Assembly (NCBI RefSeq): GCF_055900595.2
Contig: NZ_CM148325.1
DNA length: 64,000 nucleotides
Strand: one strand, 5' to 3'
Positions within the stretch are counted from its first letter, which is position 1. The number at the start of each line of letters is the position of its first letter. The translations under genes were made by a program, and so were the position numbers. Below, piece by piece: positions 1 to 64,000 of the stretch. Below the pieces are notes generated by a model, which searched no databases, was not told the origin of the DNA, and saw only the letters and a program-made list of their open reading frames with translations.

Positions 1-145
1 CTTCCTGGTATGCGGATTCTTTCGGGAGATAGTAATTGGCATCCGCCCATTCAACGGCGGTCTGTGGCTCCGGCCTGAACAGTGAGCGAAGCCCGGCGCG
101 GACAAAATGCCGCAGCCTGTTAACCTGACTGTTCGATATATTCAC
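1..145 (-). CDS. Terminase large subunit (lambda A-like), N-terminal part, truncated by window edge
   Basis: Reverse translation from GTG at 145 reads (M)NISNSQVNRLRHFVRAGLRSLFRPEPQTAVEWADANYYLPKESAYQE, which matches the lambda gpA N-terminus from memory; overlaps the end of Nu1 as in lambda. Confidence 0.7.
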   Translation of the reverse strand, partial: MNISNSQVNRLRHFVRAGLRSLFRPEPQTAVEWADANYYLPKESAYQE

Positions 146-665
146 TCAGCAACCCCGGTATCAGTTCATCCAGCGCGGCTGCTTTGTTCATGGCTTTGAT
201 GATATCCCGTTTCAGGAAATCAACATGTCGGTTTTCCAGTTCCGGAAAACGCCGCTGCACCGACAGGGGGATCCCGTCGAGAATACTGGCAATTTCACCT
301 GCGATCCGCGACAGCACGAAAGTACAGAATGCGGTTTCCACCACTTCAGCGGAGTCTCTGGCATTTTTCAGCTCCTGTGCGTCGGCCTGTGCACGCGTAA
401 GTCGGTGGCGTTCGTACTCAATAGTCCCTGGCTGGAGATCTGTCTCGCTGGCCTGCCGCAGTTCTTCAACTTCCCGGCGCAGCTTTTCGTTCTCAATTTC
501 AGCATCCCTTTCGGCATACCATTTTATAACGGCGGCAGAGTCATAAAGCACCTCATTACCCTTGCCACCGCCTCGCAGAACGGGCATTCCCTGTTCCTGC
601 CAGTTCTGAATGGTACGGATACTCGCACCGAAAATGTCAGCCAGCTGCTTTTTGTTGACTTCCAT
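120..665 (-). CDS. nohD: Terminase small subunit (Nu1-like)
   Basis: 181-aa ORF MEVNKKQLADIFGASIRTIQNWQEQGMPVLRGGGKGNEVLYD..., recognised as lambda Nu1 / DLP12 NohD. Confidence 0.9.
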   Translation of the reverse strand: MEVNKKQLADIFGASIRTIQNWQEQGMPVLRGGGKGNEVLYDSAAVIKWYAERDAEIENEKLRREVEELRQASETDLQPGTIEYERHRLTRAQADAQELKNARDSAEVVETAFCTFVLSRIAGEIASILDGIPLSVQRRFPELENRHVDFLKRDIIKAMNKAAALDELIPGLLSEYIEQSG

Positions 666-679
666 TGTTCATTCCACGG

Positions 680-900
680 CCAAAAACAGAGAAAGGAAAC
701 GACAGAGGCCCAAAAGTTCGTTTTCAGCACCTGTCGCTTCCTTTCTTTTCAGGGGGTATTTTAAATAAAAACATTAAGTTACGACGAAGAAGAACGGAAA
801 CGCCTTAAACCGGAAAATTTTCATAAATAGCGAAAACCCGCGAGGTCGCCGCCCCGTAACCTGTCGGATCGCCGGAAAGGACCCGCAAAATGATAATAAT
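680..900. other. cos region (cosN cohesive-end site at about 843..854, flanked by cosB/cosQ-like sequence)
   Basis: AGGTCGCCGCCC at 843..854 is the reverse complement of the lambda 12-nt cohesive end GGGCGGCGACCT, directly upstream of Nu1 on the minus strand. Confidence 0.6.
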
Positions 901-1053
901 TATCATCTACATGTCACAACGTGCATCTACGCCATCAAACCACGTCAAATAATCAATTATGACGCAGGTATCGTATTAATTGATCTGCATCAACTTAACG
1001 TAAAAACAACTTCAGACAATACAAATCAGCGACACTGAATACGGGGCAACCTC

Positions 1054-1248
1054 ATGTCAACTAAGAACAGAACCCGCAGAACAACAACCCGCAACATCCG
1101 CTTTCCTAACCAAATGATTGAACAAATTAACATCGCTCTTGAGCAAAAAGGGTCTGGGAATTTCTCAGCCTGGGTCATTGAAGCCTGCCGTCGGAGACTA
1201 ACGTCAGAAAAGAGAGCATATACATCAATCCAGAGTGATGATGAATAA
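1054..1248 (+). CDS. ylcI: Small prophage protein at the lambda right end (YlcI-like)
   Basis: 64-aa ORF MSTKNRTRRTTTRNIRFPNQMIEQINIALEQKGSGNF...; position between cos and bor as in lambda/DLP12. Confidence 0.55.
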   Translation: MSTKNRTRRTTTRNIRFPNQMIEQINIALEQKGSGNFSAWVIEACRRRLTSEKRAYTSIQSDDE

Positions 1249-1607
1249 ACATCCCGGTTTCTTCCACCATCGCACCGGAAAAGCGACTATGAGGGTAACC
1301 CTGCGTCTGTCAGCACAGTAAAACCCGGTGTGCATCGTTTTTGATTATTCCCGCACACTCACGCAGAAGGAATTCCCCGTCGGGCTACGGTCATGGTTAA
1401 TGCGGGAATACGGCGACGATACAGCGCAGCTAAAAGGGTAATGGACAGAAAGAGCGGTTTATTTCATTCCACAGGATTCTGAGTGCCCCCCTCCTCCAAT
1501 AGGCTGAGCATCCACCTATATAGTTTTAATTTTCATCAATCCATTTAACTATCGTTTAATTGTTGTCACATAGGATTCTGCCGTTTTTAACAATGCAGGA
1601 TAATAAG

Positions 1608-1901
1608 ATGAAAAAAATGTTGTTTTCTGCCGCTCTGGCAATGCTTATTACAGGATGTGCTCAACAGACGTTTACTGTTGGAAACAAACCGACAGCAGTA
1701 ACACCAAAGGAAACCATCACCCATCACTTCTTCGTTTCGGGAATTGGACAGGAGAAAACTGTTGATGCAGCCAAAATTTGTGGCGGCGCAGAAAATGTTG
1801 TTAAAACAGAAACCCAGCAAACATTCGTAAATGGATTGCTCGGTTTTATTACTTTAGGCATTTATACTCCGCTGGAAGCGCGTGTGTATTGCTCACAATA
1901 A
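1608..1901 (+). CDS. borD: Bor lipoprotein (serum-resistance family)
   Basis: MKKMLFSAALAMLITGC... signal peptide with lipobox Cys; matches Bor. Start taken at the internal ATG 1608 of the track ORF 1560..1901. Confidence 0.9.
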   Translation: MKKMLFSAALAMLITGCAQQTFTVGNKPTAVTPKETITHHFFVSGIGQEKTVDAAKICGGAENVVKTETQQTFVNGLLGFITLGIYTPLEARVYCSQ

Positions 1902-1932
1902 TTGCATGAGTTGCCCATCGATATGGGCAGCT

Positions 1933-2394
1933 CTATCTGCACTGCTCATTAATATACTTCTGGGTTCCTTCCAGTTGTTTTTGCATAGTGATCAGCCTCT
2001 CTCTGAGGGTGAAATAATCCCGTTCAGCGGTGTCTGCCAGTCGGGGGGAGGCTGCATTATCCACGCCGGAGGCGGTGGTGGCTTCACGCACTGACTGACA
2101 GACTGCTTTGATGTGCAACCGACGACGACCAGCGGCAACATCATCACGCAGAGCATCATTTTCAGCTTTCGCATTAGCTAACTCCTTCGTGTATTTTTCA
2201 TCCAGTGCAGCAACATCACGCTGGCGCATCTGCATGTCAGTAATTGCCGCGTTCGCCAGCTTCAGTTCTCTGGCATTTTTGTCGCGCTGGGCTTTGTAGG
2301 TAATGGCGTTATCACGGTAATGATTAACAGCCCATGACAGGCAGACGATGATGCAGATAACCAGAGCGGAGATAATCGCGGTTACTCTGTTCAT
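1933..2394 (-). CDS. rzpD: Rz spanin (i-spanin)
   Basis: [65 protein letters not shown]..., lambda Rz-like; 4-bp overlap with the lysozyme stop. Confidence 0.85.
1992..2174 (-). CDS. rzoD: Rz1 spanin (o-spanin lipoprotein), embedded in Rz in the +1 frame
   Basis: 60-aa [27 protein letters not shown]...[21 protein letters not shown], proline-rich lipoprotein wholly inside Rz. Confidence 0.8.
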
Positions 2395-2888
2395 TGCTGA
2401 CCCCACAAACAGATTTCACGCTCAATCTCACGACGAGTCATGAGACCTTTCCATTGCTTACCGCCAGCATATGTCCAGCGACGTAGCTGATCACATGCGC
2501 CTTTGATATCGCCCTGGTTTATTTTGCGAAGAAGCGTCGATGTTCTGAAATTGCCAGCGCCCACGTTGTAAACGAACGAGTAAAGAGCGCCGCGCGTTGT
2601 TTCCGGTATATCAACTTTTATGTACGGGTTAATTTGTCTGGCGACCGTGGCAAGGTCTTTATTCAGGAGGGCTTTGCATTCTGCTTTGGTATACGTTTTA
2701 CCGAGCATGATGTCTTTTCCTGTATGCCCGTGACATACAGTCCATACACCAACAATATCTTTGTATGGTATGTAGCTGACACCTTCCAGACCATCGTTAC
2801 CACTTGGGCCAGTGATTAACACTGATGCTATAGCAATTGCTCCGCCACCAATAGCAGCAGCAACGGCTTTTCGTAATGATGGAGGCAT
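2391..2888 (-). CDS. rrrD: Phage endolysin (lysozyme)
   Basis: 165-aa ORF with ...[25 protein letters not shown]...[12 protein letters not shown]..., recognised as DLP12 RrrD-type lysozyme. Confidence 0.9.
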
Positions 2889-3103
2889 TATTCACCTCTC
2901 GCAGCCTTGCGCTTATCTTCTTTAATCTTGAAATAAAGGTTTGTCAGGTACGTCAGCAGGCCAAATACCAGGCTACCCAGCACACCTATTGCTGCCCACT
3001 GTGAGGGCGTGACTTTATCGAGCAGCTGTAAAAACCAGTAACCGGCACTACCTGCTGAGGTGCCATAGGCGACACCCGTTGTTAACTTATCCATGGATTT
3101 CAT
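2888..3103 (-). CDS. essD: Holin
   Basis: [71 protein letters not shown]; small membrane protein directly upstream of the lysozyme. Confidence 0.8.
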
Positions 3104-3813
3104 AACCCCACCTCGCAGACAAAGCGGGTGTAAATTGAGGGAATACAACGTATCGCAAAAAAGCAGAAACGTAACAGACTCGGAGTCAGTGAATAACTCA
3201 GGTATTGAGTTATCAGCTAATATCGAGACTCAAAAAATGGAAAAACCAGCTCGACGGCGGGTTTAAGCTGTGTGACGAAGTAACCACTCTTAACAGCATA
3301 ACCAATTTTTTACGTACGTAAACCACTGAATGATATTTATGAGAATGCTACCGAGTGTTCAAAACACCACCACAAATATATAAGAAAACCTCAACAAATA
3401 ACCAATAAATAATTTCCGGCGTTATTTTTAGTTGATTTGAATTAAACCACCGAATTATAGAACCCCCATAAATAACAGCCATTAATATAAATTAGCTAAT
3501 AGGTTTATTTTTGTTCAAATAAGAGCCATAAATAGGTTTCGATAGAAAAAGTTCAGATAAAAATAGAGATCTACTTCACAAATTAAATGAGAAACTAAAA
3601 CTTACATCTTGAAATAATCACATTGATTAGATGAATATTTATCGCGCAGTGACATCATTTTTTAATAATAGTTCAAAAAAAAGGGCTCACGATGAAAAAA
3701 TTAACAGTGGCAATTTCTGCTGTAGCTGCATCAGTACTGATGGCGATGTCTGCTCAGGCAGCTGAAATTTATAATAAAGACAGTAACAAGCTGGATCTGT
3801 ACGGGAAAGTTAA

Positions 3814-3822
3814 TGCCAAGCA
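3814..3822. repeat. Left copy of the 9-bp IS10 target-site duplication (TGCCAAGCA)
   Basis: Identical 9-mer abuts both IS10 termini. Confidence 0.8.
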
Positions 3823-5151
3823 CTGATGAATCCCCTAATGATTTTGGTAAAAATCATTAAGTTAAGGTGGATACACATCTTGTCATATGATCAAATGGTT
3901 TCGCCAAAAATCAATAATCAGACAACAAAATGTGCGAACTCGATATTTTACACGACTCTCTTTACCAATTCTGCCCCGAATTACACTTAAAACGACTCAA
4001 CAGCTTAACGTTGGCTTGCCACGCCTTACTTGACTGTAAAACTCTCACTCTTACCGAACTTGGCCGTAACCTGCCAACCAAAGCGAGAACAAAACATAAC
4101 ATCAAACGAATCGACCGATTGTTAGGTAATCGTCACCTCCACAAAGAGCGACTCGCTGTATACCGTTGGCATGCTAGCTTTATCTGTTCGGGCAATACGA
4201 TGCCCATTGTACTTGTTGACTGGTCTGATATCCGTGAGCAAAAACGGCTTATGGTATTGCGAGCTTCAGTCGCACTACACGGTCGTTCTGTTACTCTTTA
4301 TGAGAAAGCGTTCCCGCTTTCAGAGCAATGTTCAAAGAAAGCTCATGACCAATTTCTAGCCGACCTTGCGAGCATTCTACCGAGTAACACCACACCGCTC
4401 ATTGTCAGTGATGCTGGCTTTAAAGTGCCATGGTATAAATCCGTTGAGAAGCTGGGTTGGTACTGGTTAAGTCGAGTAAGAGGAAAAGTACAATATGCAG
4501 ACCTAGGAGCGGAAAACTGGAAACCTATCAGCAACTTACATGATATGTCATCTAGTCACTCAAAGACTTTAGGCTATAAGAGGCTGACTAAAAGCAATCC
4601 AATCTCATGCCAAATTCTATTGTATAAATCTCGCTCTAAAGGCCGAAAAAATCAGCGCTCGACACGGACTCATTGTCACCACCCGTCACCTAAAATCTAC
4701 TCAGCGTCGGCAAAGGAGCCATGGATTCTAGCAACTAACTTACCTGTTGAAATTCGAACACCCAAACAACTTGTTAATATCTATTCGAAGCGAATGCAGA
4801 TTGAAGAAACCTTCCGAGACTTGAAAAGTCCTGCCTACGGACTAGGCCTACGCCATAGCCGAACGAGCAGCTCAGAGCGTTTTGATATCATGCTGCTAAT
4901 CGCCCTGATGCTTCAACTAACATGTTGGCTTGCGGGCGTTCATGCTCAGAAACAAGGTTGGGACAAGCACTTCCAGGCTAACACAGTCAGAAATCGAAAC
5001 GTACTCTCAACAGTTCGCTTAGGCATGGAAGTTTTGCGGCATTCTGGCTACACAATAACAAGGGAAGACTCACTCGTGGCTGCAACCCTGCTTACTCAAA
5101 ATCTATTCACACATGGTTACGTTTTGGGGAAATTATGAGGGGATCTCTCAG
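3823..5151 (+). mobile_element. IS10 insertion sequence (1329 bp)
   Basis: Begins CTGATGAATCCCCTAATGATTTTGGTAAAAATCATTAAG and ends ...ATTATGAGGGGATCTCTCAG (IS10 outside/inside ends from memory); length 1329 bp; encodes the transposase. Confidence 0.9.
3930..5138 (+). CDS. IS10 transposase
   Basis: 402-aa [70 protein letters not shown]..., recognised as Tn10/IS10 transposase. Confidence 0.9.
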
Positions 5152-5160
5152 TGCCAAGCA
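5152..5160. repeat. Right copy of the 9-bp IS10 target-site duplication (TGCCAAGCA)
   Basis: Same 9-mer as 3814..3822; removing IS10 plus one copy restores ...VNAKHYFSS... in frame. Confidence 0.8.
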
Positions 5161-6250
5161 CTACTTTTCCTCTAACGATGCAGATGATGGTGATACTACT
5201 TATGCCCGTCTTGGCTTCAAAGGTGAAACCCAAATCAACGATCAACTGACTGGTTTCGGTCAGTGGGAATATGAATTCAAAGGCAACCGCGCTGAATCTC
5301 AAGGTTCCTCCAAAGACAAAACCCGTCTTGCATTTGCAGGCCTGAAATTCGGTGACTACGGCTCAATCGATTACGGCCGTAACTACGGTGTAGCATACGA
5401 CATCGGTGCGTGGACTGACGTCCTGCCAGAATTCGGTGGTGATACCTGGACCCAAACAGATGTGTTCATGACTGGTCGCACTACTGGTGTTGCAACTTAT
5501 CGTAACAACGACTTCTTTGGTCTGGTCGATGGCCTGAACTTTGCTGCTCAGTATCAGGGTAAAAATGACCGCACTGACGTAACTGAAGCCAATGGTGATG
5601 GTTTCGGTTTCTCCACTACTTATGAGTATGAAGGATTCGGCGTGGGTGCAACCTATGCTAAATCAGATCGCACTGACGGTCAGGTCGCCTATGGTAAGAG
5701 CAAATTCAATGCCTCCGGCAAAAATGCGGAAGTATGGGCTGCAGGCCTGAAATATGATGCGAACAATATCTATCTGGCTACCACATATTCTGAAACTCAG
5801 AATATGACCGTTTTTGGTAATAACCATATTGCAAACAAAGCACAAAACTTTGAAGCAGTAGCACAATATCAGTTTGACTTCGGTCTGCGCCCATCTGTTG
5901 CTTACCTTCAGTCAAAAGGTAAAGACCTTGGTGTTCATGGTGACCGAGACTTAGTCAAGTATGTCGATGTCGGTGCTACTTACTACTTTAATAAAAACAT
6001 GTCCACTTTTGTTGATTACAAAATCAACTTAATTGACGATAGTAAGTTTACCAAAACAGCTGGTATTGATACTGATGACATCGTTGCTGTAGGTCTGGTT
6101 TACCAGTTCTAATCTGATTACGAAAAAGATATGTTGCGGGAGGCGTTGCCTCCCCAACATATAAGTGGCTCCCTCAAGCCACTTCCTTTAGAAGCACAAC
6201 CTTGCTTCTAACTATATAAACCTTCTGTTATATATTACCCTTTATTTTTG

Positions 6251-6275
6251 GGGGCGTCTCAACGCCCCATTTTTA
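6251..6275 (+). terminator. Rho-independent terminator downstream of nmpC
   Basis: GGGGCG-TCTCAA-CGCCCC hairpin followed by ATTTTTAATAATTTTT. Confidence 0.55.
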
Positions 6276-6301
6276 ATAATTTTTAGTAAACAATTGGCAT
6301 A

Positions 6302-6700
6302 TTAATTAGAGTTATTAACAACGATATCCATCTCTAACCGGATATCTAATGCCATTAACATCCCTTCAATTATGCCCTCAGCCTTTTGTAACCTTTTCCC
6401 GATATAACCATCAGAGCAGCAATGCTTACCTGCCAGTGACATGAATGTCATACCGACTACATAATAATCTACTAATAAATCGTGCAAATCGCTGTTGTTC
6501 TTTTTCAGACGGGCCATGCACCCGCAAATGATCATCGCGTCATCGTCACAACATTGCGGGCGAGATTTTACTTTTGAAGGAATTAATCCCTTAAAACCGG
6601 CGGCAATGGACGACCAGGTCACATCTTCATGATTATTAGCCGCCCACGCTCCCCAACGCTCAAGAACCATCTGAATATCACGCATCAACTTACTCCACAA
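6302..6700 (-). CDS. quuD: Late-gene antiterminator Q-like protein
   Basis: 132-aa ORF ...[18 protein letters not shown]...[36 protein letters not shown]...; Q position upstream of the lysis cassette; recognised as DLP12 QuuD. Confidence 0.75.
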
Positions 6701-6767
6701 AACTCAGACCAGAACGCCAATTACAAGCAAAAATCAACAAAACAGTATTAGTTGATTGTTATCTCTG

Positions 6768-6908
6768 ACTTCATACTCCTGCTCCTGTCAGTGTTTTGGC
6801 GTAATTCTTCAGTATTCGGTAATCGGTCAAAACAGAGCCGGGGAAACGATATAAGCGCAGACGCCCCCAGCGGTGGCGAAGAAGTTCTGCCATATTAAAC
6901 TCAAACAT
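6768..6908 (-). CDS. ylcG: Small prophage protein (YlcG-like), 46 aa
   Basis: Manual translation [45 protein letters not shown]; start overlaps the rusA stop. Confidence 0.4.
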
Positions 6909-7270
6909 CATTCATTCCCCATTTCGGTGATGGTCAGTTCCAGCCTCCCACCTTTGGTAACAGGCATCTTCACAACGCGGTAATCAACGACCTGAGCATC
7001 ATCCAGCCAGAAACCTGCTTTAGTGAGTGCGTCAAAAGCGGCTTTTTGCAGATTATCCAGGTCACGGCGACGGCGATCCGGCATGTGGCACTCAATGCGG
7101 ATTTTCACAGGCATAGCCAGGCCGATATCCAGCATTGCGTTTTTAATGATTCGGGCGACGTTATCGCGGTATGCCTGCCCCTCTGCGCTGACGTGCGTGC
7201 GCCCGCGATTATGGCGGTAATAGCGATTATTGCTCGGAGGCCAGGGTAGTGTGATGTGGTAAGTATTCAC
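6908..7270 (-). CDS. rusA: Holliday-junction resolvase RusA
   Basis: 120-aa [54 protein letters not shown]..., recognised as RusA. Confidence 0.9.
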
Positions 7271-7559
7271 GCCTTAATTACCCTCTCTTTCAGCCAGATA
7301 ACCTGCGTTCTCGCCATACCTTCCAGCGCGCATTCTTTTGCATATCCAGCGTCAACAAAATGCGTGCGGCGGTCGATTTCGTCGTGGCAGGCAGAACATG
7401 CAATGGTGGCAATCAGGTCTGGCGGTTTGATACCGGTACCGCACAATCCAGCCAGCCGGATATGTGCCAGTACAGACGTCTCAGAATTGCCATTACATAC
7501 GCCAGGGATTCTTACCTGGCATTCCCGACCACGCGCTGCTTTTCTCAAATCAGCCATGA
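7267..7559 (-). CDS. ybcO: Nin-region protein YbcO (Cys-rich, putative nuclease)
   Basis: [62 protein letters not shown]...; start at the internal ATG of the track ORF. Confidence 0.8.
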
Positions 7560-7720
7560 TTCCTCCTTGCTGCCAGTCGCAACCATTTTTTATCAACCAG
7601 GCTAGCGGTATATCCGAGCAGTGTTGGTATTTCGGATGGCTTCAGCTCAGGCTTACGCTTACGACGATTTGATACTCTGTAGATGTGTCCGTTCATGACA
7701 CGAATAAGCGGTGTAGCCAT
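7547..7720 (-). CDS. ninE: NinE-like small protein
   Basis: Manual translation [56 protein letters not shown]; start overlaps the ybcN stop, stop overlaps the ybcO start. Confidence 0.55.
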
Positions 7721-8175
7721 TACGCCTCCTGCTTGTCGCGGAGCAGCTGGAACTCGCAGCTCTGCGGAATAGTCAGGTGGCAGCCAATATTCATCGCCCA
7801 GGCTTCAACCTTACACAGGAAGACATACATCTCTCCGGTATCAAGATTGGAGGTATGGCGTAACGACTGGATAGTGGTGATATCACCGGTTACGACATCA
7901 ACCAGGTCTTTGGTTTCATAACCGAGATATGTGTGTTTGAGAGCATCTTTTACCCAAGCTGGAGTGGCGAACGTTTTACCCCTGCTGATGAGGTATTCAC
8001 TGATTTCGCTGTACCACATGTGGCTGAGTGCATTCTGGGAAAGACTGCGTTTCTCACGCCACGGTTTAAGCACCAGGCGAAAGCATTTGCCCTCCTCCAG
8101 ATAAGGCTGGATCTGCCGACCGATAGCGGTGAAGTTGCCGCGATGTAATTTGATGCCGTCTTGTGAGAGGTTCAC
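7720..8175 (-). CDS. ybcN: NinB-family recombination protein
   Basis: 151-aa ORF (GTG start) [55 protein letters not shown]..., recognised as DLP12 YbcN. Confidence 0.85.
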
Positions 8176-8208
8176 GCTTCCCCTCCGCAGAGGTCAAACG
8201 TTGGATGC

Positions 8209-8333
8209 AAAAAAACGCAGGTGCATTTCTGCATCTGTGAAGGGAGAAGAGAGTTTGGATTGTATGTGCGCATAAACGTCCCCGTTTAGCGCAGAAGTCA
8301 CCGGAGTTGTTCAGGCTCCGATGACATGATTAT
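8209..8333. repeat. Direct repeat A (about 125 bp) flanking the accessory cassette
   Basis: AAAAAAACGCAGGTGCATTTCTGCATCTGTGAAGGGAGAAGAGAGTTTGGATTGT... aligns with 10596..10720, with about 16 substitutions and one 1-bp indel by manual alignment. Confidence 0.75.
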
Positions 8334-8359
8334 GGCGGGTTGATTATTGAAAATCAAAG

Positions 8360-9037
8360 TTAATCGTACGAGTCGAGTATGTTCTGAAACGCCCAGCCAT
8401 CCTCCTTAGGAACACAAGACAGAATCGAATGAATTAGATCCCCTGCGGAAAGAAGTAACCCTTCTTGCCCTTCAAGAAAATAACGCCATTTAGGTCCATG
8501 AAACAGATTGTTCCGTAACCGGAAACAAACGAACAAGCACACTGCAAGCTGAGTCTCAGGCTCGGTTGTCATAGCTTGCATGGCTGAAAAACAGTCATCT
8601 CTCGCCTTTTGAGAGGTGTGGTGTAATTCCCCGCATAGGCTTTCAAACTTGCTTTTATCATTTACATAGCGTTCTGAAAAAAAATCGTATGTACACTTGA
8701 GAACCCCCAGATCCACAACCTCCATTTGCAAAAGACGATTGGCATATTTCGCACTTTTGCCTTGCCCCCCAGCGCAATTAAGAAGTAGAGACTCGAAGAA
8801 AGAGAAGTACAAAAAATAACGATTAACGGCGGTAAGGATAGATGGGGTAATCCTGCCTTCTGCATTAATCAACTCGTCAAATTCTGATGAAAAATCCAAC
8901 TGTTCATCCTTTTCCATTATATTCGGCCATTTATTGATATTGCACATCAGTCGCTCTTGGCAATGACAGGTTTGCTCTCGGTAATGTCTCAAACGCCCCA
9001 AAAAGTAGTCTCGCAAATGCTCTAGTTGCTCGCGCAT
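8360..9037 (-). CDS. Hypothetical protein with a HEPN-like Rx4H motif (possible abortive-infection RNase)
   Basis: 225-aa ORF; C-terminal region contains ...CLFVCFRLRNNLFHGPKWRYF... (R-x4-H); AT-rich; weak RBS, start codon uncertain (alternative MEKDEQLDF...). Confidence 0.45.
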   Translation of the reverse strand: MREQLEHLRDYFLGRLRHYREQTCHCQERLMCNINKWPNIMEKDEQLDFSSEFDELINAEGRITPSILTAVNRYFLYFSFFESLLLNCAGGQGKSAKYANRLLQMEVVDLGVLKCTYDFFSERYVNDKSKFESLCGELHHTSQKARDDCFSAMQAMTTEPETQLAVCLFVCFRLRNNLFHGPKWRYFLEGQEGLLLSAGDLIHSILSCVPKEDGWAFQNILDSYD

Positions 9038-9161
9038 AACAACTTCGGCGATAACCGGCTATTCGGTCGTTCTTTATACGCTACGCTTGAAGGCGCAAGG
9101 CCAACGCTTACCTTGTCACGTTCCTATTGCGGTTTTGCTGCAATGTTCCTGTCAGTCTGAC

Positions 9162-9189
9162 ATAAAAAACCCCTCAATCATCTGAGGGG
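9162..9189 (-). terminator. Rho-independent terminator after the 66-aa gene
   Basis: On the minus strand CCCCTCA-GATGAT-TGAGGGG followed by TTTTTTAT. Confidence 0.55.
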
Positions 9190-9197
9190 ATTAGACA

Positions 9198-9398
9198 TCA
9201 TTGCTTCCAATACTTTTGAACCCGGATATTCATTGGCACACAAACATTTTCATAGATAGGGCCGCTAACAGTCATGACTATATAAATACCATCAAGACCA
9301 TCAATATTAAGCGAGAGTCTATCTCCGGCTCTAACCTCACGCTCTAGTTCAATATCTTCTACTCGTCCAGTATCATCGAAAGTCACTGAATACATCAT
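9198..9398 (-). CDS. Hypothetical small protein (66 aa)
   Basis: ORF MMYSVTFDDTGRVEDIELEREVRAGDRLSLNIDGLDGIYIVMTVSGPIYENVCVPMNIRVQKYWKQ followed by its own terminator; no recognisable family. Confidence 0.35.
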   Translation of the reverse strand: MMYSVTFDDTGRVEDIELEREVRAGDRLSLNIDGLDGIYIVMTVSGPIYENVCVPMNIRVQKYWKQ

Positions 9399-9560
9399 TT
9401 CAAATTTCCATCTAAGTGCATGAGGTGTCTAACGAAAATACCATAAAGAGAATTTGATTACATTGAACTTTTTCAGTGCTTACTTGGCTTATCTGAAGCC
9501 TTAATCATTGCCGCCCAGTGCGCTACCTGCTTGCATCCATTCAGCGCCTAATATGTAAAA

Positions 9561-10169
9561 CTATTGCAATCTAGCCTGACGCAAATGTGGCAATACCCTG
9601 CTCCACTTATTATCCTGCCAAGGCTGGAATTTTACATGTGCCGTTTTTCTGGCAAGGATTTCGCGCGCCTTATGTAGTATCTGGGGATATTCTTGCTCGA
9701 TAGAAGTAAAGCGACCGGCTTCGCGGTGTTCCGCAACCTGAAGAAGTGGAGTAACGTTCTGGCAGGCGGTTAACATCGTATCACTTGCTCGCCATAACCA
9801 AGCAAGTGTGCAAAGTTCGTTATCAGTGAATTGTTTTGTGATCGGGGATTGTTGAACTTCTCGATCGAGAATATCCAGAACCCAGCGGCGGAACTCTTTG
9901 GCTACAGGAGTTCGTGCAAACATGGCGATCAAATGGGCTCCGCGAAGGCTAAATACTCGAGACTCCTGCATTCCACGAGGGGTGGTCACTTTGACCACCC
10001 TTGTCATCATATCTGTAAATTCATCTGAGTGACGAGAGTAAATGCGCTGAACTGCTTTATCGTCCGCATATTCCAGAGCTAAACCAACTTCAGTGGCAGT
10101 AAGCCAAATTCTGTTATTGTGGCAAATTGGGGTAAACGTCGTTTTGTGGAATGCTAATTGAGTAGTCAT
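9561..10169 (-). CDS. Bro-N-like / phage antirepressor-family protein
   Basis: 202-aa ORF with N-terminal ...FHKTTFTPICHNNRIWLTATEVGLALEY...RGMQESRVFSLRGAHLIAMFARTPVAKEFRRWVLDIL...; good SD (GAGGTGA) 5 nt upstream of ATG. Confidence 0.55.
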   Translation of the reverse strand: MTTQLAFHKTTFTPICHNNRIWLTATEVGLALEYADDKAVQRIYSRHSDEFTDMMTRVVKVTTPRGMQESRVFSLRGAHLIAMFARTPVAKEFRRWVLDILDREVQQSPITKQFTDNELCTLAWLWRASDTMLTACQNVTPLLQVAEHREAGRFTSIEQEYPQILHKAREILARKTAHVKFQPWQDNKWSRVLPHLRQARLQ

Positions 10170-10331
10170 AGTATCACCTCATCAGGTTAACCATCACCAC
10201 CAACGACGCCAATCGACTGGTGGTGAACTGTGCAAGGTTGGCGTAACCGGCTACTCAAACCCGGCGCTCCCGAAGAAGCCCTCACACAGCCCACCATAAT
10301 TTGGGCGTAGCCGTGCTTAGCGCATAAAAAA

Positions 10332-10346
10332 ACCGCTTAACGCGGT
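10332..10346 (-). terminator. Possible rho-independent terminator upstream of the Bro-N-like gene
   Basis: Minus strand ACCGC-GTTAA-GCGGT followed by TTTTTTTAT; short stem. Confidence 0.35.
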
Positions 10347-10432
10347 ATGCGTTGAGTAGTATTCCGGGACGCCAATCCCGTGTGCCGATTTTGCGGCAAC
10401 GCACAGAATATAGCGCCGGATAAATAATGTCG

Positions 10433-10621
10433 TCAACCCTTGCAAATGGGTGGCGCGATGATCACTACTACCACTATAACCGCTCCAACTGTTGCAACTA
10501 CTTTAGGCCAAGACATCAAGATTTCCATATCACCTTTAGCTGCGAAACGAACAGAGGTTCCCATCTCTATACTGCCGAGGCCAAACACCGAATATAAAAA
10601 ACCGCAGGTGCATTTCTGCAT
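10433..10621 (-). CDS. Possible small hydrophobic peptide (about 31 aa from the internal start MEILMSWPKVVATVGAVIVVVVIIAPPICKG)
   Basis: Track ORF of 62 aa; internal ATG preceded by AAAGGTGAT; hydrophobic C-terminal segment; starts inside direct repeat B. Confidence 0.2.
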   Translation of the reverse strand: MQKCTCGFLYSVFGLGSIEMGTSVRFAAKGDMEILMSWPKVVATVGAVIVVVVIIAPPICKG

Positions 10622-10720
10622 CTATGACGGGAGAAGATAGTTTGGATTGTGTGGGCTCATAAACTCCCCGTTTGGTGCAGTAGTCACCGTAGTTGTTCAT
10701 ATTCTGATGACATGATAATT
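10596..10720. repeat. Direct repeat B (about 125 bp), partner of 8209..8333
   Basis: AAAAAACCGCAGGTGCATTTCTGCATCTATGACGGGAGAAGATAGTTTGGATTGT..., same orientation as repeat A. Confidence 0.75.
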
Positions 10721-10917
10721 TCCTATTGAATAGAAAAAATTAACACTACTCATTCTTATGACTAGAAAAAGCAATCATGCTAATAATCATTGTTGTTCCA
10801 GTTCCAAATGCAGCGAAATAATCACTAATATTTTTTCTACCGGTTTCGACTTTGATGCTATATTCTGCTAACACCTAACTAACACTACGTTTCACACAGC
10901 AATTACATGGAAATAAC

Positions 10918-11265
10918 ATGACTATCAAAGCGACTGACATAGAGATTCTTCATCGTTATGCTGAAGGGGTAATGGAACGTTCTAACCATCATGCAAAAAA
11001 TGTTGGTGCAGCCGCTCTTACATTGCTAGGAGGTGTTATCTGGAAAGCCCTGCCCGGCTCAATCGAGATAAGAACGTATAACGGAAGTCTTGCAAATATG
11101 GTGTGGTGGCAAAGCGAAAGAACATTAAAAAATTATGCAATCTCATACAACCATAATTCATGTGAAATTGAAATGAGAGATGAATCAGTCAAAGGTGCTG
11201 TATTATTTAGCATTTCCAACGAAACCACTCCAGAAAAAATATTATCACAGCTTTCTGAGCTTTAA
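10918..11265 (+). CDS. Hypothetical protein (115 aa), oriented against the surrounding early operon
   Basis: ORF MTIKATDIEILHRYAEGVMERSNHHAKNVGAAALTLLGGVIWKALPGSIEIRTYNGSLANMVWWQSERTL...; AT-rich; no family recognised. Confidence 0.45.
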   Translation: MTIKATDIEILHRYAEGVMERSNHHAKNVGAAALTLLGGVIWKALPGSIEIRTYNGSLANMVWWQSERTLKNYAISYNHNSCEIEMRDESVKGAVLFSISNETTPEKILSQLSEL

Positions 11266-11270
11266 TTAAA

Positions 11271-11288
11271 GGCGGTGCTAACACCGCC
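11271..11288 (-). terminator. Hairpin terminator between P and the 115-aa gene (tR2-like position)
   Basis: GGCGGTG-CTAA-CACCGCC; on the minus strand followed by TTTAATTAAA. Confidence 0.45.
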
Positions 11289-11469
11289 CATACCATTACT
11301 CCACATCTTACGCAACTTGATAATTATGCTCTATTAAATACCCACAATATTTCATCAATGCATGGGTCAGCTATAAAATGTTTACCGTGGTAATTCCTGT
11401 TTTCGCAACATCTCAAAAGAACAATAAACACTGTATTTCTTCAAGTAACGAAGAATCTTTCTTTGCCCG

Positions 11470-12171
11470 TCATACACTTGCTCCTTTCAGCCCAAACTTA
11501 GCTTTGATTTCTGCGATCTTCGCCAGAGCCTGTGCACGATTTAGAGGTCTACCGCCCATGACAGGAAGTTGTTTTACTGGTTCAGGTATCGCCTCACCAC
11601 GGTTAATTCGCGCGGTCATACAGGTCAGCTCATCGGCAGCTTTACGCCGTAATTCCGCGTCAGTCAGCGCATTGGCCCGCATGTTCTGGTACAGGTTGGT
11701 AACCAACCAGTAGTGCGCGTTTGATTTCCATGGATAAGACTCTGCGTCCGGATACAGGCCACGCTTCCGGCAATACTCGTAAACCATATCAACCAGCTCG
11801 CTAGCGTTTGGCAGCCCGGCGGTAACGGATGCTTCTTCCCGGCACCAGGCAACAAACTGCCCGGGTGATGGCAGGAATGGTCGATTCTGCCGACGGGCTA
11901 CGCGCATTCCAGCGTTAACCTGTTCCATCGTGGTGATCCCATTTTCCCGGAAAGCCAGAACCCACTGGCGGCGGATTTCGTTCAGTTCGTTCTGGTCACG
12001 GTTAGCCAGGCTCGCAGGGAAAGTTGCCAGTAACTGGCTGAACACACCGTTGATGATCTGCGCTACCTGCTGTACCTGCGGCTTTTCGTCGTACTGTTCC
12101 GGCATGTTGTTGGCGATCCGACGCATCTGCTCACGGTCAAAGTTAACCATCTGTGCGGCGATGTTTTTCAT
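11470..12171 (-). CDS. P: Replication protein P (DnaB helicase loader), lambda-like
   Basis: 233-aa ORF MKNIAAQMVNFDREQMRRIANNMPEQYDEKPQVQQVAQIINGVFSQLLATFPASLANRDQNE..., recognised as near-identical to lambda P. Confidence 0.92.
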   Translation of the reverse strand: MKNIAAQMVNFDREQMRRIANNMPEQYDEKPQVQQVAQIINGVFSQLLATFPASLANRDQNELNEIRRQWVLAFRENGITTMEQVNAGMRVARRQNRPFLPSPGQFVAWCREEASVTAGLPNASELVDMVYEYCRKRGLYPDAESYPWKSNAHYWLVTNLYQNMRANALTDAELRRKAADELTCMTARINRGEAIPEPVKQLPVMGGRPLNRAQALAKIAEIKAKFGLKGASV

Positions 12172-13097
12172 AGATCAACCCCGTAAATCCAGTCTGTGTT
12201 TGTCAGGTCGAGTTTTGGTTTGCTGGCTGTCACGCCTGCCTGTTGCTTGTTACGGTTGATTTCGAGCTGGGTCCACTTGTCGCGGAGTTTGGCCGGACTT
12301 AGCACGTTACCGGACCAGAAGTTGTCCTGGCATGCCCAGCGGAACAGCACGCACATGTCGCGGTGGTTACGTCCGTCACGTTCACGCATCAGGCGGATAT
12401 CGTTAGCCCACCCTGCAAAATTCGGTTTTCTGGCTGATGGCGCGATGGTCTTCACCATGTCAAACATCCACTCTGCGGCGGTCAGGTCTTCTGCTGTCCC
12501 CCACTTGCTGCCGCTCTGAATCGCAGCATCCGGTTTCACCACAGGAAGGTCGTTTTCTGGCTGATCAGAGGATTCGCCAGAATTCTCGGACGAATAAGGT
12601 TTTATATTGTCTTTTGTTAGTTTGTCTTTTGTGTTTACCTGATTCGGGTAAACGCCTTTACCTGATTTGGGTAAACTTTTCTTACCTGATTCAGGTAAAT
12701 TTACCTCTTTCAGGTAAACTTTATTTTTCTTACCTGATTCGGGTAATGTTGACCATTCACTGACCACATTATTAATACCGATATTCCGCCCGCTCTGAAT
12801 CAAAATCCCACGCTTTACCAGAACACTTTTTGCAGCAGAACACTTGTGCGGTAATATCTCGGTCAATCCAGACAGTTGCTCGTTGCTCACCCAATCCAGT
12901 TTTTTATTAAAGCCATATGTTTTGCGCATGACAGCCAGGAAGACCAGAAGCTGGTGCTGTGTTAATCCGGCCAGCATCACAGCTTCCAGCAACTCATTTG
13001 CAATGCGCGTATAACCATCATCGAGATCTGCCACGCGCGGCTCCTTTTGTGCCGCATCCGGCACTGGAAAATTGAATATCTCAGCAGTGTTTGCCAT
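12168..13097 (-). CDS. O: Replication initiator O (lambda-like C-terminus, divergent iteron-binding N-terminus)
   Basis: Start taken at MANTAEIFNFP... (SD GGGAGGA upstream) inside track ORF 12168..13187; C-terminus ...WMFDMVKTIAPSARKPNFAGWANDIRLMRERDGRNHRDMCVLFRWACQDNFWSGNVLSPAKLRDKWTQLEINRNKQQAGVTASKPKLDLTNTDWIYGVDL matches lambda O. Confidence 0.85.
   Translation of the reverse strand: MANTAEIFNFPVPDAAQKEPRVADLDDGYTRIANELLEAVMLAGLTQHQLLVFLAVMRKTYGFNKKLDWVSNEQLSGLTEILPHKCSAAKSVLVKRGILIQSGRNIGINNVVSEWSTLPESGKKNKVYLKEVNLPESGKKSLPKSGKGVYPNQVNTKDKLTKDNIKPYSSENSGESSDQPENDLPVVKPDAAIQSGSKWGTAEDLTAAEWMFDMVKTIAPSARKPNFAGWANDIRLMRERDGRNHRDMCVLFRWACQDNFWSGNVLSPAKLRDKWTQLEINRNKQQAGVTASKPKLDLTNTDWIYGVDL
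12635..12746. repeat. Phage replication origin: five iterons (TTACCTGATTCGGGTAAA-like inverted repeats) inside the O gene, next to an AT-rich stretch
   Basis: Copies at about 12635, 12658, 12682, 12701 and 12730, each with TTACC...GGTAA arms; AT-rich run at 12600..12634. Confidence 0.65.
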
Positions 13098-13183
13098 AAT
13101 TCCTCCCGCAATGAGTGTGTTACGATTTGCACCTGAAAGTCGGTTCTGTTCCAGCAGACCGGCTTTCGCCATTTCTGAACCTG

Positions 13184-13723
13184 TCATATCGCCCCCAGCA
13201 TGGTAGTAACCATCGCCATCAATGGACCAGCCAGATCTGGGTCCACACGAAACATCGATACAATACCTTCACTAATTTCCTTCAGTTTCTGGTGGCGTGG
13301 TGCGTTGAGAATGACAGCCTGTTTTGCCTCACTGAGTTCCTTTTCCATTTCAGCCAGCCGAGCTATGAAGCTATCCTGCTCAACCAGGTGGCCGCGATAT
13401 TCCAGCGGTAGTACCGCCAGAATTGCCGGGGTCAGTTCACGCACGTTATTTCGGTATTTTTCAGAATCGAATTTGTTATCGAGGAAGCGGAACAGCTTCT
13501 GGCGTGCACGGCTGACATCATCAGGGAAATCGATGGTGCCGCCGCCCTGCTCCCGATACTCATTCACAATGAGTGCGGCAACGACATCCTGATTATCTAC
13601 AGCCGACCAGGCGCGGACGGCATCACGGATTTTTTCGTGGCCTGGAGCTTGTTTTGTTTGAGAACGATTTATCACCGCAGTCGGGCTAAATCCGCTAGTC
13701 TGTTGGTATGTAAGTGGTTGCAT
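13184..13723 (-). CDS. CII-position regulator, YdaT-like
   Basis: 179-aa ORF with strong SD (AAAGGAG); ...VNEYREQGGGTIDFP...LTPAILAVLPLEYRGHL... resembles Rac YdaT (EEYLRQGGGELPL / LIPAILAILPRELRHRL, from memory). Confidence 0.55.
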   Translation of the reverse strand: MQPLTYQQTSGFSPTAVINRSQTKQAPGHEKIRDAVRAWSAVDNQDVVAALIVNEYREQGGGTIDFPDDVSRARQKLFRFLDNKFDSEKYRNNVRELTPAILAVLPLEYRGHLVEQDSFIARLAEMEKELSEAKQAVILNAPRHQKLKEISEGIVSMFRVDPDLAGPLMAMVTTMLGAI

Positions 13724-13792
13724 AATTGACTCCTTTAGTTTGAATTGACTGTTAAGTTGATTGCTTATTGTTAAAGAGCGTGAAATGGAAAT

Positions 13793-14023
13793 TTAAGCTG
13801 CGTTCTTTTCAGTGTGTGGAAACAACTTCGGAAGATCCGGGCGAATCTGGTATGCCTTCACTACTCCACCAGTAGCCGTAACAATGCTGCCGACATGTTC
13901 AGGGGATACCTTTGCTTTGTTGTGAAGCCACTTATAGACGGCCTGCTGTGAAACTTCGCAGGCAGCGCCTAGTTTCTTTTGTGAACCAACGATATTGATC
14001 GCTGTTTTGATGGCTGGGTTCAT
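13793..14023 (-). CDS. cro: Cro-like HTH repressor (YdaS-type)
   Basis: 76-aa ORF MNPAIKTAINIVGSQKKLGAACEVSQQAVYKWLHNKAKVSPEHV...; divergent from cI. Confidence 0.6.
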   Translation of the reverse strand: MNPAIKTAINIVGSQKKLGAACEVSQQAVYKWLHNKAKVSPEHVGSIVTATGGVVKAYQIRPDLPKLFPHTEKNAA

Positions 14024-14127
14024 AACAACCTCCGTGGTTAATTTGAATCAAGATTAAAACTATGGTTGTTTTTAGTCAACAACCATTTTCGTTTGATGAA
14101 ATAAAACCTTGGTTGTACATTTGGACT
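14024..14127. promoter_or_regulatory. Divergent cro/cI control region (oR-like operators with pR/pRM)
   Basis: Perfect palindrome ATGGTTGTT-tttagtc-AACAACCAT at 14062..14086 plus further TGGTTGT/ACAACA half-sites; cI AUG at 14128 lacks an SD, consistent with a leaderless pRM-type transcript. Confidence 0.5.
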
Positions 14128-14817
14128 ATGAAAACAACACTCTCAGAAAGACTTAAAGAAGCCAGATTAGCGCGAGGCCTTACACAAAAGGCGCTTGGGG
14201 ATTTGGTCGGGGTTAGCCAAGCAGCTATTCAGAAAATCGAAACAGGGAAAGCTAACCAAACAACTAAAATCGTGGAGATCGCGAACGCTTTGGGTGTGCG
14301 CGCAGAATGGTTATCTTCTGGCGTTGGAAATATGTCAGACAGTACAGTGCAACCAATACAAACAACTGTCAGCCATTCCAAATACTTTAAGATTGACGTT
14401 CTTGATATCGAAGTGAGTGCCGGGCCGGGAGTCATCAACCGTGAGTTTGTAGAAGTTCTACGTTCGGTTGAGTATTCGTTTGACGATGCTCGTCACATGT
14501 TCGATGGCAGGAAGGCGGAAAATATCCGTATCATTAACGTACGCGGTGACAGCATGTCAGGAACGATCGAACCAGGTGATCTGCTATTCGTTGATATCAC
14601 TGTTAAATCTTTCGACGGTGATGGTATCTATGCGTTTCTGTACGACGACACAGCCCATGTAAAGCGCCTGCAAATGATGAAGGATAAACTGCTGGTTATC
14701 TCTGATAACAAGAGCTACTCACCGTGGGACCCAATCGAGAAAGACGAGATGAACCGGGTATTCATCTTCGGGAAAGTCATCGGGAGCATGCCGCAGACGT
14801 ATAGGAAGCATGGATAA
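14128..14817 (+). CDS. cI: CI-type prophage repressor (N-terminal HTH, C-terminal LexA-like S24 peptidase)
   Basis: MKTTLSERLKEARLARGLTQKALGDLVGVSQAAIQKIETGK... then ...EVSAGPG...INVRGDSMSGTIEPGDLLFVD...HVKRL... (Ala-Gly cleavage site, Ser/Lys dyad). Confidence 0.85.
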   Translation: MKTTLSERLKEARLARGLTQKALGDLVGVSQAAIQKIETGKANQTTKIVEIANALGVRAEWLSSGVGNMSDSTVQPIQTTVSHSKYFKIDVLDIEVSAGPGVINREFVEVLRSVEYSFDDARHMFDGRKAENIRIINVRGDSMSGTIEPGDLLFVDITVKSFDGDGIYAFLYDDTAHVKRLQMMKDKLLVISDNKSYSPWDPIEKDEMNRVFIFGKVIGSMPQTYRKHG

Positions 14818-14912
14818 TTCGACATAAATTCAACAAGTTAACTTTGGCTTCAAAAAAGCATCGATAACATTGCATTATATTTTTCCTTTTGTCTAACTTA
14901 AAAGGATGAACA

Positions 14913-15638
14913 ATGGAAGAACGTGGGAATTACCTAATAGACCCCCTAGAAGTAATTGGTTCTGGCGGTTTTGGCCTTGTAGAAAAAATAAGGTTATATA
15001 ACTCACAAAGAAAAATTTGTGGTCTATATGCCAGAAAAATTTTACGACCTGATGCAACAGATCCTGAACTCTTTACCAGATTTGAACGAGAAGTAAGATA
15101 TCAAACTGAATGCCTGCATACTAATATTGTCCAAATATTCATATGCCACTTACAGAATGCTCAGCCTTGGTTCGTAATGGAACTAGCAGAAACAAATCTT
15201 GAAGAAGAAATAAAAAGTGGAACTCTTACAAAGGCTGAAAAAATCTCTATTGTAAAAATGGTACTAAATGCCGTCGGATGGATTCATAAGAAAGGATATC
15301 TTCATCGGGATATAAAACCACTAAATGTACTAAAATTTAAAGATGGAATTTATAAGTTATCTGACTTCGGCCTTGCAAAAAATGTGTCACCAGATGCCAA
15401 TACACAGCTATTAACACAAATTGGCCAATACCCCGCTACTCCTAAATACTTTGATTACAACGTTTTCCTCAACGGATATTCAAAACAATCAGATATATAT
15501 TCAATTGGTATTTTAATTGAAGAATTAAATATTGATGGTTTTGATGATATAATAAACAAATGTACGCATAGACAACTTAACAAAAGATTCCTGACCGTAG
15601 AGCAGATCTTTGAGGAATTGGAGTTGAAACGCTTATGA
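14913..15638 (+). CDS. Hanks-type (eukaryotic-like) Ser/Thr protein kinase, compact catalytic domain only
   Basis: 241 aa; glycine-rich loop GSGGFG; catalytic loop HRDIKPLN; DFG motif SDFGLAK; SD AGGA 7 nt upstream; AT-rich. Confidence 0.85.
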   Translation: MEERGNYLIDPLEVIGSGGFGLVEKIRLYNSQRKICGLYARKILRPDATDPELFTRFEREVRYQTECLHTNIVQIFICHLQNAQPWFVMELAETNLEEEIKSGTLTKAEKISIVKMVLNAVGWIHKKGYLHRDIKPLNVLKFKDGIYKLSDFGLAKNVSPDANTQLLTQIGQYPATPKYFDYNVFLNGYSKQSDIYSIGILIEELNIDGFDDIINKCTHRQLNKRFLTVEQIFEELELKRL

Positions 15639-16378
15639 TTAGCATACTCTCATCATCCATATTTTCTGTACCAAAACATAATGGCAGGGAAAATCAAGAT
15701 AGCGTGCTTTATCCACTTCAAACACCAAATGGTTATCTTATGGCTATAGCTGATGGGGTTGGTGGTTATAAAGGAGGAAAAGAAGCATCTGCAGCAGTAA
15801 TAAATCATTTGTATAGTATTAAAGACAGCTTCACTCATGAAGACAATGTCTTATCCTTACTTAAGACCCTACAAGAAAAGGTGGCATCTCTTTCGTCAGT
15901 TGATAAAGAATTAGCATCTGCTGCTACAACTTTAACAATGTGCCTACTTCACAATCAAGGTCTAACAATTATACATGTAGGTGACTGTCGTGTTTATTTA
16001 AAAAATGGAAATAAGCTAATCCAATTAACAACAGATCATACTCAACATCAAATGTTGATAGATAGCGGTATTTATACAGCTCGACAGCTCAAAAATGCAA
16101 AAGGTAAAAATATTATTACAACTGCACTTGCTGCCAAGATCCCCCTTCAACATCAAGTCATAAATATTGATAAAGATGAACTTCCTCTTGACGATGGTGT
16201 TCTATCTCTATTCATCATGTCTGATGGCGCGCATACCTTTTGGGAGCAACGCCCACGATTTTCTTACCGTACATTGTCAACCGCATCAAGGTTTGCCTCC
16301 AGCCTAATGCGAAGAATAGAGACAAAAGGCCCGACTGACGATTATTCTCTTATAGCGGTAAATGTAAAGTATTTGTAA
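15635..16378 (+). CDS. PP2C-family (PPM) Ser/Thr protein phosphatase
   Basis: 247 aa; AIADGVGG and HVGDCRVYL metal-binding motifs, ...FIMSDGAHT...; start ATG overlaps the kinase stop (ATGA). Confidence 0.8.
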   Translation: MISILSSSIFSVPKHNGRENQDSVLYPLQTPNGYLMAIADGVGGYKGGKEASAAVINHLYSIKDSFTHEDNVLSLLKTLQEKVASLSSVDKELASAATTLTMCLLHNQGLTIIHVGDCRVYLKNGNKLIQLTTDHTQHQMLIDSGIYTARQLKNAKGKNIITTALAAKIPLQHQVINIDKDELPLDDGVLSLFIMSDGAHTFWEQRPRFSYRTLSTASRFASSLMRRIETKGPTDDYSLIAVNVKYL

Positions 16379-16382
16379 ACTT

Positions 16383-16410
16383 CCCGGCCACCGTGCCGGG
16401 TTTTCTTTTA
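16383..16410 (+). terminator. Rho-independent terminator ending the cI-kinase-phosphatase operon
   Basis: CCCGGC-CACCGT-GCCGGG followed by TTTTCTTTTAT. Confidence 0.6.
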
Positions 16411-16479
16411 TCCCCTCCCCTCATCACGTATACCGTTCAAAAAACCACCACAATCTCCCTTCAGTTATCGCTATGCGAT

Positions 16480-16620
16480 GCAAGTCACAAAATAAATCCA
16501 TCCTAAATACAACCAGTTACATCTAAAACAACCAATAAAACAACTTTTGTTGTTGACGATAAAACAACTATAGTTTTAAATAAATTCATCGCAACAACAC
16601 AACGATACGGCAACCACCTG
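16480..16620 (+). promoter_or_regulatory. Putative oL/pL region (operator half-sites and a candidate leftward promoter)
   Basis: Several ACAACCA/ACAAC half-sites similar to the oR sites; candidate -35 TTGACG and -10 TAAATA with an 18-bp spacer reading toward gam-bet-exo. Confidence 0.35.
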
Positions 16621-16774
16621 ATTCACCGTTGCGATGACCGCTTAGATCCGCAGCTTGAATTTCAGCAGGCTTCGGGGAGTGCGAGGGATGAAACGGACGC
16701 GTGAACGTCGGTGTGACCAGCTGAAATCAACTCAACATTTCATACCTTAGTCGCTTCAACGAGGCGGCTTAGTT

Positions 16775-17065
16775 ATGACAACCGGCGGCCATCCACCGCC
16801 TGAATACGCGCAGAAGTCTTTATATGTTCAGCAGCCCAGCTTACGGGCAGGAGTTTTTATGGTTCATCAACATTACGGAACGCAGACCGTTAATCGAGGT
16901 GCGGTCATGCCAGGAATGCTGGTCAAACACAAAGATGGTACCTGGACTGCATCAGCTAATTTACGCGGACGGCTTTATCTGCATCGCGGCATCGAGCGCA
17001 CTTATACCCGTGATTTGCTCGTGGAAGTTTTTCTCGACGGACGCGGTAACGGCCTGAATCACTAA
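16775..17065 (+). CDS. Hypothetical small protein between pL and gam (96-aa track ORF; an internal start with SD AGGAG at 16859 gives 68 aa)
   Basis: ...[68 protein letters not shown]; occupies the kil/cIII position; not recognised as N. Confidence 0.35.
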
Positions 17066-17141
17066 CCCCCCTTTCCTGTTTTCCTTATCAGCCTGGCATT
17101 TCGCGGGCGATATTTTCACAGCCATTTTCAGGAGTTCAGCC

Positions 17142-17438
17142 ATGAACGCTTATTACATTCAGGATCGTCTTGAGGCTCAGAGCTGGGCGCGTCACTACCA
17201 GCAGATCGCCCGTGAAGAGAAAGAGGCAGAACTGGCAGACGACATGGAAAAAGGCCTGCCCCAGCACCTGTTTGAATCGCTATGCATCGATCATTTGCAA
17301 CGCCACGGGGCCAGCAAAAAAGCCATTACCCGTGCGTTTGATGACGATGTTGAGTTTCAGGAGCGCATGGCAGAACACATCCGTTACATGGTTGAAACCA
17401 TTGCTCACCACCAGGTTGATATTGATTCAGAGGTATAA
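17142..17438 (+). CDS. gam: Gam (RecBCD inhibitor), short form
   Basis: 98-aa [63 protein letters not shown]..., matches lambda GamS; an in-frame TGA at 17055 precludes a long form from an upstream ATG. Confidence 0.9.
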
Positions 17439-17443
17439 AACGG

Positions 17444-28626: not shown

Positions 28627-29493
28627 ATGGCAGCAAAGATTATTGACGGTAAAACGATTGCGCAGCAGGTGCGCTCTGAAGTTGCTCAAAAAGTTCAGGC
28701 ACGTATTGCAGCTGGACTGCGGGCACCAGGACTGGCCGTAGTACTGGTGGGTAGCAACCCTGCATCGCAAATTTATGTCGCAAGCAAACGCAAAGCTTGT
28801 GAAGAAGTCGGGTTCGTCTCCCGTTCTTATGACCTCCCGGAAACCACCAGCGAAGCGGAGCTGCTGGAGCTTATCGATGCGCTGAATGCCGACAACACCA
28901 TTGATGGCATTCTGGTTCAACTGCCGTTACCAGCGGGTATTGATAACGTCAAAGTGCTGGAACGTATTCACCCGGACAAAGACGTTGACGGTTTCCATCC
29001 TTATAACGTCGGTCGTCTGTGCCAGCGCGCGCCACGTCTGCGCCCCTGCACCCCGCGTGGTATCGTCACACTGCTTGAGCGATACAACATCGATACCTTC
29101 GGTCTCAACGCCGTGGTGATTGGCGCATCGAATATCGTCGGTCGCCCAATGAGCATGGAACTGCTGCTCGCAGGTTGCACCACCACCGTGACTCACCGCT
29201 TCACTAAAAATCTGCGTCATCACGTAGAAAATGCCGATCTGTTGATCGTTGCCGTCGGTAAACCGGGCTTTATTCCTGGTGACTGGATCAAAGAAGGCGC
29301 GATTGTGATTGATGTCGGCATCAACCGTCTGGAAAATGGCAAAGTTGTGGGCGACGTGGTGTTTGAAGACGCGGCTAAACGCGCCTCATACATTACGCCT
29401 GTTCCGGGCGGCGTTGGCCCGATGACGGTTGCCACGCTGATCGAAAACACGCTACAGGCGTGCGTTGAATATCATGATCCACAGGGTGAGTAA
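28627..29493 (+). CDS. folD: Bifunctional methylenetetrahydrofolate dehydrogenase/cyclohydrolase
   Basis: 288-aa [54 protein letters not shown].... Confidence 0.95.
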
Positions 29494-29494
29494 C

Positions 29495-29707
29495 ATGGCG
29501 ACATTTTCTTTAGGTAAACATCCGCACGTTGAGCTGTGCGACTTGCTGAAACTGGAAGGCTGGAGCGAAAGCGGCGCGCAGGCGAAAATCGCGATTGCCG
29601 AAGGCCAGGTGAAAGTCGACGGCGCGGTTGAAACGCGCAAACGCTGCAAAATCGTCGCCGGTCAGACAGTGAGTTTTGCAGGTCACAGCGTACAGGTTGT
29701 TGCCTGA
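29495..29707 (+). CDS. ybcJ: S4-domain RNA-binding protein
   Basis: MATFSLGKHPHVELCDLLKLEGWSESGAQAKIAIAEGQVKVDGAVETRKRCKIVAGQTVSFAGHSVQVVA. Confidence 0.8.
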   Translation: MATFSLGKHPHVELCDLLKLEGWSESGAQAKIAIAEGQVKVDGAVETRKRCKIVAGQTVSFAGHSVQVVA

Positions 29708-29814
29708 TCCCTTTCCCGGCCTGTATCAACAGGCCGGTTCTCTTTTCAGACTTTTTCCCTCTACGCCCCGTTCATCCATGCTGATAGCATCGACATTTTG
29801 CCGAAGCGACCATC

Positions 29815-30336
29815 ATGCCAACCGTTATTACGCACGCCGCCGTTCCCCTTTGCATTGGTTTAGGGTTGGGTTCGAAAGTCATCCCTCCGCGCCTGTTATT
29901 TGCCGGAATCATCCTGGCGATGCTGCCCGATGCCGACGTATTGTCGTTTAAATTTGGCGTTGCTTACGGCAATGTTTTTGGTCATCGCGGGTTTACCCAT
30001 TCGCTGGTGTTTGCGTTTGTTGTCCCGCTGTTATGTGTGCTGATTGGACGTCGATGGTTCAGGGCTGGGCTGATTCGCTGCTGGCTGTTTTTAACCGTTT
30101 CGTTGCTATCGCACAGCTTGCTGGATTCGGTAACCACTGGCGGTAAAGGCGTTGGCTGGCTGTGGCCGTGGTCAGATGAACGCTTTTTCGCTCCCTGGCA
30201 GGTGATTAAAGTCGCGCCGTTTGCATTGTCTCGTTACACCACGCCGTACGGGCATCAGGTGATTATTTCTGAATTGATGTGGGTGTGGTTGCCGGGGATA
30301 CTACTGATGGGAATGTTGTGGTGGCGCAGACGATAA
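29815..30336 (+). CDS. ybcI: Inner-membrane metal-dependent hydrolase family protein
   Basis: 173-aa hydrophobic ORF MPTVITHAAVPLCIGLGLGSKVIPPRLLFAGIILAMLPDADVL.... Confidence 0.8.
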   Translation: MPTVITHAAVPLCIGLGLGSKVIPPRLLFAGIILAMLPDADVLSFKFGVAYGNVFGHRGFTHSLVFAFVVPLLCVLIGRRWFRAGLIRCWLFLTVSLLSHSLLDSVTTGGKGVGWLWPWSDERFFAPWQVIKVAPFALSRYTTPYGHQVIISELMWVWLPGILLMGMLWWRRR

Positions 30337-30371
30337 CCGGATGCGAAAACTCGCATCCGGCAATAGCGCAA

Positions 30372-31757
30372 TTACTTACGACGCCAGGTGGTCCCTTGCG
30401 GGCCATCTTCCAGCACGATCCCCATCTCGTTAAGACGGTCACGCGCCGCATCTGCCGCCGCCCAATCTTTCGCTTTACGGGCATCCAGACGCTGTTGAAT
30501 TAAGGCTTCAATCTCAGCCACTTCGCTGTCGTCTGCCTGCGCGCCGCTTTGTAGGAACGCTTCCGGTTCTTGCTCCAGCAGGCCCAGCACGGCTGAAAGT
30601 TTACGCAGATGAGACGCCATCGCGTTTGCCGCTGCCATATCTTCTGCTTTCAGACGGTTAACTTCACGCGCCATATCAAACAGCACGGAATAGGCTTCCG
30701 GGGTGTTGAAATCGTCGTCCATCGCTTCAATAAAGCGCACTTCAAACGCTTCGCCACCGGCAGGAGCAACGGTTTTGTCTGTGCCGCGCAGCGCAGTGTA
30801 GAGACGCTCCAGCGCCGCGCGTGCCTGCTTCAGGTTCTCTTCGCTGTAGTTCAGCTGGCTGCGATAGTGGCCCGACATCAGGAAGTAACGCACGGTTTCC
30901 GCGTCGTAGTATTTCAGCACATCACGCACGGTAAAGAAGTTACCCAGCGATTTGGACATCTTCTCTCGGTCAACCATTACCATCCCCGAGTGCATCCAGT
31001 AGTTCACATACTGACCATCATGCGCACAGGTAGACTGCGCGATTTCGTTCTCGTGGTGCGGGAACATCAGGTCAGAACCGCCGCCGTGGATATCAAAGTG
31101 GTTACCTAACTGCTTGCAGTTCATTGCCGAACATTCAATGTGCCAGCCTGGACGGCCCGCGCCCCACGGAGACGGCCAGCTCGGTTCGCCCTCTTTCGAC
31201 ATCTTCCACAGAACGAAGTCCATCGGGTTGCGTTTGTCGTCGACCACGTCAACGCGCGCGCCCGCCTGCAGCTGGTCGAGATCCTGACGCGACAGCACGC
31301 CATAGGTTGGATCGGTCGGTACGTCGAACATCACGTCGCCGTTGTCCGCCACATAAGCGTGACCTTTGGCGATCAGTTGCTCAGTGAGCTCAATAATTTC
31401 TGCGATATGGTGCGTCGCGCGCGGCTCCATATCCGGGCGCAGAATGTTCAAAGCATCAAAATCTTTGTGCATTTCGGCGATCATGCGATCCACCAGCGCT
31501 ACAAAGCTTTCGCCATTTTCATTGGCGCGTTTGATGATTTTGTCGTCGATATCGGTAATGTTGCGCACATACTTCAGCTTATAGCCGAGGAAACGCAAAT
31601 AGCGTGCAACCACGTCAAAGGCAACAAAGGTACGCCCGTGACCGATATGACAGAGATCGTAAACGGTGATTCCACACACGTACATGCCGACTTCCCCGGC
31701 GTGAATAGGCTTAAATTCCTCTTTTTGGCGTGTCAGAGTATTGAAGATTTTTAGCAT
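30372..31757 (-). CDS. cysS: Cysteinyl-tRNA synthetase
   Basis: 461-aa [47 protein letters not shown]... with HIGH and KMSKS motifs. Confidence 0.95.
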
Positions 31758-31930
31758 CGAAGATTCCGTTTAGACATGTGTGGGTAATTGAGTTGCGTAT
31801 AATACCCATATTTCCCGCGCGAATCAGCATACATTGCGTGATGATCCGATCGTGCGGTTATGCTATAACACCACCCTATATATGACCCGAATCGGGTTGA
31901 AGCACCAATCAAACGGAACAGGATGCAAAA

Positions 31931-32425
31931 ATGGTTACTTTCCACACCAATCACGGCGATATTGTCATCAAAACTTTTGACGATAAAGCACCTGAAACAG
32001 TTAAAAACTTCCTGGACTACTGCCGCGAAGGTTTTTACAACAACACCATTTTCCACCGTGTTATCAACGGCTTTATGATTCAGGGCGGCGGTTTTGAGCC
32101 AGGCATGAAGCAAAAAGCCACCAAAGAACCGATCAAAAACGAAGCCAACAACGGTCTGAAAAACACCCGCGGTACGCTGGCAATGGCCCGAACTCAGGCA
32201 CCGCACTCTGCAACTGCACAGTTCTTCATCAACGTGGTTGATAACGACTTCCTGAACTTCTCTGGCGAAAGCCTGCAAGGTTGGGGCTACTGCGTATTTG
32301 CCGAAGTGGTTGAAGGCATGGACGTGGTAGACAAAATCAAAGGTGTTGCAACCGGTCGTAGCGGTATGCACCAGGACGTGCCAAAAGAAGACGTTATCAT
32401 TGAAAGCGTGACCGTTAGCGAGTAA
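31931..32425 (+). CDS. ppiB: Peptidyl-prolyl cis-trans isomerase B
   Basis: 164-aa [58 protein letters not shown].... Confidence 0.95.
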
Positions 32426-32427
32426 TC

Positions 32428-33150
32428 GTGGCGACACTCTTTATTGCAGATCTTCATCTCTGCGTGGAAGAACCGGCGATCACCGCCGGTTTTCTGCGTT
32501 TTTTAGCGGGGGAAGCCCGCAAGGCCGACGCGCTGTATATTCTTGGCGATCTGTTTGAAGCATGGATTGGCGATGACGATCCCAACCCACTCCATCGCCA
32601 GATGGCCGCAGCGATCAAAGCGGTATCCGATTCCGGCGTTCCCTGTTATTTCATTCATGGCAACCGTGATTTTCTGCTTGGCAAACGCTTTGCCCGTGAG
32701 AGTGGCATGACGTTATTGCCGGAAGAAAAAGTGCTCGAACTTTATGGTCGTCGGGTGTTGATTATGCATGGCGACACGCTGTGCACCGATGACGCGGGTT
32801 ATCAGGCTTTTCGCGCCAAAGTCCACAAGCCGTGGTTGCAAACGCTATTCCTCGCCCTGCCGTTGTTTGTGCGCAAACGCATTGCCGCGCGAATGCGAGC
32901 GAACAGCAAAGAAGCCAACAGCAGTAAATCGCTGGCGATCATGGACGTTAACCAAAACGCGGTGGTCAGTGCGATGGAAAAACATCAGGTGCAATGGCTG
33001 ATCCACGGGCATACCCATCGCCCGGCGATCCATGAACTTATCGCCAATCAGCAACCTGCTTTCCGTGTCGTGTTGGGTGCCTGGCATACGGAAGGTTCAA
33101 TGGTGAAAGTCACGGCGGATGACGTTGAGCTGATTCATTTTCCGTTTTAA
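32428..33150 (+). CDS. lpxH: UDP-2,3-diacylglucosamine hydrolase
   Basis: 240-aa [54 protein letters not shown].... Confidence 0.9.
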
Positions 33151-33266
33151 ATACCCGCAACTTTGCTGATTTCACAGCCACGCAACCGTTTTCCTTGCTC
33201 TCTTTCCGTGCTATTCTCTGTGCCCTCTAAAGCCGAGAGTTGTGCACCACAGGAGTTTTAAGACGC

Positions 33267-33776
33267 ATGTCTTCCCGCAATAATCCGGCGCGTGTCGCCA
33301 TCGTGATGGGGTCCAAAAGCGACTGGGCTACCATGCAGTTCGCCGCCGAAATCTTCGAAATCCTGAATGTCCCGCACCACGTTGAAGTGGTTTCTGCTCA
33401 CCGCACCCCCGATAAACTGTTCAGCTTCGCCGAAAGCGCCGAAGAGAACGGTTATCAGGTGATTATTGCGGGCGCAGGCGGCGCAGCGCACCTGCCGGGC
33501 ATGATTGCCGCCAAAACGCTGGTACCAGTGCTGGGCGTGCCAGTACAGAGCGCCGCACTGAGCGGTGTCGATAGCCTCTACTCCATCGTACAAATGCCGC
33601 GCGGCATTCCGGTGGGTACACTGGCGATTGGTAAAGCTGGCGCGGCAAACGCGGCGTTACTGGCAGCACAAATTCTTGCGACTCATGATAAAGAACTGCA
33701 CCAGCGTCTGAATGACTGGCGCAAAGCACAAACTGATGAAGTACTGGAAAACCCGGACCCGCGAGGTGCGGCATGA
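33267..33776 (+). CDS. purE: N5-carboxyaminoimidazole ribonucleotide mutase
   Basis: [52 protein letters not shown]...; SD AGGAG upstream. Confidence 0.9.
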
Positions 33777-34840
33777 AACAGGTTTGCGTCCTCGGTAACG
33801 GGCAGTTAGGCCGTATGTTGCGCCAGGCAGGCGAACCGTTAGGCATTGCTGTCTGGCCGGTCGGGCTGGACGCTGAACCGGCGGCGGTGCCCTTTCAACA
33901 AAGCGTGATTACCGCTGAGATCGAACGCTGGCCGGAAACCGCATTAACGCGCGAGTTGGCACGCCATCCAGCCTTTGTGAACCACGATGTGTTCCCAATT
34001 ATTGCCGACCGTCTGACTCAGAAGCAGCTTTTCGACAAGCTTCACCTGCCGACCGCACCGTGGCAGTTACTTGCCGATCGCAGTGAGTGGCCTGCGGTGT
34101 TTGATCGTTTAGGTGAACTGGCGATTGTTAAGCGTCGTATTGGTGGCTATGACGGTCGCGGTCAATGGCGTTTACGCGCCGATGAAACCGCACAGTTACC
34201 GGCAGAGTGTTACGGCGAATGTATTGTCGAGCAGGGCATTAACTTCTCTGGCGAAGTATCGCTGGTTGGCGCGCGCGGCTTTGATGGCAGCACTGTGTTT
34301 TATCCGCTGACGCATAACCTGCATCAGGACGGTATTTTGCGCACCAGCGTCGCTTTCCCACAGGCCAATGCGCAGCAGCAGGCACAAGCCGAAGAGATGC
34401 TGTCGGCGATTATGCAGGATTTGGGCTATGTGGGCGTGATGGCGATGGAGTGTTTTGTCACGCCGCAAGGTCTGCTGATCAACGAACTGGCTCCGCGTGT
34501 ACATAACAGCGGTCACTGGACACAAAACGGTGCCAGCATCAGCCAGTTTGAGCTGCATCTGCGGGCGATTACCGATCTGCCGTTACCGCAACCGGTAGTG
34601 AATAGTCCGTCGGTGATGATCAACCTGATTGGTAGCGATGTGAATTATGACTGGCTGAAACTGCCGCTGGTGCATCTGCACTGGTACGACAAAGAAGTGC
34701 GTCCGGGCCGTAAAGTGGGGCATCTGAATTTGACCGACAGCGACACATCGCGTCTGACCGCGACGCTGGAAGCATTAATCCCGCTGCTGCCGCCGGAGTA
34801 TGCCAGTGGCGTGATTTGGGCGCAGAGTAAGTTCAGTTAA
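33773..34840 (+). CDS. purK: N5-carboxyaminoimidazole ribonucleotide synthetase
   Basis: 355-aa ATP-grasp [33 protein letters not shown]...; overlaps the purE stop. Confidence 0.9.
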
Positions 34841-34859
34841 CCTGGTACTCATATTCCTG

Positions 34860-35255
34860 CCGGATGCGGCGTGAACGCCTTATCCGGCCTACTAATCCGG
34901 TACCCATTGTAGGCCTGATAAGACGCGTCAAGCGTCGCATCAGGCATGGTGCGCCGATTACCGGATGCGGCGTGAACGCCTTATCCGACTACCAATCCGG
35001 TACCCATTGTAGGCCTGATAAGACGCGTCAAGCGTCGCATCAGGCATGGTGCGCCGATTACCGGATGCGGCGTGAACGCCTTATCCGACTACCAATCCGG
35101 TACCCATTGTAGGCCTGATAAGACGCGTCAAGCGTCGCATCAGGCATGGTGCGCCGATTACCGGATGCGGCGTGAACGCCTTATCCGACTACCAATCCGG
35201 TACCCATTGTAGGCCTGATAAGACGCGTCAAGCGTCGCATCAGGCATGGTGCGCC
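34860..35255. repeat. Tandem BIME/REP array (four units of about 100 bp, each holding two inverted REP palindromes)
   Basis: Unit CCGGATGCGGCGTGAACGCCTTATCCG...GTAGGCCTGATAAGACGCGTCAAGCGTCGCATCAGGC repeats at 34860, 34961, 35061 and 35161 with near-identical content. Confidence 0.8.
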
Positions 35256-35273
35256 ATATGCTGGATGCTCCCA

Positions 35274-36170
35274 TCACGACAGCGAAATACAGGTCCCCGC
35301 TTCGCCCGCCAGCGTCTCTTCAATCCGCGATAACGCCCCAATCCACGCAGGTTTACCACGGCTTCTGACATAGCCACTCACCGCCGTTACCTTCGGTCCC
35401 ATCGCCCCATCGGCTTTGGCAAATGGCGCTAACTCATCCGGTGTGGCATGGCGAATGGCACGTTGCTGCGGCGTTCCCCAGTTTTCATATACCGCGTCAG
35501 CATCGGTGAGGATCACCAGTCCATCGGCATTAATCTGCTCGGCAAGCAACGCCGCGGCGAGATCTTTATCAATCACAGCTTCACTCCCTGCTCCGTCATC
35601 CGTCACCGGAACACCGCCGCCGCCACTGCAAATCACCACATGCCCCTCTTTGAGCAACAACTCGATGGCTTCACTGTCGAGAATTTTACGCGGTTGCGGA
35701 GATGCCACCACCCGGCGTAAATATTTGCCATCACGCTTCATTTGCCAGCCGTAAGTCGTTTCCAGTGCCTCTTGTTCTTCTGGCTGATAAACCGGGCCGA
35801 TAAACTTCTCTGGCTGCAAAAACGCCGGATCATCAGGCGAAACTTCAATGCGCGTCAGCACCGTCGTGACAGGCGGCATCTGCGGCTGTGCGCTCAAGCT
35901 CTGCGCCAGCATATAGCCAATCATCCCCTGGCTTTCCGCCACCAGCACATCCAGCGGATACGGTTCTACCTCTTTCCACGCCAGATTCTGTAACGCCAGC
36001 AGCCCCACCTGTGGCCCGTTGCCGTGAACAATCGCCAGCCGATAAGAACGGGCCAGGCGCGCCAGTGCGGGTACAGCACTGGCAATATTGCGATATTGAT
36101 TTTCTGCCGTCAGCGCCTCACCGCGCTGGAGTAAGGCATTGCCCCCAAGAGCTACAACCAGTGTTTTCAT
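35274..36170 (-). CDS. ybcF: Carbamate kinase-like protein
   Basis: 298-aa [59 protein letters not shown].... Confidence 0.85.
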
Positions 36171-36982
36171 GGTGTTCCTTGTAATAATTGTTGACCAAGC
36201 CAGAACCCCAGCAGCGTATCTGCCCCTGACGTATGCCCCAGCGCCAGCAGCGAATCAATCGCCACAGCGGTACGTTTCGGGCAACTCAGAGCATGAACAA
36301 AGTGCAGGAGTGGCGAGGCGAAATATCCTTGCGCGGCATAACGTAAATAATTAACGCTCACCGCCGTGGTAACGAGTTGAAGATTGTCGGAACAGGCAAA
36401 AAACGGGCGACCGGAGCGCGCATCTAAAGCGCTATAATACCAGGCTGCCAGCAGCATTCCGCTCAACGTGTCATCATGACTCGGCGTTAATCCGGGGCCT
36501 TTACCCAGCCAGTGCCGCCAGTCGGTCTTAACGCCATTGAGCGCGGCCTGAAAACAGTGGCGAAACTGGCGTAATTCAGCAGGCAGCGGATCGCCTGCCG
36601 CCAACGCCAGCGGCCCGAAAAGCCCGGTTTCCTCCGCGCGTTGCATCCATGCCGCTGCAAGCGGTTGAGGATGCGCAGGCGGCGTAATACGCAGCAAACA
36701 ATAACGCTGTGGCTGTTTAACCGTGAAACGCCCGAGGCGAATCCCTTGAGCCACAACCTGTGGTCGTTCATTGCCGCATAATCCACCGCATAACGCATCG
36801 AATTGTGCGCGGCGAAGCACCCATCCTCCGGGACCGAAACCACTACCCTGACGATGCAGCGTTAACAATTCACCGCTTTCCGTCATCAGGTTAATCGCCC
36901 GCCGCCACACGCCCGCTAACCGCCAGGACTGGCGATAATTCGGTGCGCTACGGCTGGCAAGCAGAGGAAGGATGATCGTCAT
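36167..36982 (-). CDS. ylbF: Conserved protein YlbF
   Basis: Start at [24 protein letters not shown]... inside the track ORF 36167..37075. Confidence 0.7.
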
Positions 36983-36992
36983 TGCGCGTTCC

Positions 36993-38252
36993 TCAACCAA
37001 TCCCCATGCTTTCAGCCAGAGCTTCCAGCGCCTGTTCAAAGCACGCCAGCGGTGCCCGCACAGTGCCTGCACCAATCTGCCCGATCCCCGCCTCTTTATG
37101 GGCGATACCCGTATTGATGAGTGGTGTAATGCCGGTTTCTACCACGCGACGAATATCCAGCCCCAGACACGCGCCCTGGAAATCCCAGCCAGGGATCTGC
37201 AACTGCATATTGCGCTCAAGGAAGATTTCTGCCATCTCTTCAGATACTGCTCTGGCTGCTTCCATACCACCCGCACCGACAAAGCGTGTTACGCCAGGGG
37301 CGGCGATCATTGCCGCACCACCGATACCAAAGGTTTCGGTAATCGCGCTATCGCCCATATCCGGGTTCGCCTGCTCCTGCGAGAAGCCGGTGAAAAACAG
37401 ACCTTGCGGAGTGTTAACTGGCGCAGTAAACCAGCGCTCGCCCAGCCCACTTACCCGAATCCCGAACATATTGCCGTTGCGGGTCATAGCCGTGACGATG
37501 CTGCCCGCGCGGATCATCGCGCCTGCATCCATCGCCGCCTTGCAATAGGCCATCGCGAGGTTGAGGAAGAACTGATCGGTCACGCTGAGGAAATCCATTA
37601 CTTCCGCGATGTGCTGTTTATTGTGATCGAGGCGGGCAATTTGCGGTGCCAGCGCGCGCATCAACAGTGCTGAGGATGCAATGTTGCGCTGATGGAACTC
37701 ATCGCCCATCGTAATGCCCTGTGCCATCATCGCGGTGAGATCGATACCGCGCTCCATGCGCCCCAGCGCCGCGCTTAATACTGGCATTAACACATCGCGC
37801 ATCCAGCGATGGCGAGTCAGGACATCTTCGCCGTAAGCGCCAAAACGCATCACTTTACCGATACCTTCGTTGAGGTTGCAGTACGCCCGGTTGCCGTCGG
37901 TCACGTTCTCGACCACCAGCATCGGCATACTGGCAGAAGTAATGCCACCCATTGGCCCGACGGCATTCACATGGTGACAAGGAATGAAGTTCACTTCCCC
38001 CTGCTCCAGCATCGCCAGCGCCTGCGCTTCATCTTTCGCCCAACCTTCGAACAGACATGCGCCCACGCACGCCCCTTTCATGGGGCCGGTCATCTCCTGC
38101 CAGCGCATTGGCGGCCCGGCGTGAAGCAGTGTTTTGCCCGGGTGTAGTTCGCTGATAAGTGAAGAAGCCGGTTGCACATCCAGCCAGTGTGGACGAGCGC
38201 GACGAATTTGTTCGATAACCGCAGCATTGGCTTGCGCCACTGATGTAAACAT
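36993..38252 (-). CDS. ylbE: Conserved protein YlbE (intact here)
   Basis: Uninterrupted 419-aa [43 protein letters not shown].... Confidence 0.8.
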
Positions 38253-38261
38253 GGGAACCCC

Positions 38262-39929
38262 TTATTGCAAACGTTCTAATAAACGAGCCAGTTTTTTATT
38301 GCCGCCGGCGACTGGTGACCATTGGTAATGCACAACCGGTTTGCTGGCGCTTTGTAGTTCCAGCGCAAAGCTGCGTAATCCGATGTTAATCACGGCGACG
38401 TTTTCCAGTAATGACGGTGTGTGTTGCTGTGTGGCAGGCGAGAGCGGATGAATTAACGCCGCCGCCAGCAAAGTGGCTTCTGGCAGCGAACTCACTACCG
38501 CGATCCCTGCATCTTCCAGCGTGGCGATTTGCTGCGAGCGGCATTGCGGGTCACGTTCAGTGCCTGTCACCGTGGCAATGGCATACAGTGGTTGATTGTC
38601 TGATCGCACGGCACAGGCTTTTTGCCAGGCGCTTACCAGCGAGGCGGCAGGATCGGCGGTCGCACCGAAGCCAATCACCACATCAAGCAGCAACACGCGC
38701 ACTTGCGGTTTAGCGCCGAGATCGGCAATTAACAGGTTGCGTAAGGTCGGGTCGATCATCGGATGGGGACGCCCGACGGTGTAAAAATCATCGCCCAGGT
38801 CGAGGATCTGATGTCCGTCGGCGTCCAGCATCATGCCATGTTGATGGGTATCGTCGGCTTCCACGCCAAGGTGTCCGGCAAGTAATCCCGCCGCTTCAGC
38901 AGCCAGCGTACCGCCGGTATACAAACCGCAAATAAATCCGCTGCTGACAGGCGCTATCGCGTTACGTCGCGCAGTGACGCGTGAAAGCAGGCAAGCCAGA
39001 CGCGCGGCCTCATCCAGCGAGGAGGCAAACCAGACATTTTCGTCGCGGGCCACCGCCGGGATATAACCTAAAAACAGCGCCACCGTTGGTTTGCCGGTTG
39101 CTTTCATGGCATTAACAATTTTCAGACGTACAGCTTCGGCAGGCGGTTTTGAAACAAACGCCAGCACTTCGCTTTTCTCGTCTACACTGAGCATTTCCAG
39201 CGCCGTTAGCGCACTGATGCCGCCCACTTCATGGCTGAGGTCGCGCCCGCCAAGACCAATCGCGTGAGTAATTCCCTCACCTGCCAGTGCAATCTGCGAA
39301 CACAGCTCCTGAATCCCGGTACCGGAAGCGCCAATGACGCCAATGTTGCCTTCCGGCATCACGTTAGCAAAAGCCAGCGGCGTGGCGGCAATCATCGATG
39401 TACCGCAGTCCGGCCCCATCACCAGCAAGCCTTTTTCCCGCGCGCGGGTTTTAAGTTGGATTTCATCTTCCAGCGTGACGTTATCGGAGAACATCATCAC
39501 GTTGAGGTTGCGATCCAGCGCCTGATTCGCCAGCTCCGCCGCATACTCGCCAGCCACTGAAATCAGCGCCAGATTGGCATCGGGTAATTTCTGACAGGCA
39601 CTGTCCCAGCGACGCACCAGCGTCAACGCCTGGCTGCTGCCCGTTCCCTGCGCCAGTTGCTTTAGCGCCTCTTCAAGCTGCTGCATAATCGCCTGCGCGA
39701 TCCCCGCATCCGCCGCTTCGCTACGAATTGCCACACAAATATCGTTCGGCGTGGCGTTATTAAAATCGTCATGCCAGAAACCTGTGGTATCTAATAACGC
39801 TTTATTGGCGGGCGTACCCATCATTACGGAAACATCATCAACATTTTCTGATTCGCTGAGTTTTCGTGAAATAATCATTAAACTGACCGAATCCTGAAAA
39901 CACCCTTTTTTAATAAAGGCGTGGATCAT
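38262..39929 (-). CDS. fdrA: FdrA (acyl-CoA synthetase/succinyl-CoA synthetase alpha-like)
   Basis: 555-aa ORF MIHAFIKKGCFQDSVSLMIISRKLSESENVDDVSVMMGTPANKALLDTTGFW.... Confidence 0.85.
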   Translation of the reverse strand: MIHAFIKKGCFQDSVSLMIISRKLSESENVDDVSVMMGTPANKALLDTTGFWHDDFNNATPNDICVAIRSEAADAGIAQAIMQQLEEALKQLAQGTGSSQALTLVRRWDSACQKLPDANLALISVAGEYAAELANQALDRNLNVMMFSDNVTLEDEIQLKTRAREKGLLVMGPDCGTSMIAATPLAFANVMPEGNIGVIGASGTGIQELCSQIALAGEGITHAIGLGGRDLSHEVGGISALTALEMLSVDEKSEVLAFVSKPPAEAVRLKIVNAMKATGKPTVALFLGYIPAVARDENVWFASSLDEAARLACLLSRVTARRNAIAPVSSGFICGLYTGGTLAAEAAGLLAGHLGVEADDTHQHGMMLDADGHQILDLGDDFYTVGRPHPMIDPTLRNLLIADLGAKPQVRVLLLDVVIGFGATADPAASLVSAWQKACAVRSDNQPLYAIATVTGTERDPQCRSQQIATLEDAGIAVVSSLPEATLLAAALIHPLSPATQQHTPSLLENVAVINIGLRSFALELQSASKPVVHYQWSPVAGGNKKLARLLERLQ

Positions 39930-40246
39930 AACAACTCCTTAAAAATTGCACCCATGGCAATTGCACGAGCAGTGTTAATGTGGCGATTACGGTATCGATG
40001 GATGGTGACAAATAAGGTGATGAATATCACACGGAGATTATTAGCAAAAGAATTCAAATAACCGCCAGACTATTACACGTTATTTTTTAACAAGCGTGGT
40101 TATTTTAAATAATCAGGTTAAAAACACGAGGATTATCAAATAAATTCTAACTATATTTTTTTGCCTGTCTGGATCACATAATCCAGATATTTTCCCTGTA
40201 TGTTAATTGCAGTCATGCTTCACACCGTCGTTAAAAAGGAAGACAG

Positions 40247-41296
40247 ATGAAAATCAGTCGGGAAACACTCCACCAGCTAATCGAGAATAAACTCTGCCAG
40301 GCTGGGTTAAAACGTGAGCACGCTGCAACCGTGGCTGAAGTATTGGTTTACGCCGATGCCAGAGGGATCCACTCTCATGGCGCGGTGCGCGTTGAATACT
40401 ACGCAGAGCGCATATCAAAAGGCGGCACCAACCGCGAACCAGAGTTTCGTCTTGAAGAAACCGGACCGTGCTCGGCAATTTTACATGCTGACAATGCCGC
40501 CGGACAGGTCGCGGCAAAAATGGGTATGGAACATGCCATCAAAACTGCCCAGCAAAATGGCGTTGCGGTGGTCGGTATCAGCCGGATGGGTCACAGCGGC
40601 GCAATCTCTTATTTTGTGCAGCAGGCAGCCCGCGCCGGATTGATTGGCATTTCGATGTGCCAGTCCGATCCAATGGTGGTGCCGTTTGGCGGCGCGGAAA
40701 TTTACTACGGCACTAACCCACTGGCCTTTGCCGCGCCGGGAGAAGGCGACGAGATTCTTACTTTTGATATGGCGACTACCGTACAGGCATGGGGAAAAGT
40801 GCTCGACGCCCGCTCGCGCAATATGTCTATCCCGAATACCTGGGCGGTCGATAAAAACGGTGCACCAACAACCGATCCATTTGCAGTTAACGCTCTGCTC
40901 CCCGCCGCTGGGCCGAAAGGGTATGGCCTGATGATGATGATTGACGTCCTCTCAGGCGTCTTACTCGGCTTACCGTTCGGGCGACAGGTTAGTTCGATGT
41001 ATGACGATTTACACGCCGGGCGTAATTTAGGGCAATTACATGTAGTTATTAACCCGAATTTTTTCTCCTCCAGCGAATTATTCCGTCAACATCTTAGCCA
41101 GACCATGCGCGAATTAAATGCCATAACCCCCGCGCCCGGTTTTAACCAGGTTTATTATCCCGGACAGGATCAGGATATTAAACAACGCAAAGCCGCCGTC
41201 GAAGGCATCGAAATTGTTGATGATATTTACCAGTATTTAATTTCCGACGCGCTTTATAACACGTCATACGAAACGAAAAATCCCTTTGCGCAATAA
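40247..41296 (+). CDS. allD: Ureidoglycolate dehydrogenase
   Basis: 349-aa ORF MKISRETLHQLIENKLCQAGLKREHAATVAEVLVYADARGIHSHGAVRVEYY.... Confidence 0.9.
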   Translation: MKISRETLHQLIENKLCQAGLKREHAATVAEVLVYADARGIHSHGAVRVEYYAERISKGGTNREPEFRLEETGPCSAILHADNAAGQVAAKMGMEHAIKTAQQNGVAVVGISRMGHSGAISYFVQQAARAGLIGISMCQSDPMVVPFGGAEIYYGTNPLAFAAPGEGDEILTFDMATTVQAWGKVLDARSRNMSIPNTWAVDKNGAPTTDPFAVNALLPAAGPKGYGLMMMIDVLSGVLLGLPFGRQVSSMYDDLHAGRNLGQLHVVINPNFFSSSELFRQHLSQTMRELNAITPAPGFNQVYYPGQDQDIKQRKAAVEGIEIVDDIYQYLISDALYNTSYETKNPFAQ

Positions 41297-41317
41297 TTGT
41301 TGAGACAGGACTTTCTT

Positions 41318-42553
41318 ATGATTACACATTTCCGTCAAGCCATAGAAGAAACGCTGCCCTGGCTTTCCTCTTTTGGTGCTGACCCAACGGGTGGAATGAC
41401 CCGTTTACTTTATTCGCCGGAGTGGCTGGAAACCCAGCAGCAATTTAAAAAAAGAATGGCAGCAAGTGGGCTGGAAACACGTTTCGATGAAGTGGGGAAT
41501 TTATACGGCCGCCTGAACGGCAGCGAATACCCTCAGGAAGTGATTCTGAGCGGTTCGCATATTGATACCGTGGTTAACGGCGGTAACCTCGACGGACAAT
41601 TCGGCGCACTGGCGGCGTGGCTGGCGATTGACTGGCTGAAAACGCAATACGGCGCGCCGCTGCGAACGGTCGAAGTGGTGGCAATGGCGGAAGAAGAAGG
41701 CAGCCGCTTCCCGTATGTCTTCTGGGGCAGTAAAAATATCTTTGGGCTGGCGAATCCTGACGACGTGCGGAATATCTGTGATGCCAAAGGAAATAGTTTT
41801 GTCGATGCAATGAAGGCTTGCGGATTTACTCTGCCGAACGCCCCACTAACTCCGCGTCAGGATATTAAAGCCTTTGTCGAACTGCATATCGAACAGGGTT
41901 GTGTGCTGGAAAGTAATGGTCAGTCAATTGGCGTGGTGAATGCAATTGTCGGGCAACGTCGCTATACGGTGACGCTGAACGGCGAATCAAACCATGCAGG
42001 CACAACGCCGATGGGTTATCGTCGTGATACGGTTTACGCTTTCAGTCGCATTTGCCATCAGTCAGTTGAGAAAGCGAAAAAGATGGGCGATCCGCTGGTG
42101 CTGACCTTTGGCAAGGTGGAGCCGCGCCCGAATACGGTGAATGTAGTGCCGGGTAAAACCACGTTCACTATTGATTGTCGTCATACCGACACTGCCGTGT
42201 TGCGCGATTTTACCCAACAGTTAGAAAACGACATGCGGGCGATTTGCGATGAAATGGACATTGGTATTGATATCGATTTATGGATGGACGAAGAACCCGT
42301 GCCGATGAACAAGGAGCTTGTCGCCACCCTGACAGAATTGTGTGAAAGCGAAAAACTGAATTACCGGGTAATGCACAGTGGTGCCGGGCACGACGCACAA
42401 ATTTTCGCGCCTCGCGTGCCGACCTGCATGATTTTCATTCCCAGCATCAATGGAATCAGCCATAACCCGGCGGAACGCACCAATATTACCGACCTTGCCG
42501 AAGGGGTCAAAACGTTGGCACTCATGCTTTATCAACTTGCCTGGCAGAAATAA
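41318..42553 (+). CDS. allC: Allantoate amidohydrolase
   Basis: MITHFRQAIEETLPWLSSFGADPTGGMTRLLYSPEWLETQQQFKKRMAASGL... (M20 peptidase family). Confidence 0.9.
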   Translation: MITHFRQAIEETLPWLSSFGADPTGGMTRLLYSPEWLETQQQFKKRMAASGLETRFDEVGNLYGRLNGSEYPQEVILSGSHIDTVVNGGNLDGQFGALAAWLAIDWLKTQYGAPLRTVEVVAMAEEEGSRFPYVFWGSKNIFGLANPDDVRNICDAKGNSFVDAMKACGFTLPNAPLTPRQDIKAFVELHIEQGCVLESNGQSIGVVNAIVGQRRYTVTLNGESNHAGTTPMGYRRDTVYAFSRICHQSVEKAKKMGDPLVLTFGKVEPRPNTVNVVPGKTTFTIDCRHTDTAVLRDFTQQLENDMRAICDEMDIGIDIDLWMDEEPVPMNKELVATLTELCESEKLNYRVMHSGAGHDAQIFAPRVPTCMIFIPSINGISHNPAERTNITDLAEGVKTLALMLYQLAWQK

Positions 42554-42563
42554 GGAGTTATAA

Positions 42564-43349
42564 ATGGGATATTTAAATAACGTCACCGGTTACCGCGATG
42601 ATTTACTGGCTAACCGTGCGATTGTGAAACACGGTAATTTCGCACTGTTAACCCCGGACGGTCTGGTAAAAAATATTATTCCGGGCTTTGAAAATTGTGA
42701 CGCGACAATCCTCTCCACGCCAAAGCTGGGGGCCTCTTTTGTTGATTATCTGGTCACACTGCATCAAAACGGCGGTAACCAACAGGGCTTCGGTGGTGAA
42801 GGAATTGAAACGTTCCTGTATGTGATCTCTGGAAATATCACTGCCAAAGCTGAAGAGAAAACATTTACCTTAAGCGAAGGTGGCTATCTTTATTGCCCGC
42901 CAGGCTCCTTAATGACGTTTGTTAACGCCCAGGCCGAAGACAGCCAAATCTTTTTATATAAGCGTCGCTATGTTCCGGTAGAAGGTCATGCGCCGTGGCT
43001 GGTTTCTGGCAATGCCAGCGAACTGGAACGCATTCATTATGAAGGCATGGACGATGTTATTCTGCTGGATTTTCTGCCCAAAGAGTTAGGTTTTGATATG
43101 AACATGCATATCCTCTCTTTTGCGCCAGGTGCCAGCCACGGTTATATCGAAACACACGTTCAGGAACACGGTGCCTATATTCTTTCCGGTCAGGGGGTTT
43201 ATAACCTCGACAATAACTGGATCCCGGTGAAAAAAGGCGATTACATCTTTATGGGCGCTTATTCTTTACAGGCTGGTTATGGCGTAGGGCGTGGTGAAGC
43301 GTTCAGCTATATATACTCGAAAGATTGCAACCGCGACGTAGAGATTTAA
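42564..43349 (+). CDS. allE: (S)-ureidoglycine aminohydrolase (cupin)
   Basis: 261-aa ORF MGYLNNVTGYRDDLLANRAIVKHGNFALLTPDGLVKNIIPGFENCDATILSTPK.... Confidence 0.9.
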   Translation: MGYLNNVTGYRDDLLANRAIVKHGNFALLTPDGLVKNIIPGFENCDATILSTPKLGASFVDYLVTLHQNGGNQQGFGGEGIETFLYVISGNITAKAEEKTFTLSEGGYLYCPPGSLMTFVNAQAEDSQIFLYKRRYVPVEGHAPWLVSGNASELERIHYEGMDDVILLDFLPKELGFDMNMHILSFAPGASHGYIETHVQEHGAYILSGQGVYNLDNNWIPVKKGDYIFMGAYSLQAGYGVGRGEAFSYIYSKDCNRDVEI

Positions 43350-43477
43350 CTCATACCACTCGCCTGATTATTTTTAGCTATGTTGGATTTTGCCACGGTT
43401 TATACCGTGGCTTTTTTTGTAGTCAATTCAGGTAAAAAAAGATGCGATATAAATCGCATCCGCTTTAAAGGTAAGGG

Positions 43478-44623
43478 TCAGTTTTTAATTCCCTGACCTA
43501 TTTTAATGGCGCAGGCAATATTTCGCGCACTGTTGAAGAGATTGGTTTCACCGCTTGCGAGCACTTCGGCTAAAGGTGCCAGACGTGGCAAAATGCTGAA
43601 TACCGCGTCAATGCCGTACTGGTGCACCACTTCCACGCCATCACCCAATACGCCAGCAATCCCAATCACCGGGACATTAAACTGCTTCGCCACCGATGCC
43701 ACACCCAGCGGCGCTTTACCACCTGCCGTTTGCGAGTCGATGCGCCCTTCCCCGGTGATCACCAGTGCTGCACCCTGCACCGCCTGCGCAAGATTGACCG
43801 CATTCAACACAATCTCAATACCCGGTTTAATATCCGCATTGAGGAATACCGCCGCCGCAATGCCCATACCGCCCGCCGCACCGCCGCCCGCCATCTGGCA
43901 GACGTTGATTTCAGTTAGCTGTTGTAAAACACGGGCGTAATTTTGCAGCCCCTGTTCCAGCTCTTCGACCATTTCTGGCGTTGCCCCTTTTTGCGGGCCA
44001 AACACCGCCGCCGCGCCGCGTGCCCCTACCAACGGATTATCTACATCGCACGCTACTTCAATATGGCAGTTCGCCAGACGCGGATCGCATTCATCCATCT
44101 CAATACTTGCCACGCGAGCTAAATTGCCACCGTTAGCCGCCAGCGCCTGACCGTCGGCATCAAGGAAACTCGCACCAAGCGCCTGCGCCATGCCCATACC
44201 GCCGTCGACCGTCGCGCTACCACCAATGCCGAGAATAATATGGCGAATACCGTTATCCAGCGCATGACGAATCAGCTCGCCAGTGCCATAACTTGACGCC
44301 AGCAACGGATTACGCTTCTCAGGCGCGACCAGCATCAGGCCACTTGCCGCCGCCATCTCAATCACCGCCGTTTTCCCGTCGCCGGTAAGGCCATAAAAAG
44401 CATTCACTTTTTCCCCCATCGGTCCACAGACTTCAAGTGTCACGATTTTGCCGCCCGTCGCGGCGACCATCGCCTCCACCGTCCCTTCGCCGCCATCCGC
44501 TATCGGCAAACAGATATAGTGCGCATCGGGAAAGAGGGTCGAAAACCCGGCTTTAATTGCCTGACAACATTTTTCTGCACTTAAGCTCTCTTTAAACGAG
44601 TCTGGTGCAATGACAATTTTCAT
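43478..44623 (-). CDS. glxK: Glycerate kinase 2
   Basis: [53 protein letters not shown].... Confidence 0.9.
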
Positions 44624-44644
44624 TATCAATCCTTTTTCAACAAA

Positions 44645-45952
44645 TTATTCGATGCGTTCCCACGGAATAAGATTATCCATAAGAACAGCCAGTAAAATTC
44701 CGACCAGTAAGCCGTTACTGAGCAGAGGACGAAGCGTTAATGGAAGGTCTTGCAGATACACAGGCGGTAATGCCATTAAAAATATGCCGACAAATAACGG
44801 CAATGCGAGTCGATAAATATTGCGAGCGGTAAACGTGATTTGCTGGCTAAACACCAGCGCGGAAAAGAGTAAAGGCAGATAAGAAACCAGCATGACCGCG
44901 CTACTCACTGGTAAGGGGATACTGCAAAACAGTCGCGTGAGTGCCGGAACCAGTGCCACCAGCAGGCAAATAACGCTGCCATAAATAAACGAACGCCGCG
45001 TGTAATCGCCAGTCTGGGTTAATAAACCAATGGATGAAACAAACGGTGAAAATGGAATTACCGCCAGCGGCACGGTTATCAGCGTCATAAATCCGGTCGC
45101 CACAAAGCTGCGACGATAACGCGTATTCCCCGCGCCCTGTTGCGGATAAAAAACATCCGTGCCACGAATCGCACCGTAGGTATTGCTGATATTTACCAGA
45201 CCTGTAATCACCGCCGTCAGAATAATCCCCGGCAACAAAGCACCGCCACTGCCAAGCGGGAACCACTGCCAGTGCAACTCACCGGAAAGCGAGTGCGAAG
45301 AAGGAAAGCAAAAGTACCACAACAACCAGCCGGTTATGGTACCGACCAGCAGGCCATAACGGGCAAAACGTTGCGGCAGGAAGATAATCATCGCCAGTAC
45401 CAGGCACATCACCGCCACCGAGAGCGCGAACGGCGGTAACTGAATTTTAAAATTCGGGTCGGCTATGCCAAACGGCAGGCCGAGCATACCTTTGAAAAAG
45501 ATAGTGGTCAGCTGCGCGCCCAGCATCAACATAAACAAGACCATCACCGACGGCGTAAATAACCGCGCCAGGCGATGACCTAATCCGCTAAAACCAATCA
45601 ACATCGTCAGCACGCCAGAAATCGCAATCCCCACCGCCAGACTGGTAGCGATATCGTTGATCGGGGTCCCGCGCGATGCTTCGCCAAGGGTGATAGTAAG
45701 GATGGTTCCCCACCACAGGCCGCCCGGACCTTCCATAATAGCGCGACGATGACCGCAGAACGCCTGAGCGAAGCAGGCCAGTGCGGTAGCAAGAAAAGCA
45801 TATTGCGTGAGCGTAAGCAGGCTACTTTGCGGCAACTGAAAAGCAGAAAGTAGCGTAGGAGGAACCACAACAGTGTTGCAAAAAATAAAGAAAAACCACT
45901 GAAATCCTGATAACAGGCTTTCGCGGCTGACTGCAAAATTGAACATAAACAC
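44645..45952 (-). CDS. ybbY: Putative purine/uracil permease
   Basis: 435-aa polytopic membrane ORF; allantoin cluster position; exact start uncertain. Confidence 0.85.
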   Translation of the reverse strand: MFMFNFAVSRESLLSGFQWFFFIFCNTVVVPPTLLSAFQLPQSSLLTLTQYAFLATALACFAQAFCGHRRAIMEGPGGLWWGTILTITLGEASRGTPINDIATSLAVGIAISGVLTMLIGFSGLGHRLARLFTPSVMVLFMLMLGAQLTTIFFKGMLGLPFGIADPNFKIQLPPFALSVAVMCLVLAMIIFLPQRFARYGLLVGTITGWLLWYFCFPSSHSLSGELHWQWFPLGSGGALLPGIILTAVITGLVNISNTYGAIRGTDVFYPQQGAGNTRYRRSFVATGFMTLITVPLAVIPFSPFVSSIGLLTQTGDYTRRSFIYGSVICLLVALVPALTRLFCSIPLPVSSAVMLVSYLPLLFSALVFSQQITFTARNIYRLALPLFVGIFLMALPPVYLQDLPLTLRPLLSNGLLVGILLAVLMDNLIPWERIE

Positions 45953-46002
45953 ACCTTAACCGGAGAATGCCCGCCGCAAGGACGGGCATTGCAGGGGCCA
46001 GA

Positions 46003-47364
46003 TTACTGCTGATGTTTAAGGATAAATTGACCTTTCGGCGCAACAGGGAAGCCCTGTTCGATGTCGTAAATCACATCACCACGTAAGAGGGTTTTCGTGA
46101 TACGCGCGCCAATGGTACGGCCAACATACGGGCTGACTTTGTGGCGATATTCCAGATCGTCATTGGTAAGAACATAGCTGCTATTCGGCTGAATGAAGAC
46201 GAAGTCGGCATCTTTTCCTGGGGCGATACGGCCTTTTTGCTGCAGACCGAAAATATCTGCTGCGTTAGTCGCCATTAATTTGCCGAACATCGGCAGAGAC
46301 ATACCGCGTTTCTGTACTGCTTCATCGAACATCACGTCCATGCAGCTTTGCAGACCGGCGATACCGCCCCATGCTTTCATAATGTTACCGGCTTTCATTT
46401 CCGGCGGGCATGGAGAGTGGTCGGAAACCAGGCAGTCGATTTCACCGTTAAACAGTTTTTCCCACATGCCTTTCTGGTTTTCCAGATCGCGGATCGGCGG
46501 TGAACACTTCGCCAGGGTGCCAATTTCTTCGAACTGATCGGTATCCAGCACAAAGTAATGCGGGCAGGATTCACAGGTAACATCCTGGCCTTCCTGACGT
46601 GCACGAGTCACTTCCTCAACACCTTCCGGGCTGCTGATGTGGCAAACGTGCAGACGGCAACCAGCAACTTTCGCCAGGTACAGTACGCGGCGAATCGCTT
46701 CCACTTCGGTAAACACCGGACGCGAAGCCACATAGTCATGTGCGGTTACGCGACCTTCACGTTTCGCTTCTTCGCCCAGTTCGTCACAGATCAGCGCGTT
46801 TTCGCAGTGCACCAGCACCGGCTGTCCCAGTTCGCCCAGCTTCTGCGCACCTTTGAAGAACTGCCAGTCATTGACGTCACGGAAGTCGTTGTCGATACCG
46901 CGATCGCCACAGGTCGCAACGAAGCATTTGAAGCCGACAACGCCCACTTCATCCAGCTCATGCAGACGGTCGATGTTGTAAGACACCAGGCCACCGAGTT
47001 GCGCCGCATCGATAGTCAGCTTGCCTTTAGCGGCATCAAATTTCAGTTCAATCGATGCGCGGTCAACCGTTGCAGGCAGCTGGTTGAGCGGCATTTCGAT
47101 CATGGTGGTGATACCCCCTTTTGCCGCTGCGCGAGTACCCGTTTCATAACCTTCCCAGTGGCTACGACCCGGTTCAGAAATATGGGTGTGCGCATCAACC
47201 ATGCCTGGCGAAACCACCAGACCAGACGCATCCATAACTTCTTTTGCATCGCCCAGATCCTGACCGATAGCGGCAATTTTTCCGCCTTTAACGGCGATAT
47301 CTACAACGCGAGCTTCGTTTTCTAAAATAACGGTGCCGTTTTTAATGATTAAATCAAAAGACAT
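46003..47364 (-). CDS. allB: Allantoinase
   Basis: [66 protein letters not shown]... (amidohydrolase). Confidence 0.9.
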
Positions 47365-47424
47365 AACAAACTCCTTGTAAAATACAGATTGGTTTTTTAA
47401 CTCAATGTTCAATATCGGGATTAA

Positions 47425-48879
47425 TTAACCTGTGACTTTTTGTTCTCCTGTTTTTTCTGCTGCAGTACGTTTCTTTAATAAGGCGTAGGCCGCAAAGGCG
47501 ACAATAACGCCGACAAACCATGAAACGCGTGATAAAGGCTCCATGAACGGAATAAATTTACCACCGAGAGATAAAATAACGGCGACCAAAGTTACTGAGA
47601 ACGCGGTGAGGTTAAAGCCGTTATCATAATATTTATAATCGCCTGCTGCGGTGTACAGCTCATCAAGATTAATTTGCCCACGCATCACCACAAAATAATG
47701 CGCCATCATGACACCAATGACCGGACCAAGCATTCCGCCGATAATATCGAGGAACAGATAAATACTGTCCTGATTTTCCATTAATTTCCACGGGCAGATC
47801 AGCAGGCTGATAATACTGGCAATCAGTACGCCGTTTTTATAGGTCAGTTTCGTCGGTGCAATAGCGGCAATCTGATAACCAGCCGGAATAATATTACCGG
47901 TGGCGTTAGTGGAGATAGTCGTCATCAGAATAACCAGTACCGCAAAGAACGAGGCAAACAGGCTATCCCAACGCTGAACAATATCCAGCACGTTCCAGGT
48001 GTCAGCGCCGTAGTGAATACTGGCTCCGGCAATAATACATACCCCGGCGACCGCAAACAGAATATAGGCCACAACTAAACCCAGCGTTTGCCCCAGCGCT
48101 TGCTCACGAAACGAGTGGGCGTTTTGCGTAAAGTCGGATGCGCTCACCGCCGGTGCCGCCCAGACCGCAACTACCGCGTTAATCACCACCAGGAACAGGA
48201 AGCCACCGTTTTCTGCTTTCTGAATACCGCTCGGAATGTAGTCAAAGATTGGACCGATCCCGACCAGCGAAATCGCCCAAATCGCCATACCGCCGAAGAC
48301 AACATAGATACACGGGTTAAGAATGGCGGTGAATTTATTTAAAACTTTGCCACCACCGAAACCGATTCCGACGTTCACCAGCCAGAAGAGTAAGAAAGTG
48401 ATTAAGCCCGGTAGAGAAAGCCCTAACAGGGTAAAATCACCACCGAGAGTTAAAAATCCCGGCCAGATTTTGCCAATCAGGATCAAGCAGGCCAGCGATC
48501 CGGCGTAACATTGCAGGCCAAACCACATAATGGCAGCAATCCCGCCTCTTAATAATCCGGGAAACAGTGCACCACGTACGCCATAAGAAGCACGCAGGAT
48601 CATGGCAAATGGTACGCCGTATTTACTGCCCGCAGCACCGTTTAATACCATTACCGCGGCAATGAAAAAGGCGCTGAGGATAATTGCCAGCATAATACTA
48701 AAGGTAGACAAGCCGAGAATAAAAAAGCCGCCGACCATCACATAATTGGGAACGTTATGAACCGAACCCATCCATAAGGTAAAATAGTTAAATGTTTTCC
48801 AGGTCCGCTGGCTTTGCGTTTTCGGCAATAGATCTTCGCTATAGCCGCGTTGCTGGAATAGTTTTCTCTGATGTTCCAT
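47425..48879 (-). CDS. ybbW: Allantoin permease (NCS1 family)
   Basis: 484-aa polytopic membrane ORF MEHQRKLFQQRGYSEDLLPKTQSQRTWKTFNYFTLWMGSVHNV.... Confidence 0.9.
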   Translation of the reverse strand: MEHQRKLFQQRGYSEDLLPKTQSQRTWKTFNYFTLWMGSVHNVPNYVMVGGFFILGLSTFSIMLAIILSAFFIAAVMVLNGAAGSKYGVPFAMILRASYGVRGALFPGLLRGGIAAIMWFGLQCYAGSLACLILIGKIWPGFLTLGGDFTLLGLSLPGLITFLLFWLVNVGIGFGGGKVLNKFTAILNPCIYVVFGGMAIWAISLVGIGPIFDYIPSGIQKAENGGFLFLVVINAVVAVWAAPAVSASDFTQNAHSFREQALGQTLGLVVAYILFAVAGVCIIAGASIHYGADTWNVLDIVQRWDSLFASFFAVLVILMTTISTNATGNIIPAGYQIAAIAPTKLTYKNGVLIASIISLLICPWKLMENQDSIYLFLDIIGGMLGPVIGVMMAHYFVVMRGQINLDELYTAAGDYKYYDNGFNLTAFSVTLVAVILSLGGKFIPFMEPLSRVSWFVGVIVAFAAYALLKKRTAAEKTGEQKVTG

Positions 48880-49048
48880 AAATCCCTCTTAATTTCACGT
48901 ATCGAATAACGTCTTTTTAATCTAGCTATGAGGAACAAATAAAATAAAAATATTATTTTTAATACTGAAGCAACATCTTTGGCTGCTTTCTTTTTTTAAT
49001 ATTGCTGGCCGATTCATTTTCTGATATCGGCCATTTTTATTGCGGGTA

Positions 49049-49927
49049 TCAGGCCAGTTTATGGTTAGCCATTAATTCCAGCGCCTGCACTAACGCAGAG
49101 TGATCCAACTGGCTGCCACCGTTTGCCGCACAGGTATTAAATAACTCCTGGCAGGTCGCGGTGTTTGGCAGGTTCAGCGCCAGTGCTTTCGCACTTTGCA
49201 GTGCCAGGTTGAGATCTTTCTGGTGCAGCGCAATTTTAAAACCTGGATTAAAGGTGCGTTTAATCATGCGCTCACCGTGAACTTCCAGAATACGTGAGGA
49301 AGCAAAGCCGCCCATCAGCGCCTGCCGCACCCGTACCGGATCCGCTCCGGCTTTTGAAGCAAACAGCAGGGCTTCAGAAACCGCTTCAATATTGAGCGCC
49401 ACGATAATCTGGTTTGCTACTTTGCAGGTCTGGCCGTCACCGTTACCGCCTACGAGGGTGATATTTTTACCGAGCAGTTCAAACAGCGGTTTAACACGTT
49501 CAAATACCACTTCGTCACCGCCAACCATAATCGACAACGTCCCTTCACGCGCGCCGATTTCGCCGCCAGAGACGGGTGCATCGAGATAATCACCACCCAG
49601 TTCATTCACCTGACGAGCGAAACGTTTAGTTTCGATCGGGGAAATGGAGCTCATATCAACAATGGTTTTGCCCTTCAGCGAGGCTTTGGTACAACCATTT
49701 TCACCAAACAGAACTTCTTCAACCTGTGGCGTATCCGGCACCATAATAAAAATGATGTCCGATGCTTCCGTTACCTGGCGCGCAGTTTCAACACTGACGG
49801 CACCCAGTGACAGTAATTCATCAGCAACCGGACCAATGGTTGTGACATGCAGTTGATGACCGGCACGCGCCAGATTAATGGCCATCGGTGTACCCATAAT
49901 GCCTAAGCCAATAAATCCCAGTTTCAT
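49049..49927 (-). CDS. glxR: Tartronate semialdehyde reductase
   Basis: 292-aa ORF MKLGFIGLGIMGTPMAINLARAGHQLHVTTIGPVADELLSLGA... (NAD-binding GxGxxG). Confidence 0.9.
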   Translation of the reverse strand: MKLGFIGLGIMGTPMAINLARAGHQLHVTTIGPVADELLSLGAVSVETARQVTEASDIIFIMVPDTPQVEEVLFGENGCTKASLKGKTIVDMSSISPIETKRFARQVNELGGDYLDAPVSGGEIGAREGTLSIMVGGDEVVFERVKPLFELLGKNITLVGGNGDGQTCKVANQIIVALNIEAVSEALLFASKAGADPVRVRQALMGGFASSRILEVHGERMIKRTFNPGFKIALHQKDLNLALQSAKALALNLPNTATCQELFNTCAANGGSQLDHSALVQALELMANHKLA

Positions 49928-50026
49928 AATTAACCTCTTTTAAATTTCGCTTTTCCTGAATTCAGACAACACGATCCCCTGCCAACTTAGCGGCCTAAAA
50001 AAGCATTGCCTGAACAGCGTTACGTT

Positions 50027-50803
50027 TTAACGGTACGGATCCATCCAGCGTAAACCGGCTTCCGTGGTGGTTTGGGGTTTATATTCACAGCCAACCCAAC
50101 CGTTGTAATCCGAATTTTCAATTACCTTAAAGAGATATTCGTAATTAATTTCTCCGGTCCCCGGTTCGCCGCGATGCGGATTATCGGCAATTTGCAGGTG
50201 ACCAATTTTATCGGCCCATTGAGTCATAGTGTTGGTTAATTCACCTTCCATCCGCTGCATATGATAAATGTCATACTGAATTTTCAAATTGCAGCAACCA
50301 ACATCATCAATCAATTTCAGCGCCTGCCGAGTTCCGGTGAGATGGAAACCAGGAATATCAAAATGGTTGATAGGTTCAATCAGTAATAAAATATCTTCTT
50401 TCATCAGCATATTCGCGGCATAACGCAGGTTTTCTACAAGCGTTGCGTGAATCTGTTCACTGCTGAAACCAGCCGGCGTTTTACCGACCAGACAGTTAAT
50501 TTTTTTATTACCCAGCGCACGAGCATAACGAATCGCTGCTGCAACGCCATCCCGAAACTCTTCTTCACGGCCAGGAATACAGGCAATACCGCGCTCGCCC
50601 GCCGCCCAGTCACCCGCCGGTAAATTGTGCAGCGTATGTTCGAGTTTATTACTCGCCAGCACCTGTTTTAATTCTTCAATGTCGTAGTCATAAGGAAACA
50701 TAAATTCAACGCCGCGAAAACCACACTGCGCTGCTTTCTCAAAACGGGCGAGAAAATCATATTCACCAAATAACATCGATAAATTCGCAGAGAAACGTAA
50801 CAT
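50027..50803 (-). CDS. hyi: Hydroxypyruvate isomerase
   Basis: 258-aa ORF MLRFSANLSMLFGEYDFLARFEKAAQCGFRGVEFMFPYDYDIEELK.... Confidence 0.9.
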   Translation of the reverse strand: MLRFSANLSMLFGEYDFLARFEKAAQCGFRGVEFMFPYDYDIEELKQVLASNKLEHTLHNLPAGDWAAGERGIACIPGREEEFRDGVAAAIRYARALGNKKINCLVGKTPAGFSSEQIHATLVENLRYAANMLMKEDILLLIEPINHFDIPGFHLTGTRQALKLIDDVGCCNLKIQYDIYHMQRMEGELTNTMTQWADKIGHLQIADNPHRGEPGTGEINYEYLFKVIENSDYNGWVGCEYKPQTTTEAGLRWMDPYR

Positions 50804-50815
50804 TATTTATCTCCC

Positions 50816-52597
50816 TTATTCATAGTGCATGAAGCAGGTTTCAGTCGGTGCGTCCGCTGCGTTATCGGCGATATCTTCAAATTCCATGACGTTATCCAGT
50901 TCGCTGCCCATCGAAATATTGGTCACACGCTCGAGAATAACTTCCACGACTACCGGTACCCGATATTGCGCCATTAAGGCTTTCGCCTGTTCAAAGGCCG
51001 GTGCAATATCTTCCGGTTTGAAGACCCGAATCGCTTTACAACCTAAACCTTCCGCTACTTTTACGTGGTCGACGCCGTAACCGTTCACTTCGCTGGAGTT
51101 AATATTTTCGAACGCGAGCTGTACGCAGTAATCCATATCAAACGCGCGTTGCGACTGACGAATCAGACCCAGATAGGCGTTATTCACCAGCACATGGATG
51201 TACGGAATGTTGAACTGCGCGCCAACGGCTAATTCTTCAATCAGGAACTGGAAGTCGAAGTCACCGGAAATCGCCACCACATTGCGCTCTGGATCAGCGG
51301 CACACACGCCCAGCGCCGCCGGAATGGTCCAGCCCAACGGGCCTGCCTGCCCACAGTTGATCCAGTGGCGGTCTTTAAAGACATGCAGCATTTGTGCCGC
51401 AGCGATTTGTGACAGACCAATGGTGGTGACATAACAAACATCGCGACCAAAGGCTTTGTTCATCTCTTCATACACGCGCTGCGGTTTCACCGGCACGTTG
51501 TCGAAGTGGGTTTTGCGCAGCAAAGTGCGTTTGCGCTGCTGGCAGTCGGCGACCCATTCTTTACGACACGGCAGACGACCCGCTTTTTGCATCTCCTGCG
51601 CCACTTCAACCAGTAAAGTCAGGGCAGCTTTAGCATCAGAGACAATCCCCAGATCCGGGCACAGCACGCGGCCAATTTGCGTCGGCTCAATATCGATATG
51701 GACGATTTTGCGCCCTTCGGTGTATTTCTCTACCGAACCGGTATGACGGTTGGCGAAACGGTTACCGATACCAAACACCATATCGGACGCCAGCAGCGTT
51801 GCATTACCGTAACGATGCGCGGTTTGCAGACCCACCATCCCGGCCATCAGTTCGTGGTCATCCGGAATACAGCCCCAGCCCATTAGCGTTGGGATTACCG
51901 GAACGCTGGTCAGTTCAGCAAACTGTTGTAACAGTGCAGCTGCGTCAGCATTGATGACCCCGCCCCCGGCAACAATCACCGGACGTTCAGCCTGGATTAA
52001 CATTTCGACCGCTTTTTCGATCTGCATACGGCTGGCCGCTGGTTTGTAGACCGGCAACGGTTCGTACATGTCAGGATCAAACTCGATTTCCGCCACCTGA
52101 ACGTCGAACGGTAAATCCACCAGTACCGGACCCGGACGACCAGAACGCATCAGGTGAAATGCCTGTTGCAACACACGAGGCACCAGTGCCGCTTCACGTA
52201 CTGTAACCGCCATTTTGCTGACCGGTTTAGCGATAGCTTCGATATCTACGGCCTGGAAATCTTCTTTATGCAGACGAGCACGCGGTGCCTGACCAGTGAT
52301 GCACAAAATAGGAATGGAATCAGCAGAAGCGGAATAGAGCGCGGTGATCATGTCCGTGCCCGCAGGACCGGAAGTCCCCAGACATACGCCGATATTCCCT
52401 GCCGTTGCGCGGGTATAACCTTCCGCCATGTGCGAAGCACCTTCCACATGACGCGCCAGAATGTGGCGAATACCGCCGTGCTTACGCATCGCTGAGTAGA
52501 ACGGATTGATTGCAGCTCCCGGAACGCCGAAGGCGGTGGTGATACCTTCTTTCTCCAGCACATACATTGCCGCGTCAACGGCTCTCATTTTTGCCAT
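50816..52597 (-). CDS. gcl: Glyoxylate carboligase
   Basis: [53 protein letters not shown]... (ThDP enzyme); start at the internal ATG of the track ORF. Confidence 0.9.
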
Positions 52598-52686
52598 TTT
52601 ATTCCTACCTCTATTAATTGGAAAAATTTTCCAACTTTCAAATTTTGTCAAAAAAACCCGCTCCGCAGAGCGGGATGCGACAGACA

Positions 52687-53502
52687 CTATGGATGTGCTT
52701 TCAGTCCCAACGCCGTGCTGATATCGCGGGCGGTGTCTCTGACCAGCTCACCCTGACTGACAAAACGATCTTCTGTCAGTCTTGATGAAGGCCCGGAGAT
52801 GGAGATAGCGGCAACAACGCTACCTACATCATCGTAAATTGCTGAAGCTATGCAATTCAGACCTACAACATGCTCTTCTTTATCTACGGTATAGCCCAGT
52901 TCACGCGCTTGTTCCAGGTCCTTCAGCAAGGTGGGCATATCCACAAGCGTAGTTGGCGTAAACTGCTGCAAACCGGTTTGCAAGATGATGCTCATCAACT
53001 CCTCTTCCGCCAGCGGATAAAGTAGCGCTTTGCCCGCACCGGAAGCATGCAACGGCAGACGACTGCCCAGCGGCGCACACATCCTGACCATCGATTTACA
53101 TTCTAACTGACCAATTAATACTGCTTCATTGCCGTTACGAATCGCGACATTGACCGTTTCGCCGGAAAGTAACATCAGGCGGCGCATAAACGGCCCGGCG
53201 ACGGAGAGGACATCGCGGTTATGGATGTACGCCGCACCGACGTTAAAGACACCTAATCCTATATGCCACCAGCCTAACTGACTGTCCTGATAGACAAAAT
53301 CCGCTGCCTGTAAAACCTTCAGCAAGCGAAAGGTCGTGGAGAGCGGCAAATCCAGATTGAGAGAAATATCGCTAACCGACGAACTTCCCCCACTTTTTTC
53401 CAGATATTGCAGAATCGCAATTCCCCGCTCTAACGCCTGTGCGCCCTTTTGTGCCACAGGCTCCGCCTGTCCTGGCCTGCCGCGCCGTCTAACTTCCGTC
53501 AT
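52687..53502 (-). CDS. allR: IclR-family allantoin regulon repressor
   Basis: 271-aa [53 protein letters not shown].... Confidence 0.9.
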
Positions 53503-53579
53503 ACCTACGTTAACTCCGACCTACAAGTGAGCATAAACAATGAACAATTAATTTATCTTATGCAAGTCGGTTACAGGCG

Positions 53580-54062
53580 TCACGCAAAACAGAGTTCCTG
53601 TTCAGGAATACTTTCAACATCACAGTTGTCACTGCCGCCGCGATCGATGGTCAGAAAATCGGTGACGCGCTGCCAGGCGAAAAGTGGGTGATGCCAGACG
53701 TTACGATGGTAATTCACTCCCTGTTCACCGTTGGTAATAAACGCCCGCAGGGTTGACAGGTCTGGTTTGTCGTCACCTAACGCCACGACCACCACAAACA
53801 CTTCCCCTTTCATCGGAATAAAGGCCTGAGTGCCCAGCGGATGACGTTCGAGTTCGTGAATGGTCAGCGGCAGATTCGCCGGTTGCGCGCGGTTAATGCT
53901 AATAAGCGTACGGTCTTGCTCAAGAATCTCAACCAGCGCCAAATCGTGGTAACGCTCCACCAGGCCATTGTTAATATGGAAAAAATCCCGTTGCTGCGTT
54001 TCGATTACGTCGCCATAAGCACTAAAGGCTTCCTGACTTAACGGTAATACCTGAAGTTTCAT
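53580..54062 (-). CDS. allA: Ureidoglycolate lyase
   Basis: 160-aa [54 protein letters not shown].... Confidence 0.9.
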
Positions 54063-54290
54063 CTTTTTGTCCTTGTAACATAATTCCGTTCAACCACCGC
54101 CGACCGGTCAATGTGGTTCAATAACAGGCAATCTAAAACCTTAAGAGAACAACATCAATACAAAAGTTGGAATATTTTTCCAAAACTAGATTTAGTCCAC
54201 AAATCACACAGGGTTATCATGTAAAAATACTGATAAATCAGAGGATAAGAAAATCACGCAACTTGCGGATTTAAAAGGGGATACCTGAAG

Positions 54291-55217
54291 ATGTTCGATC
54301 CAGAAACCTTGCGGACTTTCATTGCGGTTGCTGAAACAGGAAGTTTTTCAAAAGCGGCAGAACGATTATGTAAAACCACGGCGACGATCAGTTATCGCAT
54401 TAAACTTCTGGAAGAGAATACCGGAGTGGCGCTGTTTTTCCGCACGACTCGCAGCGTGACGTTGACAGCGGCTGGCGAGCATCTACTTTCTCAGGCCAGA
54501 GACTGGCTGAGCTGGCTGGAAAGTATGCCCAGCGAGCTGCAACAGGTGAATGATGGCGTGGAACGCCAGGTGAATATTGTCATCAACAACCTGCTCTACA
54601 ACCCCCAGGCCGTCGCCCAGCTGCTGGCGTGGCTGAATGAACGTTACCCCTTTACCCAGTTTCACATCTCACGACAAATCTATATGGGCGTCTGGGACTC
54701 GCTATTGTACGAAGGTTTTTCACTGGCTATCGGCGTCACGGGAACCGAGGCGCTGGCAAATACCTTTAGTCTTGATCCCTTAGGATCGGTGCAATGGCGC
54801 TTTGTCATGGCGGCGGATCATCCGCTGGCGAAAGTTGAAGAGCCGCTAACAGAAGCGCAGTTGCGGCGCTTTCCGGCGGTTAATATTGAAGACAGCGCTC
54901 GCACCTTAACCAAGCGCGTCGCCTGGCGTTTGCCGGGGCAAAAAGAGATTATTGTTCCCGATATGGAAACGAAAATCGCCGCCCATCTGGCGGGCGTTGG
55001 CATTGGTTTTTTGCCAAAATCACTTTGCCAGTCAATGATCGATAATCAACAATTGATCTGCCGGGTAATCCCAACGATGCGCCCTCCTTCGCCATTGAGT
55101 CTGGCATGGCGCAAATTTGGCAGTGGCAAAGCGGTAGAAGATATTGTGACCTTGTTTACTCAGCGCAGGCCGGAAATCAGCGGATTTTTAGAAATTTTCG
55201 GCAACCCACGCAGTTAA
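54291..55217 (+). CDS. allS: LysR-family activator of the allantoin regulon
   Basis: 308-aa [57 protein letters not shown].... Confidence 0.9.
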
Positions 55218-55270
55218 AAATCAAGTTTCCTTGCGCGTTGGCGCGTAAAATAGCGTGCAAGCTGATTTGA

Positions 55271-56380
<1,110 letters not shown>

Positions 56381-56394
56381 TAGGCGGTATTCTG

Positions 56395-56505
56395 TGCACG
56401 CTGTTCATGCCGGATGCGGCGTGAACGCCTTATCCGGCCTACGGTTAAGTGCAGTTTTGTAGGCCTGATAAGACGCGCCAGCGTCGCATCAGGCAATCTA
56501 ACACC
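56395..56505. repeat. REP/BIME element (inverted pair of REP palindromes)
   Basis: GCCGGATGCGGCGTGAACGCCTTATCCGGCCTAC ... GTAGGCCTGATAAGACGCGCCAGCGTCGCATCAGGC between convergent selU and ybbP. Confidence 0.7.
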
Positions 56506-56510
56506 TGTCA

Positions 56511-58925
56511 TCACCCCGCAAACTGCCTGAACAGCGCCTTCCCTTTTACCAGTCGCGCGCCCAGCCAGCCGCCGCAAAGCGACAGCAGCAGCGCACCGCT
56601 GCACGGTAGCACAATCCACAATCGCCAGTCTGGCTCCCACGGGAAATCAAACACTTTCGCCTGCAACACTGCCAGTGCCGTTTCCGCACCAATTGCGGCC
56701 ACCAGGCCGGATACAAACCCGAGCATGGCGAACTCACACCACAATGTCGTGCGCAGCAGTTTTTTGCCCGCACCGAGAGTGCGCCACACCACCAGCTCCT
56801 GATGACGCTGACGCATTCCCACCTGCACCTGTGCCAGCAACAGCAACATACCGCAGGCGGTGACCAGCACCACCATCACTTCCAGCGCCCGGCTTACCTG
56901 CTCCAGCACCTGACTGACCTGTTTTAAAATCGCGCCAATGTCTAACAGGCTAATGGTAGGGAACTGGCGGTTGAGTTGCGTCAACATGCCGTTGCCATTC
57001 TCCCAGCGGAAACTGGTAAGCCAGCTCTGCGGTTGCCCGTCTAATGCCCCTTCAGGGAAAATAAAATAGAAATTAGGCCGCAGACTTTCCCAGTCCACTT
57101 TGCGCAGGCTGGTCACTTTAGCGCGGAACTCCTGGGTATCGCCCATAAAAGTCACGGTATCACCGAGGGCAACGTTTAAGCGTTTCGCCAGCCCCTCTTC
57201 CATCGACACTTCATCGGCTTTTGGCGGCCAGTTACCGGCGACAATCGGATTATGATCGGGCCGCGTATTTTGCCAGGTAAGATTGAGTTCGCGATTGAGC
57301 GCCTCATCTTCATTGCCTTCTGTCGGCTTATCGTTAATCGCCGTCAACCGCGCCCGCACTACCGGATAAAACGATTCCGGGACTATTTGATGTTCCGCGA
57401 GGAACGCTTTTAGCGGCGTAACCTGTTCTGTGGCGATGTTGATTAAAAAGTAGTTCGGGCTTTCTGGCGGTAGCTGCTGTTGCCAGCGGTCGAGCAGATC
57501 GCCACGCAACACCAGCAACAGTGCCAGCAGCATAAAGGAGAGCGAAAATGCCGAAAGCTGGCTTAACGTTGACCACGGCTGACGTAACAGGCGGCTGACC
57601 GCCAGACGCAGAGGTAGCGATTTTAGCGTCAGGCGGCGAAGTACATTCAGCAGCATCCAGCCCAGCACACCGCACAGCAAAGCCAGCACTACCGCGCCCG
57701 CCAGCACTGCCCAGAGCAGCATACTGCCGCCCATCAGTCCGGCGAGCAACAGCACAACCACCACAGTGACAATAGGCAGATAAAACTTCAGCGGCCAGAC
57801 GTTCGCGACCACATCATTACGCAATACGCGTAAAGGCTGCGTTGCCAACAACAAGCGGTACGGTCGTAGCCCCACCAGCAGCGAGATGACTGTCATGGTG
57901 CCCAGCGCCCACAGCCACGGCCAGAGGCTGGCTGGCGGTAATGCAGCAGGCAGAACGGGCTTGAGCAGCACCATCAACACGTTTTCGAACAACAGGCCTA
58001 TCGCCCCGCCGGTAACGGCTGAAAGCGCCAGCACCATCAACCACTGGCCGACGATTAGCTTACGCAATTGCGCTCGCCCTGCTCCCAGCGTTTTGAGGAT
58101 CGCCACCAAGTCGTAGCGACTGCGACAGTAATGATTCATCGCCACCGCGACCGCCGCCACCGCCAGCAGCAAGGTCAGAAGCGCCGAAAGCAGCAGGAAC
58201 TGTTGCGAGCGTTCCATCGAGCGCCCCAGCGCGCCTTCGTCCTGTTCCAGACCGTACCAGCGTTGTTCTGGTTTAAGCTGTGGTAACAGCCATTTCTCAT
58301 AGCCGTCGAGCTGGTTCTCGTTGCCGCCGAATTTATAGCGCCAGGTGACCCGACTCCCCGGCTGCACGGCTCCGGTTTTATCGACATCCGCCAGATTCAT
58401 CATCAGACGCGGAGCCATCTGGAAGGGGTTAAAACCGGAATCCGGTTCCTGAATCACTTCTCCGGCAATCCGCAAGGTGGCATCGCCCACGTCAATGGTG
58501 TCGCCCGTTTTCAGGTTAAGCAGTGCCATCAGGCGTGGGGCCAGCAATACGCTGCCCGCCTGCGGTTTCAGGCCAGGGGGATTGGTTTGCAGATCGCCAT
58601 ACATCGGGTAGATATCATCCACCGCTTTAACATTCGCCAGCTGCGGTGTGTCGCCTGCAAATGTCATGGTGGCGAAAGTCAGCTGCTTGCCGACTTTCAG
58701 GCCGCGCTTTTGCGCTTCCTCCAGCCACGCTTGCGGCACTTCGCGCGAACTGCGCAACGCCCGATCGCCCGCCATAAACTCACGGCTCTGCTGGCTTAAG
58801 CCCTTCTCCATGCGATCGCTGATATTGCCCAGCGCCAGCACGCAGGCCACCGCCAGGCTTAGCGCCAGCCAGACAATTAACAGCGACGGCGAGCGCCATT
58901 CGCGCCAGAACCAACGTGCAATCAT
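56511..58925 (-). CDS. ybbP: ABC transporter permease (FtsX-like)
   Basis: 804-aa polytopic membrane ORF; 4-bp overlap with the upstream ATPase gene. Confidence 0.85.
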   Translation of the reverse strand: MIARWFWREWRSPSLLIVWLALSLAVACVLALGNISDRMEKGLSQQSREFMAGDRALRSSREVPQAWLEEAQKRGLKVGKQLTFATMTFAGDTPQLANVKAVDDIYPMYGDLQTNPPGLKPQAGSVLLAPRLMALLNLKTGDTIDVGDATLRIAGEVIQEPDSGFNPFQMAPRLMMNLADVDKTGAVQPGSRVTWRYKFGGNENQLDGYEKWLLPQLKPEQRWYGLEQDEGALGRSMERSQQFLLLSALLTLLLAVAAVAVAMNHYCRSRYDLVAILKTLGAGRAQLRKLIVGQWLMVLALSAVTGGAIGLLFENVLMVLLKPVLPAALPPASLWPWLWALGTMTVISLLVGLRPYRLLLATQPLRVLRNDVVANVWPLKFYLPIVTVVVVLLLAGLMGGSMLLWAVLAGAVVLALLCGVLGWMLLNVLRRLTLKSLPLRLAVSRLLRQPWSTLSQLSAFSLSFMLLALLLVLRGDLLDRWQQQLPPESPNYFLINIATEQVTPLKAFLAEHQIVPESFYPVVRARLTAINDKPTEGNEDEALNRELNLTWQNTRPDHNPIVAGNWPPKADEVSMEEGLAKRLNVALGDTVTFMGDTQEFRAKVTSLRKVDWESLRPNFYFIFPEGALDGQPQSWLTSFRWENGNGMLTQLNRQFPTISLLDIGAILKQVSQVLEQVSRALEVMVVLVTACGMLLLLAQVQVGMRQRHQELVVWRTLGAGKKLLRTTLWCEFAMLGFVSGLVAAIGAETALAVLQAKVFDFPWEPDWRLWIVLPCSGALLLSLCGGWLGARLVKGKALFRQFAG

Positions 58926-59608
58926 GCTTCCTCCTGCAACTGCCCGTTAACCAGTCGTAAGCAGCGATCGCAGCGTGCCGCCAGTTGCAGGTCGTGAGTC
59001 ACCATAATCAACGTGGTGCCATGCTCACGGTTGAGGGAAAACAGCAGGTCGGCAATTTTATCGCCCGTCTGGCGGTCAAGATTACCGGTGGGTTCGTCGG
59101 CAAACAGCACATCAGGCCGACCATTAAAAGCTCGCGCCAGCGCCACTCGTTGCTGTTCGCCGCCGGAAAGCTGTGCCGGAAGATGATCAAGACGTTTACC
59201 CAGCCCTAACTGTTCGAGCAACGCTTTCGCCCCATTACGACTTTCCGCGCTACTTTCACCGCGCAGCAGCGCCGGAAGCTCGACGTTTTCCAGCGCGTTA
59301 AGGGTAGGAATTAACATAAATGACTGAAAAACAAAGCCTACGTGCTTCGCGCGCAACTTTGCCCGCGCTTCTTCGTCCATATTATGTAGCGGTTGTCCCA
59401 CCAGACTCACTTCGCCACTGCTGCCGTCATCCAGCCCGGCGAGGATCGCCAGCAAGGTTGACTTACCCGATCCCGACTCGCCCACCAGCGCGATGGTCTC
59501 GCCACGTTTGACAACCAGCTCAACTCCGGTGAGGATGGAGAGTTCATGCTCCCCCTGACCGACGGACTTCTTAAGATGATGAACTTCAACAATGTTTTCC
59601 GCTGGCAT
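58922..59608 (-). CDS. ybbA: ABC transporter ATP-binding protein
   Basis: 228-aa ORF with Walker A GESGSGKST, signature LSGGEQQRVALARA and Walker B. Confidence 0.85.
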   Translation of the reverse strand: MPAENIVEVHHLKKSVGQGEHELSILTGVELVVKRGETIALVGESGSGKSTLLAILAGLDDGSSGEVSLVGQPLHNMDEEARAKLRAKHVGFVFQSFMLIPTLNALENVELPALLRGESSAESRNGAKALLEQLGLGKRLDHLPAQLSGGEQQRVALARAFNGRPDVLFADEPTGNLDRQTGDKIADLLFSLNREHGTTLIMVTHDLQLAARCDRCLRLVNGQLQEEA

Positions 59609-60202
59609 TTGCCCTTCCTGTTCCTGGTCCTGTTAACCTTCCGTGCCGCCGCAGCGGACACGTTATTGATTCTGGGTGATAGCCTGAGCGCCGGGTATCG
59701 AATGTCTGCCAGCGCGGCCTGGCCTGCCTTGTTGAATGATAAGTGGCAGAGTAAAACGTCGGTAGTTAATGCCAGCATCAGCGGCGACACCTCGCAACAA
59801 GGGCTGGCGCGCCTTCCGGCTCTGCTGAAACAGCATCAGCCGCGCTGGGTGCTGGTTGAACTGGGCGGCAATGACGGTTTGCGTGGTTTTCAGCCACAGC
59901 AAACCGAGCAAACGCTGCGCCAGATTTTGCAGGATGTCAAAGCCGCCAACGCTGAACCATTGTTAATGCAAATACGTCTGCCTGCAAACTATGGTCGCCG
60001 TTATAATGAAGCCTTTAGCGCCATTTACCCCAAACTCGCCAAAGAGTTTGATGTTCCGCTGCTGCCCTTTTTTATGGAAGAGGTCTACCTCAAGCCACAA
60101 TGGATGCAGGATGACGGCATTCATCCCAACCGCGACGCCCAGCCGTTTATTGCCGACTGGATGGCGAAGCAGTTGCAGCCTTTAGTAAATCATGACTCAT
60201 AA
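59576..60202 (+). CDS. tesA: Thioesterase I / protease I / lysophospholipase L1
   Basis: MMNFNNVFRWHLPFLFLVLLTFRAAAADTLLILGDSLSAGY... (SGNH hydrolase GDSL motif); start at the internal ATG of the track ORF, overlapping divergent ybbA. Confidence 0.85.
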   Translation: MMNFNNVFRWHLPFLFLVLLTFRAAAADTLLILGDSLSAGYRMSASAAWPALLNDKWQSKTSVVNASISGDTSQQGLARLPALLKQHQPRWVLVELGGNDGLRGFQPQQTEQTLRQILQDVKAANAEPLLMQIRLPANYGRRYNEAFSAIYPKLAKEFDVPLLPFFMEEVYLKPQWMQDDGIHPNRDAQPFIADWMAKQLQPLVNHDS

Positions 60203-61001
60203 AGCAACGGAGATCCTGACAGGTAAAGTTATGCAAAAATCGGTCTTAATTACCGGATGTTCCAGTGGAATTGGCCTGGAAAGCGCGCTCGAATTAAAAC
60301 GCCAGGGTTTTCATGTGCTGGCCGGTTGCCGGAAACCGGATGATGTTGAGCGCATGAACAATATGGGATTCACCGGAGTGTTGATCGATCTGGATTCGCC
60401 AGAAAATATTGATCGCGCAGCCGACGAAGTGATCGCCCTGACCGATAATTGTCTGTATGGGATCTTTAACAATGCCGGATTCGGCATGTATGGCCCCCTT
60501 TCCACCATCAGCCGCGCGCAGATGGAACAGCAGTTTTCTGCCAACTTTTTCGGCGCACACCAGCTCACCATGCGCCTGTTACCCGCTATGTTACCGCACG
60601 GTGAAGGGCGTATTGTGATGACCTCATCGGTGATGGGATTAATCTCCACGCCGGGTCGCGGCGCTTACGCAGCCAGTAAATATGCGCTGGAGGCGTGGTC
60701 AGACGCACTGCGCATGGAGCTGCGCCACAGCGGAATTAAAGTTAGTCTGATCGAACCCGGTCCTATTCGCACTCGCTTCACCGACAACGTCAACCAGACG
60801 CAAAGTGATAAACCAGTCGAAAATCCTGGCATCGCCGCCCGCTTTACGTTGGGACCGGAAGCGGTGGTCGACAAAGTGCGCCATGCTTTTATTAGCGAGA
60901 AGCCGAAGATGCGCTATCCGGTAACGCTGGTGACCTGGGCAGTAATGGTGCTTAAGCGCCTGCTGCCGGGGCGCGTGATGGACAAAATATTGCAGGGGTG
61001 A
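60192..61001 (+). CDS. ybbO: Short-chain dehydrogenase/reductase
   Basis: 269-aa ORF ...SVLITGCSSGIGLESALELKRQGFHVLAG... (SDR TGxxxGxG). Confidence 0.85.
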   Translation: MTHKATEILTGKVMQKSVLITGCSSGIGLESALELKRQGFHVLAGCRKPDDVERMNNMGFTGVLIDLDSPENIDRAADEVIALTDNCLYGIFNNAGFGMYGPLSTISRAQMEQQFSANFFGAHQLTMRLLPAMLPHGEGRIVMTSSVMGLISTPGRGAYAASKYALEAWSDALRMELRHSGIKVSLIEPGPIRTRFTDNVNQTQSDKPVENPGIAARFTLGPEAVVDKVRHAFISEKPKMRYPVTLVTWAVMVLKRLLPGRVMDKILQG

Positions 61002-61019
61002 GTTGAAGCGCGCGCTTAA

Positions 61020-61916
<897 letters not shown>

Positions 61917-61924
61917 TTTTCCGT

Positions 61925-62035
61925 TGAAATGCGATGTGCTGGTTTGTAGGCCTGATAAGACGCGCCAGCGTCGCATCAGGCATCCGCGCATAGCCGCCGG
62001 ATGCGGCGTGAACGCCTTATCCGGCCTACCAAACC
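61925..62035. repeat. REP/BIME element
   Basis: GTAGGCCTGATAAGACGCGCCAGCGTCGCATCAGGC ... GCCGGATGCGGCGTGAACGCCTTATCCGGCCTAC downstream of ybbN. Confidence 0.7.
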
Positions 62036-62050
62036 GTGCTAATTCAATAT

Positions 62051-62830
62051 TTATTTCTTCGTCAATTGCGTCACCACCAACTGGTGGCGCGAATTATAAA
62101 ACTTACGATAGGTTAAATAGCAGGCAATAATGGTCGACAAGCTGGCGGTTGAGAGCAGCATAAAGGTCACCATAATCTGATATTTAATCGCCTTCACCGG
62201 ATCAATCCCGGCAAATATCAGCCCGGACATCATTCCCGGTAAACTCACTAAGCCAACCGTTTTTGCTGAATCGACCGTCGGAATTAAAGCCGCGCGAATA
62301 CTGTCGCGAATCAATATCGCTGAAGCCTGTTTCGGCGTCGCGCCAAGACTCAGTTTCTCCTGAATCTGTTGTTGTTCGCTAATCACCCGTTGCCCTAAAT
62401 TGTTATAACACAGCCCTACCGCCACCATCGCGTTACCAGCAATCATCCCGGCAATAGGAATCACCTGCATCGGGATAAACTCAATCGACCCTGAGAGTAT
62501 CAGCACCGCCAGGGTAATTCCCGCCCCGACCGTAATAGCAATAAACGATGAAACAAAGGCTTTAGCAATATATTTACTGCGTTTTTGCGCATTCCACGCC
62601 GCATTAAAGCAGATAAATAACACCATCAATAATGTCAGGCTGGTATCATCCACGCTGAAAATATACTTCAGCACATAGCCGACAATAATCAGCTGAATTA
62701 TAGCGCGCCCGACGCTCCAGAGAATATCTTTCTCCAGCGCCAGTTTTTCTTTATGGCTAATTAAGATTGCCACCACCACCAGCATTAATGCCAGTGCTAA
62801 TGATTCGTTAGTAATATTATGCGAGTTCAT
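62051..62830 (-). CDS. fetB: Iron-export ABC transporter permease
   Basis: Start at MNSHNITNESLALALMLVVVAILISHKEK... inside the track ORF; polytopic membrane protein. Confidence 0.85.
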   Translation of the reverse strand: MNSHNITNESLALALMLVVVAILISHKEKLALEKDILWSVGRAIIQLIIVGYVLKYIFSVDDTSLTLLMVLFICFNAAWNAQKRSKYIAKAFVSSFIAITVGAGITLAVLILSGSIEFIPMQVIPIAGMIAGNAMVAVGLCYNNLGQRVISEQQQIQEKLSLGATPKQASAILIRDSIRAALIPTVDSAKTVGLVSLPGMMSGLIFAGIDPVKAIKYQIMVTFMLLSTASLSTIIACYLTYRKFYNSRHQLVVTQLTKK

Positions 62831-63494
62831 AGCGTGCTTCCTGCATTTCTCCGGCATGCGGTTGCAGTGTAATCACTTTATCCGCATGATTAATTTCGTC
62901 TTTATCGTGTGTCACCCACAGCACGGCAATATTTTGCTCGCGCACATAACGGTGGATCATCTCATTGACGTTATGTTTATTACTTTCATCCAGTGCACTG
63001 GTGATTTCGTCGAGCAATAATACCTTTGGCATAAATTGCAGGTTACGAATCAATGAGATGCGTTGTTTTTCACCACCAGATAGCTCGGCGATATTCTTTG
63101 TCAAAATGCTGTCCGGCAAAGCGAAGCGTTCGAGAAAATCGAGAAAAATGGCTGGGTCAGGCTGCTGGTTACGGATCTGCCAGGGAAAGATCAGATTATC
63201 GTATACCGTATCGCCAAACAGCGTCGGCGTCTGGGCGCAGTAAGATACTTGCTGGCGGTAGATTTCTGGCTTGAGTGTACTGACATCCTCACCTTCAAAC
63301 AGCAACGTTCCGCTGGTTGGGCTGATTAATGAAGCAACAATTTTCAGCAGCGTACTTTTGCCACAACCGGAAGGGCCGGTAATTAACTTAAATTCGCCAG
63401 CACGTAGCGAAAAATTGATGTTATTAAGAATCTTCGTATCACCCGCCAGATATCCTACGTTTTGTAGCTGAAGCAAAGGACTATTTTCCTGCAT
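62817..63494 (-). CDS. fetA: Iron-export ABC transporter ATP-binding protein
   Basis: 225-aa ORF with Walker A GPSGCGKST and signature LSGGEKQRISLIRNL. Confidence 0.85.
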   Translation of the reverse strand: MQENSPLLQLQNVGYLAGDTKILNNINFSLRAGEFKLITGPSGCGKSTLLKIVASLISPTSGTLLFEGEDVSTLKPEIYRQQVSYCAQTPTLFGDTVYDNLIFPWQIRNQQPDPAIFLDFLERFALPDSILTKNIAELSGGEKQRISLIRNLQFMPKVLLLDEITSALDESNKHNVNEMIHRYVREQNIAVLWVTHDKDEINHADKVITLQPHAGEMQEARYELA

Positions 63495-63638
63495 CGCTGT
63501 TCCCTTTTTCTGATTTTTACTAAAAACAGTTTATCCTTCGCAGGAATAAGGGGGAACTCTCTTTCAGTAATCAGGTATAATTTGTTTAATCAAGCAGCAA
63601 TTTTGCTGATTATGGACGGTACAACAGGAGGTTTTTCC

Positions 63639-64000
63639 GATGCTTATCTTTATCCCGATTCTCATTTTTGTCGCGCTGGTCATTGTTGGCGCGGGAGTCA
63701 AAATCGTGCCGCAGGGCTATCAGTGGACAGTAGAACGTTTTGGTCGCTATACCAAAACGTTACAGCCGGGGCTCAGTCTGGTCGTGCCGTTTATGGATCG
63801 CATTGGTCGTAAGATCAATATGATGGAGCAAGTGCTCGATATCCCTTCTCAGGAAGTTATCTCGAAAGATAACGCCAACGTTACGATCGACGCGGTCTGT
63901 TTTATTCAGGTAATTGATGCCCCGCGCGCGGCTTATGAAGTCAGCAATCTGGAGCTGGCGATCATCAATCTGACCATGACTAACATCCGTACCGTACTGG
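63639..64000 (+). CDS. qmcA: SPFH/band-7 family protein QmcA, 5' part (runs off window end)
   Basis: SD AGGAGG then [69 protein letters not shown].... Confidence 0.8.

Follow-up and report, generated by a model that had tools for sequence, protein, structure and literature searches.

The analyzed window is a stretch of Escherichia coli DNA of 64,000 nucleotides, in which a prophage porin gene is split by a copy of IS10. The porin belongs to a lambdoid prophage that occupies argU, the site of DLP12, and the gene order was supported by the colinear PGAP annotation of strain AR_0085. The porin gene lies between Q and the holin gene and is transcribed against the late operon. The prophage features are as follows.

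120–665, minus strand: Nu1/nohD, full length
1933–2406, minus strand: Rz/Rz1 (rzpD), lysis cassette
2391–2888, minus strand: lysozyme rrrD, lysis cassette
2888–3148, minus strand: holin essD, lysis cassette (whole cassette, 1933–3148)
3692–6112, plus strand: porin gene with IS10 inside
6302–6700, minus strand: Q (quuD), the late-gene antiterminator; the late operon lies downstream of it and crosses the porin gene in antisense
6908–7270, minus strand: rusA
Beyond rusA, minus strand: nin-region genes, P and O replication genes, and cII
Further on, plus strand: cI-like repressor (14062–14817), bet, and exo
20383–21546, plus strand: integrase
21562–21638: tRNA-Arg(TCT), argU, which the prophage abuts

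The prophage crosses the left edge of the window at the full-length Nu1/nohD gene, and its early region is apparently intact (integrase, bet/exo, cI, cII, O, P, anti-repressor, and Q). Several other genes were recorded along its length. Downstream of the lysis cassette lies a gene for a bor/iss-type serum-resistance lipoprotein (1560–1901, plus strand), listed with a TTG start; an internal ATG is the more probable start, which gives MKKMLFSAALAMLITGC and agrees with the iss gene annotated at 294 bp in AR_0085. In the nin region, a 225-aa ORF (8360–9037, minus strand) gave weak matches to PHROG families of unknown function and may be a moron or an accessory prophage gene. Downstream of the cI-like repressor, 14913–15638 (plus strand) aligns with the N-terminal portion of a serine/threonine kinase family of PHROG (positions 7–264 of 415), and the adjoining 15635–16378 (plus strand) aligns with the C-terminal portion of an unannotated family (positions 276–519 of 565). 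Either one gene has been split here or the two ORFs form a module of two genes, which might encode a prophage exclusion kinase.

Coverage of positions 6100–22100 reached 82% at most among the complete E. coli genomes, and none of these matched the whole IS10/porin locus at 100%, the best match being AR_0085 at 99.4%. The chromosomal flank at 22000–40000 is 100% identical to that of E400634 and several other E. coli isolates, which identifies the source as E. coli. E400634 has another prophage at argU, which is degraded but retains its porin intact, and no isogenic pre-insertion state was found.

The interrupted porin gene and the insertion junction

The insertion and the porin fragments on either side of it are composed of the following parts.

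3692–3822, plus strand: 5′ porin fragment, with the signal peptide and the first ~20 mature residues
3692–3826, plus strand: truncated ORF of 44 aa, ending at a TGA supplied by IS10
3814–3822: left copy of the 9-bp target-site duplication, TGCCAAGCA, abutting the IS10 outside end
3823–5151, plus strand: complete solitary IS10 of 1329 bp, outside end at 3823 and inside end at 5151 (direct reading and script)
3823–3845, plus strand: outside-end terminal inverted repeat, imperfect, with 17 of the first 22 nt matching the inside end
3868–3937, minus strand: RNA-OUT antisense RNA (from pOUT), RF00240, full length (1–70)
3930–5138, plus strand: IS10 transposase gene, 402 aa, uninterrupted ORF
5129–5151, minus strand: inside-end terminal inverted repeat, containing the GATC (Dam) site at IS nt 1320
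5152–5160: right copy of the 9-bp target-site duplication, TGCCAAGCA, abutting the IS10 inside end
5161–6112, plus strand: 3′ porin fragment, from the third base of codon 44 to the stop, without a signal peptide

When 3692–3822 was joined to 5161–6112, an open 360-codon ORF ending in VYQF was obtained, as the preliminary description had predicted for excision of the element with one repeat copy. The restored protein is identical over its full length (100%) to the intact porins of phages ev017, ev207, 2G7b, Perceval, and PhiR11_1. It scored 521 bits against the OmpC subfamily model NF007841 (cut-off, 484), and it shares 319 of 355 aligned residues with K-12 NmpC (b0553). The differences from K-12 NmpC cluster in two variable stretches inside the protein, and the K-12 protein has a different C-terminus from the IS5 junction onward. 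These comparisons support the assignment of the interrupted gene to the nmpC/Lc/OmpD type of prophage porins, in agreement with its original naming as nmpC.

IS10 is the only lesion in the porin gene, with no secondary damage. On the basis of the reading frames, the gene is predicted to be a null allele that yields a 44-aa peptide, its downstream part being left without a promoter or a signal peptide, and precise excision should in principle revert the knock-out. The equivalent 5′ piece in AR_0085 is annotated by PGAP as a porin pseudogene lacking the C-terminus. An ORF of 325 aa (5135–6112, plus strand) begins at an ATG inside the IS10 inside end, overlaps the transposase stop, and is in frame with the 3′ porin fragment; it is probably an incidental, meaningless fusion that would give a signal-less porin.

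The duplication flanking the element is perfect, as first described. TGCCAAGCA occurs on the plus strand of the 64-kb window only in these two copies, and the probability that two flanking 9-mers agree by chance is 4^-9 (~4e-6). E. coli strain 510016 has the empty site (200 bp, uninterrupted) with 100% identity, and the uninterrupted site was present at 80% coverage or more in 2,492 of the 5,426 complete E. coli genomes searched; therefore, the 9-mer is native to the porin gene and was then duplicated. A tandem double TGCCAAGCA was looked for in the native alleles among the empty-site matches and was not found. The insertion had been placed after the codon for H44. Codon 44 is correct, but the break lies within it, past the second base; H44 is kept since IS10 begins with C, the base that also comes next in the native gene; the TGA supplied by IS10 follows directly. 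Because of this same coincidence, the direct repeat reads as 11 bp (TGCCAAGCACT), and it is 9 bp given the canonical IS10 ends. The IS10 target consensus is quoted as NGCTNAGCN (PMC10044804). TGCCAAGCA agrees with it at five of the six specified positions, with the mismatch at the third consensus base. The 64-kb window contains 8 perfect and 296 one-mismatch consensus sites.

Structure and kinship of the IS10 copy

The element begins with CTGATGAATCCCCTAATGATTTTGG at the outside end (longer stretch, CTGATGAATCCCCTAATGATTTTGGTAAAAATC) and finishes with GGGGAAATTATGAGGGGATCTCTCAG at the inside end. These are the canonical IS10 termini (outside, CTGATGAATCCCC; inside, CTGAGAGATCCCC), the same as in the Tn10 copies of plasmid R100. 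The transposase ORF runs without a stop through 3930–5138, bearing out the intact 402-aa protein first reported, and it scored 402 bits against the IS4-family transposase model NF033591 of NCBIfam (cut-off, 152). Residues D97, D161, and E292, the catalytic DDE residues of IS10 transposase, were all found. GATC sites occur at nt 67 and nt 1320 of the element, one per end, and are the Dam sites of the IS10 ends. RNA-OUT was matched by the Rfam model RF00240 with 97.3 bits (gathering score, 41; E = 3e-20). Length, ends, near-identity, 9-bp duplication, target, 402-aa DDE transposase, and RNA-OUT were thus all found as in IS10. Such elements are named "IS4-like element ISVsa5 family" by PGAP.

The two arms of Tn10 in R100 were used as references: IS10-Left adjoins jemA/gltS, and IS10-Right adjoins tetD, the left and right naming following the gene order and the map of Tn10. 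The identification of the element as IS10 was confirmed by this alignment, in agreement with the RNA-OUT and IS4-family matches. The window IS10 differs from IS10-Left at 4 of 1329 nt (99.7% identity) and from IS10-Right at 11 of 1329 nt (99.2% identity), and the two R100 arms differ from each other at 15 of 1329 nt. The sole differences from IS10-Left are at nt 24, 25, 27, and 47, where the window copy has the IS10-Right state, and nt 83–1300 are those of IS10-Left with no difference. By this pattern of nucleotide states, the window IS10 is a natural hybrid, or mosaic, of both Tn10 arms. It resembles IS10-Left and IS10-Right in its length of 1329 bp, termini, 9-bp duplication, NGCTNAGCN-like target, and 402-aa DDE transposase, and also in having RNA-OUT/pOUT at its outside end and a Dam site at each end; unlike them, it is solitary and a hybrid of the arms.

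The window transposase is identical to the IS10-Left protein WP_001352368.1 and differs from the IS10-Right protein at residues 266, 381, 389, and 398. An identical transposase is encoded by the IS10 at the porin site in four other loci that were fetched (L001, L002, L006, and L008; both orientations). According to a passage of PMC11148124 that cites Foster et al. (1981), the IS10-Left-type transposase is poorly active or inactive in classical genetics. Because the window transposase is of this classically weak type, the insertion may stem from catalysis in trans by another IS10 copy outside the window. The survey also shows elements with an "IS10-Left-type" transposase occupying new sites in wild strains.

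Of the 5,426 complete E. coli genomes, 1,173 hold an IS10 copy that covers 80% of the element or more. E. coli 55989, which has IS10 at nine places, and one other isolate have copies with 100% identity to the window IS10. The knock-out of the porin gene is, on these sequence comparisons, clean and recent, because the duplication is perfect, the restored ORF is undamaged, and the IS10 is 100% identical to the 55989 copies.

The orientation of the element determines where its outward transcription would lead. It had been suggested that outward promoters of IS10 could affect antisense transcription toward Q. This suggestion was not upheld: because RNA-OUT lies on the minus strand at 3868–3937, pOUT, whose direction was taken from the Rfam RNA-OUT model, exits at the 3823 end, away from Q and toward the porin 5′ end and the lysis genes. 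Q lies beyond the IS10 inside end, on the side opposite to the pOUT exit, and no outward promoter is known at that end. A simple sigma-70 consensus scan did not pick up pIN or pOUT and gave no information on the late promoter. Transcription from pOUT (RNA-OUT) leaving via 3823 would be antisense to the porin 5′ end and sense for essD/rrrD/rzpD, ~0.7 kb away. The porin promoter would transcribe into the IS10 outside end in the transposase sense, and IS10 reportedly protects itself against transcription that enters its outside end in this sense (Davis, Simons, and Kleckner, 1985). For the Q-dependent late transcript (minus strand), the way to essD-rrrD-rzpD would be 1.3 kb longer and would lead through the transposase gene in antisense; antitermination should let it pass IS10.

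IS10 at the same porin site in other genomes

A comparison with the nmpC locus of related strains, which had been proposed as a check, was performed across the 5,426 complete E. coli genomes, with a synthetic opposite-orientation junction as the query for reverse insertions. The 9-bp porin site that is empty in the 2,492 genomes mentioned above carries IS10 in 14 genomes, in both orientations. The same orientation as in the window was found in six genomes (AR_0085, two O111:H11 strains, two BM28 strains, and 16843). The opposite orientation, with the exact junction, was found in eight records (98203, 2017-03-3CC, two WI isolates, LR-64-1, 88COLEC, MMC-J-0085, and plasmid pEC21Z048-103K). As a rough scale, ~540 genomes would have both IS10 and the site if the two were independent, and 14 carry the insertion.

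Eight loci were fetched (L001–L004 and L006–L009). In all eight, the IS is 1329 bp long, at the identical position, and flanked by a 9-bp duplication, and the porin ORF is restorable to 360–371 aa. The target alleles are as follows.

TGCTAAGCA: six fetched loci, perfect match (6/6) to NGCTNAGCN
TGCCAAGCA: window and AR_0085, 5/6 to NGCTNAGCN
TGCAGAGCA: P7-type plasmid allele (L008), 5/6 to NGCTNAGCN

The four same-orientation loci, whose DNA was compared, comprise IS10-Left, IS10-Right, and an intermediate variant, and the annotations of the four opposite-orientation loci give three different transposase proteins. Together, the fetched loci hold at least four transposase variants and three target alleles. 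Their porin alleles are 83–99.7% identical to that of the window, and the porins hit lie in the argU prophage, in a remnant next to yedK, at a site next to mcr-1, and on a phage-plasmid. Because the IS10 variants, porin alleles, and genomic contexts differ between loci, these sequences are read as several independent insertions at one position. The window and AR_0085 are set apart by 15 differences in 1772 nt of flank and by four clustered diagnostic positions within IS10; these differences could reflect independent hits, or later recombination or gene conversion. That alleles with one mismatch were also hit repeatedly hints that sequence context contributes too.

Three further genomes (PI12, HCP5S3_I2, and LCP30S3_I5) matched the junction query as two joined pieces ~0.5–0.7 kb apart, which suggests IS10/IS4-family insertions elsewhere in or near the same porin gene. 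In PLSDB, pSvP1 (139,066 bp) and CP100027.1 matched the L008 junction through the flank and the shared terminal repeat only, which is taken to mean that they carry IS10 at the same site in the other orientation.

Two insertions of this kind had been reported previously. The K-12 strain BM28 carries IS10R in nmpC at codon 44 of 346 (PMC10044804). It shares with the window the nucleotide position, the orientation, and the 9-bp duplication. Its nmpC allele, in contrast, is that of K-12, with target TGCTAAGCA and an additional IS5 at the 3′ end, and its element is a classical IS10R, 12 nt off the window IS10, from a laboratory event derived from Tn10. In pSvP1, IS10 was reported in the P7 nmpC gene with the direct repeat TGCTCTGCA (PMC6906374), which, read on the other strand, is the TGCAGAGCA of L008. 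The P1-like plasmids (pSvP1 and pEC21Z048-103K) have the insertion at the same codon position of a homologous porin, also with a 9-bp duplication; they differ from the window in their porin allele (83% identical, 299/360), in the target TGCAGAGCA, and in being phage-plasmids rather than a lambdoid prophage.

The nmpC gene of K-12 carries IS5 near its 3′ end (PMC11148124; also the annotation of the K-12 BM28 locus), so that the first description was right about IS5 inactivation in MG1655. The DLP12 nmpC of MG1655 belongs to the same family of prophage porins and has likewise been silenced by IS insertion, but the element is IS5 rather than IS10 and sits at the 3′ end of the gene. The two events are independent, and BM28 has both. 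The view of the window insertion as a different and probably recent event holds as regards its recency and its separateness from the K-12 IS5, but it is not unusual, the same site having been hit in 14 genomes.

Interpretation of the insertion

The explanation that we favor, with a probability of approximately 95%, is that a solitary, intact IS10 moved by cut-and-paste transposition into a preferred 9-mer at porin codons 41–44 of the argU lambdoid prophage. The insertion would have followed the usual cut-and-paste route of the IS4/IS10 family, with staggered cleavage and repair duplicating TGCCAAGCA. The site would have been chosen for its fit to the consensus NGCTNAGCN, to which most alleles are a perfect match (TGCTAAGCA) and the window allele has one mismatch. 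Site choice appears to reflect mostly target preference rather than selection, because the nmpC gene of BM28 was already interrupted by IS5 and every examined IS10 lies at one 9-mer.

Selection is the likeliest of the alternatives, although we consider it unlikely. The recurrence would then mean that porin loss is adaptive, through reduced entry of antibiotics, colicins, or phages, especially in multidrug-resistant isolates. Clinical or resistant carriers do occur (AR_0085, the MCR-1 strain 88COLEC, and WI2), and other IS elements disrupt the gene in laboratory lineages, namely IS5 in K-12 and, according to the hit table only, an IS1 flanked by two porin fragments in E. coli B strains. However, any disruption would suffice for selection, whereas all examined IS10 copies lie at exactly the same consensus 9 bp. 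Selection is also improbable in BM28, which gained IS10 in an nmpC gene already broken near its 3′ end, and the site is uninterrupted in the 2,492 genomes. The association with resistance is moreover confounded, resistant strains being the likeliest carriers of Tn10/IS10.

Much less probable still is a foreign origin of the element, either by cloning or propagation of the DNA in an IS10-bearing host (DH10B, XL1-Blue, and similar) or as an assembly artefact. That IS10 can jump out of a cloning host into the DNA cloned there is a documented artefact, according to a passage of PMC11148124 citing Kovarik et al. (2001), and such an insertion would leave a perfect 9-bp duplication too. The variant in the window, however, is neither the IS10-Right nor the IS10-Left of Tn10 and equals chromosomal copies in the wild E. 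coli 55989 at 100%, independent complete genomes of wild isolates have IS10 at the same site, and modern whole-genome assemblies bypass cloning hosts. The composite alternative, in which the element is one arm of a Tn10-like transposon and not a solitary IS, was rejected as hardly conceivable. Tn10 is the commonest vehicle bringing IS10 into strains, but only one outside end and one inside end are present in the 64-kb window, the 9-bp duplication directly abuts the single 1329-bp unit, and there are no tet genes near IS10. Cut-and-paste insertion of a solitary IS10 into a preferred target is retained as the explanation of the locus.

The insertion in the window is real, ordinary, and of an already known kind, and the recurrent use of the site is the only mildly new point; the importance of the finding beyond annotation is slight. 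For annotation, the locus should be described as an IS10-disrupted porin pseudogene and not as separate "PhoE" and "porin" fragments, the PGAP labels given in other genomes. The strain presumably lacks the lysogenic-conversion porin, and its outer-membrane permeability and its susceptibility to phages and colicins could shift slightly.

The recurrent capture of IS10 at one 9-bp site illustrates the target specificity of IS10 in natural populations. As a tentative extension, possible but rather doubtful at present, codons 41–44 of the nmpC-family porins of prophages and phage-plasmids might be a natural IS10 hotspot of E. coli, used independently at least eight times in both orientations and tolerating a third-base change (GCT to GCC or GCA), which would imply a contribution of the surrounding sequence or of the local DNA structure besides that of the consensus. 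In a bolder form, this idea would add convergent selection for porin loss in drug-resistant lineages. If the idea is true in either form, the site could be used as it stands, as a natural reporter of how active IS10 is across collections of genomes.

Follow-up and report, generated by a model that had tools for sequence, protein, structure and literature searches.

The region described here is part of a 64,000-nt window (the whole stretch of DNA that was analyzed) from contig NZ_CM148325.1 of assembly GCF_055900595.2. It belongs to an E. coli lambdoid prophage that resembles DLP12 and phage 82, is read on the minus strand, and carries optional genes in the hypervariable slot between P and ninB. 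The segment at 8209-10720 holds about 2.4 kb between two direct repeats. All three minus-strand ORFs claimed in the preliminary description are present inside it (9561..10169, 202 aa; 9198..9398, 66 aa; 8360..9037, 225 aa). An IsrK RNA, a C4 RNA, a small hydrophobic ORF (10621..10433), and a theta pseudogene (about 9163..8971) had been missed. At least two terminators had also been proposed within the segment, and terminator-like hairpins are indeed found at 9189..9170 and 10346..10332, together with one in each repeat (8236..8213 and 10620..10603); in all, 9 such hairpins were counted, where shuffled sequences give an expectation of 3.4. G+C content is 39-45% for the HEPN-like and 66-aa genes, compared to 48-56% in the neighboring phage core genes. 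The features, in order of position, are the following:

7720..8175, minus strand: ninB/ybcN, which opens the nin operon and anchors the variable slot on its right-hand side (ORF and RefSeq name)
8166..8357, minus strand: repeat copy A, intact nin leader (repeat search, promoter, RNAfold, covariance model)
8172..8273, minus strand: leader ORF of 33 codons, phage 82 orf33 (annotated in RefSeq and X92588)
8237..8218, minus strand: terminator-like hairpin of copy A, followed by a T-run at 8215..8209
8292..8268, minus strand: hairpin SL2 of copy A, with a GGGA loop that doubles as Shine-Dalgarno sequence
8325..8297, minus strand: hairpin SL1 of copy A, loop CCUGAACAA
8357..8352 and 8334..8329, minus strand: promoter of copy A, -35 TTGATT and -10 CATAAT (annotated in X92588, recovered by scan)
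8360..8947 (195 aa, from M31) or from 8917 (185 aa, from M41), minus strand: stand-alone HEPN-like protein
8971..9163, minus strand: pseudogene, a dead remnant of DNA polymerase III theta (holE/hot-like)
9170..9189, minus strand: strong terminator-like hairpin CCCCTCAGATGATTGAGGGG with a TTTTTT run, immediately downstream of the 66-aa gene
9198..9398, minus strand: 66-aa protein (PHROG 38858, E 1e-50, function unknown)
9561..10169, minus strand: Ant antirepressor, 202 aa (Pfam, PHROG, RefSeq name)
10187..10297, minus strand: upstream ORF of 36 codons over the C4 RNA, ending 17 nt before the ant ATG (read from the sequence)
10216..10301, minus strand: C4 antisense RNA (Rfam RF01695, 72.7 bits, gathering threshold 45)
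10398..10326, minus strand: IsrK RNA (RF01394, 60.7 bits, gathering threshold 50), terminator at 10346..10332
10433..10621, minus strand: small ORF with a hydrophobic helix at its end (...MSWPKVVATVGAVIVVVVIIAPPICKG; PHROG 4612, E 7e-13, function unknown)
10553..10743, minus strand: repeat copy B, decayed duplicate of the nin leader (repeat search, RNAfold, covariance model)

The likeness of the two repeats is far above chance. A global alignment of 8209..8333 with 10596..10720 gives 108 identical positions out of 125, with 16 mismatches and 2 gap columns, in agreement with the repeats of about 125 bp with some 16 substitutions and one indel that were first reported. BLAST aligns the pair over 147 bp at 83% identity (E = 2.6e-38), and ungapped extension reveals a weaker homology that reaches about 190 bp (8166-8357 and 10553-10743, 76-78%). 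Altogether, copies A and B differ by 14-24%. Copy A folds at -39.4 kcal/mol (RNAfold, z = -5.3) and scores 103 bits with the covariance model R1 at 8200..8328. Copy B reaches a z of -1.8 and 58.2 bits at 10587..10714; its -10 element is altered, SL1 and SL2 are disrupted, and its leader ORF ends at codon 13 with a TAG. The terminator-like hairpin with its T-run, which is placed inside the conserved leader ORF, is present in both copies (in copy B at 10620..10603).

The repeat unit is no private property of this locus. It occurs in 4253 of 5426 complete E. coli genomes (78%) at 6303 places, always upstream of ninB. Phage 82, phi80, HK639, HK225, and phages of Klebsiella and Enterobacter have it too, and every inspected record shows it upstream of ninB. 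Most of the lambdoid prophages without a cassette carry it once. The repeats, initially taken for boundaries specific to a cassette, are instead a ubiquitous conserved regulatory sequence, an outcome that the preliminary description had itself named as contrary to its reading. A leader ORF of 31-44 codons is found in 126/126 copies, and in 119 of these its stop overlaps the start of the next long ORF (ATGA/GTGA coupling); at the present locus, the TGA of the leader ORF overlaps the GTG start of ninB (GTGA). The phage 82 orf33 is presumably the same gene as ylcH in the DLP12 prophage of E. coli K-12. Rfam 15 has no match over either repeat, even at E ≤ 5.

A comparison of 131 copies shows how the two hairpins are preserved. 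There are 56 variants of SL1 and at least six unrelated stems of SL2, while the loops CUGAACA and GGGA are conserved. On the alignment fitted to the model, 97.6% of the cells pair, where shuffles reach 82% and slid controls 20-32%, and compensatory changes are found in 16 of the 20 SL1/SL2 pairs, with covariation likewise counted on the model-fitted alignment. The copies were collected by an exact 20-nt pattern taken from hairpin 3, which in part accounts for the invariance of this hairpin. Judged by this covariation, the leader is an RNA with conserved structure. Copy A has 96.6% identity with the sequence of phage 82 (X92588), with which it shares the -35 and -10 elements, the inverted repeat, the ribosome-binding site, and a 33-codon ORF that abuts the ninB homolog orf151. 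The X92588 record calls the inverted repeat a "possible regulator-binding site," whereas the comparison made here yields two covarying RNA hairpins and a coupled leader ORF; the duplication of the element at the present locus is a further difference from phage 82. A sequence labeled "orf33 plus putative promoter" for 30 years would thus be a conserved structured leader that can be tested as an attenuator. With a promoter, two hairpins, and a ninB-coupled leader ORF (31-33 codons in the element generally) that encloses a terminator-like hairpin, copy A would be the intact leader serving ninB, and copy B would be its decayed duplicate upstream of the inserted genes. We tentatively consider it possible that the repeat unit is an undescribed cis-regulatory RNA, very widespread among enterobacterial lambdoid phages and leader of the nin operon (ninB to Q), which sets transcription and translation into ninB and doubles as a portable homology block for cargo swaps.

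The 202-aa protein had been described as a Bro-N-like antirepressor with a good ribosome-binding site, and both points are borne out: it matches Pfam Bro-N (E 7.6e-10), P22_AR_C (E 3.7e-16), and PHROG anti-repressor Ant families (to E 1e-54), with GAGGTG ahead of its ATG. The upstream region carries the elements of an RNA switch. A promoter-like site, TTGACG-18-TATATT at 10436..10407, was found by promoter scan next to IsrK, and a sub-threshold match to the c4-a1b1 target (10413..10361, 40.6 bits, threshold 46.7) overlaps the IsrK RNA. The order of promoter, IsrK-type RNA with terminator, C4-type RNA under a short ORF, and Bro-N/P22AR gene is the same as in isrK-orf45-anrP of Gifsy-1, whose mechanism has been described (PMC4825925), and in c4-icd-ant of the P1/P7 immI region. 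By position, the 36-codon ORF would correspond to Gifsy-1 orf45 and P1 icd. There are also differences from Gifsy-1. In Gifsy-1, the module is located downstream of Q and orf45 overlaps anrP by AUGA; here, the module occupies the P-ninB slot, the 36-codon ORF stops 17 nt short of ant, and no IsrJ was found. On the basis of its domains and this gene order, the Bro-N gene is assigned as the Ant of an antirepressor module of the known IsrK/C4-controlled type, whose task is prophage regulation and not defense against phages. By analogy, Ant would inactivate a repressor once the RNA switch permits its translation. The 5′ part of the small hydrophobic ORF is the tail of copy B's decayed leader ORF, and homologs of this small ORF also come after copy B in other prophages.

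The 66-aa gene has its own terminator, as first suggested. Its product has no Pfam match and no tblastn match among 50,697 phage records. In 95-3322 and LR-50, the gene accompanies ant and theta beside a different cargo; it is not linked to the HEPN-like gene. The theta remnant that follows shares 78.6% DNA identity with HK639 theta over 9003-9155. Read against HK639 theta, it has gained 4 nt after codon 3, is interrupted by an in-frame TAG, and has lost 1 nt. Its counterparts in LR-50 and 95-3322 are marked as frameshifted by RefSeq.

The remaining gene encodes the stand-alone HEPN-like protein, within a segment (8358-8993) that has no counterpart in strain 95-3322. It had been introduced as a 225-aa protein with the Rx4H sequence CFRLRNNLFHG. 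The motif is present; the length does not hold, as the listed ORF (to 9037) is chimeric and has 30 extra N-terminal codons, of which the first 22 or 23 or so are derived from theta (residues 1-23 are hit by PHROG 1105, NCBIfam PRK10969, and Pfam PF06440, and residues 2-23 correspond to the C-terminal part of theta). Since the homologs are 185-203 aa long, the true start is M31 or M41, which leaves a real protein of 185-195 aa. Members of the HEPN superfamily carry an Rx4-6H motif, and an Rx4H in which the arginine is directly followed by a polar residue is the HEPN signature. The motif here reads R143-L-R145-N-N-L-F-H150-G-x-K-W. Among 82 diverse homologs, R145 never varies and conservation is at least 90% for N146, N147, and H150. 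No other feature of the family is conserved as well as the Rx4H motif, whose lack of conservation had been named as a refutation. The HEPN profile searches recommended as a check turned out negative: no Pfam family is matched by the query or by the 82 family members (for the HEPN families, at E ≤ 10 for the query and E ≤ 0.1 for the members), and the protein has no sequence match in PADLOC, NCBIfam, or the PDB. The AF2 model is all-alpha with nine helices (pLDDT 90.6), and its AFDB50 neighbors (TM 0.62-0.76) are named Apea-like, RiboL-PSP, or MAE_28990 HEPN, names that are automatic labels and were not reproduced by Pfam.

Motif and fold together suggest a predicted metal-independent RNase that would act through R145 and H150 as a toxin or abortive-infection effector; a role in defense or as a toxin is plausible. 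Neither a partner antitoxin nor a sensor domain is evident for the protein. With ApeA, it has in common a conserved Rx4H-type motif in a helical domain, and its nearest predicted structures are named Apea-like HEPN. ApeA is a single-gene abortive-infection tRNase of roughly 580 aa, in which N-terminal and Mid domains form a ligand pocket and ring oligomers ahead of a C-terminal HEPN_ApeA domain (bioRxiv 10.64898/2026.01.26.701840). In contrast, the protein described here and its homologs are single helical domains of 160-203 aa, with no match to PADLOC ApeA or Pfam HEPN_Apea. Compared to the minimal HEPN toxins of HEPN-MNT systems (HepT/MntA), the protein is longer and lacks a sequence-profile match. 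No nucleotidyltransferase antitoxin lies beside its gene, where the neighbors are the theta pseudogene, the 66-aa gene, and the nin leader, and none lies beside the distant homologs. The family with the RxRNNxFHG motif comprises 203 representative clusters at E ≤ 1e-3; for phage defense, it would be a compact single-domain HEPN-like family that current defense catalogs miss.

The chimeric ORF, with its N terminus from the theta pseudogene, would also suit a decaying and unexpressed passenger that was captured by illegitimate recombination into the dead theta gene. The promoter scan finds no sigma-70-like promoter between the strong 9189..9170 terminator and the gene, so the pR-independent expression once proposed is not supported. 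Moreover, among E. coli genomes the gene is extremely rare, with two carriers in 5426 and a further variant of 75% identity; it is interrupted by IS421 in NZ_CP104681, one of these two carriers, and it is absent from sequenced phages. However, the ORF runs uninterrupted through the whole length typical of the family and keeps every family-conserved residue (E52, R93, Y94, R143, R145, N146, N147, H150, G151, K153, and W154). Close homologs (58-86% identity) are maintained in Citrobacter, Klebsiella, Enterobacter, and Salmonella, M31 has a Shine-Dalgarno-like AAGAG ahead of it, and read-through from an upstream promoter or N-antiterminated pR transcription could express the gene. A non-functional passenger is rather unlikely, though a reading of some weight. 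It is distinctly improbable that the 185- to 195-aa protein is merely helical with a conserved RxRNNxFHG patch and no RNase activity, e.g., a regulator, an anti-defense factor, or a binding protein. The missing HEPN profile match, the weak match of solved HEPN structures, and the automatic origin of the Apea-like HEPN names agree with such a protein, but the conserved HEPN signature, the presence of other HEPN-type genes in the same slot, and the mobile, defense-rich contexts of the homologs argue for the predicted RNase. Distant homologs are found in prophage or defense-rich surroundings, next to an integrase and a fused AAA_21-DUF4435 gene, next to Mrr, or downstream of another theta fragment. 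Small proteins often neutralize HEPN toxins, and the 66-aa gene lies on the same strand at a distance of about 250 bp; yet a strong terminator and the theta pseudogene separate the two genes, the 66-aa gene accompanies ant and theta beside an unrelated 210-aa cargo in 95-3322, and the distant HEPN-like homologs have no such neighbor, which makes a toxin-antitoxin pair of the two proteins very improbable.

The segment is optional. The exact single-copy empty site, for which a comparative search had been recommended, exists in two E. coli genomes (NZ_CP114130 and NZ_CP173115) in the order ninB, single repeat copy, Vch_cass14 gene, P, and both genomes match an artificial empty-site query with 100% cover and 95.8% identity. 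The single copy is a hybrid that is B-like toward P and A-like toward ninB, with the crossover inside the identical stretch that both copies share. A crossover within a long shared stretch matches the expectation for homologous recombination, and the allele fits gain or loss through homologous recombination between the copies; the empty site may be either the ancestral state or the result of a deletion. As the copies are homologous, recombination between them, or with the leaders of other lambdoid phages, would add, remove, or exchange the intervening genes. Direct repeats around an optional segment and a one-copy empty site could likewise mark a discrete mobile cassette of the integron-cassette or att-flanked type, moved by a site-specific recombinase or transposase. 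But no such enzyme is encoded in or beside the segment, the repeat is a functional leader of 130-190 bp that is single in most lambdoid prophages without a cassette, the copies differ by 14-24%, different cargoes break at different places, and the crossover position is that predicted for homologous recombination; such a cassette is scarcely credible. The leader offers a concrete mechanism for the exchange of modules, and an empty-site allele is available.

Arrangements with two leader copies recur in ETEC1720, LR-50, 95-3322, phage IdasGreatGrand, and two viral contigs, one of which holds solely the ant module between the copies. Module breakpoints divide the present segment into at least three independently swapped modules, not the single island first envisaged, and the Bro-N gene, as part of a module that regulates prophages, does not fit the defense or superinfection-exclusion island proposed in the preliminary description. 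The segment is probably a mosaic accessory region between nin-leader copies that combines an RNA-controlled Ant module with a predicted HEPN-like RNase, rather than one defense island. Mosaic module exchange and "morons" in lambdoid phages have reportedly been treated by Susskind and Botstein, by Juhala et al. in 2000, and by Clark et al. in 2001. The locus shares with these the optional genes with their own terminators between conserved operon genes, as well as junctions at sequences shared among phages. It differs in that the shared junction is a long functional leader that occurs twice in one genome and for which an exact empty-site allele is known. The segment is a well-documented case of ordinary prophage mosaicism, and current ideas of this process are not overturned.

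Immediately upstream of leader A lies a swap point at which different prophages carry different, unrelated HEPN-type genes. This lambdoid slot ahead of the nin leader could be mined for toxins or abortive-infection genes. One alternative cargo is a 138-aa protein, called "HEPN domain-containing" in RefSeq, with a match to the PADLOC candidate PDC-M28A. In 95-3322, the slot holds the 210-aa protein, which has the sequence RNKYAH and weak matches to the DUF4145, RiboL-PSP, and Swt1 HEPN families. In one viral contig, the cargo includes a colicin-E3-like toxin and its immunity gene.

The segment between P and ninB is a typical mosaic accessory region that is documented here unusually completely. 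It interrupts a prophage backbone of the DLP12/phage-82 type, whose genes were assigned from ORFs and the RefSeq names of near-identical genomes:

13187..12168, minus strand: O
12171..11470, minus strand: P
~9163..8971, minus strand: theta (holE/hot-like) pseudogene
8175..7720, minus strand: ninB/ybcN, following the segment in gene order
between ninB/ybcN and Q, minus strand: ninE, ybcO, rusA and ylcG, in this order
6700..6302, minus strand: Q
9189..9170, 10346..10332, 8236..8213 and 10620..10603: terminator-like hairpins

The segment had been described as an accessory cassette, fitting a phage-defence or superinfection-exclusion island, bounded by imperfect direct repeats. The repeats are borne out by an alignment of 8209..8333 with 10596..10720 (108 matches, 16 mismatches, one indel) and by BLAST, which gives 83% identity over 147 bp at E = 2.6e-38; weaker homology spans about 190 bp, from 8166-8357 (copy A) and 10553-10743 (copy B). 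The preliminary description is also right on the three ORFs of the minus strand, on the CFRLRNNLFHG motif and on the terminator-like hairpins, all of which are present. The function of the repeats as cassette boundaries is not upheld. The 131-bp repeat core is present at 6303 places in 4253 of 5426 complete E. coli genomes, the repeat also occurs in phi80, HK639, HK225 and phages of Klebsiella and Enterobacter, and ninB lies directly downstream in every record inspected. It is therefore a widespread conserved sequence upstream of ninB, the outcome that the preliminary description itself had named as contrary to its reading.

The phage 82 record X92588, to whose start copy A is 96.6% identical, is annotated with putative -35 and -10 elements, an RBS and an inverted repeat termed a "possible regulator-binding site"; its orf33 abuts the ninB homologue orf151. 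We presume orf33 and ylcH of K-12 to be one gene. The prophage anti-sRNAs AgvB and AsxR were considered as identities of the repeat and rejected, as these are RNAs of 51-60 nt located downstream of PR' (PMC4104026). The repeat has no match in Rfam at E<=5, and the literature search returned nothing relevant on the invariant 18-nt hairpin sequence, the region upstream of ninB/ybcN, or ylcH.

The repeat unit carries a promoter, two hairpins (SL1 and SL2) and a leader ORF with a terminator-like hairpin (hairpin 3). An exact 20-nt pattern was used to gather 131 copies from viral contigs and fetched genomes. SL1 takes 56 sequence variants among them, most with 8-14 unbroken pairs around the conserved loop CCUGAACA(A/C), and for SL2 there are six or more unrelated stems, all with the same GGGA loop, which doubles as the Shine-Dalgarno sequence for the leader ORF. 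This ORF has 31-44 codons in 126/126 copies, and in 119 of the 126 its stop overlaps the start codon of the long ORF that follows, as ATGA or GTGA. Hairpin 3 and its T-run lie inside the leader ORF and are invariant in the collected set, which was itself selected on hairpin 3.

A plain MAFFT alignment with RNAalifold gave a poor consensus, since stems of unequal length were misaligned, and RNAalifold was replaced by hairpin-by-hairpin counting and covariance-model alignment. The model built from 11 copies recovers both window copies (A at 103 bits, B at 58 bits). On the alignment fitted to this model, from which both of the following figures come, 97.6% of cells are paired, compared with 82% after shuffling and 20-32% when the partners are slid, and in 16 of the 20 SL1/SL2 pairs both partners have changed. 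The fold of copy A has z = -5.3, whereas copy B has decayed: its z is -1.8, both hairpins are broken, and the leader ORF stops at codon 13. We infer that the repeat is the leader of the nin operon and possibly an attenuator. Antitermination RNA of the boxB/nut-like or put-like kind was also considered for SL1 and SL2, but nothing in these data speaks for it. As a very common structured element without an Rfam entry, it is one of two leads worth following.

The core CUGAAC of the SL1 loop (window 8315..8307) is found again in the single-stranded linker of HK639-type copies, as AAUCUGAACUCC in alignment A5 (window linker 8262..8240). This recurring motif and the constant GGGA of SL2 might be sites to which a protein or RNA partner binds. 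A transcription start of Gifsy-1 has been mapped 1.6 kb upstream of antQ (PMC4825925); the distance from the window's -10 (8329) to the start of Q (6700) is equal. A diverged leader copy scoring 39.6 bits with the leader covariance model R1 lies after ybcM at 3496..3624 of locus L011 (NZ_CP007491.1) and is followed by IS200/IS605 tnpA/tnpB in place of ninB. The locus is apparently what remains of a prophage between fliE and yedK, and similar matches are present in other genomes.

An artificial empty-site query, joining the ninB 5' end, copy A and the sequence left of copy B, matched NZ_CP114130 and NZ_CP173115 in one piece (100% of its length, 95.8% identity). Their gene order is P, Vch_cass14, one leader, ninB. 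The single leader is identical to B-type copies on its P side and to A-type copies on its ninB side, with the switch inside a shared identical stretch, and this hybrid fits homologous recombination between the copies. The allele itself is compatible with gain and with loss of the segment alike. The proposed cassette is thus optional, as the two genomes show, but it is composed of separate modules with their own breakpoints.

Paired leader copies around cargo also occur in ETEC1720, LR-50, 95-3322, phage IdasGreatGrand and two viral contigs, and in locus L055 they enclose the ant module alone. ETEC1720 and many O26, O111, O103 and O157 strains hold in the same slot a 138-aa protein named "HEPN domain-containing" in RefSeq, which matches the PADLOC candidate PDC-M28A and is accompanied by a 133-aa partner. 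In 95-3322, the slot is occupied by a 210-aa protein with RNKYAH and weak matches to the DUF4145, RiboL-PSP and Swt1 HEPN families. These two cargoes make the site directly before leader A a swap point for HEPN-type cargo, which would be exchanged via recombination between leader copies. Viral contig IMGVR_UViG_2609459941_000002 (L034, 6847..11079) has two leader copies about 4.1 kb apart with three genes between them. By eye, these presumably encode a tail-fibre-like protein (380 aa), a protein with a C-terminus like the colicin E3 rRNase domain (620 aa) and the immunity protein of the latter (84 aa); the gene after the second copy likewise seems to resemble the Q antiterminator and not ninB.

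The ant module follows copy B:

after copy B: small hydrophobic ORF, PHROG 4612, function unknown
10436..10407: promoter-like site, after the small hydrophobic ORF
IsrK RNA: 60.7 bits (gathering 50)
C4 RNA: 72.7 bits (gathering 45)
overlying the C4 RNA, upstream of Ant: 36-codon ORF
Ant: Bro-N and P22_AR_C domains

The RNAs and Ant form the arrangement that is characterised in Gifsy-1, and the module also matches the arrangement of P1 immI. Copy B, the RNAs and Ant are found together at >=80% cover in 130 of 5426 genomes. Gifsy antirepressors are LexA-controlled; no LexA box was found near the ant promoter within 9500-10800. In Gifsy-1, the short IsrK RNA acts as an activator for the long isrK-orf45-anrP transcript, whose translation it turns on, and AnrP increases the expression of antQ (PMC4825925). 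Ant would act in the same manner.

The 66-aa protein matches PHROG 38858 (function unknown), with no match in Pfam, PADLOC or NCBIfam and none by tblastn in 50,697 phage records. Its gene, with which the strong terminator belongs, stays with ant and theta regardless of the downstream cargo, and on this linkage a role as antitoxin was rejected. In HK639, CobraSix and KO-TP1, an intact theta gene directly precedes the leader. All three E. coli prophages with ant, the 66-aa gene and theta have a frameshift in the theta gene that lies upstream of the cargo. P0048, a distant homologue of the HEPN-like protein with 28% identity, directly follows a 49-aa theta fragment, a recurrence of the adjacency of theta and HEPN-like genes (loci compared: window ~9163..8971; L004 3286..3542; L138 2918..3167; L140 3256..3405).

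The HEPN-like gene lies in the segment 8358-8993, which is without counterpart in 95-3322. The ORF and motif of the 225-aa protein described earlier are present, but its length is overstated: residues 1-23 match theta and the homologues have 185-203 aa, which places the true start at M31 or M41. An exhaustive search gave 203 representative clusters at E<=1e-3, mostly of 160-180 aa. Across 82 family members, E52, R93, R145 and G151 are invariant, and F44, F90, Y94, L104, R143, N146, N147, F149, H150, K153, W154, Q161 and N164 are conserved in at least 90%; the Rx4H motif (R145, H150) is therefore conserved among homologues. The profile searches gave no Pfam match, to HEPN or any other family, for the query or any of the 82 members, PADLOC and NCBIfam gave none for the query, and tblastn found none in the 50,697 phage records. 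A PDB sequence-profile search returned nothing significant; its one match, to Cas9 at E 0.36, is due to chance.

The AF2 model is confident and all-helical (pLDDT 90.6, pTM 0.87). Most of its AFDB50 neighbours (TM 0.62-0.76) bear the name "Apea-like HEPN domain-containing protein", others being RiboL-PSP or MAE_28990 HEPN entries. Since genuine ApeA defence proteins also contain N-terminal and Mid domains (bioRxiv 10.64898/2026.01.26.701840), the protein is not an ApeA system. The genes of distant homologues are found in early regions of prophages, next to an integrase and a fused AAA_21-DUF4435 gene, and next to Mrr. The protein is a predicted RNase toxin or abortive-infection effector, the weakest of the claims made here; no promoter-like site was found between the 9189..9170 terminator and its gene. 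The uncatalogued, minimal HEPN-like family is the second lead worth following. The gene is rare, being found in two E. coli genomes, one with an IS421 insertion, and as a 75%-identical variant in LR-50. The IS421 (IS4-like) element interrupts it at 2153..3265 of locus L005 (NZ_CP104681.1), the one genome that matches the window here at 100% identity; the insertion could be a case of neutral decay or have relieved the host of a costly gene.

Between P and copy B, on the strand opposite to theirs, a 115-aa protein (10918..11265, plus strand) matches Pfam VCH_CASS14, an integron cassette protein family, at E 6.5e-20. The gene region has 35-40% G+C, a hairpin lies 3' of the gene, and it is a separate moron, because it is located outside the repeats and also present in the empty-site genomes. 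On the other side, a porin-like ORF of OmpC/NmpC type (5135..6112, plus strand) adjoins Q, and downstream of it an IS10 RNA-OUT match (97.3 bits, 3868..3937, minus strand) suggests that the late region of the DLP12-like prophage contains an IS10.

Follow-up and report, generated by a model that had tools for sequence, protein, structure and literature searches.

A 31-codon open reading frame (ORF) on the minus strand of an E. coli lambdoid prophage, preceded by a usable Shine-Dalgarno (SD) motif and encoding a strongly hydrophobic peptide, was found to fill a 110-bp recombination joint between a decayed ylcH-ybcN duplicate and the promoter of an isrK-C4-antirepressor operon. It is most likely a fortuitous ORF or proto-gene, dispensable and not a type I toxin, a lack of function that we infer from its evolution. 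Because the ORF evolves much as unconstrained DNA would, and because most carriers have a broken or damaged copy, a dispensable recombination by-product is the most likely account, and we hold with about even confidence that it is an unselected reading frame with no selected function.

The ORF listing of the window (the whole 64-kb stretch of DNA analyzed) contains a 62-codon ORF at 10621-10433 on the minus strand, with the translation MQKCTCGFLYSVFGLGSIEMGTSVRFAAKGDMEILMSWPKVVATVGAVIVVVVIIAPPICKG, exactly as the original prediction described it. An internal ATG at 10528-10526 opens a 31-codon frame that is closed by a TGA at 10435-10433, so that ORF and stop together span 10433..10528. The peptide, MEILMSWPKVVATVGAVIVVVVIIAPPICKG, has a GRAVY of 1.69 and a best 15-residue Kyte-Doolittle mean of 3.31, and consists of a single hydrophobic stretch (residues about 10-28) with few polar residues on either side; both this single strongly hydrophobic segment and the overlapping-ORF character of the region had been correctly recognized. 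The SD-like sequence AAAGGTGAT (10529..10537) directly adjoins the ATG at 10528, and its GGTGAT pairs with the 3' end of 16S rRNA. When SD energies were computed as the pairing of the 20 nt upstream of a start with this 3' end, ATG 10528 scored -9.2 kcal/mol, as compared to -1.5 kcal/mol for the ATG of the 62-aa ORF, which is essentially without an SD. The former value is comparable to those of the neighboring genes (ant, -12.9; P, -12.2; O, -11.1; ybcN, -10.6 kcal/mol). The spacing between SD and ATG is equivalent to 4 nt from the AGGAGG core, at the short limit; such a spacer is short, yet usable. The internal start with its SD, as had been proposed, is the only credible start. Given a usable SD and ATG, the ORF is probably translated at some level: read-through of rightward early transcription (O, P and onward) would provide the transcript, and low-level translation would probably yield a single-pass hydrophobic peptide of 29-31 aa.

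The joint borders on one of a pair of direct repeats (8166-8357 and 10553-10743, 76-78% identity). Repeat A (8166..8357, minus strand) is the functional-looking original, in which a ylcH-like ORF of 33 codons (8273-8172) overlaps the GTG start of ybcN (8175-7720). Repeat B (10553..10743, minus strand) is a decayed copy of ylcH and the first ybcN codons, in which a CAG within the ylcH copy (ylcH') has become TAG and the ylcH stop has been lost. Loss of this stop lets the frame run on as the 62-codon ORF, the longest at this position, whose first 20 or so codons (MQKCTC...) are the C-terminal codons of ylcH in the ylcH-derived frame of repeat B. The corresponding frame of repeat A ends after 20 codons, in agreement with the earlier observation that it is closed there. 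The proposal that the gene begins inside repeat B holds for the 62-codon ORF only, as the SD-ATG start lies 25 nt beyond the end of the repeat at 10553. Homology to ylcH-ybcN stops at this position, and homology to the isrK modules of Stx phages and a Salmonella phage begins at about 10442, at the -35 box. Between the ends of these two homologies, at the left edge of the inserted module, lies a locus-specific segment of 110 nt (10443..10552, minus strand). It contains the SD together with 28 of the 31 codons, and its length is almost exactly that of one SD and one ORF. Repeat B is thus a ylcH-ybcN recombination scar, which the original prediction missed. The two repeats flank an insert of ~2.2 kb with the isrK module, a 66-aa ORF and a 225-aa ORF, and the pair looks like the footprint of a module insertion via recombination within ylcH-ybcN. 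Since the ylcH' copy carries different nonsense or frameshift lesions in each allele, this stretch evidently tolerates dead DNA. A weak terminator-like hairpin with a T-run (10603..10620, minus strand) lies inside the ylcH-derived repeat and is also present in repeat A.

Within the insert, the 225-aa ORF (8360-9037, minus strand) shows a resemblance to DNA polymerase III theta over its first 23 residues (phrog_1105, E = 7e-6); the theta Pfam match is below cut-off, and the remainder matches a PHROG without known function. Relatives carry a HEPN-domain gene and a hypothetical gene in the slot of this ORF, and the close relative 2022CK-00450 has an IS421 near ybcN.

On its other side the ORF abuts a complete P1-immI-like or Gifsy-1-like module at 9561-10436, also missed earlier. 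The strong sigma-70 promoter of the isrK operon (10407..10436, minus strand; TTGACG-18-TATATT, 10 of 12 matches) is followed by the isrK sRNA or operon leader (10326..10398, minus strand; Rfam RF01394, 60.7 bits) with a terminator at 10346-10332, a C4-type antisense RNA (10216..10301, minus strand; Rfam RF01695, 72.7 bits), an overlapping 36-codon ORF (10297-10187, minus strand) in the position of Gifsy-1 orf45 and P1 icd, and an antirepressor gene (9561..10169, minus strand) with Bro-N and P22_AR_C domains that matches the PHROG anti-repressor Ant. At a relaxed threshold, a sub-threshold match to c4-a1b1 (RF03163) at 10413-10361 overlaps the 5' half of isrK. The overlap of Rfam isrK, which has no clan, and c4-a1b1, of clan CL00128, on the same sequence suggests that IsrK may be the a1/b1 leader of a C4-type system and that the two Rfam families may describe one element. 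The TGA stop of the hydrophobic ORF sits within the -35 hexamer of the isrK promoter, which places the ORF wholly upstream of the isrK transcription unit: it ends before the start site and is not inside the unit begun at the isrK/c4 promoter.

Similar abutments are found elsewhere. Among 140 loci with the promoter/isrK pattern, four upstream contexts were distinguished, with the ylcH' joint accounting for 56 loci. In two others a long non-hydrophobic ORF uses the same TGA within the -35 box as its stop, and in the fourth the ninE stop lies 5 nt later than the TGA in TTGAC; the preceding ORF thus ends at the TGA within TTGAC in three of the four contexts, the ylcH' joint included. That preceding ORFs stop in or near the -35 box places the module boundary exactly at the promoter. 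The hydrophobic ORF was rejected as a recurrent partner of isrK promoters, as long, non-hydrophobic ORF ends occupy the other three contexts. DNA abutting the -35 box is, however, normally coding, and this leaves room for either a real small gene or a remnant at the joint, against the reading of the ORF as unselected.

Upstream of the joint, the O replication gene with its iterons (13187-12168) and the P gene (12171-11470) are on the minus strand. Within the O-like gene, 12630-12750 holds four to five copies of a ~20-nt, partly palindromic repeat (TTTACCTGATTCGGGTAAAC and variants), which are probably origin iterons, as in lambda. A Vch_cass14-family gene (10918..11265, plus strand) lies in the opposite orientation between P and repeat B, and the 518-bp stretch without annotated genes past it contains the ORF. 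The slot between P and the ylcH' scar has different cargo in each relative (the Vch_cass14-family gene in the window, PD-lambda-1/DUF4041 in PhiR26_1 and strain 3347558, and a NACHT-domain protein in strain 720632), and appears to be a hotspot for variable, defense-type cargo. Elsewhere in the window, an RNA-OUT (IS10) match was found at 3868-3937 (minus strand), and naRNA4/REP-type repeats occur at 34912-35190 and 61949-62026, three copies in tandem and one elsewhere.

Copies of the joint were recovered from two sequenced phages, 10 metagenome contigs and 46 IMG/VR contigs, and from about 300 complete E. coli genomes out of 5,426 (309 in one search and 299 in another). These carriers hold only three allele families: Ia, the 31-aa allele of the window; Ib, also of 31 aa (MEIVMSWPKVVATVGAIMVVVVIIAPPICKG); and II, of 29 aa (MEIVMFWPEVVVTVVAAMAVIIMVSIYWG), which has an in-frame 6-nt deletion. 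Exact 21-mer scans of viral and metagenome sequences and a promoter-anchored scan gave the same three families and no third deep allele, in addition to three unrelated chance matches. The frame is open in Ia, Ib and II, and the type I and type II cores both reach a 15-residue mean of about 3.1-3.3. Among the carriers of intact copies are E. coli 2022CK-00450 and B1S11 for the window allele, phage IdasGreatGrand for type Ib and phage PhiR26_1 for type II. The SD plus ATG (GCTAAAGGTGATATGGAAATC) is invariant in eight of eight independently aligned relatives and present in all 68 loci that share the promoter variant, loci that were found through the promoter and not through the SD. Indels of 1 nt and 4 nt set the alleles apart upstream of the SD, so that frames and starts vary among the longer ORFs (57-88 aa) reported by gene callers; only the final 29-31 codons are shared by all alleles.

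Many of these copies are damaged. The 301 carriers among complete E. coli genomes comprise 180 of type I and 121 of type II. A total of 176 of the 180 type I genomes, or 58% of all 301 carriers, were within one mismatch of an allele in which codon 7 is a stop (W7-stop, TGG to TAG), found in ETEC and in STEC O157, O26 and O103 strains. Of the 121 type II genomes, about half have a single mismatch; the three such copies that were read all had A19D, which falls midway along the hydrophobic stretch. Each of these lesions, the nonsense change and A19D, may, however, go back to one clonally amplified event, which lessens their weight in favor of an unselected ORF. As a separate observation, in strain P276M (L058, 659-808) PGAP has annotated the frame antisense to the type II ORF, as a hypothetical protein of 49 aa; this antisense frame is open in both alleles and is a Thr-rich mirror of the Val, Ala and Ile codons. 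The G-to-A change of the W7-stop allele also creates a stop in the antisense frame, and so cannot discriminate between the strands.

The pattern of substitution gives little indication of coding constraint. In addition to the 6-nt indel, 22 of the 87 aligned sites distinguish type I from type II alleles; these are distributed 6/9/7 by codon position, with no third-position or synonymous excess. By our reading of the aligned codons, about 13 changes between alleles are nonsynonymous and 2-3 synonymous, and by our count there are about 8 nonsynonymous changes and 1 nonsense change within alleles, against 3 synonymous ones; this amounts to roughly 3-5 nonsynonymous changes per synonymous one. At 25-26% divergence, the ORF is also the most diverged segment of the locus; the ylcH' scar diverges by 10-17% and isrK/C4 by 0-3%. 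The hydrophobicity of the core was assessed in neutral simulations that kept the number of transitions and transversions. Equally hydrophobic cores arose in only 1.2% of stop-free trials from Ib to II (p about 0.012) but in 40% from II to Ib (p 0.40), and with significance in one direction only, the argument from hydrophobicity is weak. Conservation of the frame, which the original prediction had named as a check, gives a split result: two deep alleles keep the frame open, but the commonest one has a stop at codon 7, and a coding-type substitution pattern is lacking.

The closest competitor to an unselected ORF, to which we give appreciable though clearly lower credence, is a genuine small phage gene, represented by the core of PHROG 4612, that would encode a dispensable single-pass inner-membrane peptide of 29-31 aa on the early rightward transcript. 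Selection would act on hydrophobicity and length only, for example for modulation of a host membrane protein or for exclusion, and as an accessory gene it would be lost in some prophage lineages. The strength of the SD, close to that of real neighbors, argues for such a gene, and so does the invariance of SD and ATG in 68 of 68 loci despite ~25% divergence of the codons that follow; by our arithmetic, the probability that the 12-nt SD-ATG would remain unchanged by chance at this divergence is about 0.04. The open frame in both deep alleles, the in-frame indel, the hydrophobic core kept across 25% divergence and the Ib-to-II simulation point in the same direction, as do the intergenic position and the gene-sized unique segment. 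The invariant SD-ATG, the open frame, the in-frame indel, the kept core and the gene-sized segment also count against an unselected ORF, and some real small membrane proteins do evolve fast while staying hydrophobic.

Chance expectation favors a small gene as well. An ATG with a 6-mer SD ahead of an ORF of 25-70 aa was counted 10 times in the window, against 9.2 times per random 64-kb window generated with a second-order Markov model. Once a 15-residue Kyte-Doolittle mean of 3.0 or more is also required, the 31-codon ORF is the sole case in the window and the 200 random windows contain none. Natural DNA is messier than this model: of six strongly hydrophobic frames in the window, two are clearly spurious, being alternative frames within large genes, one antisense within an 869-aa gene (25147-25281, plus strand) and the other out of frame within the gene of a 435-aa membrane protein (45279-45407, minus strand). 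Used as negative controls for hydrophobic-ORF calls, both overlap genes and are without an SD-ATG, unlike the 31-codon ORF. The SD-ATG scan also found a lipoprotein-like small ORF running from about 2174 downward on the minus strand, which we take to resemble the phage gene Rz1, embedded in Rz; a hydrophobic segment at 2385 would fit the N-terminus of Rz.

The database matches can be read either way. PHROG 4612, a 57-position profile of unknown function, matches the 62-aa ORF at positions 13-52 (E = 7.3e-13) and the type II 29-aa peptide at positions 29-57 (E = 1.7e-16); for the 31-aa peptide alone the match falls to E = 2.3e-3. The first two matches count in favor of a gene, but they imply that annotators have called the ORF before, and membership in the PHROG shows only that. 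The annotation of phage IdasGreatGrand includes the 31-codon version, and none of the genomes inspected has a PGAP annotation of the ORF. No homologue outside the locus was found by an exhaustive profile search of 1.84 billion representative proteins, nor among 2.9 million viral contigs or in the metagenome sequences; only alleles of the same locus were returned when 5.8 billion clusters were searched by word index and phages by tblastn. Nothing in Pfam exceeded threshold, Transgly_assoc (E = 0.023) and DUF4752 (E = 5e-4) both falling below cut-off, and a literature search with the peptide strings found nothing. The absence of distant homologues in these searches weighs against a genuine gene. 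So do the roughly neutral substitutions, the divergence beyond that of the adjoining pseudogene scar, the stop codon in 58% of carriers, the core Asp in about half of the type II copies sampled, the non-significant reverse simulation, the absence of a promoter of its own with at least 9 of 12 matches, and the short spacing of an SD that abuts its ATG. Of the small membrane peptide originally envisaged, what stands is the usable SD-ATG and the hydrophobic segment; what does not is a coding-type substitution pattern, and the commonest allele is interrupted by the W7-stop.

It is improbable, in our judgment, that the ORF is the 3' remnant of a longer gene for a membrane protein, formerly situated ahead of the isrK module. 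The peptide would then be the C-terminal transmembrane helix of this protein, the 5' part of the gene would have been replaced by ylcH-ybcN recombination, and the SD-like motif would be former coding sequence (K-G-D). Such an origin would fit the three other contexts, in which the 3' end of a longer ORF abuts the -35 box, two of them stopping at the same TGA, and the AAKGD frame upstream of the ATG, which is conserved in all alleles. A weak sub-threshold match to DUF4752 extends across the start of the peptide. However, no longer protein with this C-terminus was found in the 1.84 billion representatives or the 5.8 billion clusters, and the DUF4752 matches (E 2e-4 to 9e-4, just upstream of and into the peptide start) are probably chance: they are below the Pfam cut-off, limited to window-type alleles and straddle the junction of ylcH-derived and unique DNA, and they were treated as such. 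No mention of DUF4752 was found in the literature.

We give similarly little credence to a more speculative reading, in which the 110-bp segment would be a self-contained cassette placed before the IsrK/C4-controlled antirepressor operon and encoding a fast-diversifying membrane peptide of 29-31 aa that is toxic or active in exclusion. Such a peptide would explain both the high divergence with hydrophobicity kept and the W7-stop and A19D changes in the most successful prophage lineages.

Very improbable is the type I toxin-antitoxin system of which the original prediction had been reminded, in which a small RNA, either antisense or encoded nearby, would repress translation of a membrane-damaging peptide. 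At 31 aa, the peptide is a small (<60 aa) hydrophobic toxin-like product whose size and hydrophobicity resemble those of the Ibs, ShoB and TisB-class toxins, the small RNAs IsrK and C4 lie immediately downstream, and frequent inactivation (W7-stop, A19D) would suit a toxic product. The analogy nonetheless fails on every other feature sought: antisense promoter, antitoxin RNA family, structured leader and sRNA complementarity. No plus-strand promoter with at least 9 of 12 matches lies within or beside the ORF (10400-10700), and the best plus-strand candidate, at 8 of 12, is by our reading of the alignment not conserved in type II. No Rfam toxin-mRNA or antitoxin family matched even at E<=10, and no Pfam toxin family matched; a plus-strand antisense sRNA, for which a search had been suggested, finds no computational support. 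The leader and ORF fold no better than dinucleotide shuffles (z-scores of +1.09 for 10640-10500 and -1.01 for 10560-10420). IsrK and C4 are co-directional with the ORF, and their duplexes with the peptide mRNA, by a duplex-energy calculation that is crude on long RNAs, are no better than those with shuffled targets; they were rejected as base-pairing antitoxins on these non-significant energies. An RNA element in place of the ORF was likewise rejected, the folds being ordinary and no Rfam match falling within the ORF.

An unselected frame at the joint is an ordinary finding, and the more useful results are its by-products. A speculative toxin call has been cleared, repeat B has been recognized as a ylcH-ybcN scar flanking an inserted antirepressor module, and the neighboring isrK/C4/antirepressor operon has been identified. 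The locus also illustrates that a convincing-looking SD-ATG hydrophobic ORF can occupy a mosaic joint without detectable selection. If functional, the ORF would add one more small membrane protein of lambdoid prophages, beside the switch that controls prophage induction.

With the type I toxins Ibs, ShoB, TisB, ZorO, DinQ, Ldr and Hok the ORF shares a length of less than 60 aa, essentially one hydrophobic helix, a location outside annotated genes and a position beside small RNAs, but it is without an antitoxin RNA, a structured untranslatable leader, a family match or multicopy paralogues. The E. coli proteins of the KdpF, AcrZ and MgtS class are, like the ORF, of ~30 aa, with one transmembrane-like helix and few polar flanking residues; the 31-codon ORF has no sequence relationship to them and no conserved partner gene. 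PHROG 4612 is the same predicted ORF, already clustered from annotated phages, but it models a longer 57-aa call (MHLRFF...) that is without an SD and is frameshifted in the window allele. Repeat A has the same ylcH-ybcN arrangement as the cryptic prophage DLP12 of E. coli K-12, where YlcH is encoded by a 33-aa ORF upstream of ybcN. DNA alignment with K-12 ylcH-ybcN restricts the YlcH homology to codons 1 to ~20 of the 62-aa ORF, so that the 31-aa peptide is outside it, and ylcH' itself has a TAG in the window and frameshifts in other alleles. In the isrK modules of Stx and Salmonella phages the hydrophobic ORF is absent, and ninE or another long gene abuts the -35 box. An analogy with P1 for a small gene upstream of c4 was rejected, as the P1 neighbors simA to simC are divergent and unrelated. 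The hydrophobic ORF, being upstream of the promoter, is not part of the Gifsy-1 or P1 system. The DNA downstream of it, by comparison, has the same order as the immI operon of phage P1 (a1b1-c4-a2b2-icd-ant) and as Gifsy-1 isrK-orf45-anrP, in which IsrK activates translation of orf45 and the coupled antirepressor (PMC4825925): a promoter, an isrK leader with its terminator, a C4-type RNA with a short ORF, and the antirepressor.

What the first reader, a model, noticed from the sequence alone, without database searches (positions are those of the whole stretch)
10918..11288. Orphan 115-aa gene oriented against the early rightward operon, immediately downstream of P
A 115-aa ORF (MTIKATDIEILHRYAEGVMERSNHH...) sits on the opposite strand to O-P and the nin genes, is AT-rich, and is followed by a strong hairpin (GGCGGTG-CTAA-CACCGCC) that would act as a tR2-like terminator for the convergent P transcript. 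An oppositely oriented gene inside an otherwise co-directional phage operon is the hallmark of an independently expressed moron. I could not assign it to any family from sequence alone.
Basis: partly seen in the sequence, partly recalled or inferred. Interest (0 to 1): 0.45.

Follow-up and report, generated by a model that had tools for sequence, protein, structure and literature searches.

The report
Backwards-facing Vch_cass14-family gene in prophage
The "orphan" is a real, selectively conserved gene of a known but functionally uncharacterised family (Vch_cass14, first seen in a Vibrio integron) that has replaced the lambda ren gene and faces against the phage early operon, an ordinary add-on gene ("moron") whose company in other genomes hints at a role in phage-bacterium conflict.

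Summary
A 115-codon ORF (10918-11265, +) lies convergent with P. It is AT-rich (39% GC against 54% for P) and is followed by an 18-nt GC hairpin (11271-11288).

The gene is under purifying selection (pN 0.15-0.24 against pS 0.71-0.86). A roughly 770-bp mosaic segment (10690-11459) replaces ren directly after P.

Orthologues in six other prophage lineages all face against their neighbours. Most keep a hairpin right after the stop codon; three stem pairs of the four aligned sequences change on both sides, and the T-tract usually lies on the early-operon strand.

More distant homologues sit beside AbiU, PDC-S06 and a SoFic-like Fic protein, in the P2 cos-proximal hotspot, near integrases and methylases, and in integron cassettes. 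No partner gene is conserved.

Best reading: a moron expressed in the lysogen that encodes a small dimeric ligand-binding protein, probably used in conflict between mobile elements. The function itself is unproven.

Interest is modest. This is a new member of a known kind.

The parts
10918..11265 (+). Coding sequence, 115 aa, Vch_cass14-family protein (RefSeq WP_000152742.1)
11271..11288 (.). GC-rich hairpin (7-bp stem, 4-nt loop) five bases after the stop codon. The T-rich tail TTTAATT is on the minus strand only, so it is a likely terminator or insulator for the convergent O-P transcript and a 3' stem for the gene's own mRNA.
   Evidence: Sequence. Fold z about -3.4 on both strands. Paired in all 28 cells of 4 distinct orthologue sequences, with 3 of 7 pairs changed on both sides; 11 of 500 shuffles did as well. 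The consensus terminator scan did not call it.
10856..10864 (+). Candidate extended -10 promoter element TGcTATATT, 54-59 nt upstream of the ATG. The -35 (TCTACC, 10836-10841) is poor.
   Evidence: Top-scoring site in my own scan. An identical TGcTATATT sits at the equivalent place in Citrobacter loci L008 and L009. The tool's sigma-70 scan did not list it. Inference only.
10909..10912 (+). Shine-Dalgarno-like GGAA, 5 nt before the ATG
   Evidence: Sequence. AGGGG, AGGAA and AGGA occur at the same spacing in the orthologues.
10690..11459 (.). Mosaic segment specific to the carriers: AT-rich leader, gene, hairpin and a 170-bp spacer. It occupies the place of ren.
   Evidence: E. coli H14 matches the window up to 10689 and again from 11460; in between it has a ren pseudogene, a gene RefSeq annotates as TagO, and a hypothetical gene. 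3462 genomes share only the part from 11460 rightwards. The 701-bp core is at least 99% identical in 180 genomes.
11441..11473 (-). Remnant of ren: MTGKERFFVT*, whose start overlaps the P stop codon. Homology to other prophages ends at window 11460, a few codons in.
   Evidence: Translation. Junction position. The identity of MTGK with the lambda Ren N-terminus is from my own knowledge.
10844..10867 (-). Remnant of the 5' end of a divergent holE/theta-like gene (..QNIASKSK.., with no start codon). It contains the candidate -10 element.
   Evidence: Frame translation, compared with the intact theta genes that diverge from the Vch_cass14 gene in Citrobacter loci L012, L013 and L050 (MSDFNIAAKSQ..).
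10553..10743 (.). Second copy of the roughly 190-bp segment that normally precedes ninB. It forms the left border of the module; the other copy is at 8166-8357.
   Evidence: Direct repeats D1 and D2, 76-78% identity. Cross-matches.
11470..12171 (-). Replication gene P (context: the convergent neighbour)
   Evidence: ORF. RefSeq annotation of the identical region.

Best explanation
A single-gene moron. A roughly 770-bp AT-rich module has replaced ren just after P in a DLP12-type lambdoid prophage. It carries one gene of the Vch_cass14 family (PF18315) pointing against the early rightward operon.

The gene is most likely transcribed from its own extended -10 promoter (TGcTATATT, 10856-10864) while pR is repressed, that is, in the lysogen. 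The conserved hairpin just after its stop codon stops or insulates the converging O-P transcript. During N-antiterminated lytic growth, antisense read-through would be expected to silence the gene.

The product is a small cytoplasmic protein with the 3IMO alpha+beta sandwich fold. It presumably forms a homodimer. It keeps the deep hydrophobic tunnel (about 15 A) and the polar mouth (Y14, R21, N60, with the near-invariant H24, H25, Y77 and H79). So it most likely acts by binding, or acting on, an amphipathic small molecule with a linear tail, and not by binding nucleic acid.

The same gene turns up alone in integron cassettes, in prophage variable slots, in the P2 cos-proximal hotspot, and directly beside single-gene abortive-infection or defence proteins. 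Its most probable role is therefore a host-protective function in conflict between mobile elements, such as superinfection or phage defence, supplied by the resident prophage.

Shown: gene identity, fold, selection, module borders, conserved orientation and conserved hairpin. Inferred: promoter, expression in the lysogen, dimer, ligand class and defence role.
For: - **Family and fold:**
- **Ligand pocket retained:** Sureshan et al. 2013 (PMC3548836) list 17 tunnel-lining residues and a 3-residue polar mouth. Most are identical or conservatively hydrophobic in the window protein; V5, I15 and A37 change in size and A22 becomes S. Y14, R21/K, H24, H25, N60, Y77 and H79 are each kept in 87-95% of 87 homologues.
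- **Basic surface not conserved:** family pI runs from 4.9 to 10.4, and the window protein has pI 6.06 and net charge -2.
- **Purifying selection:** pN 0.15-0.24 against pS 0.71-0.86. Close pairs differ by 4:0, 3:0 and 1:0 synonymous to non-synonymous changes.
- **Moron anatomy:** it replaces ren. GC is 0.36-0.39 against 0.54 for P.
- **Orientation:** opposite to the flanking genes in E. coli and in six further prophage lineages at 72-78% identity, with DnaB-, DnaT/IstB- or O-type replication modules. One of these lies in an int-proximal slot.
- **Hairpin:** conserved, with changes on both sides of three stem pairs. The T-tract lies on the early-operon strand in the window and in L012, L013, L050 and L052.
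- **Conflict-related company:** 35 bp after AbiU in Serratia. 18 bp after PDC-S06 and overlapping a phospholipase C gene. Upstream of a 164-aa gene and a SoFic-like Fic gene in four alphaproteobacteria. 1.6 kb beyond the P2-like portal gene, in the region Rousset et al. 2022 describe as an anti-phage hotspot. Integrases, methylases, HipA and HigB-like genes are among 147 neighbour ORFs.
- **Other defence-type cargo in the same prophage:** a Ser/Thr kinase similar to PD-T4-6 and Stk2 next to cI.
Against: - No PADLOC or NCBIfam model matches the protein, and no paper in the library assigns the family a function.
- The defence association is descriptive. It rests on about 20 loci and has no background control.
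- A soluble 115-aa protein with no recognisable effector domain is unusual for a stand-alone defence gene and fits an inhibitor or sponge better.
- The promoter is only a consensus match. It lies in a remnant of a neighbouring gene, so its conservation could be inheritance rather than function. The tool's own scan did not list it.
- The hairpin lacks a U-tract on the gene's own strand, and the terminator scan missed it.
- None of 50,697 sequenced phage isolates carries the gene.
- The ligand in 3IMO was never identified.
Confidence: 0.45

Rival explanations
1. Counter-defence rather than defence. The protein is a small inhibitor or sponge that neutralises a host or rival-element immune system, for example by sequestering a lipid-like signal or by binding an Abi-type effector. 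Chromosomal copies beside AbiU, PDC-S06 or Fic would then be their natural brakes, and orphan copies in prophages and integrons would disarm such systems.
For: - It is small, soluble, presumably dimeric, pocket-bearing and has no recognised catalytic domain, like known anti-defence proteins (my own knowledge).
- It is tightly coupled and co-directional with three different toxic or defence proteins.
- It stands alone on mobile elements.
- It sits at the locus of ren, which protects lambda from Rex exclusion (my own knowledge).
Against: - It is oriented against the early operon, so it would be poorly expressed just when an infecting phage needs counter-defence.
- One conserved pocket is unlikely to neutralise unrelated effectors such as AIPR/AbiU, an AAA_13 ATPase and Fic.
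- No partner is conserved.
- It is absent from all sequenced phage isolates, lytic or temperate.
Confidence: 0.2
2. A lysogenic-conversion gene unrelated to phage conflict. The protein binds or modifies a hydrophobic small molecule (a fatty acid, a bile or detergent-like compound, or an acyl signal) and gives the host a stress, niche or signalling advantage. It travels on mobile elements only as generic cargo.
For: - A conserved hydrophobic tunnel with a carboxylate-binding mouth: acetate is bound by R21 and Y14, and an unidentified linear molecule occupies the tunnel in 3IMO. These features are conserved across the family.
- The near-invariant His and Tyr residues could be catalytic.
- Many family members come from soil and water bacteria and from integron cassettes.
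- Among the listed E. coli carriers, cattle and human STEC isolates are frequent.
Against: - There are no metabolic or transport genes consistently nearby. The neighbours are integrases, methylases, toxins and defence genes.
- There is no signal peptide or membrane segment that would suggest envelope protection (sequence).
Confidence: 0.2
3. A phage-internal regulatory device. The main point of the module is the convergent promoter and hairpin. Together they attenuate or insulate transcription between P and the nin region, acting as a tR2 substitute or an antisense brake on P. The ORF is secondary.
For: - The hairpin is conserved with paired changes, and its T-tract is on the early-operon strand.
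- The gene's own strand has no U-tract, so its transcript could run antisense into P.
Against: - The protein is strongly conserved at the amino-acid level while synonymous sites are saturated.
- The same protein occurs without this hairpin or context in Serratia, alphaproteobacteria, plasmids, integrons and an int-proximal prophage slot.
Confidence: 0.07
4. A decaying or functionless hitch-hiker, or a chance ORF in AT-rich junk left by recombination.
For: - The surroundings are full of remnants: a ren stub, theta stubs and a duplicated linker.
- The host prophage is DLP12-like, and its porin gene abuts a transposase gene.
Against: - Intact and at least 99% identical in 180 complete genomes, and seen on at least 1000 contigs.
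- Purifying selection across genera.
- A high-confidence fold identical to a solved structure.
Confidence: 0.03

Closest known systems
Vch_cass14 (PDB 3IMO; Pfam PF18315), an integron cassette protein of Vibrio cholerae (Sureshan et al. 2013, PMC3548836)
   Different: It is carried as a prophage moron with its own putative promoter and hairpin, and I saw no attC-like site beside it (read by eye only). There is a two-residue insertion after beta3. The protein is slightly acidic (pI 6.06), whereas 3IMO has a strongly basic sheet surface. Neither protein has a known function.
Lambda ren (the gene directly after P)
   Same: Same slot. The module starts a few codons into a ren remnant that overlaps the P stop codon. 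Ren is also a dispensable accessory gene tied to phage exclusion, as it gives resistance to Rex (my own knowledge).
   Different: Unrelated sequence and opposite strand. Ren is part of the early operon, whereas this gene must use its own promoter.
Classical prophage morons and lysogen-expressed exclusion genes (lambda rexAB, sieB, bor and lom; HK97 morons; P2 old and tin)
   Same: An extra gene between neighbours that are adjacent in related phages. It has foreign base composition and putative promoter and terminator flanks. A homologue sits in the P2 old/tin hotspot.
   Different: No phenotype is known, and the gene is a single small soluble protein. The terminator-like hairpin serves the opposite strand better than the gene's own strand.
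Small ligand-sequestering anti-defence proteins (Tad1, Tad2 and Acb2 type sponges)
   Same: Only the general idea: a small oligomeric protein whose main feature is a deep ligand pocket, carried by mobile elements (the comparison is from my own knowledge).
   Different: No sequence or fold similarity was found. The pocket is hydrophobic and linear, not a nucleotide-binding site. The gene orientation argues against early expression during infection.

Membership tests
Pfam PF18315 (VCH_CASS14) | Score above the family's gathering threshold | tested here: met
   71.7 bits against a cut-off of 26.7, E 5.7e-20, covering residues 12-104 of the protein and positions 2-92 of the 97-position model.
Pfam PF18315 (VCH_CASS14) | Two-layer alpha+beta sandwich with the order beta1-alpha1-alpha2-beta2-beta3-beta4-beta5-beta6-alpha3 | tested here: met
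Pfam PF18315 (VCH_CASS14) | Deep hydrophobic pocket with a polar mouth (Y14, R21, N60) | tested here: met
   The mouth residues are identical. The tunnel positions are identical or still hydrophobic, except A22 to S (alignment; residue list; column counts). This was judged from sequence. No coordinates were available to measure the cavity.
Pfam PF18315 (VCH_CASS14) | Homodimer through the helix faces | not testable with these tools
   Only a monomer was modelled. The paper reports that helix-face hydrophobic residues are conserved in its small set of homologues.
Moron (autonomous extra transcription unit in a prophage) | An extra gene between genes that are adjacent in related phages | tested here: met
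   Other E. coli prophages have P followed by ren and then the nin region. Here 10690-11459 is inserted in place of ren.
Moron (autonomous extra transcription unit in a prophage) | Base composition different from the flanks | tested here: met
   GC is 0.36-0.39 against 0.54 for P and 0.51 for ninB.
Moron (autonomous extra transcription unit in a prophage) | Own promoter | tested here: inconclusive
   Extended -10 TGcTATATT at 10856-10864 with a weak -35. It is conserved in Citrobacter loci L008 and L009, but the standard scan did not list it, and it lies inside a remnant of a neighbouring gene.
Moron (autonomous extra transcription unit in a prophage) | Own terminator | tested here: inconclusive
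   A conserved hairpin follows the stop codon, but the U-tract is on the opposite strand.
Moron (autonomous extra transcription unit in a prophage) | Expressed from the repressed prophage | not testable with these tools
   No expression data are available. The orientation against pR-driven transcription is consistent with it.
Integron gene cassette | An adjacent attC recombination site, and usually no promoter | not tested
   Reading the 204 bp downstream, I saw only the simple 18-nt hairpin and no extended imperfect palindrome ending in GTTRRRY. No attC search tool was run. The context is a lambdoid prophage.
Known anti-phage defence system (PADLOC catalogue) | Match to a catalogued defence protein model | tested here: not met
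   No PADLOC hit at E up to 0.1.
Known anti-phage defence system (PADLOC catalogue) | Recurrent location next to defence genes or in defence hotspots | tested here: inconclusive
   Adjacent to AbiU, PDC-S06 and a SoFic-like Fic protein, and present in the P2 hotspot. The sample is only about 20 loci and there is no background control.
Known anti-phage defence system (PADLOC catalogue) | Protects cells from phage | not testable with these tools
   This needs plaque assays.
Type II toxin-antitoxin pair (antitoxin reading) | A conserved adjacent toxin partner | tested here: not met
   There is no co-directional neighbour in the window. The downstream and upstream neighbours of homologues are unrelated to each other.

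The most novel reading that the evidence does not exclude
PF18315 proteins are an unrecognised single-gene module of the arms race between phages, hosts and other mobile elements. In this reading a small dimer captures or modifies a lipid-like or linear amphipathic molecule, and so either blocks superinfecting phages or switches neighbouring abortive-infection effectors (AbiU, PDC-S06, Fic) on or off. That would explain why the same gene circulates between integron cassettes, prophage variable slots, the P2 hotspot and defence islands.
Probability: 0.25. Interest if true: 0.65.

Novelty: new member of a known kind. Interest (0 to 1): 0.35.

Why it matters
On its own this is a routine prophage add-on gene that RefSeq already labels. 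Its value is as a lead.

A structural-genomics family with a solved structure, an unidentified bound ligand and no known function now has a consistent genomic signature. It occurs as a stand-alone gene, usually facing against its neighbours, in variable slots of several prophage lineages, including prophages of Shiga-toxin-producing E. coli O26, O103 and O157. It also occurs in the P2 hotspot and beside single-gene abortive-infection proteins.

That makes it a cheap and well-defined candidate for phage-challenge and ligand-identification experiments. If it scores, it would add a ligand-binding mini-protein to the defence or counter-defence repertoire and give a function to a class of integron cassettes.

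Tried and rejected
- **Domain fusions.** Longer family members carry no informative second domain. One has a transposase-type HTH region fused to a truncated Vch_cass14 domain, which I read as an insertion-sequence artefact.
- **Conserved partner gene.** Downstream and upstream neighbours are unrelated across loci, apart from close relatives.
- **Nucleic-acid binding through the basic sheet of 3IMO.** Rejected as a family trait, because pI ranges from 4.9 to 10.4 and the window protein is slightly acidic.
- **The 42-aa ORF at 10746-10874 as a real gene.** Rejected. In another frame this region holds a start-less stub of a theta-like gene.
- **Inverted repeat 10623-10643 / 11454-11474 as a sign of an invertible segment.** Rejected as chance level. 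It has 17 of 21 matches, about one such match is expected in 4 kb by my estimate, and the other linker copy lacks the similarity.
- **Literature.** There are no hits for PF18315 or WP_000152742, and Vch_cass14 appears in only one paper. The supplements of two relevant screens do not mention it.
- **Isolated phages.** No DNA or protein match in 50,697 phage records.
- **Broad genome scan with the 87-sequence alignment.** It failed because no conserved stretch was available. It was repeated with 18 closer sequences.

Full report

Yes. The ORF listing gives a 115-aa ATG-initiated ORF at 10918-11265 on the + strand, with the quoted translation. The surrounding genes are all on the minus strand:
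- a YdaT-like gene (13184-13723);
- O (12168-13187);
- P (11470-12171);
- ninB/ybcN (7720-8175);
- Q (6302-6700).

They belong to a DLP12-type lambdoid prophage, as the RefSeq annotation of near-identical regions shows.

The ORF has 38.8% GC, against 54.1% for P. The hairpin GGCGGTG-CTAA-CACCGCC lies at 11271-11288. It folds better than almost all dinucleotide shuffles on either strand, with z about -3.4.

**2. What is the gene?**

It is not an orphan.
- It matches Pfam PF18315 (VCH_CASS14) at 71.7 bits against a gathering cut-off of 26.7.
- It matches PHROG 5959 (function unknown) end to end.
- It matches the crystal structure 3IMO, the Vibrio cholerae integron cassette protein Vch_cass14, at E 1.3e-17.
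- An AlphaFold model built on 87 homologues has pLDDT 97.4 and the element order beta-alpha-alpha-beta5-alpha.
- RefSeq already calls the identical protein (WP_000152742.1) "Vch_cass14 family protein" in one genome and "hypothetical protein" in others.
- The exact sequence occurs on at least 1000 contigs and in 180 of 5426 complete E. coli genomes. It is always chromosomal and at least 99% identical over 701 bp.
- No sequenced phage isolate carries it.

**3. Is it under coding constraint?**

Against Citrobacter and Serratia orthologues, the proportion of non-synonymous differences is 0.15-0.24, while synonymous sites are near saturation at 0.71-0.86. Closely related pairs differ only by synonymous changes: 4:0, 3:0 and 1:0.

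**4. Anatomy of the module**

*Right border.* 3462 genomes share the 3' end of P but lose similarity to the window at 11460. In the listed rows the gene next to P is annotated as ren. The window keeps only a ren stub, MTGKERFFVT*, whose start overlaps the P stop codon.

*Left border.* E. coli H14 carries P, a ren pseudogene, a gene RefSeq annotates as TagO, and a hypothetical gene. It then regains similarity with the window at 10689 and below.

The carrier-specific segment is therefore about 10690-11459. Its left edge is a second copy (10553-10743) of the roughly 190-bp stretch that normally precedes ninB (8166-8357).

Directly upstream of the gene, on the other strand, is a start-less stub (..QNIASKSK..) of a holE/theta-like gene. 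In Citrobacter prophages an intact theta gene diverges from the Vch_cass14 gene at the same spot. The ancestral unit was thus a divergent pair, and the roughly 60 bp upstream of the ATG travelled with the gene.

That stretch holds an extended -10, TGcTATATT (10856-10864). It is the best promoter-like site in my scan, and it is identical in Citrobacter freundii-complex loci. The -35 is poor and the tool's stock scan does not list the site. The promoter therefore remains an inference. A GGAA/AGGA-type ribosome-binding site lies 5-6 nt before the ATG in all orthologues.

**5. The hairpin**

In four distinct orthologue sequences every one of the 28 stem cells is paired. Three of the seven pairs have changed on both sides (G-C to U-A, C-G to U-A, A-U to G-C). 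Only 11 of 500 shuffles do as well, and all slid registers do worse. The sample is small.

The T-rich tail is on the minus strand in the window (TTTAATT). It is also on the early-operon strand in L012 and L013 (ATTTTT), L050 (TTGATTT) and L052 (TTTTTTT). It overlaps the last codons and the stop of the gene. The gene's own strand has no U-tract, except for a short TTT in L052.

For the gene's own mRNA it is at best a weak terminator or a 3' stabiliser. The stock terminator scan missed it, probably because a G-U extension of the stem uses up the first T.

**6. Orientation is a conserved property**

In every prophage orthologue examined the gene points against both flanking genes:
- C. freundii-complex loci L008-L011;
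- C. koseri and related loci L012-L014;
- IMG/VR loci L050, L051 and L052.

These have different replication modules (O with an IstB-type loader, DnaB, DnaT with an IstB-type loader), and L051 sits in a different, int-proximal slot. This is the expected signature of a unit with its own expression signals. Such a unit works best when the early operons are silent.

**7. Where else the family lives**

A full HMMER pass over 1.84 billion representatives finds only 282 clusters, almost all stand-alone proteins of about 113 aa. Longer members add no informative domain.

Contexts of homologues:

| Homologue | Context |
|---|---|
| Serratia marcescens (67% identical to the window protein) | 35 bp downstream of an AIPR protein that matches PADLOC AbiU at 6e-53 |
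| A metagenome-assembled genome | 18 bp downstream of a PDC-S06 candidate defence ATPase (4e-196), overlapping a phospholipase C gene, next to an integrase |
| Four alphaproteobacteria | followed by a 164-aa gene and a Fic protein that matches SoFic |
| P2-like viral contig (63% identical) | 1.6 kb beyond the portal gene, in the cos-proximal gpA-gpQ region that Rousset et al. 2022 showed to be an anti-phage hotspot |
| Other loci | integrases, type II and MmeI methylases, UvrD-like helicases, HipA and HigB-like toxins |

No neighbour is conserved across loci, so the gene works alone. This is guilt by association from about 20 loci without a background control. It is suggestive and no more.

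**8. What the protein probably does**

Sureshan et al. 2013 describe 3IMO as follows:
- It is a dimer formed through its helix faces.
- It has a deep hydrophobic tunnel about 15 A long.
- The tunnel holds an unidentified linear molecule.
- The tunnel has a polar mouth (Y14, R21, N60) that binds acetate.

In the window protein the mouth is identical, and most of the tunnel positions are identical or still hydrophobic. Across 87 homologues Y14, R21/K, H24, H25, N60, Y77 and H79 are each kept in 87-95% of sequences.

The basic sheet surface noted for 3IMO is not a family trait. pI runs from 4.9 to 10.4, and the window protein has pI 6.06. The conserved function is therefore centred on the pocket: binding or chemistry on an amphipathic molecule with a linear tail and probably an anionic head. 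This last point is my inference from the acetate and the tunnel. The protein has no signal peptide or membrane segment.

**9. Verdict**

Best explanation (confidence 0.45): a lysogen-expressed single-gene moron that has displaced ren. It encodes a Vch_cass14-family ligand-binding dimer, and its most probable role is host-protective in conflicts between mobile elements.

Rivals:
- counter-defence inhibitor or sponge (0.20);
- a conversion gene acting on a hydrophobic small molecule unrelated to phages (0.20);
- a mainly RNA-level insulator (0.07);
- functionless remnant (0.03, contradicted by selection and fold).

No function is published for the family in the searchable library, and no PADLOC or NCBIfam model covers it.

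**10. Novelty and score**

The family, the structure and the annotation already exist, and reverse-oriented morons in the nin region are commonplace. What is new is modest:
- the family assignment for this locus;
- the exact module borders and the displacement of ren;
- the conserved counter-orientation and covarying hairpin across prophage lineages;
- the recurrent company of abortive-infection and defence genes.

I rate it a new member of a known kind, with interest 0.35. There is about a one-in-four chance that it marks a genuinely new mini defence or counter-defence module, which would deserve about 0.65.

Noticed in passing
window 10216-10413 (-) and 9561-10169 (-): Rfam finds a C4 antisense RNA (72.7 bits), the Hfq-binding sRNA IsrK (60.7 bits) and the C4 target a1b1 (40.6 bits, just under threshold). 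They sit directly upstream of a BRO-N/P22AR_C antirepressor-like gene. Together they form a P1/P7 immI-type antirepressor control module inside the nin region.
   Followed up: partly
window 8166-8357 and 10553-10743: A direct repeat of about 190 bp at roughly 77% identity. It is the segment that normally precedes ninB. The two copies bracket a 2.2-kb insert that holds the antirepressor module, a 66-aa gene, a theta pseudogene and a 185-aa gene. It looks like a recombination linker for swapping modules.
   Followed up: partly
window ~8965-9163 (-) and 8360-9037 (-): A holE/theta-like pseudogene with an internal stop and a frameshift runs into the listed 225-aa ORF. The real product probably starts at M41 (8917) and is 185 aa long. 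It has an R-x4-H (RNNLFH) motif reminiscent of HEPN but no Pfam or PADLOC hit. In strain E2865 the same slot holds an annotated HEPN-domain gene with a partner gene.
   Followed up: partly
window 14913-15638 (+) and 15635-16378 (+): Directly downstream of the cI-like repressor and on the same strand lies a Ser/Thr protein kinase with PADLOC hits to PD-T4-6, Stk2 and mad6. Its end overlaps the start of a PP2C phosphatase gene. This looks like a lysogen-expressed exclusion pair in the rexAB-equivalent position.
   Followed up: partly
window 3930-6112 (+): An nmpC-type porin gene (5135-6112) abuts a DDE transposase gene (3930-5138), as in DLP12, where nmpC is interrupted by an insertion sequence (the DLP12 comparison is from my own knowledge).
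   Followed up: no
window 11441-11473 (-): A ten-codon stub of ren (MTGKERFFVT*) overlaps the P stop codon and marks the recombination junction of the module.
   Followed up: yes
L053:4543-6348 (IMG/VR metagenome viral contig): A homologue 63% identical to the window protein sits in the cos-proximal hotspot of a P2-like phage, next to a 392-aa P-loop protein with weak LeoBC/LeoA similarity. This could be an untested hotspot system.
   Followed up: partly
L030, L031, L033, L034 (alphaproteobacterial genomes), about 6000-7590: A recurrent co-directional cluster of a Vch_cass14 homologue, a 164-aa protein of unknown function and a Fic-domain protein similar to SoFic. In L024 and L026 the downstream gene is instead a 180-aa protein that looks like a PD-(D/E)xK nuclease by eye.
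   Followed up: partly
L009:3119-4213 (Citrobacter prophage): A 364-aa protein with a pore-forming colicin domain is also encoded against the early operon in the same nin-region neighbourhood. This shows the interval collects reverse-oriented cargo.
   Followed up: no

Follow-up and report, generated by a model that had tools for sequence, protein, structure and literature searches.

A probable replication origin with TTACC-N7-GGTAA iterons inside the initiator gene O of a lambdoid prophage at argU

Positions 12598-12746 of the 64,000-nucleotide stretch of DNA analyzed here (the window) very probably form the theta-replication origin of a lambdoid prophage at argU, located inside the linker-coding middle of the prophage's own initiator gene, O. 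The segment carries an array of five dyad-symmetric repeats (iterons) of the form TTACC-N7-GGTAA, which are under selection at the DNA level and occur together with one particular type of O N-terminal domain, in an O gene that is chimeric with respect to lambda. Binding of O to the repeats, unwinding of the adjacent DNA, and firing of the origin would follow by analogy with lambda. The prophage sits at the tRNA-Arg(TCT) gene (argU) and is partly contained in the window; an IS element interrupts its late region. The features discussed are collected in Table 1.

Table 1. Features of the O-ori-P region, in coordinates of the window
Feature	Position	Strand	Description
O gene	12168..13097	-	309 aa plus stop; lambda-homologous ATG at 13097, preceded by GGAGGA
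O N-terminal origin-recognition domain (predicted)	12750..13097	-	residues 1-116; PF04492
Iteron 1	12730..12746	-	O-sense TTACCCGAATCAGGTAA; extra upstream copy, 29 bp ahead of iteron 2; least conserved
Iteron 2	12701..12717	-	O-sense TTACCTGAAAGAGGTAA; second frame, VYLKEVN; aligns with lambda ITN1; arms invariant in homologues
Iteron 3	12682..12698	-	TTACCTGAATCAGGTAA; perfect 17-bp palindrome (matches both strands); LPESGK; mean identity 0.95
Iteron 4	12658..12674	-	O-sense TTACCCAAATCAGGTAA; LPKSGK; mean identity 0.955
Iteron 5	12635..12651	-	O-sense TTACCCGAATCAGGTAA; adjoins AT-rich block; VYPNQVN; aligns with lambda ITN4
AT-rich block	12598..12634	-	O-sense ACACAAAAGACAAACTAACAAAAGACAATATAAAACC; nt 464-500 of O; presumed DNA-unwinding element and exchange junction of the N- and C-modules
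Lambda-type O C-terminal domain	12171..12602	-	residues 166-309; 142/144 identical to lambda-type O
Imperfect palindrome	12555..12582	.	TTCTGGCTGATC / GATTCGCCAGAA, 83% complementary; just past the AT-rich block
P gene	11470..12171	-	233 aa; lambda-type helicase loader; start overlaps the O stop by 4 bp

The original prediction had placed five closely spaced inverted-repeat iterons within O, and the array search confirmed them. When the whole window was scanned with the pattern TTACCTNNTTYRGGTAA, allowing at most one mismatch, the + strand matched at the five iteron positions of Table 1 and the rest of the 64 kb gave no match; 100 dinucleotide-preserving shuffles gave a chance expectation of 0.06 sites and a maximum of 2. 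An independent repeat search returned one family of five copies, with start-to-start spacings of 23, 24, 19, and 29 bp. Each copy is a 17-bp element in which 5-bp inverted arms, TTACC and GGTAA, flank a 7-bp spacer, and the consensus is TTACCTGATTCGGGTAA on the + strand, or TTACCCGAATCAGGTAA when read in the sense of O. The elements lie at 12635-12746 (+ strand reading), all inside O, where they start at nt 352, 381, 400, 424, and 447 of the gene and together cover nt 352-463. At least three to four tandem dyad-symmetric iterons of about 17-20 bp were looked for mid-gene, between the N- and C-terminal domains, and five were found there. The array begins directly after the predicted winged helix of the N-terminal domain, which ends at about residue 112.

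Directly downstream of the last iteron is an AT-rich, strand-asymmetric region, as had been proposed: the GC minimum across the gene (0.25) falls at 12590-12629, and the AT skew drops to -0.77 within 12590-12649. Since O is encoded on the minus strand, this stretch follows the iterons in the sense of O only and has the lower coordinates on the + strand. Its core, CACAAAAGACA...ACAAAAGA-AATA, is invariant in five origin types (those of the window, lambda-type phages, P22, HK446, and SEN34), and the block CACAAAAGACA...ACAAAAGACAATA aligns base for base with lambda, P22, the HK97 type, and SEN34. The sequence of the imperfect palindrome at 12555-12582 is also present in the aligned O genes of the lambda type and of SEN34. 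When 11000-15000 was scanned against Rfam, the palindromes drew chance matches below threshold and nothing else, and no oop-like family was found. At the place that pO occupies in lambda, a promoter scan gave a sigma-70-like site running antisense to the start of O; it was set aside as statistically unsupported (1 found, 2.7 expected).

The O start codon was chosen by alignment with lambda-type O. Databases annotate a longer form of the open reading frame (339 aa, 12168-13187), whose in-frame ATG lies further upstream and overlaps the stop codon of the preceding YdaT-like gene; homologues with another upstream gene start at MANTAE. The N-terminus of the protein belongs to the Phage_rep_O family, PF04492 (E 4.2e-33; 114 bits, cutoff 28.7), and O also matches phrog_277, 'replication initiation O-like' (E 4e-163). 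Cluster names read only 'replication protein (O)', with no link to a named classical phage. A connection to the replication module (oriJ) of Rac, prompted by the YdaS- and YdaT-like upstream genes, was rejected, as YdaU of K-12 is a DUF1376 protein in another arrangement.

The AlphaFold2 model of O (alignment of 13 sequences; mean pLDDT of 67.5 for the whole model, 78-91 for residues 31-110) has a winged helix-turn-helix at residues 28-112, in which residues 83-95 form the recognition helix and residues 99-108 the wing, and the N-terminal domain is accordingly predicted to be a winged helix. The best PDB matches by Foldseek are winged-helix regulators of the CRP/FNR and MarR families; being weak (E about 5e-3), they point only to the general winged-helix fold. 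A sequence search of the PDB for a structure of the O family gave nothing meaningful. Residues 119-165, which are encoded by the iterons and the AT-rich block, form a disordered tail in the model.

A lambda-like C-terminus following a divergent N-terminus had been claimed for O. The C-terminal domain is indeed nearly identical to that of lambda-type O (Table 1), and from 12602 onward the DNA matches many lambda-type phages at 94-97% identity, whereas the N-terminal 165 residues are 40.9% identical (tblastn). The proposed lambda-type partner was found as well: the adjacent P protein belongs to PF06992 (E 9e-62) and is identical to P of phage 434 at 230 of its 233 residues, which completes a helicase-loading pair of the lambda O-P kind. 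Homology to lambda sets in precisely where the last iteron meets the AT-rich block, and homology to O types of 284 aa ends at that block. Proteins of 278-286 aa combine this N-domain and iteron module with another C-terminal domain, the joint falling within the AT-rich block; the gene after these encodes a DnaC-like (IstB_IS21) loader in E. coli, Klebsiella, and Pluralibacter and a P-family protein in Salmonella. Judged from these alignments, O is chimeric relative to lambda, and the AT-rich block together with the C-domain/P pair is a separate exchangeable module, in the classical modular layout.

Every O type that we retrieved carries a dyad-symmetric repeat of its own at the same place in the gene. 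The repeat is TCCC-N9-GGGA in lambda-type O (4 copies; gpO sites annotated in phage 434), TTTACCAGATCGGTAAAA in P22 gene 18 (4 copies), ATTAGCCAAGTCGGCTAAT in HK446, of the HK97 type (4 copies), TTAGC-N7-GCTAA in SEN34 (at least 3), TCCC-N8-GGGA in Gifsy-2 (6 copies), TGTCTC-N7-GAGACA in mEpX1 (at least 3), and TCAC-N7-GTGA in Sf101 (at least 3), and phi80 has 4 annotated gp15 sites. Iterons 2-5 of the window are in register with the four iterons of lambda-type phages, P22, HK446, and SEN34, with spacings of 19-20, 24, and 23 bp. Only these four copies are in register with the other origins, and iteron 1 is therefore an extra upstream copy. The O protein is 10 aa longer than lambda O, which matches the presence of the extra iteron.

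The architecture is that of the lambda origin, as the original prediction had it. Lambda, and likewise phage 434 and the Stx phages 933W and P27, has its origin within O at about nt 350 (lambda-type O has its iterons at nt 350-433); each iteron has dyad symmetry, with arms of 5 bp around a 7-bp spacer, the four proximal copies have the same spacings, and the AT-rich sequence CACAAAAGACA...ACAAAAGA follows directly, ahead of a near-identical C-domain and P. The iteron itself differs, also in agreement with the prediction: lambda has TCCCT-N7-AGGGA in four copies (six in Stx phages), whereas the window has TTACC-N7-GGTAA in five. The window N-domain is only about 41% identical to that of lambda O and the recognition helix 29%, and the gene upstream is YdaT-like, whereas in lambda it is cII. 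Neither iterons of the form ATCCCTCAAAACGAGGGA nor an N-domain near that of lambda O, which together define the ori-lambda specificity class, were found in this O gene.

Among characterized initiators, the closest N-domain is that of P22 gp18 (53.5% identity over residues 19-162). P22 gene 18 is reported to hold four repeats of about 20 bp unlike those of lambda (PMC8022706). They share with the window the register, the outer 5-mers TTACC/GGTAA, and the AT-rich block, but their arms are 5 bp apart (TTACCAGATCGGTAA), whereas those of the window are 7 bp apart, which separates the window from the P22 class (TTTACCAGATCGGTAAAA, 5-bp spacer); P22 gp18 also has another C-terminal domain, and it is paired with the DnaB-type helicase gp12 instead of P. 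The HK97/HK446 type and SEN34 have the geometry and register of the window (5-bp arms, 7-bp spacer, spacings of 20, 24, and 23 bp), and SEN34 shares the lambda-type C-domain and P with it. Their arms, TTAGC/GCTAA, however, differ from those of the window by one base per half-site. All five TTACC-N7 types begin the recognition helix with LPHK, and both TTAGC-N7 types (SEN34 and HK446) begin it with HHTH, although over residues 1-70 SEN34 O and the window type share 71% identity. This correspondence of LPHK and HHTH with TTACC and TTAGC arms is a suggestive co-variation, drawn from very few independent lineages.

The comparison with phi80 that had been called for was also made: gp15 has its four annotated sites at the same place as the window iterons, but the CCCGAAAACGGGAA-like repeats and the N-domain (37% identical) are clearly different. 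The origins of phages 82 and phi80 are classical ori-specificity classes (Furth & Yates 1978 and Moore et al. 1979, cited in PMC6022878). The concept there is the same, a type-specific O N-terminus and iterons with an exchangeable C-terminus. A search of 50,697 phage records and of the searchable papers yielded no ori or O sequence of phage 82. The record named 'Lambda h434 imm21' bears a lambda-type O and is therefore uninformative about the native O of phage 21. On the sequences compared, the N-domain/iteron class of the window is distinct from those of lambda, phi80, P22, the HK97 type, Gifsy-2, mEpX1, and Sf101.

At a coverage of at least 80%, the N-module is present in 2296 of 5426 complete E. 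coli genomes (42%), and the lambda-type N-module in 1319 (24%). A single-protein search for related loci gave only relatives with 98-99% identity, and divergent homologues were added singly. The array is present in all of 80 IMG/VR relatives, 73 of which share the identical five-iteron arrangement, and likewise in 15 sequenced phage isolates and in the diverged E. coli, Salmonella, Klebsiella, and Pluralibacter homologues; the repeats are thus not absent from homologous functional origins, an outcome that would have spoken against the original prediction. The isolates, which carry the whole O gene at 96.6-98.4% identity, include Turner, 1W, 3W, Perceval, 4A7, Lambda_4C10, and the PhiR series. 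The O-ori-P module is 97-98% identical to that of the plaque-forming Turner, 1W, 3W, Perceval, 4A7, and PhiR series, and in Turner it is the sole replication module. As the sole replication module of viable phages, it must be functional in those phages.

The repeats might conceivably be a by-product of a flexible peptide linker made of LPESGKK units that multiplied by slippage, with no role as DNA sites and with the true origin elsewhere. The region does encode a Lys/Ser/Gly-rich segment that is disordered in the AlphaFold2 model, and the Salmonella homologues vary by unit steps of 24 bp, with 4 to 6 strict matches. Iterons 1, 3, and 4 encode LPESGK or LPKSGK, but iterons 2 and 5 lie in another frame and encode unrelated peptides, and the copies are palindromic, which a peptide repeat would not need to be. 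Conservation was followed in seven homologues with N-domain DNA of 73-80% identity (from E. coli, Salmonella, Klebsiella phage GZ7, Pluralibacter, and one further locus). Codon positions 1, 2, and 3 are about equally invariant in the iteron block (0.68/0.73/0.70), as opposed to 0.75/0.83/0.22 in the N-domain, so that 70% of third positions are invariant in the block and 22% in the N-domain. In iterons 2-5, all 40 arm columns are invariant, as are 18 of the 28 spacer columns. The array is, moreover, in register with the experimentally defined iterons of lambda. Taken together, the change of frame between copies, their palindromic form, and the even conservation across codon positions contradict a pure peptide-repeat reading, which we regard as highly improbable; the comparison of homologues identifies the repeats as DNA signals. 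They are kept as DNA together with a cognate N-domain: the strict motif TTACC-N7-GGTAA occurs 4-6 times, and only inside O, in every fetched locus with the window-type N-domain, and is absent from all fetched loci with other O types.

Even with the repeats taken as binding sites, it is possible that only the four iterons near the AT-rich block are functional and that iteron 1 contributes little or nothing, as a duplicate that is decaying or accessory. Conservation climbs toward the AT-rich block, with mean pairwise identities of 0.83, 0.92, 0.95, 0.955, and 0.966 for iterons 1 to 5 in the seven diverged homologues; iteron 5 is the most conserved copy, with 16 of 17 columns invariant, and iteron 1 the least, being degenerate in the Salmonella and Klebsiella versions, where just 4-bp arms are left. 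In the DNA alignments no repeat of lambda, P22, or the HK97 type stands at the position of iteron 1, and one IMG/VR relative lacks it. In the Stx phage origins with six iterons, only the four proximal ones are efficiently bound, yet the weakly bound extra iterons are still needed for plasmid replication (PMC7466680), and iteron 1 retains perfect 5-bp arms in 76 of the 80 relatives (E. coli lineages). We give the four-iteron alternative somewhat less than an even chance. Another consideration is that the origin sequence may be intact in a cryptic prophage copy and be a silent relic in this genome. A DDE transposase adjoins a clipped porin gene in the late region, the argU site is the one used by the defective prophage DLP12, and only about 21.6 kb of the prophage lies within the window. 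The genes for O, P, integrase, recombination functions, the CI-like repressor, and the Cro-like protein, and the gene at the cII position, are all intact open reading frames, however, and the close identity of the replication module to those of viable phages also argues against a relic, which we consider unlikely, though less so than the peptide-linker explanation.

The preferred reading is thus that of an origin of the lambda design. In lambda, four 19-bp iterons are bound by the N-terminal half of O, both the iterons and the AT-rich stretch next to them are required, and two proximal iterons with the AT-rich region are enough for unwinding in vitro (PMC4488673, PMC7466680). The iterons within the O gene are described as differing between O types (PMC8022706). 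By analogy, dimers of the O N-terminal winged helix would bind the dyad-symmetric TTACC-N7-GGTAA iterons (17-19 bp) as in lambda, with iterons 2-5, nearest the AT-rich block, as the core and iteron 1 as a weaker, accessory upstream site. An O-some assembled on the iterons would distort and wrap the DNA, and the adjacent A-rich, strand-asymmetric block would melt. The lambda-type C-domain of O would then recruit the lambda-type P-DnaB complex, leading to loading of the host helicase. The specificity of the origin would reside in the pair of N-domain and iteron.

No binding, footprint, or replicon assay for the TTACC-N7-GGTAA class was found in the searchable literature, nor was any paper describing this iteron, the 1979-81 ori82 sequence being outside that literature; a search for the literal iteron string across 8 million papers returned unrelated primer matches only. 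None of the phage isolate records inspected carries an origin annotation, and the iteron class is annotated in no record inspected, though about 42% of complete E. coli genomes and many isolated phages carry it. An origin inside O, type-specific iterons, and exchangeable modules have been textbook knowledge since about 1980. Measured against the origins compared, which do not include ori82, the present one follows a well-understood design, of which it is an ordinary variant, if a very widespread one.

Nothing about this origin is conceptually new, and its practical value is modest but real. Defining the class allows such origins to be annotated and the replicon specificity of prophages to be typed, and helps to predict cross-interference between co-resident prophages. 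The aligned origin types also provide a natural series for dissecting how the winged-helix initiators of the O family read their sites. We tentatively suggest, as a possibility that we hold short of probable, that TTACC-N7-GGTAA with its cognate N-domain is an experimentally uncharacterized specificity class, commoner in complete E. coli genomes than the lambda class, and that it forms with TTAGC-N7-GCTAA of the HK97 type and SEN34 a natural switch of one base per half-site that tracks LPHK versus HHTH at the start of the recognition helix. If this is true, it would make site recognition by O-family initiators readable as a tractable code and would allow prophage replicons to be typed by compatibility.

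From position 1 up to roughly 21.6 kb the window is prophage; the remainder is chromosome. Because the tyrosine integrase adjoins tRNA-Arg(TCT), argU is the integration site of this prophage, the same site that is used by DLP12. The features that surround the O-P replication module are listed in the table.

Features around the O and P genes
Feature	Position	Strand	Remark
DDE transposase (IS) and porin gene	3930-6112	+	IS directly upstream of and overlapping the porin gene
115-aa ORF	10918-11265	+	directly downstream of P, on the opposite strand
Sigma-70-like promoter (TTGAAT-17-CATAAT, extended TG)	13072-13100	+	candidate; antisense over the O start codon
YdaT-family protein (179 aa) and YdaS-family HTH protein	13184-14023	-	cII and cro positions, respectively
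Eukaryote-like protein kinase and PP2C phosphatase	14913-16378	+	two overlapping genes next to the CI-like repressor
Tyrosine integrase	20383-21546	+	adjoins tRNA-Arg(TCT)
tRNA-Arg(TCT)	21562-21638	-	adjoins the integrase

The protein at the cII position belongs to the YdaT family (PF06254) and matches phrog_163, 'CII-like activator'; a YdaS-family HTH protein takes the place of cro. A Rac-like regulatory pair is here coupled to a lambda-like O-P module. In Rac itself the genes for replication are unrelated ones, YdaU/YdaV.

The database annotation of O is 339 aa long and begins at 13187 (-), with an ATGA overlapping the stop of the YdaT-like gene. Homology and a GGAGGA Shine-Dalgarno sequence favor instead a start at 13097 (-), giving 309 aa; both versions are present as database entries. 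The promoter candidate lies where lambda has pO/oop and is followed by a weak hairpin at about 13140-13165. The site is not above chance (one found versus 2.7 expected in the promoter scan), and a scan of 11000-15000 gave no Rfam match above threshold.

The ORF downstream of P, at the place of ren in lambda, belongs to the integron-cassette family VCH_CASS14 (PF18315, phrog_5959) and is probably a moron. The kinase (Pkinase E 3e-32; PADLOC matches mad6, PD-T4-6 and Stk2) and the phosphatase (PADLOC match PDC-M21C) look like a prophage-borne anti-phage exclusion pair. In the late region, the match of the porin gene to the Porin_1 profile begins only at profile position 10, and the gene's arrangement with the IS resembles the IS-disrupted nmpC of DLP12.

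In the Salmonella homologues (L099, LR134140.1, 1881-2011; P0119) the iteron array is enlarged by exact 24-bp units, which encode LPESGKKS repeats and bring the strict iterons up to 6. L099 carries a truncated O of 239 aa and a fragmentary P. Alternative O C-terminal domains, ending in ...NGWQGLFEP, are near-identical in the homologous loci of E. coli, Klebsiella and Pluralibacter (L084/L098/L091/L096) and in that of Salmonella (L086). The next gene encodes a DnaC-like AAA+ loader in the former and a Phage_lambda_P-family protein in the latter. With two kinds of protein encoded behind a near-identical domain, the question is which partner this C-terminal domain contacts.

Follow-up and report, generated by a model that had tools for sequence, protein, structure and literature searches.

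Is a prophage immunity region in which YdaS- and YdaT-type genes stand in the cro and cII positions, next to an S24-peptidase cI and lambda-type replication genes, an unusual hybrid switch or an ordinary lambdoid one? The question arises from the initial annotation of a stretch of 64,000 nucleotides (contig NZ_CM148325.1 of RefSeq assembly GCF_055900595.2; the whole stretch is hereafter called the window), which described the region as a hybrid. A YdaS-type Cro, a YdaT-type CII, an S24 cI and lambda-type O and P are all confirmed, but the framing as a notable hybrid is not supported, as phi80 and HK639 are built alike. We regard the region as an ordinary lambdoid lysis/lysogeny module of the phi80 kind that is probably functional (probability about 0.85), and for which we infer operators of the 434 type and a CII/pRE step. 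The gene identities are backed by profile matches in Pfam, NCBIfam and PHROGs, by alignment and by fold match (Table 1).

Table 1. Genes and predicted regulatory sites of the immunity region and its surroundings, in window coordinates
Feature	Position	Strand	Basis or remark
Promoter upstream of ninB, TTGATT-17-CATAAT	8329-8357	-	One box half-site doubles as -35
Perfect YdaT box TTGATTATTGAAAATCAA upstream of ninB	8340-8357		Only perfect match in 64 kb (about 0.02 expected)
P, lambda type	11470-12171	-	PF06992, E 9e-62; 98.3% identical to lambda P over 233 aa
O, lambda type	12168-13187	-	PF04492, TIGR01610; 67.6% identical to lambda O
Five ori iterons, TACCTGATTCGGGTAA-like, inside O	12636-12746		Pattern scan
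cII, YdaT family, phi80 type, 179 aa	13184-13723	-	PF06254; phrog_163; 66% identical to phi80 CII
Predicted YdaT/CII box in cII, + strand TTGAGAACGATTTATCAC	13658-13675		cII nt +49 to +66; 2 mismatches to TTGATW-N6-WATCAA
Predicted pRE -10, TAGTCT	13696-13701	+	Inferred; 20 nt from the box, whose centre is thus at about -41.5
cro, YdaS family, 76 aa	13793-14023	-	PF15943; best PDB matches; phrog_35
Fourth 14-bp candidate site ACAACCTCCGTGGT	14025-14038		Overlaps cro ribosome-binding site; conserved in PSTCR7lys
Predicted pR, TTGACT-17-TAATCT	14051-14079	-	Read by eye; same register in PSTCR7lys, TTGATT-17-TATTAT
OR1 candidate AAAACTATGGTTGT	14056-14069		Over pR spacer/-10; site scan, PSTCR7lys comparison
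Perfect 9-7-9 palindrome ATGGTTGTT-TTTAGTC-AACAACCAT	14062-14086		Exact match; over OR1/OR2 inner halves and pR -35
OR2 candidate ACAACCATTTTCGT	14079-14092		Abuts pRM -35; site scan, PSTCR7lys comparison
Predicted pRM, TTGATG-17-TACATT	14093-14121	+	Read by eye; same register in PSTCR7lys, TTGAAT-17-TATCTT
OR3 candidate AAAACCTTGGTTGT	14103-14116		Over pRM spacer/-10; site scan
cI, 434-repressor-like HTH and S24 autopeptidase domain, 229 aa	14128-14817	+	Profiles, alignment, PGAP start
OL2 candidate, perfect ACAACTTTTGTTGT	16540-16553		Sole exact ACAAC-N4-GTTGT in 64 kb
Predicted pL, TTGACG-17-TTAAAT	16553-16581	+	Read by eye
OL1 candidate ACAACTATAGTTTT	16564-16577		Identical in PSTCR7lys

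Genes of the immunity region

The product of the gene in the cII position had been said to resemble YdaT of the Rac prophage, and this resemblance is borne out. The YdaT profile PF06254 matches with E 2.7e-29 (101.9 bits against a cut-off of 21, with 90 of its 92 positions covered), phrog_163, "CII-like transcriptional activator", with E 3.8e-66, and Rac YdaT itself is 35% identical over 93 aa (BLASTP, E 6e-12). Both segments named as shared are present, but their wording differs (EYREQGGG here and EYLRQGGG in Rac, TPAILAVLP here and IPAILAILP in Rac). Alignment with the YdaS/YdaT and CP-933P regulators likewise reveals similarity, including the helix QKLFRFLD, which reads QKIFRWLD in CP-933P.

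The AlphaFold model of CII (mean pLDDT 79.8) has helices at residues 29-113 and long helices at 119-178. Foldseek against the PDB gave just two significant matches, both at probability 1.00, namely 3c4r and 8bt1, the latter being CP-933P YdaT (TM-score on target 0.66-0.70, identity about 27-29%). As modelled, CII has a POU-like DNA-binding domain and, C-terminal to it, long helices, and so shows the YdaT fold with the five-helix domain and long helix of this family. In the solved YdaT structure 8bt1 the long C-terminal helices form a tetramerisation bundle. Residue R79, invariant in 25 aligned homologues, is the conserved arginine of the recognition helix alpha3, in which R57 of Rac YdaT is required for binding (PMC11879457). 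Compared with the Rac and CP-933P YdaT, CII of the phi80 type is extended by about 28 residues at the N-terminus and is also longer at the C-terminus.

No sequence similarity to lambda CII is detectable (BLASTP E 0.11 over 28 aa), and YdaT is the only Pfam family matched. The view that YdaT is an equivalent of CII agrees with the literature (PMC8630535, PMC9986795), and the phi80 homologue is the genetically defined cII. The 179-aa protein holds the CII position and is probably CII-like in action, outside the lambda CII family.

The small HTH protein assigned to the cro position proved to be a YdaS-family protein, with a match to PF15943 (E 4e-17, 62.2 bits) above the curated cut-off of 30. 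HTH_3 and phrog_35, "transcriptional repressor", were matched as well, the best PDB matches are the all-alpha Cro proteins 3bd1 and 5w8y, and identity to Rac YdaS is 30%. The gene is flanked by cI and cII and runs opposite to cI, as expected of a Cro analogue of this family.

The start of cI is almost certainly the ATG at 14128 (MKTTL...), which is also the PGAP start, and not 14062 as in the list of open reading frames. Its product matches HTH_3 (E 6.5e-13) and Peptidase_S24 (PF00717, E 1.5e-18), and among solved structures the N-terminal domain is closest to the 434 repressor (E 4.5e-9). A MAFFT alignment that included E. coli LexA, the cI of phi80 and two relatives places Gly99, Ser142 and Lys179 in invariant columns with LexA Gly85, Ser119 and Lys156, and Ala98 opposite LexA Ala84. 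Residues 98-99 are the sole Ala-Gly of the protein, and Ser and Lys are 37 residues apart, as in LexA. The LexA-like autocleavage domain with an Ala-Gly site, as initially proposed, is therefore well founded, and it is reasonable to infer from these features that the prophage is SOS-responsive.

The lambda type of the replication genes is likewise upheld by the PF04492 and PF06992 matches and by identity to lambda O and P; O has the N-terminal iteron-binding domain and contains the iterons, and P is a homologue of lambda P. The alignment with lambda O begins at residue 31 of the open reading frame, and the true start of O may be Met31, at 13097. Farther away, Q and the lysis genes are separated by an IS10-like element, and therefore the prophage may not finish the lytic cycle even with a working switch. 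The left end of the prophage is outside the window.

Candidate operators and promoters

The perfect 9-7-9 palindrome reported between cI and cro is present and exact, and it is unique in 64 kb even at 3 mismatches (0.08 expected). The recurrence of related half-sites upstream of the Red genes is equally real: in the whole window, ACAAC/GTTGT pentamers peak at 16471-16620 (7 per 150 bp), about 570 bp upstream of gam, followed by OR (5 per 150 bp), where 0.34 are expected.

Operators of phage 434 have the form ACAA-N6-TTGT. Clustered 14-bp sites of this form, together with a 434-like HTH in cI, suggest operators of the 434 type in the window. Seven matches to ACAAC-N4-GTTGT with at most one mismatch exist in 64 kb, five of them within 230 bp of OR plus OL. 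Every candidate OR site has one degenerate half, and OR2 departs from the consensus at 2 positions. The candidate layout is lambda-like: 23 bp separate the centres of OR1 and OR2, 24 bp those of OR2 and OR3, and two further candidates lie at OL.

The Providencia phage PSTCR7lys, whose cI is 50% identical and has the same recognition helix VSQAAIQKIETG, keeps four OR and two OL sites at the same spacing, with halves swapped or repaired at two sites. Its fourth site reads AAAACCTCCGTTGT, with the consensus half on the opposite side, its counterpart of OR3 is a perfect ACAACTGAAGTTGT, and ACAACTTTAGTTGT occupies the place of OL2; the centres of OL1 and OL2 are 24 bp apart in both PSTCR7lys and the window. 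Phage mEp460 was discarded as a third comparator, as its recognition helix is different and ACAAC sites are absent. The proposed operator specificity distinct from lambda and phi80 is supported, and the phi80 operators in JX871397 are unrelated in sequence.

Among the predicted promoters, pL hardly differs from pR over the stretch that includes the -35 and -10 elements, and the -10 of pR matches just three of six consensus positions. The predicted start of pRM (14128) falls on the A of the cI ATG and would leave the cI mRNA without a leader, as has been described for cI and paaR2 transcripts (PMC8630535). The other predicted starts are near 14044 for pR and 8322 for the ninB promoter, both on the - strand, near 16588 for pL, and near 13708 on the + strand for pRE. 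A consensus promoter scan called none of pR, pRM and pL, and an Rfam search of the whole window gave no match in the immunity region or upstream of ninB.

Predicted CII targets

The YdaT box TTGATT-N6-AATCAA has been defined experimentally (PMC9986795, PMC11879457). With 30% identity to each other, the YdaT proteins of Rac and CP-933P share this box as their target and cross-react. The box footprinted in Rac is situated at the 5' end of ydaT, and the promoter activated from it is about 190 bp distant, in contrast to the -41.5 predicted here (PMC11879457). The predicted box within cII of the window is the best match in the first 150 nt, at +49, as in all eight homologous cII genes, and the ENT1 copy is perfect. 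Over these eight genes the box accumulates 17 mismatches, compared with a mean of 31 upon synonymous-codon resampling (0 of 5000 resamplings reach 17), a conservation that is partly confounded by protein coding and by the shared ancestry of the genes. A TAnnnT hexamer, the predicted -10 of pRE, is equally distant from the box in all eight homologues despite differing encoded residues.

The perfect box upstream of ninB is likewise conserved in position across phi80-type phages. A perfect box or one with a single mismatch is found in the same place relative to ninB in phi80, HK225, HK639, CobraSix, KO-TP1, phage 82, mEp237 and ENT1, with spacer sequences that differ among those phages, and the promoter at this place is annotated in the record of phage 82 (X92588). 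No mention of this box was found in three papers on YdaT (PMC8630535, PMC9986795, PMC11879457).

Several other candidates were set aside. The direct repeat TTGACT-N6-TTGATT in the cro-cII spacer (13745-13762), considered as a CII site by analogy with lambda, is a self-derived pattern and shows no enrichment across the window (26 matches, 21 expected); it belongs to the cro module because phage 4A7, with a cII 98% identical, has a wholly different spacer. A CP-933P box near OR (14034-14051, 2 mismatches) is not conserved in position. For a plus-strand promoter beside the ninB box (TATGTT at 8378-8383, in class II geometry), similarity to other phages ends just past the box on that side. ENT1, meant as a negative control for the ninB box, proved to encode a YdaT-type CII of diverged sequence whose gene contains a perfect box, and thus became a further positive.

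We tentatively suggest that CII of the phi80/YdaT type may have two conserved targets, a weaker in-gene box serving pRE and the perfect box upstream of ninB controlling nin and Q, although we would not call this the probable state of affairs. The perfect box, about 5.3 kb downstream, would form the -35 and spacer of the conserved promoter upstream of ninB and Q. CII bound there would shut off or otherwise control antitermination-independent expression of nin and Q, and this control would play the part that paQ, a CII-dependent antisense promoter, has in lambda. As the YdaT tetramer has two DNA-binding faces (PMC9986795), CII might bridge both boxes in a loop enclosing the replication genes. 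The conserved boxes are predicted CII targets that can be tested directly.

Alternative explanations

The palindrome can be read in more than one way. That the 25-bp sequence is itself the operator of one cI or Cro dimer, in an unusual hybrid switch, would account for its perfection and uniqueness in the window and for its overlap with the -35 of pR, and the 9-bp arms fit one long operator too. PSTCR7lys moreover retains at OR the arrangement GTTGTT-N7-AACAAC, whose arms carry a paired G:C to A:T change. The single-operator reading is probably wrong because the half-site spacing differs, being GTTGT-N9-ACAAC at OR and one base wider (N10) at OL in both phages. It would also leave one such site per control region and hence no OR2 or OR3, the 14 bp between its half-site centres are a long distance for a 434-like HTH dimer, and the architecture is not unusual. 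We therefore consider it unlikely and prefer the 14-bp model because this fits OR, OL, a diverged phage with the same recognition helix and the predicted promoters; the palindrome more likely represents the facing inner halves of two adjacent 14-bp sites than one 25-bp operator. Scarcely credible is that it forms an RNA hairpin or intrinsic terminator instead of a protein-binding site. On either strand the terminator scan reports a stem of 9 bp and a loop of 7 nt, plus a T-rich tail, but the stem has only 3 G-C pairs, the palindrome extends across the predicted -35 of pR between divergent genes, and its half-sites recur unpaired or otherwise spaced in OR and OL.

Two further explanations concern the regulators themselves. 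Pfam names the two families "Bacterial toxin YdaS" and "Bacterial toxin ydaT", and older reports of toxicity upon overexpression (cited in PMC5917428 and PMC5917430) would agree with a toxin-antitoxin pair in place of Cro and CII. This is very improbable in view of the DNA binding, promoter regulation and lack of bona fide toxin activity described for such proteins (PMC8630535, PMC9986795, PMC11879457), of the cro and cII positions occupied by the genes between cI and O, of the genetic definition of the phi80 homologue as cII, and of the fold, a DNA-binding domain with C-terminal helices that form a tetramerisation bundle in the solved YdaT. The label "toxin YdaT/YdaS" of Pfam and PGAP misleads for a cro/cII pair. 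Alternatively, the region might be a decayed remnant with non-functional regulators, as in cryptic prophages such as Rac, which the IS10-like insertion and the missing left end would suit. However, P, O, cII, cro and cI are all intact and 95-99% identical to genes of viable isolated phages, and the predicted operators, promoters and catalytic residues are intact as well; we judge decay to be improbable, if less so than the toxin-antitoxin explanation.

Proposed mechanism of the switch

For the standard, probably functional module that we favour, the sequence features suggest the following course. Dimers of cI would bind the 14-bp ACAAC-N4-GTTGT operators, three at OR, one more over the cro ribosome-binding site and two or more at OL, and would repress pR and pL. 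From OR2, centred at about -42, cI may activate pRM, giving the leaderless cI mRNA, and OR3 would turn pRM off at high cI concentration. Cro would compete with cI for the shared sites. Activated RecA would trigger self-cleavage of cI at Ala98-Gly99, and the prophage is therefore proposed to be SOS-inducible. After infection, CII tetramers would bind the YdaT box at +49 to +66 of cII and activate the leftward pRE, which would run antisense through cro into cI.

Comparison with known systems and mosaicism

Phi80, the nearest model, has been known since the 1980s. Its immunity region (JX871397, X13065; cI, gene 30/cro, cII, genes 15 and 14) has the same gene order and domain make-up as that of the window: an S24 cI, a small HTH Cro and a CII of about 180 aa from the YdaT family, followed by O-like and P-like genes, and a palindromic YdaT-type box upstream of ninB. 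Its cI is only 24% identical, however, the Cro match is barely detectable, and its own operators are unrelated 19-bp sequences, so that the two phages would not share immunity. O and P of phi80 are 41% and 48% identical to those of the window. An N gene and an oop-like M3 RNA belong to phi80 but were not found in the window. HK639 carries exactly the same three Pfam families (S24, YdaS, YdaT), and the pairing of an S24 cI with a YdaT-type CII also occurs in phi80, HK639 and CobraSix.

The cryptic prophages CP-933P (PaaR2/YdaS/YdaT) and Rac (RacR/YdaS/YdaT) have Cro and CII analogues of the same Pfam families and the same YdaT fold, and their box TTGATT-N6-AATCAA reappears in the window. In contrast to cI, PaaR2 and RacR are without an S24 cleavage domain and not SOS-cleavable (PMC8630535); the profile search gave no Pfam match for RacR. 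The operators proposed here share with 434 the form ACAA-N6-TTGT, the length of 14 bp and the number of three per control region, but the recognition helix is QAAIQK in the window cI and QQSIEQ in 434, the fifth operator base is here a conserved C, and Cro is YdaS/P22-Cro-like and not 434 Cro-like. Lambda resembles the window in the spacing of its divergent pR and pRM (about 84 bp) and of its three operators (23-24 bp), in a leaderless cI and in a CII target within the 5' end of cII (all of them predicted in the window), as well as in its O-P genes (P 98% identical). It differs in its CII, as described above, in a Cro of a different fold class, and in a direct-repeat CII target (TTGC-N6-TTGC), which is an inverted repeat in the window.

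The "hybrid" make-up is routine lambdoid mosaicism via module exchange, with a module junction exactly at the cII ribosome-binding site and ATG. Phages of the 4A7 type share cII (98% identical) but differ in cro, OR and the HTH domain of cI; in 4A7, divergence starts at the base preceding the cII ribosome-binding site. This OR accompanies the cII in 39 of 80 IMG/VR loci and is absent from the remainder; these loci served just for counting immunity types, their cII (96-99% identical) being too close to be helpful for covariation. In ST160, a related cI is paired with a short 93-aa c1 activator and not with a YdaT-type CII.

Among 5426 complete E. coli genomes, 1503 contain at least 80% of the cassette (95-99% identity), and the entire cassette is found in five isolated phages, IdasGreatGrand, PhiR34_1, PhiR5_1, PhiR47_2 and PhiR26_1 (96.6-97.7% DNA identity). 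The PGAP names of cI, cro and cII already agree with those of the initial annotation. YdaS has been described as the Cro analogue and YdaT as the CII analogue, with homology to phi80 CII stated (PMC8630535, PMC9986795), for CP-933P YdaT in PMC8630535 (mBio 2021). The cassette, its gene roles and its architecture are already known; with the equivalence of YdaS/YdaT to Cro/CII in print since 2021-2025, the gene-level account of the region re-describes a very common annotated cassette. YdaT-type CII is far more widespread in Enterobacteriaceae than lambda's own CII. The predicted operators and promoters would define one immunity group, which covers about one quarter of sequenced E. coli genomes and may be useful for forecasting superinfection immunity and the SOS inducibility of prophages.

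Gene content and relatives of the immunity region

The segment at 11470-14817 carries the genes for P, O, a CII-position and a Cro-position protein on one strand and the repressor gene on the other (see table), and it is a known, very common phi80-type lambdoid immunity module. YdaS and YdaT have been argued to be analogues of Cro and CII, and homology between CP-933P YdaT and the CII of phi80 has been noted (PMC8630535); both the structure and the binding site of YdaT are reported (PMC9986795, PMC11879457). The 179-aa protein is 66% identical to phi80 CII over its full length and 35% identical to Rac YdaT (BLASTP, E 6e-12), with which it shares the QGGG and PAILA(V/I)LP segments. Searched against the PDB, its AlphaFold model (mean pLDDT 79.8) gives significant matches to two YdaT structures, 3c4r and 8bt1, and to no others, and PHROGs classes it as "CII-like transcriptional activator". 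The Cro-position protein and Rac YdaS share 30% identity, and P and O are 98.3% and 67.6% identical to their lambda counterparts. PGAP uses the names "toxin YdaT domain-containing protein", "YdaS family helix-turn-helix protein" and "S24 family peptidase".

The repressor gene almost certainly starts at the ATG at 14128, as in the PGAP annotation of a 99% identical genome. Residues 98-99 are the only Ala-Gly of cI. When cI is aligned with E. coli LexA, Ala98 pairs with Ala84, and Gly99, Ser142 and Lys179 form invariant columns with Gly85, Ser119 and Lys156. All elements listed in the initial annotation are present, and its gene identities and cleavage motifs were right; its "hybrid" framing is not upheld. 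The immunity region of phi80 likewise combines an S24 cI with a small HTH Cro and the same CII type, followed by O-like and P-like genes. The three Pfam families are exactly those of HK639, and in CobraSix, too, an S24 cI accompanies this type of CII. Of 5426 complete E. coli genomes, 1503 carry the 1.8-kb cassette (95-99% identity, at least 80% coverage), and so do five isolated phages.

The mosaic nature of the region is real, but routine. In phage 4A7 cII is 98% identical and complete divergence begins just upstream of its ATG, and among 80 IMG/VR loci with this cII the same OR (the operator region between cI and cro) is present in 39 and absent in 41. The cI of Salmonella phage ST160 is 75% identical overall with a different HTH domain, and its partner there is a short c1 activator of 93 aa. 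The cI of the window is nearly identical to that of 4A7 and ST160 from about residue 46 (TKIVEIANALGV...) onwards; the preceding HTH domain, recognition helix included, is unlike theirs, and their operators differ too. Of the 339-aa O ORF, only the part from residue 31 onwards aligns with lambda O. A start at Met31 (13097), if real, would leave an 86-nt gap after cII, at the position where phi80 and HK639 have an oop-like M3 RNA.

Coordinates of genes, candidate operators and predicted promoters
Feature	Position	Strand	Basis
P	11470-12171	-	PF06992 profile match
O	12168-13187	-	PF04492 profile match
Five iterons	12636-12746		
cII-position gene, 179 aa	13184-13723	-	PF06254 (YdaT), E 2.7e-29
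cro-position gene, 76 aa	13793-14023	-	PF15943 (YdaS), E 4e-17
cI repressor gene	ORF listed from 14062, ATG 14128	+	HTH_3 + Peptidase_S24
Candidate OR sites (14 bp)	14025, 14056, 14079, 14103		pattern scan
Candidate OL sites (14 bp)	16540 (perfect), 16564		pattern scan; 24 bp apart
Predicted pR	14079-14051	-	TTGACT-17-TAATCT, read from sequence
Predicted pRM	14093-14121	+	TTGATG-17-TACATT, read from sequence
Predicted pL	16553-16581	+	TTGACG-17-TTAAAT, read from sequence

Candidate operators and predicted promoters

The best solved-structure match of the cI N-terminal domain is the phage 434 repressor (E 4.5e-9); phage 434 operators are 14 bp long, with the form ACAA-N6-TTGT. ACAAC/GTTGT pentamers are densest in the 64 kb at 16471-16620 (7 per 150 bp, 0.34 expected), between the cI operon and kil-gam-bet-exo, which bears out the earlier remark that half-sites recur upstream of the Red genes; the second densest cluster is OR (5 per 150 bp against the same expectation). 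Allowing at most one mismatch, ACAAC-N4-GTTGT matches seven times in the 64 kb, five of them in OR or in OL, the operator region upstream of the Red genes; OR2 is counted among the OR sites at two mismatches. The centres of the sites at 14056, 14079 and 14103 are spaced 23 and 24 bp apart.

The 9-7-9 palindrome, exact at 14062-14086 and occurring once in the window, had been taken as a single operator. It reads instead as the facing consensus halves of candidate OR1 and OR2. The facing half-sites are separated by N9 at OR and by N10 at OL, and this one-base difference disfavours a single long operator, whereas it is harmless for two adjacent ones. In the diverged Providencia phage PSTCR7lys, whose cI is 50% identical overall with the same recognition helix (VSQAAIQKIETG) and whose Cro matches, all six sites are kept at unchanged spacings; OR3 is a perfect ACAACTGAAGTTGT, and the site over the cro ribosome-binding site has its consensus half switched to the opposite side.

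Transcription from the predicted pRM would begin with the first base of the cI start codon, giving a leaderless cI mRNA. Relative to this start OR2 lies at about -42 and OR3 at about -18, and OR1 lies at about -18 from the predicted pR start, a layout like that of lambda. A consensus promoter scanner did not call pR, pRM or pL; in the same registers PSTCR7lys has better hexamers than the window.

Neighbouring features

The position immediately after cI, taken by rexAB in lambda, is occupied here by genes for a Ser/Thr protein kinase (Pkinase, E 3e-32) and for a PP2C phosphatase (14913-16378, plus strand), with a terminator-like site at 16383-16400. The kinase is hit by three PADLOC defence models (PD-T4-6, Stk2 and mad6), and together with the phosphatase it probably forms a defence pair that the lysogen expresses. 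No N-like antiterminator gene was found between pL and kil (16582-16860), the sole ORF there encoding an arginine-rich 20-aa peptide (16688-16750; MKRTRERRCDQLKSTQHFIP); the related phage HK639 has a putL-like antiterminator RNA annotated at this position.

Rfam matches to isrK (10326-10398) and C4 antisense RNA (10216-10301) immediately precede a gene for an Ant-like anti-repressor (9561-10169). The region 9561-10398 (minus strand) is a P1/P7-style anti-repressor module within the nin region, which could give a second induction route besides cI cleavage. An RNA-OUT match (Rfam, 97 bits) with two adjacent ORFs (402 and 325 aa) in 3868-6112 indicates that an IS10-like element has inserted between Q (6302-6700) and the lysis genes; the insertion may leave this prophage copy defective for late gene expression. 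An integrase gene (20383-21546, plus strand) adjoins a tRNA gene (21565-21638, minus strand), probably marking the attachment site and the prophage's right end. Right of about 21.6 kb the window is host chromosome, as shown by Rfam matches to four naRNA4 (REP-type) copies and STnc480 (34912-35190, 43356-43422, 61949-62026).

Putative CII targets

Rac and CP-933P YdaT, only 30% identical to each other, both bind TTGATT-N6-AATCAA (the YdaT box) and cross-react (PMC11879457, PMC9986795). The recognition helix of the 179-aa protein, QKLFRFLD, is similar to QKIFRWLD of CP-933P and keeps the essential Arg. In all eight diverged phi80-type cII genes the best box match within the first 150 nt lies at +49 to +66, being perfect in ENT1, with one mismatch in mEp237 and two in the window (13658-13675). 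The eight genes together show 17 mismatches against a mean of 31 under synonymous-codon resampling, and none of 5000 resamplings reached 17. An antisense-strand TAnnnT hexamer stands exactly 20 nt from the box in 8/8 genes; the encoded residues differ. The box segment encodes an N-terminal tail with pLDDT <50 in the model, and the box footprinted in Rac overlaps the start codon of ydaT (PMC11879457). From these observations we infer a pRE at this box, with the box centre near -41.5 and a start near 13708 (plus strand); in Rac, by contrast, YdaT activation works over about 190 bp.

The only perfect YdaT box in the 64 kb (about 0.02 expected) lies at 8340-8357, upstream of ninB. A perfect or one-mismatch box is placed likewise relative to ninB in phi80, HK225, HK639, CobraSix, KO-TP1, phage 82, mEp237 and ENT1, with conserved half-sites and differing spacers, and in the whole phi80 genome it is the sole match at up to two mismatches. 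Every one of these phages with an available cII region has a YdaT-type CII (the partial phage 82 record excludes cII); lambda has no YdaT box between cI and Q. In most of them one half-site serves as the -35 element of a promoter that faces ninB (TTGATT-17-CATAAT); this promoter is annotated in the phage 82 record X92588. This conservation, together with the YdaT-type CII and the promoter overlap, suggests that CII would control the nin/Q region through the box; alternatively, shared ancestry of these phages may lie behind the co-occurrence of box and YdaT-type CII.

Downstream of the box and its promoter a hairpin (8297-8325) has a loop (CTGAACAAC) conserved in phi80, HK639, mEp237 and ENT1, while its stems differ yet still pair; the next hairpin, at 8205-8239, is terminator-like and has a T run. 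Rfam gave no match for this hairpin region, and 8205-8357 may hold an RNA or regulatory element that has gone unrecognised.

What the analysis adds to a well-known type of immunity region is modest and testable: a refined operator map and two conserved YdaT boxes. The putative link between CII and the nin/Q region is its one lead that may be new.
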